The translations under genes and the position numbers were made by a program. A DNA stretch of 64,000 nt from Macrostomum lignano (taxonomy: Eukaryota), in assembly GCA_002269645.1 (NCBI GenBank), contig NIVC01001216.1, forward strand, positions 270,340 to 334,339. Direction: 5' to 3'. Below the pieces are notes generated by a model. That model was not told the origin of the DNA. It made no database searches and saw nothing but the letters and a program-made list of their open reading frames with translations. This document shows, one piece after another, positions 1 through 64,000 of this stretch (position 1 is the stretch's first letter; each line of letters opens with the position of its first letter).

Positions 1-3000
1 TACATCCTGCACCTGAAGCTGACTAACGAGGATCTTCAATCGCGACGGGTCACCGTCCGGATCGACTTCGAGGACGGCGCCCTCTACGGCAAGGAGTTTT
101 ACGACCCGGACAAGCCGGAGAAGCAGCCTAAAGAGGAGAAACCTGAGCCGGACGCAGACGACGATGAGGAAGAGGAAGAAGAAGAGGAGCTCGAAGAGGA
201 AGAGGAGCTGGAACTGCCAGGCAGCGCGGACTTCCCGCTTCTGGCACCGGAAGTGATCCAGCGACTGCTACGTCGGCCCGAGGACATGCCGCAGTCGGTG
301 ACGGCCGGCATTGACGACTACGTGGCGCGGTGCCAACGCCTGGTAGAGGACCTGATGTCCGATCACGATCAACAATGCGTTATCGAGCTCAACGCAACTC
401 TGCTGCCGTCAGACATCTTCCGGCAGGTCCAGTTGAAGCTGCAGAGCCTCGGCGTTCAACCGGCGGTGACGCCGATGCGTCTGTTTGAGGCTGGCAACGA
501 GGAAGACCAGCCGCCTGAGGACATGGACACCGAGGAGCTCATGCGCATGCTGGGGCCCAAGAAAATGCCAGCACCAAGGTGAATGAAACCCATAGAATTA
601 TGGTTGGAAGCTTGTGAACATACTCGTATCTATAGTTTACTACACTGTGAAAATTTAGGAAGCTAGTAAACTTCTAGGACCAAGAGCGAAACTGTCAGAC
701 CTTCGTGACTACGAGGTATGTAGGAAGCTCAGGAAGTTAAGCTAGTTGTCCTCTATGACTAGATACGAACCCAATGATATTCCGTGACTACGAGCTAAAA
801 GAGAACCAACCACCCAGGAAGCAAACCAATGACCCACTATAACCGCACTTACAGGTATCGCTGGCAGCGCAGCAGGTGGCTCCGCTACTGCCCGGTGGCC
901 CTGTACGAAGGCTCTCTGGTACCCGGCAAGCCGGAGTTCTGCTGCAGCTTCCTCAACAAGATTTATTGCCTCTCGTCTCTCGAAGCTTTGGCCAAGTTCA
1001 CTAAAAACCCCCGACCGTACTTGCTGCCGCCGCAGCCGCGTCCTCCGGTCAAGGTGGTCGTTTCTGGACCGCCACATTCAGGCAAAACGTCTACGGCATT
1101 CCTCTTAGCCGAACGGTACAACGCCAAGGTGATCGACTTCGAAGCGCTGATGCTGCCGCGGATCGAAGCAGCAGATTCGGCTCGACTGGAGAAAGTTCGC
1201 TCAGAGGCTACGGCTCTGGCCATAGAGATTGTCCGCGCCAAACTGCGCGAGGCGGCCGCGGCGGCCAAACAAGCGGCGGAGAGAGCCAAGCAGGAAGCTG
1301 AGGAGGCCCGACGGGCAGCCGAAGCGGCCAAAGGTGGCGAAGCCGAAGGCGAGGAGGAAGGCGAAGGCGAGGGCGACGGAGAGGGCGAGGAAGATGGCGA
1401 AGCCGAGGAGGCGAAGAAGGAGGAAGAGGAGGCCACGGCAGCTCCGGAGCCCGACGGGACAAACACCGCCGCCGCCGATGTTGGCGCAGTCGAGGGCGGC
1501 GAGGAAGAAGAGCAGGACGAGCCTCTGCCAGAAGTGGACGCCCAGCATCCGGAAGTGGTGGCCATAGTTGAGGCCAAAGTGAAGGAGGCGGCTAGTGCGA
1601 AGGCTACAATGGATGCAGAGGTTTACGTCGAAGTTCTGGAGGATGCCATTCGTCAGGTTGGAGTTTGCCTGTTAACTGTTTGCTTAGCTGCTTGGCTGGT
1701 TGGTTAGTTACTCTAAGTACTCACTTACAGGGATGCGTAGGCAGGCTCAGATAAGAAACTATAGAAAATTCGCTCTGTCACACCGCCGCAGGTGGAACGC
1801 GAGCAGCGCCAGTCGGCTCCGAACGACCAGGGACCCCTAGCCGGCGGCTGGGTGATCGACAATTTCCCGTTGAATCGCGACGTCTGGAACGCCGTGCTCG
1901 AGAAGGGCCAAGAGAAGGGCCTTCTTCCCGACGAGTTGGTGATCCTGCGCGACTCAAGCGACGGCGGCGAGTACCTGCTGCGCCGCTGGTACCAGCGCAA
2001 CCGCGACTCGGTGCGCGCCAGCGTCCAGGAGCGCCTGGATCGGGAGGCCGAGGAGAAGCGCCGTCGCGAGGAGGAGGCGCTGCGCAAACTGGAAGAAGAG
2101 CGCGCCGAGCAGGAGCGCCTGGCGCTCGAGGCCGAGCGGCTGGCCAAAGAAGCCGGCGAGGGCGATGAGGGCGAAGAGGGCGAAGGCGAGGGCGATGGCA
2201 AAGCCAAGAAAACTGCCGAGGAGGAAGGCGAGGAAGAAGAGGAAGAAGATAACGATGACGAGGAGGAAGAAGAGAAGCGGCCAACCCGCCAGCCCGAGGT
2301 GAAATTCCAGGAGCCGCCTGCGTCCTCCGTCGAGCCTGAGGATGCCGGCGCTGGGAACGCCGACGCTGACGACGCTGCTGAAGCTCCGGAGGATCCGCTA
2401 GACCAGCCGCTGCCGCCGCCCGGTCCGGAAATTGACGCGGCCAGAGCCAAGCGCAAGGAGTTCGAGTCCGAGTTCGCCGGCATAGTCACGGCGGTGCAGA
2501 GTAACACCGGCATCGACCCCACCGAGGTGGTGATCAACGATCGCACAGAGGAGGACATTGTCAACGAAATTGTTGCCACCATGGAGAAGCCGTTCCGCTA
2601 TCAGGCCTGGGAGCTCACCGGCCAGGACATCGAGGAGGAGGAGGAGGACAACGAGGCGGCCAAGGCGGAAGAGCAGAAGCCCGAGGAAGAGGAGGAGGGC
2701 GGCGCCGAGGAGGAAGAAGATCCCAACCGGGGCAAGAACAAACAGCTGGGCGAGTCCAGCTTCTTCTGTCCAGTCAGCCTACACGACAATCAGGTGAGTT
2801 GTTTGAGTGTTTCCTGGAAACTGACGAAAAGACGTCCTTTTGACACCCAATTTTTAACGCTCGAATCTGGGGCCATCACCCACACTTTCACCTCCTCAAT
2901 TCCCTAATCCAGGTGATGTGGCCTGGCAACCCGGAGATCGCCGCCAAGTATCGCGGCAAGGTCTATTATTTCGCGTCCAACGAAGCTAGAGACAAGTTCC

Positions 3001-6000
3001 TCGAACAGCCAGAGCTCTTCCTGCCAACCGACACGCCGTTGAAGCCGCCGCCTCTTCGCCTGCTGATCCTCGGTCCGAAAGGCTCGGGCAAAACTCTGCA
3101 TGGAAAGCAGCTGGCCCGCCGACTTGGCCTGTTTCACATCTCCTTCCGCGACCGGCTGCAAGAAGTTGTGCTGCCGAAAACGCGCAAGCGGATTGGCCCG
3201 GATCACGAGGAGCAGCTGGAGGAGTTGCCTGAGGAGCTGCCCGACCTGCCTGAGACGTCCGTGACCGGACCCGACGGTGAGCCGGTCGAGGTTGAAGAGC
3301 CATCGGAGAAGTCGCCGGAGGAGCCGGACGAGGAGGAGGAAATCTCTTACTCGGATCTGGAGGAGAACGTGAAGAACAACATTGAGAAGCAGGATCCGCT
3401 GACTACTGAGTCCTTGGAGACTCTGCTGACGCAGTTCTGGCGCAGCGAACCGTTCAAGAACATCGGATTCGTGCTCGAAGGCTTCCCCAGGACGCCCGAG
3501 GAGGCGCAATTCCTCGCCGAGGCCGGCCTATTCGTCGATGGAGCGATCGTGTTGAACACGGGCGACCAGGAGATCATCGCCCGGATGCTGCCGCCTAAGC
3601 TGGAGAAATGGCGCGAGCGTCGAAAGCAGAAGAACGACATCAAGCAGCGTAACAAGGAGAAGTCGCAGAAGAAGCGCCAAGAAGCGATGGAGAAGCGACG
3701 CAAGGAGCTGCTGAAGGAGAACGAGGAGGCTCGCAACGAGCGCCAGGAGCAGCGCAAAGCGGAACGGCAGCAACGCATCGAGGACGGTGAAATCGAGGAG
3801 GGCGACGAAGAGGAAGAAGAAGAAGAGGAGGAGGAAGAGGAGGCCAACGACATCGAAGCGATCCTGGCTGAGGAGTTTGAGGAGGAGGAGGAGATGGAGG
3901 ACGAGGACGAGGAGCCTGAAGAGGACGCCATCGATCGGCTGAAGAACGACATCAACGATGTGTACGACGGCGATCTGAACTCGCTGGACGCTGTCAAGGA
4001 TGTGCTGGAGGAGATGCTGATTCCGCGTTTCGTAGTCGAGTCGGGCAAGAAGCCGCACATTGTGCGCCACTACATCACCAAGAGCCTGCGCTACCTTATT
4101 GAGAACCGGCGCAGCATCTTCGAGCGAGTTTACCCGGTATCGGAAAAGACAGCCGCCCGTCTGCTCACCACCGGCTACAAGCATCTCAGCAGCTTCGGCC
4201 GCTGGTGCCCAGTCGCTCTGTACGACGGCGACTGCGTTCTGCCTCTCGCCGACGAGGCGCATCCGACTTTCCCGGCCGTCTATCAGAGCTTCGTCTACTT
4301 CATGTCCAGCGCGGCCAGGCGCGACTCCTTCGCCGCCGACCCGCGTCGCTACCTGGACAGCAGCGCCAAGCACCCGCGGGTGGTGGTCCCGATTAGGGTG
4401 GCCGTTCTGGGCCCGCCGAAGTCCGGCAAGACCGCCCTGGCCAGCCGATTTGCCAAGGACCTCGGCCTCGTCCGGCTCAGTGCGGGAGACGCTCTTCGTC
4501 GAGTACTGCAGGAGCAGCGAAAGACCTCACTGGCCAAGGAGATTAATAGGCACCTGCTGGCTGGAGGCGTGGCGCCCGAGGAGCTGGTCGTGCGCGCTGT
4601 CGAGACCGTCCTGATGGACACGCGAACCTCCGTTCGGGGCTACATATTAGATGGGTTTCCATGCAGCATGCGCCAGGTGAAGCTGCTCACCCAGCACGGC
4701 ATTGTGCCGCACAAGGTGTTTCTATTAAACGTCGATCATCAGGAGCTCATGATTCGCGGTACCAACGACCGACTGCGCACAGACAAGCCCTACGTAATGC
4801 ACGACTCTGCCCAAGTGCTGGCCGTTAAGCTGGCCTGCTATCGCAAGGAGAGCGATCCGGTGGCCAACTGGTACAGGGAGCAGCACCGGAGTCTGTGCCA
4901 GCTGGATGGCACGCAGTCCAAGTGGCTACTTTGGGAGACAGCCCTAGCTGAGGCTAAGAAGCAGACAGCCCACATTCAGCAGTACGTCTACAGGGTGCGC
5001 CGAGACACGGCCGCGTCCATCGCCGACATGTGCATCACGGACAGGGAGTTCCTGGCCCGCCTGGGCGAGTACCGTCAGTACTGTCCGGTGAGACTGCAAG
5101 CTCACGGCGAACTGATCGACTGCTCGGAGACGCCCGGTCTGAACTACGCGGCCGAGTTCCGGGGTCGCTACTATAAGTGCGCCGGCCCGAACGAGCTGGC
5201 CAAATTCCTCGATGGCGCGGCGAAGTTCGTGCCGCCGTTGGCCACCAGACTGCTGCCAACGGACGACTTGCTGCCAAAGAAAGTGTTGCAATCGGCTGTG
5301 CGGTCCAAGTTCCCTATGCAGCTGCACTTGCAGGGCTATTGCCCTGTCACCTTCTTGAGTGGCAAGCAGCGTTACGAAGCTCTGGTGCCCGGTAACAAAG
5401 ACCTGCTGGTTGAGTACACAGACCGGCTGTACTGCTTCTCCGATGAAGGCGCTCGAGACTGCTTCATGCGCAAGTGAGCATACGATTCGAAACCTCGAAA
5501 CTTTTTAATGAATAATAATTCACAAATTTCAGTTTCTATTTCAATTTAGCTTTGTAAATGTTATACTAATCAGACTGCTTAAAGTAGGATAATCGAACCG
5601 ATTCGCCAATATGTAGCGCTGCAACGCCAAAATGAGTGCCTGCGGGTGCCAAAATAAGTGCCATTGGCACTAAAATGAGTGCCTGCGGTGCCAAAATAAG
5701 TGTCATTGGCACTAAAATGAGTGCCTGCGGTGCCAAAATGGGTGCTAACAACGCCGATTCCCAAAATAATGTCGGAATTTTGTCACGTAGAACTCTTGTC
5801 TCTGTCCCCACTATCAATTTGTAACTAACTGCACTGCAGACCGGAGCTGTACTGGGATCTGCAGCTGCCTGCCAAGCTGCCGCCACTGAAGAATCCCACT
5901 GACGTGACGAAGCTGCCAATACCCGGCTACCTGGAGCAGACGCTCGCCGATGCACTTCGCAACGCCATGACAGCCGCGGCCAACTTCAAGCCAAAGTACC

Positions 6001-6269
6001 CGTTCCTGAGCCAGGACCGCTCCGCCGCCATCTACATTGGCCTGCACCTGAAAGCCTACAATCCCAGCAGTCCGGCCTACACCAAGCAGAAATATCGGCG
6101 CAAACTGGAGGAGTTTGAGGCCCAGTGCCGCATCATCCAGCAGCTGGGGGACAGCATGACGCTCAAGTACAAGGAGCCCGCCAAACGGCCGCCTAAGCTG
6201 GACGCCAACTTGGAAGCTTTCCAGAAATTGAAACGACAAATTGACGAGCCGGCTCTGTGGACAAGTTGA
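1..6269 (+). CDS. AK9: Adenylate kinase 9-like axonemal protein, 5'-truncated by the window. Exons 1-578, 855-1656, 1792-2793, 2913-5473, 5840-6269 (about 1790 aa visible)
   Basis: Three P-loops (GPPHSGKT, GPKGSGKT, GPPKSGKT), AK motif GFVLEGFPRT / GYILDGFP, repeated YHS-like modules (YCPVxL...YxF...F...P..Y) and C-terminal LPIPGYLEQ...KPKYPFL. All four introns are GT-AG and the joined length 5373 nt is divisible by 3. Confidence 0.93.
5626..5746. repeat. Short 42-bp tandem repeat (21-bp subunits, about 3 copies) in the last AK9 intron
   Basis: Unit tgccaaaataagtgccattggcactaaaatgagtgcctgcgg, containing the palindrome AGTGCCA-T-TGGCACT. Confidence 0.85.
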
Positions 6270-6984
6270 GAAGCGAGGGCCGGGATTCGAACTCGAGACT
6301 TTACTTGATTATCTGATGTCGGTTTGTCCATGGCAAACTACGTGAAAAAAGCAAACCTAATTTCTGAACGTATGGTAAATCAGTTTTCATGCCAGAAACG
6401 ACTAAAAAACTACAAATATTTTTGTTTAACTTCGTACTGAAGAGCTGTTTTTTTTCACTAAAAGATCTGCTTTGCTAAAGTAAATTTAAAAAAGTGTTCT
6501 TGAAATGTAGTTCGTAAAATATAAAAAGGATTTGATAAAAATAGGCCTAGCCGCTACTTAAACTGTCTTTTTCACTTTGAATTGTTAAATTACGCTTGTT
6601 CATAATAAATATTAAAAAGTTGATCAAGTACGAGCAACTATATAAGCTATCGAACAGTGTGACCTGGGCTTACTTTGTTGACCTGGAGCCATTTAGATGC
6701 TAATTTTCCGTTTTATAATTTTGTTGAAGCACCTGCGCCCGCTGCTCTAACGCCAGCTTCGGATTCTGGCGCCAATATGTCGCCGTGACGGAGTGACCAA
6801 AGCACTCGTGGGGTTCAGGTGGCCGCGGACCCAAACCCCACCCCCAGTCGCCTACACAAAAGCAGCGCTCCTCTAAAAACTAAATTAAGCAGCAGATAAA
6901 CACAAAATTGGACGTGGCATCAGCCAGACTAAGATACAGGGGTATGGGCGTCAACCAGGAAGCAAGGACTACTTAACAACACAG

Positions 6985-7715
6985 GACAAGAAGATAGAGG
7001 GTGGCAACCAGGAAGATAGAGGGTGGCATCCAGGAGGATAGAGGGGGCAACCAGGAAGATAGAGGGTCGCAACCAGGAAAATAGAGGGTGGCAACCAGGA
7101 AGATACAGGGGGGGGCAACCAGGAAGATAGAGGGAGGCAACCAGGAAGATAGAGGGGGGCAACCAGGAAGATAGAGGGGGGCAACCAGGAAGATAGAGGG
7201 AGGCAACCAGGAAGATAGAGGGAGGCAACCAGGAAGATAGAGGGTGGCAACCAGGAAGATACAGGGGGGGGGCAATCAGGAAGATAGAGGGGGGCAACCA
7301 GGAAGATAGAGGGAGGCAACCAGGAAGATAGAGGGTGGCAACCAGGAAGATAGAGGGAGGAAACCAGGAAGATGGAGGGAGGCAACCAGGAAGATAGAGG
7401 GTGGCAACCAGGAAGATAGAGGGTGGCAACCAGGAAGATACAGGGGGGGGCAATCAGGAAGATAGAGGGGGGGGGCAATCAGGAAGATAGAGGGGAACAA
7501 CCAGGAAGATAGAGGGAGGCAACCAGGAAGATAGAGGGTGGCAACCAGGAAGATACAGGGGGGGGGGGCAATCAGGAAGATAGAGGGGGGCAACCAGGAA
7601 GATAGAGGGAGGCAACCAGGAAGATACAGGCGGGCAACCAGGAAGATAGAGGGGAATTGGCAACCAGGAGGATAGAGGGGGGCAACCAGGAAGATGGAGG
7701 GTGGCAACCAGGAAG
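6985..7715. repeat. About 20-bp purine-rich minisatellite
   Basis: Unit ggcaaccaggaagatagagg(g/gt/ga), with a variable G-run. Confidence 0.95.
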
Positions 7716-7850
7716 ACAAGGGCGACAACTAAGAGACAGGGGCGCCCACCAAGAGACAGGGGCGCCCACCAAGGGACAGTGGAGTCCACCAAGAAATCGG
7801 GGCGCCCACCAAGAGACAGGGGTGACCACTAAGAGACAGTTGGATCTAAA
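7716..7850. repeat. About 21-bp degenerate repeat continuous with the preceding array
   Basis: ggcgcccaccaagagacaggg, about 5 copies. Confidence 0.75.
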
Positions 7851-8940
7851 GAAACACCAATATACCACAATATACCAATTGAGAGACTCTTGCACAAATG
7901 GATGAATTTCTTCTAGAACACGGAATCGCTAGGACTTCCTGCAAGCTGGCAACTAACTTTCCTCATCCAAATGGGCTATTCGTAGCTCAGCTACTCTTCC
8001 AGTATCTGCAGCATACAGCATAAAACTACCGCAGTTTAAAGCTGAGAATGAGTAAATAATTATAGAAGCAAATGTGACAAAAAATGCATGTACTTTTAAT
8101 AATGAGAAGATCCGGCAGTTAAGGAACCAAGGACTGCTCAAGTACGTTTCTTGAAAAATTTAAGGATGCAGGCTTACCGAAAAAATGCATTACGGCGAAA
8201 AAAGTTGATTTATTTTTCAGCTCAAAATTTGTAAATTGCTTTTGATAGTAGTCGAACCCAATGTTTATCTTTTGACATGTATCACTTCTAGCTGAGCAAA
8301 TCTTAAGTGCAATGCAATACCTCATACAGGCGGGTCACGGAGCAATTCGAATTCACCAAGGAGATCAGAGACGATCATGTGTCAAATATAAAAACGGGAA
8401 TTCTTAAGGGGGGAGATGTCGGAACTACGGTACTGGCAAGGAGATCATGCTCCAGCACGAACCCCGACAAGGATGGAAAAATACGGAAAGATCGGCTCGT
8501 TTAAATGCAGCCCAGAATCATGCATCACGAGCGTGATTTGTGAACAAAATGGCCTTGAACTGTCCTTGACCGGTGTGCCTAGAAGCCGAGTGACGTCACC
8601 TACCTAGCCGTGCCGTGATTGGTTCATAAAATCGGCTTGATGCGCGGCTTCAACCGGCACAAAACAAGGGTAACCGAGGAAAGACTGGGATATTCAGAAA
8701 GAAGATTTGTTCGAATAGAATATCCGCTTGAACCGATTTGAAATGCAATTCTTATGGCTTAAAATCAATCTCATAAGCTGCTTCAAAATTTAGAGTAAAA
8801 ATTTTTAGTATATGGATAGTGTAGAACTGTCTCTTTATCATGAATCTGCGTGTTGGCTTGACTATGGCCCAACATCTAATTTCTTTGCGTGTAGCCTTTT
8901 TCAACTTCTAAACGATTGTGTTATTGCACCATTTTTTATT

Positions 8941-9510
<570 letters not shown>

Positions 9511-10091
9511 GTCAAACAGTGAGATACAGTGATCCTGTGTATTTATTTTATCATCAGATCATCAGACGTCTGCACACTCTGGGGGGGGGGCGTGAACCGC
9601 AATAAAAACCAAAAGTCCTCCCATGTGATTGCACACAAGGAATTAAAGCCACGACTTTTACCGGACCAGAGTGTCTATTGCGCTAGCGCGTTGAACTATT
9701 CGTGTAAAAGTACTTTTCTGCTCGTACCCAGAGCTGCTGGATCAGTATTCCGTGTAGGCTCTAAAATCTTGGTACAGCGGTTGAAAGTCATCGATAAAGA
9801 CTGCCCGTGAGGAGCCTTGCATCATTATGAGGGAGGGGTGGCTGATTGGTGGGATGCTTCTTCAAAGTGGTGATTGTGGATGAGGTGCAGCTGTCAGTGG
9901 CGTCATTATTTTTAATTGAGCTCCTGATGCTGGTCTCACATCCAGGTGGTTCCAGCGAAGCTGTCGTACTCAGAGGTTTCTTGGGATCTGTTTAAAAGCG
10001 GGAGTCTTTAGGAGTCTAAAAATTTAATAAAAATCTAAAAAATCATCATTAATCGTTAGAATTTTTGTGAGAATCTTTGACGAATTTAATA

Positions 10092-10480
10092 GGAATCTTT
10101 GGGGAATTCAATAAGAATCTTTGGGGAATTGAATAAGAATCTTTGGGGAATTCAATAAGAATCTTTGGGGAATTGAATAAGAATCTTTGGGGAATTCAAT
10201 AAGAATCTTTAGGGAATTGAATATGAATCGTTGGGGAATTCAATAAGAATTATTGGAGAATTCAATAGGAATTCTTGGGGAATTCAAAAAGAATCTTTGG
10301 GGAATTCAATAAGAATCCTTGAGGAATTCAATAAAATTCTTGGGGAATTCAATAAGAATCTTTGGGGAATTTAACAAGAATTATTGGGGAATTCAATAAG
10401 AATCCTTGAGGAATTCGATAAGAATCATTTAAGAATCCAATAAGAATCTTTGGGGAATTCGATAAGAATATTTGGAGAGT
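10092..10480. repeat. 22-bp minisatellite
   Basis: Unit gaatctttggggaattcaataa (contains GAATTC), degenerate at its edges. Confidence 0.92.
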
Positions 10481-10929
10481 TCAATCAACATTCGAGTTTA
10501 GCTATATAGTTTGTGGTTATCTTTTCCTCAGAGGAGGATAAATTGGATGCATGTTTTGCCTTGCACGGCCTGTATAGTGAGTGCAATACCCGGCTAATTT
10601 CAATCCGTAGGATTTTAACCGCCGCTGCTCAAGACGGGAGCCCAGCTGGGAAAGCAGTCCAAAATCTGCTAAATGATTTCGAAGAAATCCTGCTGAAAAA
10701 ATGCTGAGAAAATTTCAAAGGCAAAAAAAGGAAAATTGGCCGTTTTTCCTTTCTTTGGACAACCTGCTCCCAGAAGACAGTCGCTGCAGTAACACACGAA
10801 ATAATCTGACAAAAAGGAAAGGTGCGCTCGTGCAAGCTAAAACCCGGCTGCAAATGATTAAATATTGACGAAACAGTGTGCTTTAAGCAGGCACTCGCCT
10901 GAAGTCAAGTAAGCGAATGAAAAATCTCA

Positions 10930-12100
<1,171 letters not shown>

Positions 12101-12651
12101 CAGCTGAGTCAAGAGACTATAGTTTATCGAGCTATTAAAAAGCTGAAAAACAGCGAAGTGCAATTTGGAAGTGCAGCCTGCTTGCACTTTTGTTTTCCAT
12201 GTGGTACACGCTGGAAAAGTGGACTTTCGCTCAAAAGACAGCTTATTCGTTATTAGGTAATCCTTTGATAACGCCTTAAAGGACAATGAAAAAGAAAGGT
12301 GAAAATAAGATTTTAGGCCAAGCGCCTGACTACTGAGAAGGCTAGGCATTTTGACCTTCTTCAGTGTGCGCTGCCATGCAGTGAAGAGTCACATTGGGCA
12401 GTTCACATCTACGAGCGTACATGTTAGCATTGAAAGGAAATGGGAATTGAAACTACTAGGTTTATGAGCCGATTTGAAATGATTTAATTTTCGAGTATTA
12501 ATAGTCACGCATCGAATAACATCTAGATTATAATTTTATCGGGAAAAGCGATTCATTTTGGTTTTATTTAGTTGTGTTTTTTGAAACAACAATAACAGCA
12601 AATTGGAATGAGAACTTGTTTCATAAGATTTACGATTAGTGCACGGGATAT

Positions 12652-13473
12652 AGGTATGAAGGGACACTGGGTGCAGGTATGAAGGGACATTGGGTGCAGG
12701 TATGAAGGGACACTGGGTGCAGGTATGAAGGGACACTGGGTGCAGGTATGAAGGGACATTGGGTGCAGGTATGAAGGGACACTGGGTGCAGGTATGAAGG
12801 GACACTGGGTGCAGGTATGAAGGGACACTGGGTGCAGGTATGAAAGGACACTGGGTGCAGGTATGAAGGGACATTGGGTGCAGGTATGAAGGGACACTGG
12901 ATGCAGGTATGAAGGGACATTGGGTGCAGGTATGAAGGGACATTGGGTGCAGGTATGAAGGGACACTGGGTGCAGGTATGAAGGGACATTGGGTGCAGGT
13001 ATGAAGGGACACTGGGTGCAGGTATGAAGGGACACTGGGTGCAGGTATGAAGGGACACTGGGTGCAGGTATGAAGGGACATTGGGTGCAGGTATGAAGGG
13101 ACATTGGGTGCAGGTATGAACGGACACTGGGTGCAGGTATGAAGGGATACTGGGTGCAGGTATGAAGGGACATTGGGTGCAGGTATGAAGGGACACTGGA
13201 TGCAGGTATGAAGGGACATTGGGTGCAGGTATGAAGGGACATTGGGTGCAGGTATGAAGGGACATTGGGTGCAGGTATGAAGGGACATTGGGTGCAGGTA
13301 TGAAGGGACATTGGGTGCAGGTATGAAAGGACACTGGGTGCAGGTATGAAAGGACACTGGGTGCAGGTATGAAGGGACACTGGGTGCAGGTATGAAGGGA
13401 CACTGGGTGCAGGTATGAAGGGACACTGGGTGCAGGTATGAAGGGACACTGGGTGCAGGTATGAAGGGACATC
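12652..13473. repeat. 23-bp minisatellite just 3' of the GPCR
   Basis: Unit gggtgcaggtatgaagggaca(c/t)t, about 35 copies. Confidence 0.97.
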
Positions 13474-13525
13474 TGGGTATTCGCAATGATTAGTCAGTTT
13501 ACGAGTTAGTTTTCGAATGCTCATA

Positions 13526-14770
13526 TCAGCCACGATGACGACACAACCTCCCAGTCAGAGTGGAGATCTCTTTGCGCACCTGATCGCTGGTACAAACGAA
13601 CAGAAACAGATTCAGCATAGAGTCAATGCCAACCAAGATGTTGGAAATGTGCACGCTGCTGCTGAACCTGTAGCCAATCAGCTCCATCAAGCTGCCGGGA
13701 GTCTCCAGCACGATGAAGGCCAGAGCGATGGCTACTACGTTGGTGGTTGCTCGAATCAGTCGCTGCTGCTGTTGAAGCTCCTGCTGAGTCATTGTAGAGC
13801 TGACGATTGGAGGTGTCAATGCCGACATAGCTGCCATTGTTCCTGACGGGCCTCGGTTGTCTTCGCCACTGTAGCAACTCTGAGGCTCGTCGCCTTCTTG
13901 AACAACTTCGGCAATAGCGACAGCTTGGTAGCCATGGAGAGCGAGCACGTGAAGCTGCATGGCTGGGCCCAGGCGGACGTCCGATCGATGCTGCTGACGC
14001 TGCTGTGTCTGTCCATCCAGCCGCTGCCTCTGAGGACATCGGCAACGCTTCTTAGCAAGATTGAGCACGATTAGCACAGTACTCACCAGCACTAGGCAGT
14101 TGGGCACTGACAGCTGCAGAACGATGACAATCTTCTCTAGCGTTGTTGCCTGAAGTCGAAATGCGACAAATCGAACGACGGCCGAGGTCAGACTGCCAAC
14201 GGTGCAGACGCACCAGAAGCGAACGTAAAGTCGACGGGTGATCCGGCGTCGGGCTTGAATCGGACTGATGATGATCAGGCAGCGAACCAGCGACAACAGG
14301 GTGATCCACCAGTTCCGGCCGAACAGAAAGCCGTTAGTCATGCAGAAGAGCGCCAGAAAGCGCAGCGAGAACTGACTGTCCGAGACAACCTCAGCTGGTA
14401 AGCTGCTCGAGTTGAGCAAACTGAACAGCTCCAAGCCGTAATCTAGTCCAAGATGCGGTTTTGTCGAGTTCTTCATCACGATGCTATCCAAGCCGACAGT
14501 AATCATCTGGCTGTCCTCCAGCAGCAGTACGGGCTCTGACTGGTCCTGCAGCAGGAACTGGGCGCTAAACGCGCAGTTGAACGTATCGAAGGCGAAATTG
14601 CTTACACAGAGAATGGCGAAAGCCGTCAGCGAAGCGCTGGCTCTGTGGCGTCGTTGTAGCAGCATTCGGGCAAAGATGAAGATAGCAAACGCGTTGCACA
14701 CTAGGCCGATGGCGCTTAGCACCAGGTTGCATAACCAGAAGGCTCTATCAATGGCTGAAGACAGATGCAT
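13526..14770 (-). CDS. Intronless orphan rhodopsin-like (class A) GPCR, 414 aa
   Basis: Seven hydrophobic segments: TM1 IGLVCNAFAIF, TM2 SNFAFD, TM3 end LLSLVRCLIIISP (divergent DRY), TM5 LSVPNCLVLVSTVLI, long Q-rich ICL3, TM6 AIALAFIVLETP, TM7 IDSMLNLFLF (divergent NPxxY). Confidence 0.88.
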   Translation of the reverse strand: MHLSSAIDRAFWLCNLVLSAIGLVCNAFAIFIFARMLLQRRHRASASLTAFAILCVSNFAFDTFNCAFSAQFLLQDQSEPVLLLEDSQMITVGLDSIVMKNSTKPHLGLDYGLELFSLLNSSSLPAEVVSDSQFSLRFLALFCMTNGFLFGRNWWITLLSLVRCLIIISPIQARRRITRRLYVRFWCVCTVGSLTSAVVRFVAFRLQATTLEKIVIVLQLSVPNCLVLVSTVLIVLNLAKKRCRCPQRQRLDGQTQQRQQHRSDVRLGPAMQLHVLALHGYQAVAIAEVVQEGDEPQSCYSGEDNRGPSGTMAAMSALTPPIVSSTMTQQELQQQQRLIRATTNVVAIALAFIVLETPGSLMELIGYRFSSSVHISNILVGIDSMLNLFLFVCTSDQVRKEISTLTGRLCRHRG

Positions 14771-15107
14771 TTCTGTGTTCCTCTGGTGCGTCTTCGAATG
14801 TGTTTTTTGTCCTGAGGCACTGCATGAAAAGCGGACTAAATCCAGAAGCTTTTAATCTGTCGTTTTCATCACGCCTCAAGCCGTTTGTTGATTCACCCAC
14901 GTTAACTATCCTGGAACGGGATTGGACGATGCGCTGCGCGATAGGAGAGTGAACACCTGAGCTTTTGAAGCAGCTTTTCAATCCTTATCTACTAAATAAT
15001 GCTCGAGTGGGTAAAGCATAGGATTATATCAGTGCCTCAATGTGTTTATTTCAATTGTTTATGAATTAGTCATCATTTTGCTACTAGCACATTTAGAAAA
15101 TAAGAAA

Positions 15108-16546
15108 ATATGCGTCAACTACAGTGTACAATGTGCATCAACTACAGTGTACAATATGCATCAACTACAGTGTACAATATGCATCAACTACAGTGTACAA
15201 TATGCATCAACTACAGTGTGCAATATGCATCAACTACAGTGTACAATATGCATCAACTACAGTGTACAATATGCATCAACTACAGTGTGCAATATGCATC
15301 AACTACAGTGTACAATATGCATCAACTACAGTGTGCAATATGCATCAACTACAGTGTACAATATTCATCAACTACAGTGCGCAATATGCATCAACTACAG
15401 TGTACAATATGCATCAAATTACAGTGTACAATATGCATCAACTACAGTGTGCAATATTCATCAACTACAGTGTACAATATGCATCAAATTACAGTGTACA
15501 ATATGCATCAACTACAGTGTACAATATGCATCAACTACAGTGTACAATATTCATCAACTACAGTGTACAATATGCATCAACTACAGTGTACAATATGCAT
15601 CAACTACAGTGTACAATATTCATCAACTACAGTGTACAATATGCATCAACTACAGTTTACAATATGCATCGACTACAGTGTACAATATGCATCAACTACA
15701 GTGTACAATATGCATCAACTACAGTGTACAATATGCATCAACTACAGTGTACAATATGCATCAAATTACAGTGTACAATATGCATCAACTACAGTGTACA
15801 ATATGCATCAACTACAGTGTACAATATTCATCAACTACAGTGTACAATATGCATCAACTACAGTGTACAATATGCATCAACTACAGTGTACAATATGCAT
15901 CAAATTACAGTGTACAATATGCATCAACTACAGTGTACAATATGCATCAACTACAGTGTACAATATGCATCAACTACAGTGTACAATATGCATCAACTAC
16001 AGTGTACAATATTCATCAACTACAGTGTACAATATGCATCAACTACAGTGTGCAATATTCATCAACTACAGTGTACAATATGCATCAAATTACAGTGTAC
16101 AATATGCATCAACTACAGTGTACAATATGCATCAACTACAGTGTACAATATTCATCAACTACAGTGTACAATATGCATCAACTACAGTGTACAATATGCA
16201 TCAACTACAGTGTACAATATTCATCAACTACAGTGTACAATATGCATCAACTACAGTGTACAATATGCATCGACTACAGTGTACAATATGCATCAACTAC
16301 AGTGTACAATATGCATCGACTACAGTGTACAATATGCATCAACTACAGTGTACAATATGCATCAACTACAGTGTACAATATGCATCAACTACAGTGTACA
16401 ATATTCATCAACTACAGTGTACAATATTCATCAACTACAGTGTACAATATGCATCAACTACAGTGTACAATATTCATCAACTACAGTGTACAATATGCAT
16501 CAACTACAGTGTACAATATGCATCAACTACAGTGTACAATATGCAT
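15108..16546. repeat. 23-bp AT-rich minisatellite upstream of the GPCR
   Basis: Unit tacagtgtacaatatgcatcaac, about 62 copies; contains the palindromes TGTACA and ATGCAT. Confidence 0.98.
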
Positions 16547-17054
16547 AAAATGATCATTTCTTGTAATAAAAAGATTGTACGGATATTTAATGACTAGAAA
16601 TCCTCCCTGCTTATATACTTGGTACATACACCAGTAAGTAGACACAGTTAACAGAGCCAGCATAAACAAGGTTGCTTTGAGTTGAGCTCAATTATTTACG
16701 AATAGAACCACACCTGATGCCTGCTATGGGAAATCGCGCCTGGCTTAGGAGGCGATTTTCTCTGTTTCGGGTGTTTTGCCGCATTTGCAGGATGCTGTGA
16801 TCAGACAGCTGCCAGCTGAAAGTGACGACTTTTTAGCGAACTAATTTAGTTTCTTTAGAATGACAACCGGTGTTGGTGATGGAGTGCCTGCTCCTATGCA
16901 GTCTTTATTGATAGCTCGTACTAATATTGCCTTCCACTTGAGGCATGGTGATGCTGAGGCGAAAAACAAAGGTCACTGGGAAAATAGAGTAGAAATGTAG
17001 GTGAGGTAGAGAGGTAACTAAATGTACGTGATGGTAGATTGGGGTGGAGAGTGG

Positions 17055-17838
17055 AGTAGCAGGGTAGCAGGGTAGCAGGGTAGCAGGGTAGCAGGGTAGC
17101 AGGGTAGCAGGGTAGCAGGGTAGCTGGGGTAACAGGGTAGCAGGGTAGCAGGGTAGCAGGGTAGCAGGGTAGCAGGGTAGCAGGGTAGCAGGGTAGCTGG
17201 TGTAGCAGGGTAGCAGGGTAGCAGGGTAGCTGGGGTAGCAGGGTAGCTGGGGTAGCAGGGTAGCTGGGGTAGCAGGGTAGCTGGGGTAGCAGGGTAGCTG
17301 GGGTAGCAGGGTAGCAGGGTAGCAGGGTAGCTGGGGTAGCAGGGTAGCAGGGTAGCAGGGTAGCAGGGTAGCAGGGTAGCAGGGTAGCAGGGTAGCTGGG
17401 GTAGCAGGGTAGCAGGGTAGCAGGGTAGCTGGGGTAGCAGGGTAGCAGGGTAGCAGGGTAGCTGGGGTAGCAGGGTAGCAGGGTAGCAGGGTAGCTGGGG
17501 TAGCAGGGTAGCAGGGTAGCAGGGTAGCAGGGTAGCAGGGTAGCAGGGTAGCAGGGTAGCAGGGTAGCGGGGTAGCAGGGTAGCAGGGTAGCAGGGTAGC
17601 TGGGGTAGCAGGGTAGCAGGGTAGCAGGGTAGCTGGGGTAGCAGGGTAGCAGGGTAGCAGGGTAGCTGGGGTAGCAGGGTAGCAGGGTAGCAGGGTAGCT
17701 GGGGTAGCAGGGTAGCAGGGTAGCAGGGTAGCTGGGGTAGCAGGGTAGCAGGGTAGCAGGGTAGCAGGGTAGCAGGGTAGCGGGGTAGCAGGGTAGCGGG
17801 GTAGCAGGGTAGCAGGGTAGCAGGGTAGCAGGGTAGCT
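17055..17838. repeat. 8/9-bp G-rich satellite with G-quadruplex potential
   Basis: (GGGTAGCA)n interspersed with GGGGTAGCT variants. Confidence 0.98.
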
Positions 17839-18184
17839 GCATTTACCGCATTTTGTCTTCTAATGGTTTTCACTCGGTAGAAAGGCCCTTAAAAGCGTTA
17901 GCATTAATTTTTTTTCTGAAAATTTCCGCCATCACCATTAACTACATGTAAAGCCACTGCTCGTGTATTCCCAACAGGATTTCAATAACGTTTTCTTTCA
18001 TTTTGACTACTTTACGAAATATTACACAGGTAGGAAATTGGAATCGTCGCGATGGAATCGATTGGAAATTTTAATTGATTTTTTTCAATATCCCTCAGTC
18101 ACAACCTTTACGTGAAAAAAATTCAATTTCCAGTCAATAAAATAAATACAATAAAATGTTTTTATGCTGAAGCTGTACCTAGGC

Positions 18185-18885
18185 ATGGATACTTCATGGG
18201 TACTTCATGGGTACTTCATGGGTACTTCATGGGTACTTCATGGATACTTCATGGGTACTTCATGGGTACTTCATGGGTACTTCATGGGTACTTCATGGAT
18301 ACTTTCATGCTCATGGTTACTTCATGCTCATGGGTACTTCATGCTCATTGGTACTTCATGCTCATGGGTACTTCATGCTCATGGGTACTTCATGCTCATG
18401 GGTACTTCATGGTCATGGGTACTTCATGCTCATTGGTACTTCATGCTCATGGGTACTTCATGCTCATGGGTACTTCATGCTCATGGGTACTTCATGCTCA
18501 TGGGTACTTCATGCTCATGGGTACTTCATGCTCATGGGTACTTCATGCTCATGGGTACTTCATGCTCATGGGTACTTCATGCTCATGGGTACTTCATGCT
18601 CATGGGTACTTCATGCTCATGGGTACTTCATGCTCATGGGTACTTCATGCTCATGGGTACTTCATGCTCATGGGTACTTCATGCTCATGGGTACTTCATG
18701 CTCATGGGTACTTCATGCTCATGGGTACTTCATGCTCATGGGTACTTCATGCTCATGGGTACTTCATGCTCATGGGTACTTCATGCTCATGGGTACTTCA
18801 TGCTCATGGGTACTTCATGCTCATGGGTACTTCATGCTCATGGGTACTTCATGCTCATGGGTACTTCATGCTCATGGGTACTTCA
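18185..18885. repeat. 11-bp array converting into a 17-bp array
   Basis: (catgggtactt)n to about 18300, then (catgggtacttcatgct)n. Confidence 0.97.
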
Positions 18886-21800
18886 TTCTCTTCGTCAGAT
18901 ATACCTGCACATCTGCACACTGGCACCTGTACACTGCATGAGTGAAATGTGTTTGAGTAAATCGAATGAGCATTCATTCCTGTAGTTAAGCAGTCAATAT
19001 TGAACTTTGAATAGCAGTTCACGCTTTTTGCGAAGCCTTTCAACTGACATAGTTAGTCTCAGTCAAGCGTAAAGAGGGTGATTCTCCTTGAAGAATCAGC
19101 TATAGTTCGCTGCAATACCGATAACGCAGGCTGTTTAATTATAGCCATAGCTATTAGCATCAGGGCAGGCTGACGCAACAGCTTGCAATTAAAGCGAAAC
19201 CTTTTTAATGCGCGGAAACTAGCAATATATTTTATGAAGCCTTCGAATCTTTGTGATTTTTGACTATAGTTGCTCGAGTACTCGTACTTGAAATCAGACA
19301 GCGAGAGAGAGAACGGTGAAGAGAGAAGAGAGAACGCTCCAAGTTAAAGCCCTCTACACTGTCGGAGTAGGCTGATTGGTAATCGGTGTAAAAGCACACA
19401 CAGAGTCTCGAAGCGAAAGCCTAACGAACACTGTTTTATGAAGGACTGCTAGCTTTTAGCTTTTAAAAGAAATGCATTTAGCGGCCGTCTCCGAGAGTCG
19501 AAGGCCCAGAAAACCCTGAGGGGTTTGGGCCACAGACACTAGCTGTTGCTGCTAAAGCTTAAGAGCAGCTGAAACTACAGTCTATGGTCTTAATCCCGGG
19601 GTTTTCGCGCTGCGGCCAGGCGGCTAGTGGCCTATCTAGGAGTTTATAGAATCTGTGGCTAAGCCTGGTTGTGCCATAGACAAAATCATTTTGGGTGCTC
19701 CAGCGAGCTGATCCCTTCCCTGCAAGCTCCTTGCAAGCCATAGAAATATATCGAAACTCATTTATTTTCAGTCGCATTAAACTGATTCGAAAATGAATGG
19801 AGAGTAAATTGATTTAATTTGTTCATGTCTGTTGAACGCCTGTTTATGTACATGTACCGCGACATTTCGACAGTTTTCTAAATTGTCTAGGCATTTCTAC
19901 GAGCGTAAAAGGTAAAGTTAGCGTTTACTGGAGAGTTATTTGAAGGTTTCATCTAGATCTTTCTTCACTGATTTGTTAAACTATATTGTTCTCTTTGATA
20001 TAGAACACCAATGAACTATACCGGGTGGCGCTCACGAAAGCGCACAAGCACACGATCGCTTCCGGCCGCTACGCGCGTTCCGCCATCTCCACTTGCAGCC
20101 CACGAAGCCATCGATGCCCACCCCACTTCTTCAATGAGGTGACGTCAGTCGGATAGAGCAAGCCCTCTCTGTGTTCACGTGTCACACGCGTCATGACGTC
20201 CTTTTATTAGGGATTAAATTGTTGTGATTGTTCACCCGCATTCATCAAACTTTTAAATTAAATTTAATTTAAATATCGCCGTAATAATACTCTGAGAAAA
20301 AATCAGCGCCTTTTAAATCGAAACCTTACGTGTAACGTCGAATTAAATAATTATACAACAGCTGCATGGCGTTCGGGATGGACTGAGCGCTGTCGTATTG
20401 CATTAGTGATTGATAATTGTGGAGGGCCTGGACTAATGCGCTTCTTGGTGCATTAATAATAATGGTTGATTCAAAATGGCGTTGCCAGTCATACACTAGT
20501 AGATAGTTAATTATCAGGCAAGTAGTGCATAATTTAAGGGGCCCCTTTCATTGAAAATTATTAACATTTAATCCGTTATCTTCTATTCGAACTAGCATGT
20601 AATGACTAGATTTGTAGGGGGCGTTTGACAATCACGAAATTCACATCGTCAAAAGAGAATGTTTTACAAGATGGAAACTTTATTAGGTCGAAATGTTCGA
20701 AACTTCCTCAAGCTCGAAACATCAAATCGTCGAAAGGTCTTAATTGGTCTCCTTCATAACCTCGAAGCTCTATTGAAGTTTCGACGTTTATATAAAGTTA
20801 GTCTCTGCGATGATGTGAAATTTCGAGCTTTTGATAGCGACGCTTCTATCAATACAATGCATTGTCAATCCAGTGTTCGCATACAGAAGTTACATGTATT
20901 TACACGAGTCGGCCGAATGTTGAGAGGATCAATTCCGAGGATTTAGGCTGGTGTAAATAAAAAACATCTGATATTGAGAAAATCACGAAGCAAGTAAGAT
21001 CGCTTTTGGGCTTCTCTTTTGACATCAAAGGAACCTTGGACAAAGTTAAATTTGGTGATCCTTCAAAGACGCTATTTTACAGAGTGTGATGAATTCGGCC
21101 TTCATAAGCCATAATACCAAAGAGGCTTGTCGGGTCTCATAGCAAAGAAATCATTTATCCGCTTAATACTCCGGCTTTCCAGACCCGTCAGATTGGCCCC
21201 AAGGTGGAAATCAGCTAGTAGGGAGATGTTGTTAATCCAACCGCGGCCCCGTGTCAACCTGCCAACAGCTTCTTGATCATGCATTTTGACCATGCCGAGG
21301 ACGCGTACAGTACAGCTGAGGATAATTTTTGCCGACGGGTTCTTTGCAAGGCGATCAGAGGGTCCAGCTAGGGATTGTAGTACATTATCAATTTTTACAT
21401 GAAATCTTCTGGCCCTCATCTTCAGCTGACAGTATCTGCTCATCTGAGCTCGGATCGCGAATCAAAGAAAGATTTTAACAAAATATATCAGATCAAAATT
21501 TGCCTGATCGAGCTTGCATCTACAGCTAATTATTAGAGCTATATTAAACGCTGGATTTTTGCCTCGAACTGTTCAGCTCATGAAAACAAGTAAGCAAAGT
21601 GCAAAGTAGATTGTATAGTATGTTTAGGAGTTTAATATAGTGGCCAAAACACGAGTACGCGCAATAATAGCCAGTGCGTGTTCAAATTATGTTTGTGCAT
21701 TTAAAGCTTATTACACTCGTATTTTGCGGAAACGAGAGATTACGGAAACAATTTTCTCATAAATATCTTTGAGCAAATATGTACCGTATTCAAGATTTTT

Positions 21801-23030
21801 GTCTCAGAAAACAGCAAATTTGAAAGACTAATTAGTAAGTACCATATTTGAATAGCAATAAATAAACCGTAAGTTTCGTGTTATAACAAAATATATAATA
21901 TTTAAAGCTAAAGCTTGACAAAAATAAAAATGCTAAGCTTTATGACTTTATAGAAATATTCTTTATTTTATTTAAAGTTACTAAAACAATAAAATACAAA
22001 TTAATAAACTGTATGGTGTGTCTGTTTCAGTTTCCTTAAAAATTAGTATTTTTCTAAAATATTCATTGAACAGCTTCGACACCTGGTGTATCTTTTCGTT
22101 GTCGATAGTTGCGACATGTTTGTTAATCGAATATTTTAGGTTTTTTGCATTATCGCCAACTTTGTATACATTTTCGACGGAATTACTGGCATATTGTAAA
22201 AGAAATATTTACTTTACTTTTCCCTTGCATTAGGCTCAGATTTTAAGAAGTCTGAGAGGATAAGCTTATGCCAGACTTAGTCTTAGGAAAACACAGAAAA
22301 TGCACATTTTTAATAATAAATTCTATTTCTAATTTAAAATATCGTACATAAACATGTAAAACTATATAAATTAATAACAAAAAAGTAGCTGCAGTGTGTT
22401 AAATATTATGCTGTCTTGGTGATAAATATGTAAAAAAATATTTTTTGAATTGTTAACAGTCAACCCAATTGCTAGTCAATTCTAGAAATCTTTTGCTTAT
22501 TATAGCTTTATTATTAAAAACATTCTTTTCATCATTTTCTAGTATTACATTATATATAATGCCTTGTTATATTTTACTTTATATTTACTCATGTTACTAG
22601 GTTGCCAATTTAACAAAAATCAAAGTACTTAAACCCTGAAACTACTTGCTTTGGCTTTTGTAGTAGCTTGTTGCATTTGATTAAAATAAGTCATCCTAGG
22701 CATTATTCTTTTTTTAAACCTTAAATGGAACTTATATATACAAATAAAATACTATATATTACAGACATTTTACCTATTTAAATGCAGTTTCGTCTGCTTA
22801 GATTTGTTTAAAATATTTCCAAGTGAAGCTTACGGCATTTAAATAAATTTAGATTGGAACAAAGCATTTTTATCAAAAACTATTTTACTAAAACAAATAA
22901 TTTCAGAAAAAAATTGTTCAAATCAGTAAACTAAATTTTTCCTACTATTAGAATCGCCACTAATCTTGAGCAGAAATCGAAGCGAAATCGGCTAATTTGG
23001 GACACGGAAAAACCAGTATAATGCAATGTC

Positions 23031-23044
23031 ATCGTCATGGTAAC
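23031..23044 (+). promoter_or_regulatory. RFX X-box-like motif 36 bp upstream of the TOGARAM1 ATG
   Basis: ATCGTCATGGTAAC; 13/14 match to GTYRYCATRGYAAC, at the expected position for a ciliary gene. Confidence 0.6.
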
Positions 23045-23079
23045 TAACAGCAGCCAAGTCAGATTTCCCATAGCTCGGC

Positions 23080-26000
23080 ATGGCTAGTCAAGTCGCTTTC
23101 AATTCGCCGGCCTACTCAGCAATGTCCGCCTCGTCTTCATCGTCTGCCTCTGGCGGCTCGGCCACCCTGGCCAGCCTCGGGGCGGGCAGTCAGGAGGAAA
23201 CCGAGCGGCTCCTCCGTCACGTGACCGAAGACGCCGGCCTGCGCAAGGAGGCTCTGGACGCGCTGATCCGAGCGGCAAGGCGGGGCAGCGGCCGACTGTC
23301 GCTGCGGAGTCCCCTCGGCCTGTTCCAGCCGGTCAGCCTGGCGCTGCGCGACCCGGACTGGGAGGTTCGCAACAAGGCGATTAACCTGCTGGTTGAGGTG
23401 ACGCCCAGGTTTGGCCAGCAGTTAAGCGAAGGCATGGCCGAGGTTCTGCCGGGGCTCGTGGCCTGCCTTGCTGATATCAAAGTGGCCAACAGGTGAGTAC
23501 AGGGTTGCGTATTTAGCTGTATTTATGTAACTTTCATGCACTCTCAGTGCTCAAGTGCTCAAGCTTTGGCGCCTTTTTTACAGTAGCTGTGTACACCCCT
23601 TTCACAGTTAGCTTTGTAGCGCACCTTCCCCTCAAATGCAATGGCGCCTCTGCTGCTGGCGCCTCTGGTGCTGGCGCCTCTGGTGCTGGCGCCTCTGGTA
23701 CTGGCGCCTCTGGTGCTGGCGCCTCTGGTGCTGGCGCCTCTGGTGCTGGCGCCTCTAATGCTGGCGCCTCTGTTGCTGGCGCCTCTGGTGCTGGCGCCTC
23801 TGGTGCTGGCGCCTCTGGTGCTGGCGCCTCTGGTGCTGGCGCCTCTTATGCTGGCGCCTCTGGTGCTGGCGCCTCTGGTGCTGGCGCCTCTGGTGCTGGC
23901 GCCTCTGGTGCTGGCGCCTCTGGTGCTGGCGCCTCTGGTGCTGGCGCCTCTTATGCTGGCGCCTCTGGTGCTGGCGCCTCTGGTGCTGGCGCCTCTAATG
24001 CTGGCGCCTCTGTTGCTGGCGCCTCTGGTGCTGTCGCCTCTGGTGCTGGCGCCTCTGGTGCTGGCGCCTCTGGTACTGGCGCCTCTGGTACTGGCGCCTC
24101 TGGTGCTGGCGCCTCTGGTGCTGGCGCCTCTGGTGCTGGCGCCTCTAATGCTGGCGCCTCTGTTGCTGGCGCCTCTGGTGCTGGCGCCTCTGGTGCTGGC
24201 GCCTCTGGTGCTGGCGCCTCTAATGCTGGCGCCTCTGTTGCTGGCGCCTCTGGTGCTGGCGCCTCTGGTGCTGGCGCCTCTGGTACTGGCGCCTCTGGTG
24301 CTGGCGCCTCTGGTGCTGGCGCCTCTGGTGCTGGCGCCTCTGGTGCTGGCGCCTCTGGTGCTGGCGCCTCTGGTGCTGGCGCCTCTGGTGCTGGCGCCTC
24401 TGGTGCTGGCGCCTCTGGTGCTGGCGCCTCTGGTGCTGGCGCCTCTGGTGCTGGCGCCTCTGGTGCTGGCGCACCCCCCCCCCCAAGAAGACCTACAACC
24501 CTGCATCAAATTGCCAGCTATACAGTCCATTCCTGACCCACTACCGCACTGCAGACGGGCCACAACGCAGTGCCTGCACACCTATATGAAAACAATGGGC
24601 AGCGCCAACACTGAGCCAGTCCTTGGCGCCATCATTCGCTACGGTTTGGACGCGGCCGATCCGGAGATTCAACGAAACGTTTGCGTCTCTGTGCCGGTGC
24701 TGCTGACCCCGGATTTAGCCGGGGGAAATTTCTCCCAACTGGTTGCGGCGCTGGCAAAATGCCTCACCAGCAAGGACGAGGCCATGGCCAATGCGGCGCT
24801 GCACGCTTTGGAGGCGATTCGATCGACTCTGGGGGATCAGCTGTTTAATGGCTACCTGCAGCAGCTGAACCCGCCGCTGCGGAGATACTATTTCCAGGTG
24901 AATTTTTGGTGGTGGTTTGGTTTAGACTAGGGACCGTGGATTGGTAGTTGAGCTGATTTAGGAATGGATTGGTTTATTTTAGGTTAGGTTTTGTTTAGAA
25001 AGAATAAGCCTGTTTAGTTTTAGGGGCGGATTGGTTTAGTTTTAGGGGCGGATTGGTTTAGTTTCAGAAGCGGATTGGTTTAGTTTTAGGGGCGGATTGG
25101 TTTAGTTTCAGGGGCGGATTGGTTTAGTTTTAGGGGCGGATTGGTTTAGTTTCAGGGGCGGATTGGTTTAGTTTCAGGGGTGGCTTGGTTTAGTTTTAGG
25201 GGCGGATTGGTTTAGTTTCAGGGGCGGATTGGTTTAGTTTTAGAAGCGGATTGGTTTAGTTTTAGGGGCGGATGGGTTTAGTTTTAGGGGTGGATGGGTT
25301 TAGTTTCAGGGGCGGATTGGTTTAGTTTCAGGGGCGGATTGGTTTAGTTTTAGGGGCGGATTGGTCTAGTTTCAGGGGCGGATTGGTTTAGTTTTAGGGG
25401 TGGATTGGTTTAGTTTTAGAAGCGGATTGGTTTAGTTTTAGGGGCGGATTGGTTTAGTTTTAGAAGCGGATTGGTTTAGTTTTAGGGGCGGATTGGCTTA
25501 GTTTCAGGGGCGGATTGGTTTAGTTTCAGGGGCGGATTGGTTTAATTGTAGGGGCGGATTGGTTTAGTTTCAGGGGCGGATTGGTTTAGTTTCAGGGGCG
25601 GATTGGTTTAGTTTTAGGGGCGGATTGGTTTAGTTTCAGGGGCGGATGGGTTTAGTTGTAGGGGCGGATTGGTTTAGTTTCAGGGGCGGATTGGTTTAGT
25701 TTTAGGGGCGGATTGGTTTAGTTTTAGGAGCGGATTGGTTTAGTTTTAGGAGCGGATTGGTTTAGTTTTAGAGGCGGATTGGTTTAGTTTTAGGGGCGGA
25801 TTGGTCTAGTTTCAGGGGCGGATTGGTTTAGTTTCAGGGGTGGCTTGGTTTAGTTTTAGGGGCGGATTGGTTTAGTTTTAGGGGCGGATTGGTTTAGTTT
25901 CAGGGGCGGATTGGTTTAGTTTCAGGGGTGGCTTGGTTTAGTTTTAGGGGCGGATTGGTTTAGTTTCAGGGGCGGATTGGTTTAGTTTTAGGGGCGGATT

Positions 26001-29000
26001 GGTTTAGTTTTAGAAGCGGATTGGTTTAGTTTTAGGGGCGGATTGGTTTAGTTTTAGGGGCGGATTGGTTTAGTTTCAGGGGCGGATTGGTTTAGTTTCA
26101 GGGGCGGATTGGTTTAGTTTTAGGGGCGGATTGGTTTAGTTTCAGGGGCGGATTGGTTTTAGTTTCAGGGGTGGCTTGGTTTAGTTTTAGGGGCGAATTG
26201 GTTTAGTTTCAGGGGCGGATTGGTTTAGTTTTAGGGGCGGATTGGTTTAGTTTTAGAAGCGGATTGGTTTAGTTTTAGGGGCGGATGGGTTTAGTTTTAG
26301 GAGCGGATTCGTTTAGTTTTAGGGGCGGATTGGTTTAGTTTTAGAAGCGGATTGGTTTAGTTTTAGGGGCGGATTGGCTTAGTTTCAGGGGCGGATTGGT
26401 TTAGTTTCAGGGGCGGATTGGTTTAATTGTAGGGGCGGATTGGTTTAGTTTCAGGGGCGGATTGGTTTAGTTTCAGGGGCGGATTGGTCTAGTTTCAGGG
26501 GCGGATTGGTTTAGTTTCAGGGGTGGCTTGGTTTAGTTTTAGGGGCGGATTGGTTTAGTTTCAGGGGCGGATTGGTTTAGTTTCAGGGGCGGATTGGTTT
26601 AGTTTTAGGGGCGGATTGGTTTAGTTTTAGAAGCGGATTGGTTTAGTTTTAGGGGCGGATTGGTTTAGTTTTAGGGGCGGATTGGTTTAGTTTCAGGGGC
26701 GGATTGGTTTAGTTTCAGGGGCGGATTGGTTTAGTTTTAGGGGCGGATTGGTCTAGTTTCAGGGGCGGATTGGTTTTAGTTTCAGGGGTGGCTTGGTTTA
26801 GTTTTAGGGGCGAATTGGTTTAGTTTCAGGGGCGGATTGGTTTAGTTTTAGGGGCGGATTGGTTTAGTTTTAAAAGCGGATTGGTTTAGTTTTAGGGGCG
26901 GATGGGTTTAGTTTTAGGAGCGGATTCGTTTAGTTTTAGGGGCGGATTGGTTTAGTTTTAGAAGCGGATTGGTTTAGTTTTAGGGGCGGATTGGCTTAGT
27001 TTCAGGGGCGGATTGGTTTAGTTTCAGGGGCGGATTGGTTTAATTGTAGGGGCGGATTGGTTTAGTTTCAGGGGCGGATTGGTTTAGTTTCAGGGGCGGA
27101 TTGGTCTAGTTTCAGGGGCGGATTGGTTTAGTTTCAGGGGTGGCTTGGTTTAGTTTTAGGGGCGGATTGGTTTAGTTTCAGGGGCGGATTGGTTTAGTTT
27201 CAGGGGCGGATTGGTTTAGTTTCAGGGGCGGATTGGTTTAATTGTAGGGGCGGATTGGTTTAGTTTTAGGGGCGGATTGGTTTAGTTTCAGGGGCGGATT
27301 GGTTTAGTTTTAGAAGCGGATTGGTTTAGTTTTAGGGGCGGATGGGTTTAGTTTTAGGAGCGGATTCGTTTAGTTTTAGGGGCGGATTGGTTTAGTTTTA
27401 GAAGCGGATTGGTTTAGTTTTAGGGGCGGATTGGCTTAGTTTCAGGGGCGGATTGGTTTAGTTTCAGGGGCGGATTGGTTTAATTGTAGGGGCGGATTGG
27501 TTTAGTTTCAGGGGCGGATTGGTTTAGTTTTAGGGGCGGATTGGTTTAGTTTTAGAAGCGGATTGGTTTAGTTTTAGGGGCGGATTGGTTTAGTTTTAGG
27601 GGCGGATGGGTTTAGTTTCAGGGGCGGATTGGTTTAGTTTCAGGGGCGGATGGGTTTAGTTTCAGGGGCGGATTGGTTTAATTGTAGGGGCGGATTGGTT
27701 TAGTTTTAAGGTTTAGGGTTTAGTTTTAGCATACCAGTTCAGCCTAGCGCACTCATACTCATGCACTCATACTCTCGAGTGCTCTTTGTCTAGCAACTAC
27801 GAGTAATTCATCGAAATTTCGTTAGTGAAAACAGAAAATTTCTCTTTGCCTCATCATGTTTGTCTGTGCCGAACGCCGGCGTTTGTTAAACAAACTGAAG
27901 GTCTCGTAAACGGAGTGACACTTTAGCAAGCTGTAGCTAGGGGGGGGGGACTTTCCCTCCCCTCTCTTACCTGTGCGCAGGCAGCAATGCCTGGGGAGAC
28001 GGTGAGTGAAAGGAGAGAAAAGTTGAGACGCGATAAAAAATAACAGCAGAAATTACTGAACCAAAAGATTATAAAAGCAAGTGTGCGCGCAAACTGTATA
28101 TCTGTAGCGACTTAGTGCGTGGGTTGGAGAGTTGTATTTAAAGCGATGCTCTGATAGACTTTACATTCAGGCATAGCTGAAAACATACAGAAAAACAGTC
28201 ATCTTACTGCCCCAATTTTGAACTATTTTACAAGGTCTCCGGTCACGTGGACCCGTCATTAATTTCCATGGCAACGGCTGCCGTGGACGCGGCCGCGCTT
28301 TCCCGAAGTCCCAACATGCAGAGAAGACCAATTCCTGGAATATCTGACTCGACAGTCACCCAGCAATACTATCCATCTCAGCAGCAGCAGCAGCAACAAC
28401 AGCAACAGCAATATTACCAGCCAGCAAAGCAATCCACGGCTTCCAACGATGCATTTGGTTGCGTTCCTCGCAACTTGGTCGATCAACTTGACGATCGGGA
28501 AGAGATCAGCCTGCGCGCTCAAGCTATTGAAGATCTGCGAACTCATCTGCGTCAGCTGGACACGCTGGAAGCTGCTGTGCCGCATCTGGAGAAGTTCTTG
28601 GCCTTCCTGCACAGTCTGCTGGACGACGTGAACTTTCGCATCGCCATCGTGACGCTGGACATCCTCTACCTGTTGGCCAATCGCCTGGGCAGTCGGCTGC
28701 AGCCTCACCTGCGCAGCCTCTTAGCCGGTATCACTAAACGAATGTCCGACGGTAAAAATGTTGTTCGAACGGCCCTAATGAAGCTCGCCATACTGCTCAT
28801 GCACAATCACAGGCCGCAGATTGTGCTAGACCTGTTGCTGAACAATCTCGAGCATAGGAACAGTCGCGTCCGGCAGGAGACGTTGAACATGACAATCTCG
28901 GCGTTAGTAACATTCCCCAGTTCTGACTTTGATCTGCCTCGCTTGTGCAACTGCATCGCCCCGGCTCTGCTCGATCCGAAGCGCCAGGTGCGCCACGCTG

Positions 29001-32000
29001 CCCTGGAAGTGATGGCGTTGCTGGCGCAGGGCCTGGGCAGCGGCCGTCTGCAGCCATTGCAGCTTGCGGTTCGCGAGCAGGAAACTCGACCGGATGCCAC
29101 CGGACTCTTCGAAGCCGTGATGAGTCGGCTGGCAAAACGACAGCTGCCTCGACTAAGCGCCGAAGGCCTGGTCGAATACGCCATCCCGGTGCCGTCGTCG
29201 GCCACTCGAAGGCCTCAAGCTGGCGGAGCGGCGGCGGGTAGCGGCGGAGCAAACGAGGACTGGGTGATGCAGGCGTCTGCCGGCGGCTACGGGTCAGCGA
29301 AGTCGCGCTCTGAGCTGGTCGACTTGGAGACCGACTCCTTGGGTGAGCGACGGCGTCGATGAAAACAGAGAGTGTGATGCGACGGAAATTGAGAGTGTGA
29401 TGCGACGGAAATTGAGAGTGTGATGTGACGGAAATTGAGAGTGTGATGTGACGGAAATTGAGAGTGTGATGCGACGGAAATTGAGAGTGTGATGTGACGG
29501 AAATTGAGAGTGTGATGTGACGGAAATTGAGAGTGTGATGTGACGGAAATTGAGAGTGTGATGCGACGGAAATTTAGAGTGTGATGTGACGGAAATTTAG
29601 AGTGTGATGTGACGGAAATTGAGAGTGTGATGTGACGGAAATGGAGAGTGTGATGTGACGGAAATGGAGAGTGTGATGCGACGGAAATGGAGAGTGTGAT
29701 GTGACGGAACTTGGGAGTGTGATGTGACGGAAATGGAGAGTGTGATGTGACAGAACTTGGGAGTGTGATGTGACGGAAATTAAGAGTGTGATGTGACCGA
29801 AATGGAGAGTGTGATGTGACCGAAATTGAGAGTGTGATGTGACGGAAATTTAGAGTTTTTAGGTACATAAAATAATTTGACAATTTTAAATAGCAGATCT
29901 GAAAGATATAAATAGACTTGAATAGCAATTCCTATTTTAGTTGTCTGCGCCAATATCGAATGTGTGGCTATTACATTCGCTTCTATCTGGAACTCAAGCT
30001 CTACCTTAACTGATAGGGCCATGCGATTAAAAGTAACTTAGCATGGGTTGGTGCTTATCAGATGAACTATCTAGCTATAGCGATTTCGTCATTGTGTTTT
30101 TGGCATTGCTTGCTTCAAAGTTGAAAGCTGCACAACCTTCGTGTACTTCAACATAGAAAATACGTCTTCGCTTTGAATTCCAGCTTCGGAAAGACGGAAG
30201 TCAAGCGCCGGCCGGCTAGCAAAAGGCAAACTGCCCTGGGAGCCCGCTGCAAGCGAGCCCGCCCCAGCGCCTAGTCAGGAGGTTGGCCGAGTGAGTCGCA
30301 TTTTTCAATATTTAAGTTGCTGAACTTACCAGTTTTTAATGCGTCTTCTTTCTAACTCCTAAACACCTCGCGCCGCGCCCGTCCTTTCTAACCACAAAAC
30401 CCCCACCTCATGCCGCGTCAGTCCTTTCTAACCCCAAAACCCCCACCTCACGCCGTGCCCCTTCTTTCTAACCCCCAAAATCCCCACCTCACGCCGCGCC
30501 TCTCCTTTCTAACCCCCAAAACCCCCACCTCACGCCGCGCCTCTCCTTTCTAACCCCCAAAACCCCCACCTCACGCTGCGCCTCTCCTTTTTAACCCCCA
30601 AAACCCCCACCTCACACTGAGCCTCTCCTTTTTAACCCCCAAAACCCCCACCTCATGCCATAACGTTTCTTTTTATCCCTAAACTTCTATCGCATACTAC
30701 GCCTTGTCTTTTTAAGTTAAAAATCCCATTTTATTTACGAACTTGTTTAATTTGGCACTTTTTGACGTCAATTGTGAACTTGCTGATTTCTAAAGCTCTC
30801 CAAAGCTCCGTCCTGAGCATTTGTATGATAGGTAAAGAGAGTTTACTGTGCTAATCAAATGTGCATAGCGTTCAAACTGTGGACCTTAAATCTCGGCGAT
30901 AACTAAGGCACTGAGCAAAACTGTATGCATACTTATAGAATTTATATATTTGCTCAATATACTCACTGAAGAGCCATGATGATGGCTGCTTCTCTCGTGG
31001 CTTTAAAACTCTCAAAGGAGAAGAACTACGCAGTATGGGAGAGTGAAAATTTCCACGCATGCATAGCGAGTGGGCCAAGAAAGAGAGAGAGAGAGCGAGT
31101 GTCACTGACACACGGTAGCCCGGGCTTATAGATTAGAGATGTACTTTTAGCTGAATCAAAGCGAGAACCTGTTAAAATGAGCTGCTCTGGCTTCTGAGAG
31201 ACTCTGGAGTAGCCGAATGGGGAAGAGAAAACCAAGTCGGAATTGCTTTGGGAAGTGAGTAGAGTACTAAATAAGTCCTAGTGTGTGTGTGTGATACTCT
31301 GCTTTTAATTCTTCTCTGTTTTTTGCTTCTCAGCACATTTTGCTTCTCTATGTTTCTCTTCCATTTTTTCTTATCTGTTTCTCATCTGTTTCTCATCTGT
31401 TTTCTTCCATTTCTCATCTGTCTATCATCTATTTATCACCTGTTTCTCATCTGTTCTCTTCCATTTCTCATCTGTCTATCATCTATTTATCACCTGTTTC
31501 TCATCTGTTTATCATCTGTTTCTCATCTGTTCTCTTCCATTTCTCATCTGTCTATCATCTATTTATCACCTGTTTCTCATCTGTTTATCATCTATTTATC
31601 AGCTGTTTATCATCTGTTTCTCATCTGTTCTCTTCCATTTCTCATCTGTCTATCATCTATTTATCACCTGTTTCTCATCTGTTTTCTACCATTTCTCATC
31701 TGTCTATTATCTATTTATCACCTGTTTCTCATCTATTTATCACCTGTTTCTCATCTGTTTCTCATCTGTTTCTCATCTGTTTCTCATCTGTTTCTCATCT
31801 GTTTCTCATCTGTTTCTCATCTGTTTCTCATCTGTTTCTCATCTGTTCTCTTCCATTTCTCATCTGTCTATCATCTATTTATCACCTGTTTCTCATCTGT
31901 TTCTCATCTGTTTCTCATCTGTTTCTCATCTGTTTCTCATCTATCGTATGTTTCTATCTTTTCCTGTTCCTGTTTCTACAGCTTCCTGTTTTTTTTGACT

Positions 32001-35000
32001 AACTAAAGAAATCGGCTTCCATTCCTTTCATTCACCTTAGGATTTTGTTCAGTTTCTATTTAAATCCCAGCACCGTATCTTTTTCGATTTGTTTTTCTAT
32101 CAGATTGCAAAATTGGGACAAAAAAGCCCCGATCTGAAAGCGAATAGCTGGCAGACGGGATTGTCATAGGGATCTATGACGTGAAGGAGAATATTTTTTC
32201 CACAACTACAACTGCTGCTTGACGGAAAATGATAAAGAAGCTTTGCTACAAACAATAGGGCATTGTTAGGCATTTTTTTGGTTCTCAGATCCCCTCAGAT
32301 CCTATTTGCGTCAGCACTGGGAGTGTGATAGCTATTGAATACCCCCCGTCTCCAGTATTGTGCTCAGTTTTAGCATATCGGATGGTAGCGAAGTGCTTTT
32401 AGCTCGTCAATAACATGCATGCAGATGAGCTTATTGAATAGAATTTTGCGTAACTCGTGTTAGCCATTTTGGCATCTGTTGCATATTTAAAATCCAGAAG
32501 TTCTTGGCGCCAATTCAAAATCCACAAAATCTAGGCGCCACTTCAAAGTTCACAAAATCTAGGCGCCAATTCAAAATTCACAAAATCTAGGGGCCAGTTC
32601 AAAATTCACAAAATCTAGGCGCCAATTCAAAATTCACAAAATCTAGGCGCCAATTCAAAATCCACAAAATATAGGCGCCAATTCAAAATCCACAAAATAT
32701 AGGCGTCAATTCAAAATCCACAAAATCTAGGCGCCGATTCAAAATTCACAAAATCTAGGCGCCAATTCAAAATCCACAAAATAAACACGCCACTTAAAAA
32801 TCCACAAAATATAGGCGCCAATTCAAAATCCACAAAATCTAGGCGCCAATTCAAAATTCACAAAATCTAGGCGCCAATTCAAAATCCACAAAATCAAGAC
32901 GCCAATTCAAAATCCACAAAATAAACACGCCACTTAAAAATCCACAAAATATAGGCGCCACTTCAAAGTTCACAAAATCTAGGCGCCAATTCAAAATTCA
33001 CAAAATCTAGGCGCCAATTCAAAATTCACAAAATCTAGGCGCCAATTCAAAATTCACAAAATCTAGGCGCCACTTCAAAGTTCACAAAATCTAGGCGCCA
33101 ATTCAAAATTCACAAAATCTAGGCGTCAATTCAAAATCCACAAAATCTAGGCGCCAATTCAAAATCCACAAAATCTTGATTTTCAGTCATGAAAAAAATC
33201 CTAATTTATTATAAATTTAGGCCTGTCTATCTTATATATTTATGATATTTTTTTGTCTTTTAACTGGCAATAAAATCTGAACTGCTAAGGTCGGCTTGAG
33301 TCGGGAACAGCTAAGCCACAGAGGGCAGTGTGTATTGTGCAAAGCATAGATTGCAGCAGAGCAGTGCAACCCTCCCCCCCCCCCCCGGTCTACACTCTCT
33401 CGGGCTAGCGCAAGCTATTTAGTTAAAAAAAACAGTTTTGGCAAACTAGAACTGGCGCACTCTATAATGCTTGCACGCATGCAGTAGGGGGTTTTTAAGT
33501 TAGGCTAGAAAATCCAGATAACGCAGAAGAAGAGCTGAGACCCTGCTGGAATCAAACTTAGAAGTCTATACACACTATGCTGGCGCACTAAATATATGCA
33601 GCTGTACAATATGCTGCGAGAAGAGATGGCTTCATTCTATTGCTATTTTCCTGTTCCTCTCACAGCCTCCCTCTCTCTCTTCATCGACAGACTCCGTATG
33701 CACACTTTTAGATTGTCTGTGAGAAGCGTCTTACGGGCTGCTGCTGGGTGGGTGGGTTGCCAGGGTAGGGCTACTTCGGATAGCTGTTTTATCGCCGCCG
33801 CAGCCGTCTGTGTTTTTCTCTCTCATTCTGATGCAGTTCTGTTTGGAGCCCCAAAAATGATCAACAACAAATTTTAACTACTATAGTGTAGTGCTAGTTA
33901 GTCTGTTTGCAAATTAAAAACTTCTAACCTTTTAGAATAAATGCAAAACATTTTTACACGATATGCATTTGCCGTAGTTGACCTAATAGCAATTGCTTTC
34001 GTGTGTAATAATGCTATAATAATTGATTTCACCTACCCTAATGGGCAGATGTGCAACCGACAGCTCAGCCGCAGCTATTGCGCGGATTTTACAGCTGGGT
34101 GAACTGAAGCAATGCAGAGTTAAGTGTCTTGCTCAAGGACACAAATTGTGTCAGTGTGATCGGGAATCGAACCCCCGACCTTCAAATTCGTCATGAGTCC
34201 GACGCTCTAAACACTAAAGGCTACAACCTTTAGCGTGTGAAGCCTTTTTATTAAAGTACTTTCAGTACTCTCTCTCGATGCTTGAGATGGTTTATGCTAT
34301 AACTATGATGTAGTCCAAAGCGAAAAGTGAAAAATTCCTTGCCCTTTTCTATCTACAATAAAAAGAGAATTGTTGACAATCTCAATAAAATTGTTTTTTT
34401 TTCATGCAACAGGCAAAGCAAAAGCCACCGCAGCAGCAACAACAACAGCAACAACAAGCAACTCATTCTAACGACCCGGCCTCTTCAACGTCTGTGCTGA
34501 ACTCGCGCCAACAGCCGCAGGCGCAACCGCCGCAGACGCAACCGCCGCAGGCGCAACCGCCGCAGGCGGAGTCCCCCGCAGGCCATCAGGGAGGCCCCAG
34601 CGCCTACGTGACCAACGGGCGGGTGAAAAAATTCTCAGAAATTCCAACAGACCAGCAGCCGAGAAAGGTGAAAAGATTTCTCGATCAGTCAGAGAAGCCG
34701 GAGCTGCAGCAGGGGGGCGACACCGCTTCGCCAGGTAAAAACTAAAACGAATGTAGTTGGTGCTTCATTTTTATGTTAAACTTTATGTATTTCAATTTAA
34801 TTCGATTTATGCATAATCTAAATGTTTTCTTTCGAATTCTTGAAGTTGAATTTAGGCATCAGAAATATCATTGTGAATCTTGCATTGTCATTTTAGATAA
34901 CAGGAAATGCTAGCTAGCTCGTATTTTAGATATCAGAATGTCGTTTTAGATATCAGAATGGCATTTTAGATATCAGAATGTCGTTTTAGATATCAGAATG

Positions 35001-38000
35001 TCGTTTTAGATATCAGAATGTCGTTTTAGATATCAGAATGGCATTTTAGATATCAGAATGTCGTTTTAGATATCAGAATGTCGTTTTAGATATCAGAATG
35101 TCGTTTTAGATATCAGAATGTCATTTTAGATATCAGAATGTCGTTTTAGATATCAGAATGTCGTTTTAGATATCAGAATGGCATTTTAGATATCAGAATG
35201 TCGTTTTAGATATCAGAATGTCATTTTAGATATCAGAATGGCATTTTAGATATCAGAATGTCATTTTAGATATCAGAATGGCATTTTAGATATCAGAATG
35301 GCATTTTAGATATCAGAATGGCATTTTAGATATCAGAATGTCATTTTAGATATCAGAATGGCATTTTAGATATCAGGGAATGTTATTATAGATTTTAAAA
35401 TACCATTTTAAGTCCGAGAACTAGTTTTAAACCTTAAAAGTTTCGAAAATTTACATTATATATTTGTAATATATTAATAGTATTAAAGTACGTTTTCGTT
35501 TTTGTTTCAAAAAAATAAGGTAGCTCTGTTTTTAATTCATTGTTAGACAAGCTTTATTTAAAACTATTATTATTTGTGTTGTTACGTGCCGTTAAAAACA
35601 ATTTGTTATTGTCTATCGATAGCAAAGTATAACTTTAAAAGAAAATAAAACGAACGGAACGAATTTCTTAGCAACCGCATCTAACGCGCAGGCAACCAGT
35701 GGAGCAGCGGTCCCACTGCTAAAGGTTCCTATTTGAAAAACTTGGAAAAGCAGTCGAAACCTCGACTAGTAAAGTCCAAACGACCCGAACTCATTACCTC
35801 CGACGTGCTTGATGACTTGCCTTCGACAAGCCGATCAGTGGCCTCTTCTCAGCCTCAGCAGGCTGCACCTGATCAAGAGGGCTCTGCCGGCAAGCTGCCA
35901 GCAATCCCAAAGCAACAACAACAGAAAAGAGCCTCTGGTGAGGCCCCCCCCCTTCTCAAAGCAACTAAATCCAGCTTACTAAATCTATTTTTAAGCACGT
36001 TGAAAATTATTTCCGAACAACACCAGTCCACACATTTTCCCCGAGAGTGTGAATGAGCACTGCAGTGTGTGATTGCATTAATTATTACTTAATTAATTGT
36101 TTGGCCTCGTGAAATTGTGATTGCGCCATTGCTAACCACCGGCTTGTCCATATAAGTCGGATTAAATTAAAAACGAAAAGAATAAAGCTCTAAATGTATA
36201 TGCTGATTACTGTCACACAGACTTCCTTATCTGATTGTTTAAAGAAGCGTCAAATTGGGATCACACATGTACAGTGCAAGATATACTTAAAATTATAGAG
36301 ACGTCAGTTCAGAATCATAGAGGCGTCAGTTCAGGATCATAGAGGCGTCAGTTCAGGATCATAGAGACGTCAGCTCAGGATCATAGAGACGTCAGCTCAG
36401 GATCATAGAGGCGTCAGCTCAGGATCATAGAGGCGTCAGCTCAGGATCATAGAGGCGTCAGTTCAGGATCATAGAGGCGTCAGTTCAGGATCATAGAGGC
36501 GTCAGTTTAGGATCATAGGGAAGTCAAACAACAAGATATTGAAAATCACCTGATTTGACCACCAGATGGCAGTATGTGGGATGTGGTGCTTAGATACACC
36601 AACAAAATTAAACTATGGTATATCAAAACAATTAAAAGGAATCAGTTCCCCATAGCTTTGCATGTTTACAGCTAATAATCAATATTTTTATAGAATTATT
36701 TGCAATCATTGGCGGCACTTTCAACTAGCAATTTTGCTCGTTTTAAAATCGGAATGAACATTTCTGCACAAGTTATTAAATTTATTCTACTCTACTATAA
36801 GAGTGTAACAACCAGGTATGAAACTATTGATAATTTGCTTTCCTAAGTCCCTATTGCGTCTTTCTTGCAGCGAAATCGAAATTTTCTGACAAAATTTCTG
36901 CTCCAAAAGAGCAACCACAGCAGCAGCAACAGCAGCAGCAGCAGCTGCCACAAGTGCAGGCTGCCATCCCGGCAAAATCTTTGGCGAGAGTCAATTCGAA
37001 AGGTTCTTGTAGCTGATTGGATTGCATTCACTTTTCACTGCCTCCATCTCCCCTTTTCCTTTCTTCTCTCCCTCTCTCACTCCCTTCCTCTCTCTCCCTC
37101 TCTCCCTCTCTCCCTCTCTCCCTTCCTCTCCCTTCCTCTCTCTCCTCTCTCTCCCTCCCTCCCTCCCTCCCTGTCTCCCTCTCTCATTCCCTGTCTCCCT
37201 CTCTCATTCCCTGTCTCCATCTCTCCCTATCTCTCCCTCTCTCTCTCGTTTCGTATCGGTCTTTCTCTCCCCTCTCCTTATCCCTCCGCCAGTGTCCGGT
37301 GTTTTGTAGATCTAAAATGCGGGATGGTTAATGAGTAGTTCTCAAAATAAAAAAATATTCTCATTGTAGCGATTTGAAAATGATACTGTAGCGAAGTTAA
37401 TTATGACGTGAATATCTGTGATAAAAATTATTAAAGCTTTACCATGATGAGACGCAGTTCTCATTTCTAACTATTTAACATAGCATTTTTTGTTTCGTTT
37501 AATTGCTCAACATTTTTTGGACATAACTTTCAATTTTATGAGTCGTATTTCCTGCCCGTGAATATTAAAATAAGATATTATATTTGATTACTTACCCACA
37601 CAGACTCTGTGGCAGCCTCTGAAGCGAAAAACAAAAGACAGGGCGGACCCAGCTACGATTCGGGCAATGGAGACGGTAAGCAGAATTTAGACAGATCTTT
37701 TTGTGTAAATAAAATTCTATTTTTGTGCCTTTTCACGTTGATAGTGAATTTTTGAGAGTGAAGGGTGTACTGTAGAAATGAAAAGACCGATGGTCCGCCA
37801 AAAACTATTTGGAGCTGAGGCTCAAGCGAGACGATATCAAAACGTAAACCGTAAGCCGTACACAGGGCTAATAAGCCCTCTCGATGATATATATATTTAT
37901 TGCAGTCAGTCAGAATCAGCCAGCGTGGAGGGGGTGGGTGCAGAGATGGGCCTGGGCTAAATCAGCGTACATAGAAAATTGAATAATAAACACGTACGTA

Positions 38001-41000
38001 CATTAAATCACGCAGTGGAATTGGAAAGAAAATCAATGCTACTAATCTACCTCCCAAACATACCCCCCACCTTGGCATAACAATGACAAAAAAACTATTC
38101 GAGGGATGAAACAATGAAAACGAATACGGTATTGGGAAAATATTCGAAAACGATGCGTGATGCAAAATCAAACTCAAAAAGCAAAAAAAACAACGTTGCA
38201 TGAAAAATAATGGCGACATTGTGACGGGTAGAAAATTAGATGACAATAAGTACGCAGATCATGGATGACAATCGAAAATTTTGCAAAAGTGCGTCAGCTA
38301 TCAAGACAGATTTCCAAATTAAATACGAAAGCAAATTACCACCACCAGCCACCGCAACTGAAGCAAAAAATGAAACAAAAATTGTAAGCATTGGGCTATC
38401 AAAAGGTCGTTACTAGTGCAAAAACTATGGAACGTCTAAGCGCAGAAAATCAAGCAATATTAAGTAGAGCTCAAAGAATGCAAACATCGCTCGTAAAAAA
38501 CTCAAAAAACACAAAAGATAAACTTGCCGACAAATTCACTAAACCGTAACGACTGCTCTTCAGCAAAATCCACGCAAGAAAATAAATAGCTAAATAATGA
38601 ATGTTAATCGCGTTGAACACTGAAAACGAAAATTGGGTTAAGACGGCAAAAACAGGGTGATTCCTATTAGCATGAAAGGGAAAGAAGACTTTACGAACAA
38701 TGCAACAAGCAGGAAAATTGAACAACTCATCAGAAAAATTGCAAAAACCAGACAAAGACTAATTTTCTAACAAAAGTTTGCAAACTAACCTGACGATATT
38801 GGACACAACTTTGATATTGGTCTCGTCATTGTGCGATCACCGACTCTGATTGAGGCGACTCTCACGTGACCGTCAGGACCGCGCATGACGTCCAGCACGC
38901 GAGCCAGCGGCCAGTGACCCCGAGGCGAGTCCGGGCTCACCAGCAGCGCCACGTCTCCAGGTTGTAGGTCAGGCAGCTCGCGGCGCCAATTGCTCCGCGG
39001 TGCGAGTCCCGGCAGCCACTCGTGCCACCACCGGCGCCAGATCTGCGACACCAGCTGCTGAACGTGACGCCATCTTCTTGAAGGACTGCGGGCGATGGCA
39101 GCGTCGACCTTCGGTGCAAACTTCCCGCCGACTTGCCCGATGAGGAAGTGATTCGGCGTCAGCGGCACATCATCAGCCGGATGCGCTGTCTGGTACGTCA
39201 GCGGCCTTGAATTAAGAAGTGCCTCCACTCCAGCAAACGCGCTTAGCAGCTCCTCATCGGTGACGTCCGTCTCCCTCAGAATTGACCAGATTGACTGCCA
39301 AAGCTCCTGCATCAGAATCTTCGCCTGCACGACAAACGGGGAGATCAATCCAAGTGGATCAAAGACACTCGCTAGCTTTGTCAGCAAACTCCTTCTTGTG
39401 GTCACCTGATACGACTCGTTTTCGTCTTTAAAAGTAAATTCGCCCTGCTCACTCTGCCCCGTGATACCCAGTGTCTTGGTGCTTGGTAGTTCTTTGCTGT
39501 CCAAATTAACTTCTGCTGCACGGTCTTCAGGTGGGATTCTATCGAGCACAGCTCTCGAGTTCGAGACCCACTTGCACGCGTGCATGCCTGCGCGCCTCCA
39601 GAGCTCACTGAGTTGATCGTACAGCCTGCAGGCGGCTGCCTCGGTGGGCGCAGAGTCCAGGCTGTCATCCATATAGGTAGAGTGCAGTACTGTCTTGGCC
39701 GCCTCTGGAAGCTCACCTTTTAACTTTTCAGCATGGCAGCGGGTAACGAACTGTGCCAAGAAAGGAGAGCTGGTGACGCCGAACACCACTCTGTTGAACT
39801 CGTAGACATCCGGTTGCTTTGAAGGATCGGCGTCCCGCCAAAGGAAACTGTGCAGCGGCCTGTCCTTCGGATCCATCTCGATCTGGAGATACATTTCCGC
39901 TACGTCGCATGCGATCGCAATCGGGTGTCGGCGGAACCGAAGCAGCACGTCAACCAAATGGCAGCTTGGTAGTCGCGCTCCGTCTCCTCCATTTCGTCTA
40001 GTAGGCGCTGTCGCCTCTCGTTGTCCTTGGCGTCGGCGTAGCCTTCATGCAGTTCTTCCTGAATGGCGCTGACCAGGTCCTGCAGGTCTGACAGAGCGTC
40101 ACAGGCAACTTGCACTTCGTCATCAGAGGCGTGCGTCTTTAACAGCCAAGACAGCTTGTTTTTGCAACGAGTGAACGCTGCTTTTTTTCGGGATTTCTCG
40201 AAGCGCAGCTTCTCTAAACGTAGGGCGCCGGCATCGTCTTGGGCTTCCTGCTGCTGCTGCTCATTGGCGTCGTCACTGTCCATCCTGGTCCTTCGTTTCA
40301 CAGTAGGGTTCTATTGCTTGCCACGTCAGTGGTAAGTTAGGCTTGTCCAACCACGCTCTGCTACCAAAATGTACTGTAGAAATGAAAAGACCGATGGTCC
40401 GCCAAAAACTATTTGGAGCTGAGGCTCAAGCGAGACGATATCAAAACGTAAACCGTAAGCCGTACACAGGGCTAATAAGCCCTCTCGATGATATATATAT
40501 TTATTGCAGTCAGTCAGAATCAGCCAGCGTGGAGGGGGTGGGTGCAGAGATGGGCCTGGGCTAAATCAGCGTACATAGAAAATTGAATAATAAACACGTA
40601 CGTACATTAAATCACGCAGTGGAATTGGAAAGAAAATCAATGCTACTAATCTACCTCCCAAACAAAGGGGGAGGGAGAGAGAGGGAGAGGGAGAGGGGGA
40701 GTGGGGGGAGGTAGAGAGGGGAGTGGGGGGAGGGAGAGAGGGAGAGTGGGGAAAGGAGAGGGAGAGTGGGGGGAGGGAGAGAGGGAGAGTGGGGGAAAGG
40801 AGAGTGGGGGGAAGGAAAGTGGGAGAGTGTGGGGGGTAGAGAAGGAGTGAGAGGGAGTGAGAGAGATAGTGAGGGGGAGGGAGAAGGAGAGTGATGGTTA
40901 AGGAGAGAGGGAGGGGGCAGAGATGGGGAGAGAGATATTCCATTCCCTTCAAAGTCCAGGGCAGTCTGTATCGCATCGCTGCCATCAATGCATCATCATA

Positions 41001-44000
41001 TTCGATGCTGTTTACTAGGAGGTCAAATTTTCGTCCTGTCAACATCTGCAGGCGAAAGCAAAAAACACGCAATTAATGGCAATTTTGGCTGGGTCGAAAA
41101 CGACCGGCTGACGGTTTCTGCGTTCCCTGTCCTCGTCTCAGCTTCCTTTTCACTCCTTAATTTTCCAAACAGAGCTATATAATTACAGCAAGTCTGCGTC
41201 TCACTTTCCTGTGAAGTCCGACATGCTCAAACGACTTCATTCTGACATTAATTGAGTAGCTATATTGTCAGAAGCTGCTGCTCAACACGCTAACTAATGT
41301 CATTGGTTACCCTTCAGACGACGTTTCTAATTCTCATTCAGATGGAACTAAATCCCATTCAGATGGAACTAAATCCCATTCAGATGGAACTAAATCCCAT
41401 TCAGATGGAACTAAATCCCATTCAGATGGAACTAAATCCCATTTAGATGGAACTAAATCCCATTCAGATGGAACTAAATCCCATTCAGATGGAACTAAAT
41501 CCCATTCAGATGGAACTAAATCCCATTTAGATGGAACTAAATCCCATTCAGATGGAACTAAATCCCATTCAGATGGAACTAAATCCCATTCAGACGGAAC
41601 TAAACTCCTTCAGACGGAACTAAACTCCTTCAGACAGAACTAAAATCGTTTAGATGGAACTAAACTCCTATTAAGACTGTGGCAAATCCCATTCAGACGG
41701 TATTAAAACCTTACTTAATCCTTCGATGCTATATCAGTCATTTTTGTGTCCCGTTCTCCCCTTGCAGCAGCGGAGGCGGCCTCCCCGGTGCCCATGAAAC
41801 CGCAGTTGGCTCGTTCGGCTGGCAAAAAGCCGAAACGAGCGACCGCCGGGCCGTCGAACCCGCCATCCGACTCCGGAGTGGGTGCTGCGGCCGCAAACTA
41901 CTCCACAACCAGTACTACCGCTCCGTCCTCTACTAGGGGCAGCCAAATTGATGCAGCAGAGGAGCACCCACCGCCAGAAGAGGTGAGCAAACTAACTAGT
42001 TTGCCCAGTCTAATGCCTTTTAGTGTATTGGGAATAGAATGGATTGCTAATCTATTCTCTTTGCAGTGTATTGAGAATAGAATGGATTGCTAATCTATTC
42101 TCTTTTGAGTGTATTGGGAAAAGAATGGATTGCTAATCTATTCTCTTTGCAGTGTATTGGGAATAGAATGGATTGCTAATCTATTCTCTTTTCAGTGTAT
42201 TGGGAATAGAATGGATTGCTAATCTATTCTCTTTGCATTTTATTGGAAATAGAATGGATTGCTAACCTATTCTCTTTGCAGTGTATTGAGAATAGAATGG
42301 ATTGCTAATCTATTCTCTTTGCAGTGTATTGAGAATAGAATGGATTGCTAATCTATTCTCTTTGCAGTTTATTGGGAATAGAATGGATTGCTAATCTATT
42401 CTCTTTGCAGTGTATTGGGAATAGAATGGATTGCTAATCTATTCTCTTTGCATTTTATTGGGAATAGAATGGATTGCTAATCTATTCTCTTTGCAGTCTA
42501 TTGAGAATAGAATGGATTGCTAATCTATTCTCTTTGCAGTGTATTGAGAATAGAATGGATTGCTAATCCATTCTCTTTGCAGTGTATTGAGAATAGAATG
42601 GATTGCTAATCTATTCTCTTTGCAGTCTATTAAGAATAGAATGGATTGCTAATCTATTCTCTTTGCAGTCTATTAAGAATAGAATGGATTGCTAATCTAT
42701 TCTCTTTGCATTGTATTGGGAATAGAATGGATTGCTAATCTATTCTCTTTGCAGTCTATTAAGAATAGAATGGATTGCTAATCTATTCTCTTTTCAGTGT
42801 ATTGGAAATAGAATGGATTGCTAATCTATTCTCTTTTCAGTGTATTGGAAATAGAATGGATTGCTAATCTATTCTCTTTGCAGTGTATTGGGAATAGAAT
42901 GGATTGCTAATCTATTCTCTTTTGAGTGTATTGGGAATAGAATGGATTGCTAATCTATTCTCTTTGCAGTGTATTGGGAATAGAATGGATTGCTAATCTA
43001 TTCTCTTTTGAGTGTATTGGGAATAGAATGGATTGCTAATCTATTCTCTTTTGAGTGTATTGGGAATAGAATGGATTGCTAATCTATTCTCTTTTGAGTG
43101 TATTGGGAATAGAATGGATTGCTAATCTATTCTCTTTTGAGTGTATTGGGAATAGAATGGATTGCTAATCTATTCTCTTTGCAGTGTATTGGGAATAGAA
43201 TGGATTGCTAATCTATTCTCTTTTGAGTGTATTGGGAATAGAATGGATTGCTAATCTATTCTCTTTGCAGTGTATTGGGAATAGAATGGATTGCTAATCT
43301 ATTCTCTTTTGAGTGTATTGGGAATAGAATGGATTGCTAATCTATTCTCTTTTGAGTGTATTGGGAATAGAATGGATTGCTAATCTATTCTCTTTGCAGT
43401 TTATTGGGAATAGAATGGATTGCTAATCTATTCTCTTAGCAGTTTATTGAGAATAGAATGGATTGCTAATCTATTCTCTTTGCAGTTTATTGAGAATAGA
43501 ATGGATTGCTAATCTATTCTCTTAGCAGTTTATTGAGAATAGAATGGATTGCTAATCTATTCTCTTTGCAATTTATTGAGAATAGAATGGATTGCTAATC
43601 TATTCTCTTTGCAGTGTATTGGGAATAGAATGGATTGCTAATCTATTCTCTTTGCAGTGTATTGAGAATAGAATGGATTGCTAATCTATTCTCTTTTGAG
43701 TGTATTGGGAATAGAATGGATTGCTAATCTATTCTCTTTGCAGTGTATTGAGAATAGAATGGATTGCTAATCTAGATGAAGCAATGGAATGCTGCATTAC
43801 TAATCTAGCGAATAATGTTTTAATTTTACATAATTTTCACTAACCTACTGTAATGTCAAAATAATGCACTTTTATTAAGGAGGATGCAAAGCTAACAAGC
43901 GGTCTCTATGATAATCTTGCAGCAGTTGCATCACTGCATCATTGGAACTGGTTGCTATCTCCATAGCAACCGCTCGTGCAGTCGTGTGTTCCAGTTGAAC

Positions 44001-47000
44001 CCTAAAAATGAATCCCAGGTCTGGCCTAATGCCAATGGCAATTAACTATCCCAAAATTGGTTTTATACAGATTCATATTTTCATAAATTTATTGCATGTT
44101 AAATTGTGAACGTTGTCTGGCTGACGCACCAGTGACTGCTGCTGCAGCCTGAATGCCGGAGAGGCAGTATGGGAAATGCTTTAAACACCACCCTACCACT
44201 AAATACCCCACTCCAGTTACCACACTCCAAACACCACACTCCAGTTACCACACTCCAAACACCACACTCCAGTTACCACACTCCAAACACCACACTCCAG
44301 TTACCACACTCCAAACACCACACTCCAGTTACCACACTCCAAACACCACACTCCAGTTACCACACTTTAAACACTACACTCCAGTTACCACACTCCAAAC
44401 ACCACACTCCAGTTACCACACTCCAAACACAACACTCCAGTTACCACACTCCAGTTACCACACTCCAAACACAACACTCCAGTTACCACACTCCAGTTAC
44501 CACACTCCAGTTACAACACTCCAGTTACAACACTCCAGTTACAACACTCCAGTTACAACACTCCAGTTACCACACTCCAGTTACCACACTCCAGTTACCA
44601 CACTCCAGTTACAACACTCCAGTTACAACACTCCAGTTACAACACTCCAGTTACCACACTCCAGTTACAACACTCCAGTTGCCACACTTCAGTTACAACA
44701 CTCCAGTTACAACACTCCAGTTACCACACTCCAGTTACAACACTCCAGTTACAACACTCCAGTTACAACACTCCAGTTACAACACTCCAGTTACAACACT
44801 CCAGTTACAACACTCCAGTTACCACACTCCAGTTACAACACTCCAGTTACCACACTCCAGTTACCACACTCCAGTTACCACACTCCAGTTACAACACTCC
44901 AGTTACAACACTCCAGTTACAACACTCCAGTTACCACACTCCAGTTACCACACTCCAGTTACCACACTCCAGTTACAACACTCCAGTTACCACACTCCAG
45001 TTACCACACTCCAGTTACAACACTCCAGTTGCCACACTTCAGTTACAACACTCCAGTTACAACACTCCAGTTACCACACTCCAAACACAACACTCCAGTT
45101 ACCACACTCCAGTTACAACACTCCAGTTACCACACTCCAGTTACAACACTCCAGTTACCACACTCCAGTTACCACACTCCAGTTACCACACTCCAGTTAC
45201 AACACTCCAGTTACAACACTCCAGTTACCACACTCCAGTTACCACACTCCAGTTACCACACTCCAGTTACAACACTCCAGTTACCACACTCCAGTTACCA
45301 CTTTCCAGTTACAACACTCCAGTTACAACACTCCAGTTACCACACTCCAGTTACCACACTCCAGTTACCACACTCCAGTTACAACACTCCAGTTACCACA
45401 CTCCAGTTACCACACTCCAGTTACAACACTCCAGTTGCCACACTTCAGTTACAACACTCCAGTTACAACACTCCAGTTACCACACTCCAAACACAACACT
45501 CCAGTTACCACACTCCAGTTACAACACTCCAGTTACCACACTCCAGTTACAACACTCCAGTTACCACACTCCAGTTACCACACTCCAGTTACCACACTCC
45601 AGTTACAACACTCCAGTTACAACACTCCAGTTACCACACTCCAGTTACCACTTTCCAGTTACAACACTCCAGTTACAACACTCCAGTTACAACACTCCAG
45701 TTACAACACTCCAGTTACAACACTCCAGTTACCACACTCCAGTTACAACACTCCAGTTACCACACTCCAGTTACAACACTCCAGTTACAACACTCCAGTT
45801 ACAACACTCCAGTTACCACACTCCAGTTACCACACTCCAGTTACCACACTCCAGTTACAACACTCCAGTTACCACACTCCAGTTACCACACTCCAGTTAC
45901 AACACTCCAGTTGCCACACTTCAGTTACAACACTCCAGTTACCACACTCCAGTTACCACACTCCAGTTACCACACTCCAGTTACAACACTCCAGTTACAA
46001 CACTCCAGTTACCACACTCCAGTTACAACACTCCAGTTGCCACACTTCAGTTACAACACTCCAGTTACAACACTCCAGTTACCACACTCCAGTTACCACA
46101 CTCCAGTTACAACACTCCAGTTACCACACTCCAGTTACCACTTTCCAGTTACAACACTCCAGTTACAACACTCCAGTTACCACACTCCAGTTACCACACT
46201 CCAGTTACCACACTCCAGTTACAACACTCCAGTTACCACACTCCAGTTACCACACTCCAGTTACAACACTCCAGTTGCCACACTTCAGTTACAACACTCC
46301 AGTTACAACACTCCAGTTACCACACTCCAAACACAACACTCCAGTTACCACACTCCAGTTACAACACTCCAGTTACCACACTCCAGTTACAACACTCCAG
46401 TTACCACACTCCAGTTACAACACTCCAGTTACAACACTCCAGTTACCACACTCCAGTTACCACTTTCCAGTTACAACACTCCAGTTACAACACTCCAGTT
46501 ACAACACTCCAGTTACAACACTCCAGTTACAACACTCCAGTTACCACACTCCAGTTACAACACTCCAGTTACCACTTTCCAGTTACAACACTCCAGTTAC
46601 CACACTCCAGTTACCACTTTCCAGTTACAACACTCCAGTTACAACACTCCAGTTACAACACTCCAGTTACCACACTCCAGTTACCACACTCCAGTTACCA
46701 CACTCCAGTTACCACACTCCATATCCCACATCTCCGCAGTACCAAATGTTGAGTAATTGCCTGGTAACAACTTTTCATTTCGTTCCAAAATTTGCTGTAT
46801 CATTCAACTATTGGATTTTCCACTTGACTCTATTCCACAAAATTACACAAATTATTGACAGAATTCTGCGCCTCTGTCACGTGCAGAATTTTCGAAATGT
46901 TGACGTTGTGTTGCCATAGTAACTGTCGAATATTTTCAGTATTTTTTCGTTTTGCATGTTGCTAATGTTGCAGTTCTTTTTGACGAGAATGAAAGAAAGA

Positions 47001-50000
47001 AAACTTATAATTTCATTTATATGCAAGTCTGGGACAGACAGTAAAACTGTCGCATGTTTTCATAAATAGACTTTTTGTTGTCTAAGCAGGTTCCGGAACC
47101 TGGTTTACCTTAGTCTGCAATTTAGAACCCATGGTCCTGTCTTACACTGCACTCTCAGATTAACGGCTCGCTCCACTACATTCGGCACTCTGCATCGAGG
47201 AAGAAGGCTTTGAAAGTTTTCGAAAATGCCGAATCCAATCACGGAGCCGCAGGTGGAAAAAGGTGAGAAAATTTCCCTAGCAACTATTGTTATCCCTAGC
47301 AACGATTGTTATCCCTAGCAACGATTGTTATCCCTAGCAACGTTTGTTATCCCTAGCAACGATTGTTATCCCTAGCAACGTTTGTTATCCCTAGCAACGA
47401 TTGTTATCCCTAGCAACGTTTGTTATCCCTAGCAATGATTGTTATCCCTAGCAACGATTGTTATTCCTAGCAACGATTGTTATCCCTAGCAACGATTGTT
47501 ATCCCTAGCAACGATTGTTATCCCTAGCAACGATTGTTATCCCTAGCAACGATTGTTATCCCTAGCAACGATTTTTATCCCTAGCAATGATTGTTATCCC
47601 TAGCAACGATTGTTATTCCTAGCAACAACAGGATTCCTATCGTTTTATTTCGCCAGCTCCGGTGGCAGCGGCACATCACCTCAGGCGCAGGACCTTCCAC
47701 CGGAGGCCACCGGAGGCGGGCCCCAGAGCCGCTACAATCCTCATCAAGGCGCCACCTTCCGGCCCAACCCGTCCTACCACAGCGAAGTTGTCGGTCGCGC
47801 CTACGGCGACGACCAGGCCAGCAGCAGCGGCTTCGGCGACTTTGGCGACGGTGGCGGCAGCGGCAGCGGCGGGACGCCACCTGCCTCGGTGGTTCGCGGG
47901 CGTCAGCAGCAGCGGAAGAATCTGCGAGGTTCGTAGCAACGAGATTTCCCTATCTAGCACACTGGGATTTCCCTATCTAACACACTAGGATATCCCTATC
48001 TAACACACTGGGATTTCCCTATCTAACACACTGGGATTTCCCTATCTAACACACTGGGATTTCCCTATCTAACAAACTGGGATTTCCCTATTTAACACAC
48101 TGGGATTTCCCTATCTAACACACTGGGATTTACCTATCTAACACACTGGGATTTCCCTATCTAACACACTGGGATTTCCCTATCTAACACCTGGGATTTC
48201 CCTATCTAACACACTGGGATTTCCCTATCCAGCACACTGGGATTTCCCTATCTAACACACTGGGATTTCCCTATCTAACACACTGGGATTTCCCTATCTA
48301 ACACACTGGGATTTCCCTATCTAACACCTGGGATTTCCCTATCTAACACACTGGGATATCCCTATCTAACACCTGGGATTTCCCTATCTAACACACTGGG
48401 ATTTCCCTATCTAACACACTGGGATTTCCCTATCTAACACACTGGTATTTCCCTATCTAACACACTGGGATTTCCCTATTTAACACACTGGGATTTCCCT
48501 ATCTAACACACTGGGATTTCCCTATCCAGCACACTGGGATTTCCCTATCTAACACCTTCGCAGGTACGTACTCGAGCTCGCCAATACAAGCGGCATCAGC
48601 CTTGGATTCCGACAACGCAGATTCGGGCCTGCAGCGAGGCGGCAGGGAGCCCGAGTTTAACATTGTTGGCAGAGGTAGGCAGGGCACAGGCGTGTCTGTT
48701 TAATTCAATTTTCTTAAAACAGTTTTATCCTGAAAAAACACCCGATAATTTTTCACCGAATTCTCATGTGTACTAACCAATTAACAGACGGAATCGATGA
48801 GGCTGCAGGTAAAATGCTTATCAAAGTCGAACTGTTTAAATATCAACGGAATATCAACTGATTTAAGCTTGTAGTATTGCAATAAATTTGATTTGACCAA
48901 ATTTCACCCCGGCCCTAAATGGCGCAACGTCTTCGGCGACGTCCTTATTTAAAAGTACAATTTTACGATAGTACTTGAACTGTAAGCTGGATTGACCCAG
49001 TTTGCGTAAATTATCAAATATTCTTCTTCAATTGTCAAACACCACATCCCACAGTCCACATCCCACAGTCCATATCCCACAGTCCACATCCCACACTCCG
49101 CACTCCGCAGGTGTATTCGAGGTGCAACCAGCTGCCGTGAGTCCTTTACCTCGCGCTGAGGTGCTCACCAGCAGCGGCGGCTTCGGCAGCGGCAGCGGTG
49201 GAAACTTCAGCTCGGCACCCTCGACAGTCGCGACTGACTCTTCAGCGCTCAGCGGCGGAGTTCAGGGCACCGCCTATCGGCCAAATTTGATTGGCAACGG
49301 AGGCCCCGATGATGAGGAGGATTCTGCGCCCAGCGATAGAGAAAGGCAGCAGCAGCAGCAGCTGCAGCGGACCCTCAGCAACACCCTGCGGGAGAGCGTG
49401 GCCTTGCGGCAGCGGCAGCGGGCGGCGGCCGAGAGGAGCGCCAGCAAAGCTGAGACAGAAGATGAGAGGCTCATTCGCGAGCTGCGAGAGGTGAGCTGCC
49501 TTCAGGATCTTCAGCAGTCCCCGAAAGCATCTTCAGGAATCGGCCTCTAAATGCCTTCAGGAATCGGCCTCTAAATGCCTTCAGGAATCGGCCTCTAATC
49601 TCCTTCAGGAATCGGCCTCTAATCTCCTTCAGGAATCGGCCTCTAATCTCTTTCGGAAATCAGCCCCTAATCTTTTTCAGGAATCAGCCTTATGATTGGT
49701 TTTTTCATAAAACTTAAACCAGCTACTTTTAGTAAGCTAGAGTGAATATTTTATTTCAAAAAACAAAATTTCGCGCCTGTCCTCAGGGTTCAGCGAATGC
49801 TGACACAGCTCAGTTGTCGCACAGACAGCAACAGGAGCAGACTGTGTCAGACTCTGATAGCAATCTTGCTAAAGAGTTGCGCGAAGTAAGACACTCATTG
49901 ATCGATATCAGCGAAATTATTTCTTGTATACGGAATTGCTTTTTTATAAATTAACAGTTGTTAGTGCTAACTTTTGGTCCGACTGATTGCTGTTGACATG

Positions 50001-53000
50001 GGCGCAAAATACCCTCGTGTTCTGGGTTATTGAGTACCTGACACAAGGTCTGACACTATCTCTGACATTAGTCATAGCTGACACCATGCCTGACACATGA
50101 GTCATAGCTGACATCATGCCTGACACATGAGTCGTAGCTGACACCATGCCTGACACATGAGTCGTAGCTGACACCATGCCTGACACATGAGTCATAGCTG
50201 ACATCATGCCTGACACACGAGTCATAGCTGACATCATGCCTGACACTTGAGTCGTAGCTGACACCATGCCTGACACATGAGTCATAGCTGACATCATGTC
50301 TGACACACGAGTCATAGCTGACACTCACCATGCCTGACACATGAGTCATAGCTGACACTCACCATGCCTGACACACGAGTCATAGCTGACACCCACCATG
50401 CCTGACACACGAGTCATAGCTGACACTCACCATGCCTGACACACGAGTCATAGCTGACAAATAGTCAGACTAAAGAATAAAAGCTGACAAAATCTCTGAC
50501 TCACTAAGTCAAAATAGGCATAATTGTCTGACTCATTCGCTATTGAAAATATCAACATTTACTAACAACTCCCGCTTGTTGACTTTAATTAATGTGTCAG
50601 GTTGACTCTAACAAAAAGTTAATGCATTTTTTTGTAACAAAAAAGCCGTGTTTACTGATGGCGTTACTGATGGCGAAGTTTTTATTAAACCTCAACAAGC
50701 TTCAAACTTATCGATGAATTGAATTCGATTGTACAACTTCACTGCAGCAGCCAAGTCCCAGTCAAAGCAGAGGTCACTCGGTGCAGAGCAGGCTGGACTA
50801 TGCTCAAATGCTCTTCCAGGTGAAACAAAACCGCCTTAGCTAGATAGGGAAATCCAACAATAACTTGGTGACACCTTTAGAAAAAACAATAAAAATCTTT
50901 CAGTAGCATAGGCACGAGTGAATCTAATTTAAATAGAATATTTAACAATCTAGTAGCTAGTCTATCTGTAAAACTATTATTATTCTTCAGTTTTAAAACT
51001 CTTTCAGTGGACAATATAAAAAAATTAGAACATTTTAACCCACTGGTTGGCTAATCAGAATTATTTATCTAACTTCCGTAATTTACTTGAAAATTAAAAT
51101 ACAAACTTTTTGAAAAACTCATTCAGTAAGTGTTCAGTAGTGCAATTAGCGTTTTTCGTTATTTTTCTTGTTTCTAGTGTGTCATTAATCTTCCAGCCAA
51201 TCAACTTGCACCGCAGGAACAGCTGGCCATCTCCAAGCGGCACACGGACAGCATCGGGGTGGACAGCGACTCCGAGAGCACCCGGGGCTCCGTGCGCAAC
51301 TACGCATTGGCCAGCCTTAACAGAAAAGTGTCCGACCGTGAGTGCGCGTGACACAAGTTTTGAGCTGCTGGCTTCTCATCTTTATTGTGAAATTCTTAAT
51401 TCTATACTGTTTTTCTTTATTATCTTCTCACCGTCTCCCCTATCTCATCCTCTCTCCATCAATCTCACCCTCTCCCCTCCCAAATCTCACCCTCCCCCCA
51501 AATCTTACCCTCTCACCCCCAAATCTCACCCTCTCGCCCCAAATCTCACCCTCTCTCCCCAAAATCTCACTCTCTCTCCCCAAATCTCACCCTCTTTCCT
51601 CCCAAATCTCACCCTCTTTCCTCCCAAATCTCACCCTCTTTCCTCCCAAATCTCACCCTCTTTCCTCCCAAATCTCACCCTCCCCCTTCCAAATCTTACC
51701 CTCTCTCCCCCAAATCTCACCCTCTCCCCTCCAAAATCTCACTCTCTACCCTCCCAAATCTCACCCTCCCCCCAAATCTCACCCTCTCTCCCCAAATCTC
51801 ACCCTCTTTCCTCCCAAATCTCACCCTCCCCTCCAAGTCTCACCCTCTCTCCCCCAAATCTCATCCTCTCTCTCTCAAATCTCACCCTCTCACCCCCAAA
51901 TCTCACCCTCTCTCCCCAAATCTCACCCTCTTTCCTCCCAAATCTCACCCTCCCCTCCAAGTCTCACCCTCTCTCCCCCAAATCTCATCCTCTCTCTCTC
52001 AAATCTCACCCTCTCTCCCCCAAATCTCATCCTCTCTCTCTCAAATCTCACCCTCTCTCCCCCAAATCTCACCCTCTCCCTTAATCTCCCCTCTCCCTCA
52101 ATCTCACCCACCTCACACTAGCCAAACCAATCACCACATTCACAGAGAGCTTCAGCGCCGCTCCGGACGCTGCCGCAGCTGCAGCCTCTCCGGCAGCCTC
52201 GAAGCCACCAGCCCCCAGGCGGAACCTCAGCCGACCGCTGCGACCTTCGCCGAGCCAGACGGGGCCGCCTTCGTCCAGCGAATCGCTTCAGTCGTCGGCT
52301 CCGGCAGCTTCAGGCCCACTGGCCAATCCAGACCGATCGCTTCAGGAGGCGCTGACGCGAGTGCAGGCCAGCGACTGGCAGGCCAAGTGCGAGGGCCTTC
52401 AGCTGGTTCAACGACTGGCCGCAAACCATCCAGAAGTGGCCGCCAGAGAGATGCACCCGCTGACCCTGGCCGTCATTGGCGAAGTGAAAAATCTTCGCTC
52501 CCAGGTGTCTCGACTGGCAATGTCGACTCTCGGCTGCCTGCTGCAGCACCTGGGCAAACGGATGGACGCTGAGCTTGAGCAGTGCGCAAAAATTCTACTG
52601 CAGAAAGGCAGCGAGACTAACAAGTGAGTTTCCTGAGCTGAGGCAATTCTGCTCATTCCGTTTGGCTCCTGACTGAGTTGAGGTCCTGACCCTCCTTGGG
52701 GGCCATATATTAAACAGACACTTTGACAATAGGAACAGTCTATGGGTCTGCAGCCAAGGGCTCAATAGGTTTCTGACTCGGAAATGGCTGCTCTATATTG
52801 TAACTTTTATTGCAATCTGATGCGTTTTCAACAACTGTCTGCAGATTTATCCAAGAAGACGCTGAGTCGGCACTGATGAGCATGGTTGAGCACTGCAACC
52901 AGGGACGAGCCCTCGGAGCGATCATACAGGTGAAGCAATGATCCTAGGGGATTTTTCCTGGCAGAGATTTGAGAATGGTTCAGAGTTGAGAAAAGTCTGG

Positions 53001-56000
53001 GCAAGACTTAATGGGACTGAGTGAGATTTGGTGAGACTGGATGAGATTTGGTGAGACTGGGAGAGATTTGGTGAGACTGGGGGAGATTTAGTGAGACTGG
53101 ATGAGAGTTGGTGAGACTGGATGAGATTTGGTGAGACTGGATGCGATTTTGTGAGACTGGATGAGATTTTGTGAGACTGGATGAGATTTGGTGAGACTGG
53201 GAGAGATTTGGTGGGACTGGGGGAGATTTAGTGAGACTGGATGAGATTTGGTGAGACTGGATGAGATTTGGTGAGACTGGATGCGATTTTGTGAGACTGG
53301 ATGAGATTTGGTGAGACTGGATGCGATTTTGTGAGACTGGATGAGATTTGGTGAGACTGGATGCGATTTTGTGAGACTGGATGAGATTTGGGGAGACTGG
53401 ACGCGATTTTCTGAGACTGTGTGAGATTTAGTGAGACTGGGTGAGATTTTGTGAGACTGGATGCGATTTTGTGAGACTGGATGCGATTTTGTGAGACTGG
53501 ATGCAATTTTGTGAGACTGGATGCGATTTTGTGAGACTGGATGCGATTTTGTGAGACTGGATGCGATTTTGTGAGACTGGATGAGATTTGGTGAGACTGA
53601 GTGAGATTTGGTGAGACTGGGTGAGATTTGGTGAGACTGGAAGAGATTTTCTGGGACAGCGTGGGATTTGGTGAGACTGGATGAGATTTGTTAAGACTGC
53701 ATCTCTGATATCGATATTGGTACAAAATGGAACAGATATTAAGACAGTTGCAGATTGAGATTGGAAACAGGTCAAGATCTAGTTTGAGACTAGCATAAGA
53801 TAGATTCAGAAGAGACAGACTTAGATTTGGGAATGAGACTCTGTGAGACCGCTTGTCAATACTTGAAATCCGAGCGAGACTCCCCTGTCCCTCCCGGCGC
53901 TCAGGGCGGCGCCAGCCACAAGAGCTCCCAGGTGCGCAGCCTGTGCGCGCAGATTCTCTCCGAGCTGTGCGATCGCATGGGCCCCGGCCGGGTGCTCTCC
54001 GGCGTCAAGGACGTCACCGACAAGCTGCTAGCCACGGCGGCAAATTTCTGTCTAGACGGCAGTCAGGAGACTCGATACTGGGGCCGGACAATTCTGTACC
54101 CGCTGCTCGGCCACCAGGACTTTGACGCGCTGATCAGCAAGCACGTATCACCTGCCGTGATGCGCAACCTCAAGGATGTGCTGGAGAATCTCCGGCTGAA
54201 AGGCGTCGGCGACCAGCCGCCGTCGACGTTTAGCGCCGGCACAAAAAGTCGGCGCGGCAACTCGGCCGGCTCGGCGGACTCGGCCAGTCTGGCCGGATCG
54301 TACGCTTCGACCTCGACGACGGGACAGTCGGCGCCGTTGGGCCGCCAGAGAGGCGCCGCTGGCAGCAACAGTCGGCTGAGCGACGCCGCCGCCGACTTGG
54401 TGAAGACGGCCTGCCAAAGGCTGAACGCTCCGGACTGGAAGGAGCGGCTGTCTGGGATCGACCAGCTGGCTGAGCTGAGCCAGGAGCGCACGGATCTGGT
54501 TGGCCAGTGCATTGTGAAGGTATGGCGTCTTCGCGTGTTCGTGTCTTTATGTCTCAATGCCGTTGTTGCCTTTACGCTCGTATTTATTGGTGTCCTATTG
54601 TGTCTTCATGTCTTGGTGTCCTATTGTGTCTTCATGTCTTGGTGTCCTATTGTGTCTTCATGTCTTGGTGTCCTATTGTGTCTTCATGTCTTGGTGTCCT
54701 ATTGTGTCTTCATGTCTTGGTGTCATATTGTGTCTTCATGTCTTGGTGTCCTATTGTGTCTTCATGTCTTGGTGTCCTACTGTGTCTTCATGTCTTGGTG
54801 TCCTATTGTGTCTTCATGTCTTGGTGTCCTATTGTGTCTTCATGTCTTGGTGTCCTATTGTGTCTTCTCTTCATGTCTTGGTGTCTTCATGCCTTGCTAT
54901 CCTATTGTGTCGTGTCTTGGTGCCAAATTGTGTCTTTATGTATTGGTGTCCTATTCTGTCTTCTTTTCTTCATGCCCAAGTGCTTAATACTCGTACCTCA
55001 AACAATTCGGACAACTCATTTTTAGTACGAGCGTATATTTGATTAGTCATTCGAAAATTCAAACAGGTGATGTTCTGTCTTAGCGGTTAGGACCAGTTGA
55101 TCTTCAAAAGTTCTGAAGAGGTTGACTTAAATTTTAAGACAATCCGGTTTTGAAGTCGTGGCTTAAACTTTCAAGCTTTTTTCATACCTGAGACCACTCA
55201 GCACCGCTCAGCCACTCCATCCACCTCCGTCCCTCCCGCGCAGTTCATGGACGCATTCGCGCCTCGTCTGGGTGATTCCAATTCAAAGGTGCAACAGCAC
55301 GCATTGGAAACCGCCCTGCAGCTGGTGCACCCGTTGCGCAACTACCTGCCCACGGTGGCCAACACACTCGTGCAGCACGCTGCTCCCGTGCTGTCATCGA
55401 AATCCGCCGAGTTGGCCAGCTTAGCCGGACAGCTGCTGGACATCTTCATCCTGGAGGTGGACTCGGAGAAACTGGCTCAACCGTTTGTACAGGTGACTGG
55501 TGAAGTGCACACCTCTCTCATTACAGTACAGGGTCTACATAAGTGAACTTTTTAGTTAAATGAGGCGCTTCAGACACTTCCCAATTCGGTAATTCAGACA
55601 CTTCCCAATTCGGTAATTCAGACACTTCCCAATTCGGTAATTCAGACACTTTCCAATTCGGTAATTCAGACACTTCCCAATTCGGTAATTCAGACACTTC
55701 CCAATTCGGTAATTCAGACACTTCCCAATTCGGTGATTCAGACACTTCCCAATTTTGGTGTCCCCTGTTTTAACACCCTGTTTTCAACTTTAATTACTTT
55801 TAATTACTTGTATAACCAAATTTTGCACCACATACACTACTCAATCGACTCTGAACACCCAGCTGTTAGGTTTAAATCCTACATGCATATAGAATCTGAC
55901 AATTATTTGGTCCCGCAGGCCGTTGCCACCGGAAATCCGCGCTCAAAACCGGAACTGGTGGACAAACTGGCGGCGCTAGCGGAGCGTTTGGCGCCAAGAA

Positions 56001-56230
56001 AGCCGCGCCTATCTCAGCTGCATTTGGAGCCGGAGCTGTTCCGCCTATTGGGCGGCCTAGCCTCGGCGCCAGGCGCCGGCTCTGTGGCGCTAAAATCTAG
56101 CGCCTACAGATTGGCGCAAACTTTGGCAAGCTACTCCGGCCCTGCTGAGCTGCTGGATCGAGCACGATCGAATGCTCAATGCACACCGCAGGCAGTTTCC
56201 ATGCTGGAAGATGCACTGAGGCAGTACTAA
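23080..56230 (+). CDS. TOGARAM1: TOGARAM1 / crescerin / FAM179B / CHE-12 orthologue. Exons 23080-23492, 24555-24897, 27981-28001, 28235-29342, 30184-30290, 34413-34734, 35692-35937, 36871-37002, 37604-37675, 41768-41982, 47159-47262, 47657-47928, 48564-48674, 49111-49490, 49787-49885, 50748-50819, 51217-51337, 52146-52623, 52845-52929, 53905-54519, 55244-55492, 55919-56230
   Basis: HEAT/TOG segments at both ends (LRDPDWEVRNKA; LLDDVNFRI, LEHRNSRVRQE, LLDPKRQVRHAALE; ASDWQAKCEGL, EVKNLRSQVSR, GSETNKFIQEDA, LDGSQETRYWGR; APDWKERLSGI, RLGDSNSKVQ), linker motif GKLPWE and a long disordered middle. All junctions are GT-AG with consistent phases; total 5877 nt (about 1958 aa). Linker exons are less certain than TOG exons. 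Confidence 0.9.
23643..24472. repeat. 15-bp intronic minisatellite
   Basis: (ctggcgcctctggtg)n, about 55 copies, in intron 23493-24554. Confidence 0.98.
25012..27710. repeat. 22-bp intronic minisatellite (GC-box + CCAAT-like unit)
   Basis: (ggggcggattggtttagttt(c/t)a)n, about 120 copies. Confidence 0.98.
27981..28001 (+). CDS. TOGARAM1: 21-nt phase 0-0 microexon of TOGARAM1 (AAMPGET)
   Basis: Acceptor cctctcttacctgtgcgcag and donor G|GTGAGT; frame-compatible with both flanking exons. Confidence 0.65.
29368..29855. repeat. 23-bp intronic minisatellite
   Basis: (gagagtgtgatg(c/t)gacggaaatt)n, about 21 copies, starting about 25 nt after the donor at 29343. Confidence 0.97.
30365..30660. repeat. 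About 41-bp C-rich intronic repeat
   Basis: ccccacctcacgccgcgcctctcctttctaacccccaaaac, about 7 copies. Confidence 0.9.
31370..31940. repeat. Pyrimidine-rich 11-bp-based intronic repeat with higher-order blocks
   Basis: (tttctcatctg)n with recurring ctatcatctatttatcacctg blocks. Confidence 0.92.
32505..33176. repeat. 28-bp intronic minisatellite
   Basis: (aaaatctaggcgccaattcaaaat(t/c)cac)n, about 24 copies. Confidence 0.96.
34000..34225 (-). mobile_element. tRNA-derived SINE with a CORE/V/Meta-type central hairpin
   Basis: Minus strand reads TAGCCTTTAGTGTTTAGAGCGTCGGACTCATGACG...GAAGGTCGGGGGTTCGATTCCCG (A box, CAT anticodon-like loop, B box), then GTGTCCTTGAGCAAGACACTTAAC...CACCCAGCTGTAAAT and an AT-rich tail. 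Confidence 0.8.
34923..35375. repeat. 20-bp intronic minisatellite
   Basis: (ttttagatatcagaatg(t/g)c(g/a))n, about 22 copies; contains GATATC. Confidence 0.97.
36296..36520. repeat. 22-bp intronic minisatellite
   Basis: (cag(t/c)tcaggatcatagag(g/a)cgt)n, about 10 copies. Confidence 0.95.
37040..37285. repeat. CT-rich low-complexity tract
   Basis: Near-pure pyrimidine run in intron 37003-37603. Confidence 0.9.
38785..39957 (-). pseudogene. Pao pol remnant: RT core fused in frame to the integrase C-terminal region
   Basis: DVAEMYLQI, VFGVTSSPFLA, YMDD, KWVSN, LASVFDPLGLISP, then an abrupt jump to ALLNSRPLT, LTPNHFLIG, WRRWWHEWL, WPLARV, RPISKLCPI. Most of RNase H and the integrase core are missing. 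Confidence 0.9.
39900..40301 (-). pseudogene. Truncated gag N-terminus of the Pao element
   Basis: Coiled-coil-like ORF starting just after the PBS (KSRKKAAFTRCKNKL); the gag-like portion ends near 39960 where RT sequence begins in another frame. Confidence 0.65.
40349..40366 (-). other. Primer-binding site complementary to the initiator tRNA-Met 3' end
   Basis: Minus strand TGGTAGCAGAGCGTGGTT, 3 nt after the 5' LTR. Its complement ends CTCTGCTACCA, as eukaryotic tRNA-iMet does. Confidence 0.85.
40670..40935. repeat. GA-rich low-complexity tract abutting the LTR insertion site
   Basis: Near-pure purine run starting at the right TSD. Confidence 0.9.
41336..41670. repeat. 21-bp intronic minisatellite
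   Basis: (ttcagatggaactaaatccca)n, about 15 copies. Confidence 0.95.
42022..43775. repeat. 43-bp intronic minisatellite with an internal hairpin and a 3' splice-site-like motif
   Basis: (agaatggattgctaatctattctctttgcagtgtattg(g/a)gaat)n, about 41 copies. Confidence 0.98.
44190..46722. repeat. 14-bp intronic minisatellite with higher-order structure
   Basis: (ccagttac(c/a)acact)n, about 180 copies. Confidence 0.98.
46910..46923 (+). promoter_or_regulatory. Canonical RFX X-box inside a TOGARAM1 intron
   Basis: GTTGCCATAGTAAC, a perfect match to GTNRCC-N2-RGYAAC, 235 nt upstream of exon 47159. Confidence 0.65.
47275..47630. repeat. 19-bp intronic minisatellite whose unit is X-box-like
   Basis: (gattgttatccctagcaac)n, 19 copies counted, 17 retaining TAGCAAC. 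Confidence 0.97.
47940..48555. repeat. 23-bp minisatellite filling almost all of intron 47929-48563
   Basis: (ctaacacactgggatttccctat)n, about 26 copies. Confidence 0.97.
49040..49100. repeat. Short 14-bp repeat merging into the acceptor at 49110
   Basis: ccacatcccacagt x about 4, then ccacactccgcactccgcag. Confidence 0.75.
49535..49690. repeat. About 24-bp intronic repeat
   Basis: ccttcaggaatcggcctctaa(atg/tct), about 6 copies. Confidence 0.9.
50065..50460. repeat. 30/33-bp intronic minisatellite
   Basis: (gtcatagctgacaccatgcctgacacatga)n, with later copies lengthened by a ctc/ccc insertion. Confidence 0.95.
51450..52110. repeat. About 21-bp pyrimidine-rich intronic minisatellite
   Basis: (aaatctcaccctct(c/t)tccccc)n. 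Confidence 0.94.
53018..53695. repeat. 20-bp intronic minisatellite containing GTGAGA donor-like motifs
   Basis: (gagattt(g/t)gtgagactggat)n, about 33 copies. Confidence 0.96.
54585..54900. repeat. 26-bp intronic minisatellite
   Basis: (tgtcttcatgtcttggtgtcctattg)n, about 11 copies. Confidence 0.95.
55570..55755. repeat. 24-bp intronic minisatellite
   Basis: (cagacacttcccaattcggtaatt)n, about 8 copies. Confidence 0.96.
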
Positions 56231-57983
56231 ATTGTAATCGCCAGATTTTATATTTTAACGTTATTAAGTAGTACAGTGTGTACAAAAATCTATCCGGGTG
56301 TGCTTGGGTTGTTTTTGGGCTTGACTTTGATTTTTAATTACTTGTAAAATTGTTTATCGAAACATTTCATTAACTTTATAAATGAGCCTCCAGTCTGGGC
56401 TTACTAAAGTGTTTACAATCGCCAGATTTTTTTATTTTTAATTCGCGTATTGTACTTTAGCTGCCTGCGCGCCGTCCGCCCCAATCCAACATTCGTTCTA
56501 GCTAGCGCTCTCCCCCTTTCCTTTTTAGAATGTAAATTCAGTTGACTCGTAAATGTACACACAGAATAGCCCCCGCCACCCCATTCACTCGTTCAATCGG
56601 TTCAAGCCCTTTCGCTCGATTACTGTTCCGCCTCTTCTCTTACGAGCTATCTTGTCATCTAAATAGCTTAAACTCATAAACTGTTGTTCTTGTGACCGCC
56701 TTAGTACGAGATTAGCTAATATACATTATTTACGTATACTTTATTTTATTAGACTATCATTTTGGTGAAATACGAGTATGTAATGAATACGCTCAATTTT
56801 CCTGATTTGTGTCTTATGCTTATCGCTTGTTTTAAGTGACTAATGATTTTTATACTTGAAAGTGAGAATTATTTCATACCATGATAGTAGTAAATTGATT
56901 CAGCCAACAAGCAAACACACTACAACGACACTACTACATAAAACATTGAATTAATACGAGGGGTTAGATTAATTTAATCTTTTAAAAACGAAAATAAATA
57001 TTTTAAATAGACTTTTGTTTTAAATGTTTCTCACTAAACGTATCAAATGCTTTCGTGGCTGCTTATAAATTTGTACTTCGCTACGACAGAAACTTGATGC
57101 TTACGTTGCATGCTTTGTTGCGTTTTCCTGCGTCTCACTGTGATCTCATTTTGCCTTCGAACTGTGATTTAAAAAAAAGCTAAATTCAGCGACAAGCTTT
57201 CATTCTGTACAGCAGATCGGTCTGATGCGGTTTCGCGGACTTTGCTGTTTTATTTTCATTCTGTTGAAAGTGCAGTCTGTATACGTAGCAGTATATAATT
57301 GCAACATTTGTTATGTGTAACCACGCAAATCCGAACAAAACTTTCCCGTTTGCTGGTTCAAAGCTGTATAAAGAGGCCGTCCAAAAAATACTAGACTAAC
57401 GCTTTCGCCCAGTTTATTTTTATTGAAGAATAATGTGCTTCAACTGCTAATTATAACCTTTACTAATGTGCTCTCTCCTGCCTGTGCATTCCGATATTCT
57501 GGTGTATAATCGTAAAACCAGTATATGTAAAAAAATCTCCGTCCAATTCCTTTATAGTTGTTTTGTTATACTTCTATTTTTCTGGCTCAGCAAATTGAAC
57601 AGAGTGGATCGAAGCTGTCCTCTGTTTTTGTAAGTGTATAAAAACCGAAACCTCAAATTGATTTACTATTCAAACGGAAATTCTATCGCAAATCTTTCTT
57701 GTTTGTTTTAAAACACACACCGGAATATACTAGAGACGGCACAATTTTGAATTTACGATAGCTAATTTCTTTGCTTAAAATATACTATTTTTAACATTGT
57801 ATCACTGAGAGCTTGAGTCTTTACTAAAGTTTAATTTAAATGCCAAGTAGTTACTGGACTTTTGTATATTACCATGTTCTGTAAAAAGTTTTAAAGGTAC
57901 ATTTCTATTTTTTTAGATCGCTAGGTTTAAACAAGAGAAAAATATCACACGGAATTATAGATAGACAGGTTTTTCAACCCTGA

Positions 57984-58644
57984 TCATTTCGGTGTATTAG
58001 CAGAAAGCTTTCCGAGATCCCAATAACGCCTGGCGTCCGCCTCCAACCAGGCTCGCTTCTCGTTGACGACATCTGAAATTAATAAAAAAAACAGATGCAA
58101 AATATAGCTACAGTTGATTTTGCAAAAGTCTGGATGTACCAGCTCGTATTTAAAGTAAAATATCATCTCATTTTCATCAGACCCAAGCTGGCAATTGCAA
58201 AGCCTCGCTGGCGCCCCTGCATGGTGCTGGCGCCCCTGCATGGTGCTGGCGCGCCGACTCGCGTAATGGATGTGGTGCGGAAGAGCCCCCCTCGAATGAA
58301 AAAAAGCAACATTAATTACCCTCGGCAGATGGCAGGCCACCCTTGACCTCCGTCTCGGTTGGGCGCAGCGGTTTATTCAGGTGCACGTCGCGAGTTTTCA
58401 ACTCCTGGCCCATGAACACCTTGGCCTGCAGGCTTCGTCTGTCAAGATCGTCCCTCTGTTCGCATCTGGACAATAATTGAGACTGGATAGCGTCGAGGCG
58501 ACTCTTAGCGAATGGGGCTTCGAATGCCTGCAGCACTTCCGCATAGTGCTGCTGACTGATTGGCAGCTGCTGTTCGCGTCTCGCCCGAGGTGCATACTTT
58601 TGCGGCTGCGTGTGACGCAATTCTTTTGGCAAGTTTTCCGTCAT
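57984..58644 (-). CDS. Small unknown spliced protein, about 137 aa. Exons 58644-58320 and 58072-57984; a probable upstream exon at 58872-58779
   Basis: Donor GAGG|GTAATT at 58319 (phase 1) joins acceptor ttttattaatttcag| at 58073 in frame (SAE-D-VVNEKRAWLEADARRYWDLGK...*). The sequence is non-repetitive and helical-looking. The start codon is uncertain. Confidence 0.65.
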
Positions 58645-58793
58645 TATAGGCCTTAAAACTATAAGACTATAATCCAACAGCTAAAAGTTCAACACGAGAA
58701 AGAAACTGAGATGGAATGCATGCAGAATAAGCAGTGGAATATGGGGAGTTAAAAATGAGAGGATAGAAAGGACATGACTTCCTCTCTCTTGCA

Positions 58794-58808
58794 GTCTCCG
58801 TTGGCAAC
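58794..58808. promoter_or_regulatory. X-box-like motif about 150 nt upstream of the small gene ATG
   Basis: GTCTCC-GTT-GGCAAC fits the X-box layout with a 3-nt spacer and one left-half deviation. Confidence 0.5.
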
Positions 58809-59224
58809 AGGTTGTTGGAGTGCGTACAGGTGAATTACAGGATTGAGGGAATGAGCTAGCTAGGGCCAGCAACTGCAGAGGGGTGGAAAGGACTGGTTTA
58901 TTCAGTGTACAGTTTCAAGTGCACATGCGCAGAATGTAGCTAATGCAGCCATCTGCATTTTGTTGCTGAATTGCTGAATTAGTTATACCGATTCAAGGCC
59001 TAATTTACATGCATGCGCATGTTCTCCAGGCTCCGGTTTTACCTGTATGAAATTTATTCTCGACTTATAATCGCCTCTCATAAGCTGACACTTTTAGAAC
59101 CTGATTGGAGTTTCGCCTGCTTAAAACTGTCGATGCAGAATGCAGTATCTGGGCCTCGAAATAATTGCCTATAATATAATGTATATTATATTACGAGGCT
59201 ACGCCGAAAAATTCTTCGTGAACC

Positions 59225-59812
59225 ATATGTCTCTGTCATGCCTGTCTTTCTGTCTGCCTGCCTGTCTTTCTGTCTGCCTGCCTGTCTTTCTGTCTGCCTG
59301 CCTGTCTTTCTGTCTGCCTGCCTGTCTTTCTGTCTGCCTGCCTGTCTTTCTGTCTGCCTGCCTGTCTTTCTGTCTGCCTGCCTGTCTTTCTGTCTGCCTG
59401 CCTGTCTTTCTGTCTGCCTGCCTGTCTTTCTGTCTGCCTGCCTGTCTTTCTGTCTGCCTGCCTGTCTTTCTGTCTGCCTGCCTGTCTTTCTGCTGTCTGT
59501 CTGCCTGCCTGTCTTTCTGCTGTCTGTCTGCCTGCCTGTCTTTCTGTCTGTCTGTCTGCCTGCCTGTCTTTCTGTCTGTCTGTCTGCCTGCCTGTCTTTC
59601 TGCTGTCTGTCTGCCTGCCTGGCTTTCTGCCGGTCTGTCTGTCTGTCTGTTTGCCTGCCTGTCTTTCTGTCTATCTGCCTGCCTGTCTGTCTGTCTGTCT
59701 GTCTGTCTGTCTGCCTGTCTTTCTACCTGCCTTCCTGTCTTTCTGTCTGTCTGTCTTTCTGTCTGTCGTCTGTCTGTCTTTCTGTCTGACTGTCTGTCTG
59801 TCTGCCTGTCTG
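59225..59812. repeat. Compound (TCTG/CCTG/TTTC) microsatellite with a 20-bp higher-order unit
   Basis: (gcctgcctgtctttctgtct)n degrading rightward. Confidence 0.96.
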
Positions 59813-61969
59813 CATACGTTCGACACCAAAGCACTAAACTATTTACAGCTGAACTGAGTTGTTGATCCTTATTTACACGTCCAGAAATACGTTAAGGTGA
59901 CTCGCCCACGAACTTCCTCTGCAGGGTCAGCTGTGATCTGATCGAGAACCCACCTCGGGTGTTTAAATGGCTGTTTTAATCTCCTTTCTCTAACATTACC
60001 GCGATGGTCTATCATTAATTCCATCTTCGGCGTTAGAATTTGAAAACCTTCATAACTTGCAGATGATATAAGCGCAGGATCGGGTCCTCCTTGACCAATC
60101 GATTTAGCTGAAGTCGACGTGAGTCGATCATAATCCAAGATGAGCGTTGAGATGGCAACATGGACAGCTGGAGTAGAATCGGATGCGCTACACTCAATTT
60201 TCCTAGAAATGAACTGGAGGTCGGTAATTGGAACATATATTCGTTGTATCGCCAGTGCATTCAACAGATTCTATATTACCTAGATGCACACAGTAAATTC
60301 TGTGTCTAGTTATGTATCACTACTGAGCCAGCATTCGATAATGTATTTAGCGGCCGTCTCTGAAGGCCGGCCGCTTTTCGCGCTGCTGCATGGAGTGACA
60401 CATTTTAGGTAGCTCGTAATATGGAATCCGTGGTGCATTTATTACATTTATGCTCTGGAGAAATCGGATTTTTCGAGTGATTTTTCTCGACCGAATCTGC
60501 AGTCTATGGCAAAACCCCACTCAGCGAGCTATAATAATGGAAAGATAGTGCACGGCTTGCAAGTGCAACAACTCGTGGTCCTAGGCGTTGTTGAATTTGC
60601 AAGCCGTGCTTCTATCACATTATCATATAGACTAGCCAACAGTGGCTATTCATTTTTGTCTATGGCAATTTGCAAAGAACAGGGTTGAGGGAGGCAAGGA
60701 ATATCTTTCTCTCCACTACAGCGCGATATTTGTTCGTCTCAGTGTGCGTTCATTTGAAAACATGATTCATCTGTCTCAATTCCCGGACAATTGCATAACC
60801 GGCTTGACTACGGCGGAAATCGAGAAGCATGTAGAGCTCATGGACAGAAATTCGTTGATCGAGCAGACGATGTTCGATGATGAGCCGCTCCTACCTACTC
60901 TTCGTTAGCTACTTAACAAATGGCAAGCGCAAGGCGAGCGAACTGGGCAAGATGTCCGACGTGTTGTCAGCATCGCTGTATGGAGCCAGTTCGTCTTATG
61001 CGACCAACGATAAGTCTGTGGCTATATCGTCGGACCATCTGGCGATATGGATTCGGCGGGGGATGCTACGTCTATCTCCGAGGTCCCAAAGCGGGTGGCA
61101 AGTGTTGGAATGACGACGTCAGTCCAAAATGTCAAGGTTGACGTTCAAGCAGCTTCGGCCGATACTGTTCGACCGAAGCTACATATTCATCTGAGTGGTA
61201 GTTTCAGCAATTGCAACTTCAAATTCGGTGATCAGTGAGTACTGATGAGTACTGAGTGAGTTACTGAGTTTTCGAGTTACTACTAGAGCACTGACTACTA
61301 GACAAAGAGCTCGTTAAAAATGTTCAACTATTTGCTACAATGCTACGTTTGCTTTTCGTAAAATATAATGTTTGTGTTGTTGCATTATTGCACACTGAAA
61401 GCCGCGCCAGCGTGCATTTTTGGCGCATTATTGCACCCTGATTGTCAATTGTCTATGGTAAAATCTCCATTATTTTGACTCGCTTGTTGGCTAGACTTGT
61501 TGGCTCACTTGTTGGTTGAGGTGAAAGCTTCGTAAAATTGGGAAAAGCATCTCTGCCATGTTTTTTATCGATTAACAACTCATTATTCATGATTGTTATA
61601 TACTTTACCACTGCTTTGTACAATTGGCCAGTTGCAGTATATGAGATGGGAATGTGGACGAGCATTCGAGATACAAATTCATGGTAAAATAAAATTAGAA
61701 AAGACATTTACGAGCGCAATATACTACTTGTCATGACTTTTCACTCTAATAAAACACGTTGTGGGTATTAGTCGACTCTTTACCCGCTAATCTGGGTGCT
61801 AATTTTGTTAATTAAGCCACTGGCTCTGTTGGGGCAGGTTGGTGGGCCTGTTGGTTTTAAAATGCTTTAATAAGAATTCAAGAATTGGAAATAATGCGTG
61901 AGAAGCGGTATACTACTCGTTAACAAATCAATGCATGCAGCTATATGTCCACATCTCATTTGGCAAACT

Positions 61970-63178
61970 GGGGGGGGGGTTTCACTAGGCCGAAATTTCA
62001 CTTTGCCGAAAGCATCTTCCTTCACAAAGCCGAAACTTCATTAGGCCGAAACTTCACTTTGCCGAAAAATCATTTAGCATAGTTTTTCTCTAGGCTGAAA
62101 CTTCACTAGGCCGAAAATTCACTTTGCCGAAATGACTAGCATGCTCTTTCATAAGGCCGAAACTTCACTAGGCCGAAACTTCACATTGCCGAAAAATCAT
62201 TTTAGCAGCCTCTTTCACTAGGCCGAAACTTTACTTTGCCGAAAAAAACATTTTCACTAGGCCGAAACTAACATGATAACATTAAACTGAATCGTTAATC
62301 ATTAATAATTATTATCATTATATTATTATTTTTATTGAATAATATTTAATCATTATTATTTATCATTAATCATTAAACAGACCTTAGAGATCTAGAACTA
62401 GAACCTGCTAGATCTACGAGGATCCTTGCACAGACCAATAACAGACAACAGACCAGGCCTGCATAGGGCCAAAGAATTAGAGACTAAGAGCCATGCATAT
62501 TCTATGAATCGGAATCTAGGCAAATCTGCATACTTTCAAAGGAGCCTTAAAACAACATACGAGCACTCTACAACTTAAAAGTCCATCCGACTGAGATAGA
62601 AAATGCAATGAAAATAATAAGCAATCAAAGTTTACTCCAAATGAAGTCAGGAATGTCAAAAATATTCCATACAAAAAACTGAGTGACCATATCGTGCTCC
62701 CACTTTTAGTAGCAGTAACTCGATCTTAGATCAAAATAAAGAAACTGTGCAGAGAAATCGTCACTGCTTGCTTGCGGTTCCATTTTGAACGCTTAAGTTC
62801 ACATCCCCTTTCGACCATAGTAAGGATGCTGCTAAAATGATTTTTCGACAAAGTGAAGTTCCGGCCTTATGAAAGAGCGTGCTATTCATTTCGGCAAAGT
62901 GAAGTTTCGGCCTAGTGAAGTTTCGGCCTAGTGAAAGAGGCTGCCAAAATGATTTTTCGGCAAAGTGAAGTTTCGGCCTAGTGAAAGAGGCTGCTAAAAT
63001 GATTTTTCGGCAAAGTGAAGTTTCGGCCTAGTGAATTTTCGGCCTAATGAAGTTTCGGCCTTATGAAAGAGCGTGCTAGTCATTTCGGCAAAGTGAAGTT
63101 TCGGCCTAGTGAAGTTTCGGCCTAGTGAAAGAGGCTGCTTTTCGGCGAAGTGAAATTTCGGCCTAATGAAAGCGCCTC
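61970..63178. mobile_element. Non-autonomous foldback-type DNA transposon (1209 bp) with tandem-subrepeat TIRs
   Basis: Left arm about 61980-62270 (ttcactaggccgaaacttcactttgccgaaa)n; right arm about 62845-63172 is its reverse complement. The 8-bp direct repeat GGCAAACT flanks both ends (61962-69 and 63179-86). No transposase ORF. Confidence 0.85.
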
Positions 63179-64000
63179 GGCAAACTATTTAATTTTCAAA
63201 GTCTTTTAAGAGTTACCTGCAATTCACGTAGACTATGTAAAAACCAATTCTTTTATATGCACACGGTAAGAACAGAGCGGTATGTAACCCGGTATTTAAA
63301 AATTTTCGCAGTTATCAGACGTTAATAGCAATATATTGCTCTATTTAGCGATAGCTATAGGGTGCAAATAGCTATAACCATAATTGCCATAAACTTATCG
63401 AGCCTATTAAAATGCAAAGGGTACTCCGGCTTAATGAGCCTCCAAGAATGTTCCCTGCACCCACTGGTTGCAATTAACTACAGTTGCGCACACAATTAAG
63501 TTCAATAGCCATTGGGGACAACAAACAAGCCGTGAGAAACGGTCTGCTCACTTTTAGAAAGAAAAAAATACATCACGAGATTCAAATAGTTATACGCTTG
63601 TAGCAGCCGGCCATTTTAGCTTAGCCTATTATAGCTAGAGTTTTGAACGGACCTCGCCCACAAAACGAATTACAGGGCAGACGGGTGGGCAGCAATTCAA
63701 AGCAGTTTCTTAATCTCAAGCCTAGCTAGGCTGTTTTAAATCTTCTTATATTGCAATAGTTTTCTTGCTGTCCTGCCTGAATTCAACAACTGTGTCTGCT
63801 CGTGTTCAAGAGCTGCTCAATTTTTGTCTGCAGAACTGCATATATCTTAGCTAGCATTCAGCTTTAGCTAGAGACCTGCGTGGCTCAGAGTAGATTGCCA
63901 ACCGAGTAACTGGACGTAGAATTTTCGAATCGATTTTTCAAATTAGTACCTACCTATATGTAGAAGGCTTATCAGGCGAACGAGCTCGAAAAAAGGATCA

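What the first reader, a model, noticed from the sequence alone, without database searches (positions are those of the whole stretch)
46756..47945. A minisatellite made of RFX X-boxes, next to a perfect X-box, in the middle of a ciliary gene
The 19-bp unit of the array at 47275-47630 reads GTTATC-CCT-AGCAAC. This is the RFX X-box layout (GTNRCC N0-3 RGYAAC, one C-to-T change) and it contains CCCTAGCAAC, the core of the MHC-II X1 box. I count 19 copies, 17 with intact TAGCAAC. Within 520 bp upstream lie a perfect X-box GTTGCCATAGTAAC (46910) and ATTGCC-T-GGTAAC (46756); another TAGCAAC opens the next intron (47935). RFX factors are established master regulators of ciliary genes, and TOGARAM1/che-12 is such a gene. 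Under uniform base composition, a GTYRCCATRGYAAC match is expected about 0.004 times in 64 kb. Inference: tandem amplification has built a copy-number-tunable homotypic RFX enhancer or internal promoter.
Basis: partly seen in the sequence, partly recalled or inferred. Interest (0 to 1): 0.8.

Follow-up and report, generated by a model that had tools for sequence, protein, structure and literature searches.

The report
Intronic minisatellite resembling RFX X-boxes
A 19-bp tandem repeat inside an intron of a flatworm cilium gene looks like a string of RFX binding sites, but it is one of dozens of ordinary, unstable repeats in this region, and the convincing RFX sites are four single-copy ones nearby.

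Summary
The sequence features are real. A 19-bp array (47274-47626, 18.6 copies) fills 90% of a 394-bp intron of the Macrostomum lignano TOGARAM1/che-12 orthologue. GTTGCCATAGTAAC sits at 46910.

The context changes the reading. 33 minisatellites cover 35% of the window. Seven of them carry perfect textbook transcription-factor consensus sequences; the neighbouring 23-mer reads GGGATTTCCC (NF-kB).

The 19-mer unit scores 5.5 bits as a standard 14-bp X-box, against a validated median of 17.7. It is acceptable only as the rare 6-3-6 type. Chance that at least one of 33 arrays looks this good is 4-19%, or 0.8% for CCTAGCAAC.

The strong RFX signal is elsewhere. Three single-copy X-boxes score at least 18 bits (28262, 43957, 46910) against 0.03 expected. 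A fourth lies 49 bp upstream of the conserved start codon.

A second genomic copy shows that neighbouring arrays vary greatly in copy number (6.7 vs 76) and that terminal 19-mer copies mutate at motif positions.

Verdict: RFX control of the gene is plausible. The array as a selected, tunable enhancer is unsupported. It is most likely a neutral minisatellite that captured part of an X-box-like sequence.

The parts
47274..47626 (.). 19-bp minisatellite, 18.6 copies, unit TCCCTAGCAACGATTGTTA. Each unit holds one perfect RFX monomer site (GTTGCT, the complement of AGCAAC) and an imperfect partner (GTTATC) 3 nt away.
47263..47656 (+). 394-bp GT-AG intron; the array makes up 90% of it and starts 11 bp after the donor
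   Evidence: The array is intronic in both my model and the ab initio model P0010.
47271..47284 (+). Boundary copy ATTTCCCTAGCAAC. It is a better X-box than the internal units (12.2 bits as a 14-mer; 15.35 by half-sites) and is the possible seed of the array.
47159..47262 (+). Exon upstream of the array (INGSLHYIRHSASRKKALKVFENAESNHGAAGGK)
   Evidence: Frame analysis; used by the M. lignano model P0010
47657..47928 (+). Putative GC-rich exon downstream of the array. It joins in frame to the exons at 47159 and 49110. P0010 skips it, and it differs by four 1-bp indels in the second genomic copy, so its coding status is uncertain.
46910..46923 (.). Canonical palindromic X-box GTTGCCATAGTAAC (18.6 and 19.7 bits on the two strands), identical to the validated C. 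elegans bbs-7 site. It lies in a unique 437-bp island, 249 bp upstream of the exon at 47159.
46756..46768 (.). 13-bp X-box-like site ATTGCCTGGTAAC (1-nt spacer, half-site score 14.6)
43957..43970 (+). X-box ATCTCCATAGCAAC (18.2 bits), in the other unique island of the same 5.2-kb intron
28262..28275 (+). X-box ATTTCCATGGCAAC (20.8 bits), at or just before the start of the TOG2 exon, in the unconserved TOG1-TOG2 linker
23031..23044 (+). Promoter-proximal X-box ATCGTCATGGTAAC (14.5 bits; 13.1 when the identical odr-4 training site is left out). [quoted passage not shown]
47934..47952 (+). Diverged relic copy of the 19-mer (TAGCAACGA--GATTTCCCTA) at the start of the next intron
   Evidence: P=0.0005 against shuffles; also present in the second copy
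47943..48555 (.). Adjacent 23-bp minisatellite (GATTTCCCTATCTAACACACTGG; 26.8 copies here, 42.9 in the second copy). It has no RFX half-site but carries a perfect NF-kB consensus, GGGATTTCCC.
44204..46721 (.). Upstream 28-bp (14-bp sub-unit) minisatellite with about 90 GGTAAC half-sites and no X-box layout
23080..56230 (+). TOGARAM1/crescerin-like gene: TOG1-2 exons at 23.1-29.3 kb, low-complexity linker exons at 34-50 kb, C-terminal HEAT/TOG exons at 53.8-56.2 kb

Best explanation
The 19-bp array is a young, unstable, intron-filling minisatellite of the kind that pervades the Macrostomum lignano genome. It lies in the linker region of the TOGARAM1/che-12 orthologue.

The gene very probably is an RFX target, but through ordinary single-copy 14-bp X-boxes. 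[quoted passage not shown] Three lie inside the gene (28262, 43957, 46910). Two of these sit in the only unique islands of a 5.2-kb intron otherwise overrun by arrays.

The array's likeness to an X-box is most likely a by-product. The local tandem-duplication process captured 11 bp (TCCCTAGCAAC) of an X-box-like 14-mer still visible at the array's 5' edge (ATTTCCCTAGCAAC). The unit junction happened to supply a weak second half-site (GTTATC) at the unusual 3-nt spacing.

Shown: the anatomy, the statistics and the copy-number instability of neighbouring arrays. Inferred: the seeding scenario, and the view that any RFX binding to the array is incidental rather than selected.
For: - 33 arrays cover 22,363 bp, or 35% of the window. 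Tandem repeats make up 15% of the M. lignano genome.
- Five arrays in this gene start 11-40 bp after a GTGAG donor.
- The unit scores 5.46 bits as a 14-mer, against a validated median of 17.7 and 10th percentile of 14.5. The boundary copy scores 12.2.
- 30 of 31 validated X-boxes have a 2-nt spacer, and all but che-12's lie 60-285 bp from the ATG.
- Chance that at least one of 33 units reaches the array's score is 3.6-19%.
- 7 of 33 arrays carry perfect consensus sequences of unrelated factors.
- Variant copies hit motif positions: AGCAAT twice, TTTATC once, GTTATT twice.
- The start of the next intron is a relic 19-mer, and its sister 23-mer array has lost the half-site.
- The second genomic copy (L005, NIVC01001244.1) has very different copy numbers in neighbouring arrays: 26.8 vs 42.9, 6.7 vs 76, 33.9 vs 19. 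Its last 19-mer units are altered at motif positions.
- Single-copy X-boxes of at least 18 bits: 3 observed against 0.03 expected. None of 1000 simulations and none of 1000 column-permuted matrices reach 3.
- The X-box islands are unique sequence, not dispersed repeats.
Against: - As a 6-3-6 site the unit scores 14.3 on half-site matrices, which is within the validated range (10th percentile 13.7). 15-bp X-boxes do function in C. elegans.
- The extended half-site CCCTAGCAAC matches the MHC-II X1 core and is expected in at least one of 33 units only 0.25-0.8% of the time.
- The array lies 350-520 bp from two good X-box sites, in a gene with clear X-box enrichment, so weak cooperative RFX occupancy is plausible.
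- Monomer RFX sites are functional in choanoflagellate promoters.
- In mouse, fewer than a third of RFX peaks are in promoters.
- The constraint test on array variants has very little power (7-8 variants).
Confidence: 0.6

Rival explanations
1. One reading: the array is a functional homotypic cluster of RFX sites (an enhancer or part of an internal promoter), and its copy number sets the expression level of the gene.
For: - The unit scores 14.3 on half-site matrices with a 3-nt spacer, and only 3.6% of shuffled unit sets reach that.
- Each of 17 copies carries a perfect monomer site GTTGCT with the flank CCCTAGCAAC.
- The array is close to the X-boxes at 46910 and 46756.
- Arrays at this locus do change copy number between genomic copies.
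- Multiple X-boxes fine-tune expression in C. elegans.
Against: - The score as a standard X-box is low (5.5 bits).
- Only 1 of 31 validated sites has a 3-nt spacer.
- Minisatellites are everywhere in this window, and several match other factors equally well.
- There is no sign of constraint among the copies.
- The sister array has lost the motif.
- Terminal units differ at motif positions in the second copy.
- The array is 24 kb from the start codon, whereas validated sites are promoter-proximal.
- A rough genome-wide estimate predicts some hundred or more X-box-like arrays by chance (inference).
Confidence: 0.17
2. The unique island with the X-boxes at 46910 and 46756 is an internal promoter or intronic enhancer. 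It could produce a shorter product containing the C-terminal TOG domains, for example through trans-splicing at the acceptor at 47158. The array merely lies downstream and is irrelevant.
For: - Two X-box sites lie 154 bp apart and 249-403 bp upstream of an exon that starts in phase 0.
- The two unique islands of the 5.2-kb intron each keep a strong X-box while the rest has been replaced by arrays.
- About 39% of M. lignano genes are trans-spliced.
- Intronic RFX peaks are common in mouse.
Against: - No transcript-start or trans-splice data were available.
- There is no in-frame ATG in the exons between 47159 and the TOG3 exon.
- Both ab initio models splice straight across this intron.
Confidence: 0.18
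3. Every X-box match in the window, single-copy ones included, is chance or compositional, and RFX plays no part at this locus.
For: - Orthologous loci in Lottia and two other assemblies show no 14-mer X-box of at least 11 bits near the start codon.
- One of the strong sites (28262) contains a Kozak-like CCATGG and may be coding.
Against: - Three sites of at least 18 bits against 0.03 expected, and four of at least 14 bits against 0.4. Only 0-0.3% of simulations or permuted matrices reach these counts.
- One site sits 49 bp upstream of the conserved start codon.
- che-12 is DAF-19-dependent.
- RFX specificity is conserved from fungi to animals.
Confidence: 0.04

Closest known systems
X-box promoter motif of RFX/DAF-19 target genes (C. 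elegans ciliary genes, including bbs-7, odr-4 and che-12)
   Same: The sites at 46910 and 23031 are letter-for-letter identical to the validated bbs-7 and odr-4 X-boxes. The site at 23031 lies at a typical promoter-proximal distance (-49). The gene is the che-12 orthologue.
   Different: Three of the four strong sites are intragenic. The array unit departs from the 14-bp form: it has a 3-nt CCT spacer and a T at position 5 of the left half. No binding or expression data exist for this species.
Genes with multiple X-boxes that fine-tune RFX-dependent expression (Chu et al. 2012, PMC3245922)
   Same: Several X-box-like sites in one target gene, including 15-bp variants.
   Different: In that work there are two or three single sites within a few hundred bp of the start codon, not a tandem array of 17-19 units in an intron 24 kb downstream.
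MHC class II X1 box bound by the RFX5-RFXAP-RFXANK complex
   Same: It shares the core CCCTAGCAAC (the X1 assignment is from general knowledge).
   Different: There is no X2 (CRE-like) or Y (CCAAT) box at the fixed spacing of the S-X-X2-Y module. In the array AGCAAC is followed by GATTGTTAT. From general knowledge, RFX5/CIITA regulation is a vertebrate immune system feature.
Tandem repeats that act as transcription-factor binding arrays (for example GGAA microsatellites bound by EWS-FLI1, or the insulin VNTR; general knowledge)
   Same: Head-to-tail repetition of a factor-like motif, with variable copy number.
   Different: Those cases have direct binding and dosage evidence; this one has none. 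The library held no paper linking RFX or X-box to a minisatellite.
Intronic tandem repeats of the Macrostomum lignano genome
   Same: The array matches them in unit length, homogeneity, position just after the 5' splice site, and copy-number instability between genomic copies.
   Different: Nothing, except that this unit happens to resemble an X-box.

Membership tests
X-box (dimeric RFX binding site) | Two inverted half-sites, GTNRCC and RGYAAC | tested here: inconclusive
   The array unit GTTATC-CCT-AGCAAC has a perfect right half and a left half with one mismatch (T for C at position 5). That base occurs in 4 of 31 validated sites. The single-copy sites at 46910, 43957, 28262 and 23031 meet the feature fully.
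X-box (dimeric RFX binding site) | Spacing of the halves: 2 nt (usually AT) in 30 of 31 validated sites, 3 nt in one | tested here: inconclusive
   The unit has a 3-nt CCT spacer. It scores 5.46 bits on the full 14-mer matrix (poor) and 14.3 on half-sites alone (in range).
X-box (dimeric RFX binding site) | Promoter-proximal position (60-285 bp from the ATG in C. elegans; near the TSS in other animals) | tested here: not met
   The array lies in an intron about 24 kb downstream of the start codon. The site at 23031 meets this feature, at -49.
X-box (dimeric RFX binding site) | Bound by RFX, with RFX-dependent expression | not testable with these tools
   No ChIP, accessibility or expression data were available.
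Minisatellite / VNTR | Head-to-tail copies of a 10-100 bp unit with high identity | tested here: met
   Period 19, 18.6 copies, 95% matches.
Minisatellite / VNTR | Copy number varies between alleles or genomic copies | tested here: inconclusive
   The second copy (L005) breaks inside this array, so its copy number there is unknown. Neighbouring arrays at the same locus differ strongly: 26.8 vs 42.9, 6.7 vs 76, 33.9 vs 19.
MHC-II S-X-X2-Y module | X1 core followed by an X2 (TGCGTCA-like) box and a Y (CCAAT) box at fixed spacing | tested here: not met
   Only the X1-like core is present. The rest of the unit is GATTGTTAT.
TOGARAM/crescerin family (host gene) | Crescerin-type TOG2 domain, with N-terminal and C-terminal TOG pairs separated by a long linker | tested here: met
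   TOG2 matches 5dn7 (FAM179B) at E=3e-62. TOG1-2 align to orthologues. C-terminal HEAT exons are joined in the NCBI M. lignano protein P0011 and match a 361-aa relative. The individual TOG3 and TOG4 folds were not tested.

The most novel reading that the evidence does not exclude
The array is an RFX-bound variable-number tandem repeat. It would be derived from an ancestral intronic X-box, and its copy number would differ between homeologues or strains and modulate expression of a ciliary microtubule regulator. This would be the first RFX-site minisatellite, and an example of the flatworm's rampant intronic repeat turnover being co-opted for cis-regulation.
Probability: 0.12. Interest if true: 0.6.

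Novelty: new member of a known kind. Interest (0 to 1): 0.3.

Why it matters
If the array were a working RFX site cluster, it would show how a mutation-prone repeat can tune a ciliary gene. It would also be easy to test, because M. lignano has transgenesis and RNAi.

As things stand, the useful results are more modest:
- The flatworm TOGARAM1 orthologue carries a statistically solid set of canonical X-boxes: one promoter-proximal and three intragenic. This extends RFX-cilia wiring to a platyhelminth locus and nominates two small intronic islands as enhancers.
- In genomes packed with minisatellites, a repeat unit that matches a transcription-factor consensus is common and should not be read as function without a genome-wide background.

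Tried and rejected
- Tracing the source contig through the single-exon 7TM ORF and through P0009: neither is on record.
- Scan of metagenome contigs for two adjacent 19-mer units: no match.
- Orthologous loci (Lottia L001; L002/L003; L004): no X-box of at least 11 bits near the start codon, so cross-phylum conservation of the promoter X-box is not shown.
- The second M. lignano copy (L005) begins inside the last 19-mer units, so it gives neither the array's copy number nor the upstream X-boxes. No annotated protein gave a handle on the upstream contig.
- Dispersed-repeat origin of the X-box islands: rejected. The only non-self matches are CAG-repeat coding stretches.
- Test for selective constraint from variant positions in the array: only 7-8 variants, and they are not independent, so it is uninformative.
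- Relatedness of the 19-mer and 23-mer consensus units themselves: not significant (P about 0.1). Only the relic copy at the start of the next intron is significant.
- Solved-structure searches for the ORF at 58312-58677 and for the TOG3 exon: no hits.
- Literature: no paper links RFX or X-box to a minisatellite. A flatworm RFX search returned nothing useful. Wasik et al. 2015 is not held, so the spliced-leader idea stays speculative.


Full report
**What is there**

The array is real. Tandem Repeats Finder reports 47274-47626, period 19, 18.6 copies, 95% matches, unit TCCCTAGCAACGATTGTTA. TAGCAAC occurs 17 times in it, CCCTAGCAAC 15 times, and the whole 15-mer GTTATCCCTAGCAAC 14 times. GTTGCCATAGTAAC is at 46910-46923 and ATTGCCTGGTAAC at 46756-46768. 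The TAGCAAC that opens the next intron is at 47934.

**Organism and gene**

- The exon at 28.2-29.4 kb matches the solved TOG2 domain of FAM179B (TOGARAM1/crescerin-1; 5dn7) at E=3e-62, against 8e-12 for CLASP.
- Two UniRef entries and one NCBI protein of Macrostomum lignano match window exons at 95-99% identity: P0009, P0010 and P0011 (BOX15_Mlig001542g3). The window is therefore from M. lignano.
- P0009 joins the 29 kb exon to the 34.6 kb exon. P0010 joins 41.9 kb to 47.16 kb and on to 49.1 kb. P0011 joins the 53.8, 55.2 and 55.9 kb exons. Together these indicate one gene, from the ATG at 23080 to beyond 56.2 kb.
- The product begins MASQVA, like the orthologues' MASKIQVA and MASKVQVA.
- The upstream neighbour (253 to about 6300) is an AK9 orthologue, which also matches a chain in an axoneme cryo-EM entry.

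**Local structure**

| Feature | Coordinates | Note |
|---|---|---|
| Exon | 47159-47262 | |
| Intron (GT-AG) | 47263-47656 | 394 bp; the array is 353 bp of it |
| GC-rich segment | 47657-47928 | putative exon |
| Next exon | from 49110 | |

The GC-rich segment joins in frame to the exon from 49110. P0010 skips it and uses a small exon at 48566-48673 instead. A second genomic copy differs from it by four 1-bp indels. That copy also carries a 1-bp indel in the conserved TOG3 exon, so the indels are not decisive. In either model the array is intronic.

**Context**

- 33 non-overlapping arrays, each with its own unit, cover 22,363 bp, or 35% of the window.
- In the M. lignano genome, simple and tandem repeats make up 15% (PMC5730564).
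- Five arrays in this gene start 11-40 bp after a GTGAG donor.

**How X-box-like is the unit?**

I built matrices from the 31 validated C. elegans X-boxes in Table 1 of PMC3245922. Of these sites, 30 are 14-mers with a 2-nt spacer and one is a 15-mer. All but che-12's lie 60-285 bp from the ATG. Using this matrix on a flatworm is justified because RFX DNA contacts and the monomer site GTTRCY are conserved from fungi to animals (PMC10530576).

| Sequence | 14-mer matrix (bits) | Half-site matrices (bits) |
|---|---|---|
| Validated sites | median 17.7; 10th percentile 14.5 (leave-one-out) | median 15.3; 10th percentile 13.7 |
| Internal array unit | 5.46 | 14.3 (6-3-6 reading) |
| Boundary copy ATTTCCCTAGCAAC (47271) | 12.2 | 15.35 |

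The unit is therefore a poor standard X-box and an acceptable example of the rare 15-bp type.

Chance that at least one of the 33 units does as well:

| Criterion | Chance |
|---|---|
| Consensus at one mismatch or fewer | 19% |
| Half-site score of 14.3 or more | 3.6% |
| Contains TAGCAAC | 11% |
| Contains CCTAGCAAC | 0.8% |
| Contains CCCTAGCAAC | 0.25% |

There is also a look-elsewhere effect. Seven of the 33 arrays carry, in most copies, a perfect match to one of 20 textbook consensus sequences. The adjacent 23-mer has NF-kB GGGATTTCCC plus GATA, the array at 50065 has AP-1, and the array at 31367 has a forkhead site.

A rough extrapolation (inference): about 115 Mb of tandem repeat at about 680 bp per array gives on the order of 1e5 arrays. 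Some hundred or more of these would reach the unit's half-site score by chance.

**Where the RFX signal really is**

| Position | Sequence | Score (bits) | Note |
|---|---|---|---|
| 28262 | ATTTCCATGGCAAC | 20.8 | start of the TOG2 exon region |
| 46910 | GTTGCCATAGTAAC | 18.6 / 19.7 | identical to the bbs-7 site |
| 43957 | ATCTCCATAGCAAC | 18.2 | intron island |
| 23031 | ATCGTCATGGTAAC | 14.5 | identical to the odr-4 site; 49 bp upstream of the ATG |

- At 18 bits or more, 0.03 sites are expected in the 41.6 kb of unique sequence and 3 are seen. None of 1000 first-order Markov simulations and none of 1000 column-permuted matrices on the real sequence reach 3.
- At 14 bits or more, 4 are seen against 0.4 expected, and 0.3% of permuted matrices reach 4.
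- With flexible spacing, 8 loci are seen against 1.6 expected.
- The islands that carry these sites are unique sequence.
- The sites at 43957 and 46910 sit in the only two unique islands of a 5.2-kb intron that is otherwise made of two large arrays.

RFX control of this gene is therefore credible. It agrees with che-12 being DAF-19-dependent. Intragenic RFX sites have precedent in mouse, where fewer than a third of RFX peaks lie in promoters (PMC7498320).

The conclusion that 46910 is not chance still holds.

**Evidence on the array's history**

- Variants among copies fall on motif positions as readily as elsewhere: AGCAAT twice, TTTATC once, GTTATT twice, and three changes in the 4-nt non-motif stretch.
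- The first 24 nt of the next intron contain a diverged copy of the 19-mer (P=0.0005), so that TAGCAAC is a relic of the same family.
- The 23-mer array that follows has lost the half-site: TCTAAC scores -4.9 on the right-half matrix.
- Contig NIVC01001244.1 of assembly Mlig_3_7 (L005) is a second copy of the locus. It is 94-99% identical from 47.6 to 55.5 kb and about 100% identical beyond that.
- L005 starts inside the last 19-mer units. Those units read CCTTGCAAC and GTTGTCCCTAGCAAC, so they differ from the window at motif positions.
- Neighbouring arrays differ greatly in copy number between the two copies:

| Array | Window | L005 |
|---|---|---|
| 23-mer | 26.8 | 42.9 |
| 24-mer | 6.7 | 76 |
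| 20-mer | 33.9 | 19 |

Copy-number change is thus a property of every array at this locus.

**Interpretation**

The most economical account is that a ubiquitous, neutral tandem-duplication process acted in a gene whose non-coding DNA is locally rich in X-boxes. It captured 11 bp of an X-box-like 14-mer next to the splice donor.

Weak RFX binding to the 17 monomer sites is plausible but untested. Nothing indicates selection for a tunable enhancer.

Only a few percent remains for RFX playing no part at all.

**Limits**

No genome-wide search, no close-species comparison of the array and no functional data were possible. Orthologous loci from molluscs and unidentified relatives showed no strong X-box near the start codon. 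Conservation of the promoter site beyond this species is therefore not shown.

Noticed in passing
window 1-64000: 33 minisatellite arrays with private units (periods 4-127 bp) cover 35% of the window. Within the TOGARAM1-like gene almost every intron is largely replaced by one or two arrays, and five arrays start 11-40 bp after a GTGAG donor (29368, 42022, 47274, 47943, 49531).
   Followed up: partly
L005 (NIVC01001244.1) vs window 47599-64000: This is a second genomic copy of the locus. It is about 100% identical from about 55.9 kb onward but only 94-99% identical upstream. Array copy numbers differ greatly (24-mer 6.7 vs 76 copies). It has 1-bp indels even in the conserved TOG3 exon, which may reflect a decaying duplicate or assembly errors. 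The contig starts inside the 19-mer array.
   Followed up: partly
window 47943-48555: The 23-bp array next to the finding carries a perfect NF-kB consensus (GGGATTTCCC) and a GATA site in nearly every copy. Other arrays carry AP-1 (50065), forkhead plus GATA (31367) and GATA (6990) consensus sequences.
   Followed up: yes
window 253-6300 (+): C-terminal two thirds of an adenylate kinase 9 (AK9) orthologue (E about 1e-213 to PDB 9d2f; it also matches a chain of axoneme entry 9fqr). Two cilium-related genes are therefore adjacent. It contains a palindromic 13-mer X-box-like site, GTTTCCTGGAAAC, at 2809 inside coding sequence.
   Followed up: partly
window 58794-58808 (+): A high-scoring 15-bp X-box-like site, GTCTCCGTTGGCAAC (half-site score 18.9), lies about 120-150 bp upstream of a minus-strand ORF (58312-58677). 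That ORF has no match among solved structures and may be the promoter-proximal exon of another RFX target.
   Followed up: partly
window 55922-55936 (-): An X-box-like 15-mer, ATTTCCGGTGGCAAC (17.2), lies inside a coding exon of the TOGARAM1-like gene, where it encodes AVATGN. It is probably coincidental.
   Followed up: no
window 37766-40664: A short LTR retroelement sits in an intron, on the minus strand. Its two 295-nt LTRs are 100% identical (37766-38060 and 40370-40664). Between them lie pol-like (38785-39957) and gag-like (39900-40301) ORFs. It looks like a recent, truncated insertion.
   Followed up: partly
window 13526-14770 (-): A single-exon ORF of 414 aa with the look of a seven-transmembrane receptor lies between the AK9 and TOGARAM1 genes, flanked by arrays.
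   Followed up: no
L001 ~9810, L002/L003 ~9810, L004 ~6190: [quoted passage not shown] It contains a YY1-like GCCGCCAT core. It is absent from the flatworm promoter, which has an X-box instead.
   Followed up: no
window 23066-23078, 47270-47279, 47943-47952: The string GATTTCCC(A)TA recurs just upstream of the start codon, at the 5' edge of the 19-mer array and in the 23-mer unit. Its significance is unknown.
   Followed up: no
P0009, P0010, P0011: Public M. lignano gene models split this one gene into at least three fragments, named CLASP_N domain-containing, SUN domain-containing and hypothetical protein. Some carry frameshifted stretches, so the TOGARAM1 orthologue is not annotated as such.
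   Followed up: partly
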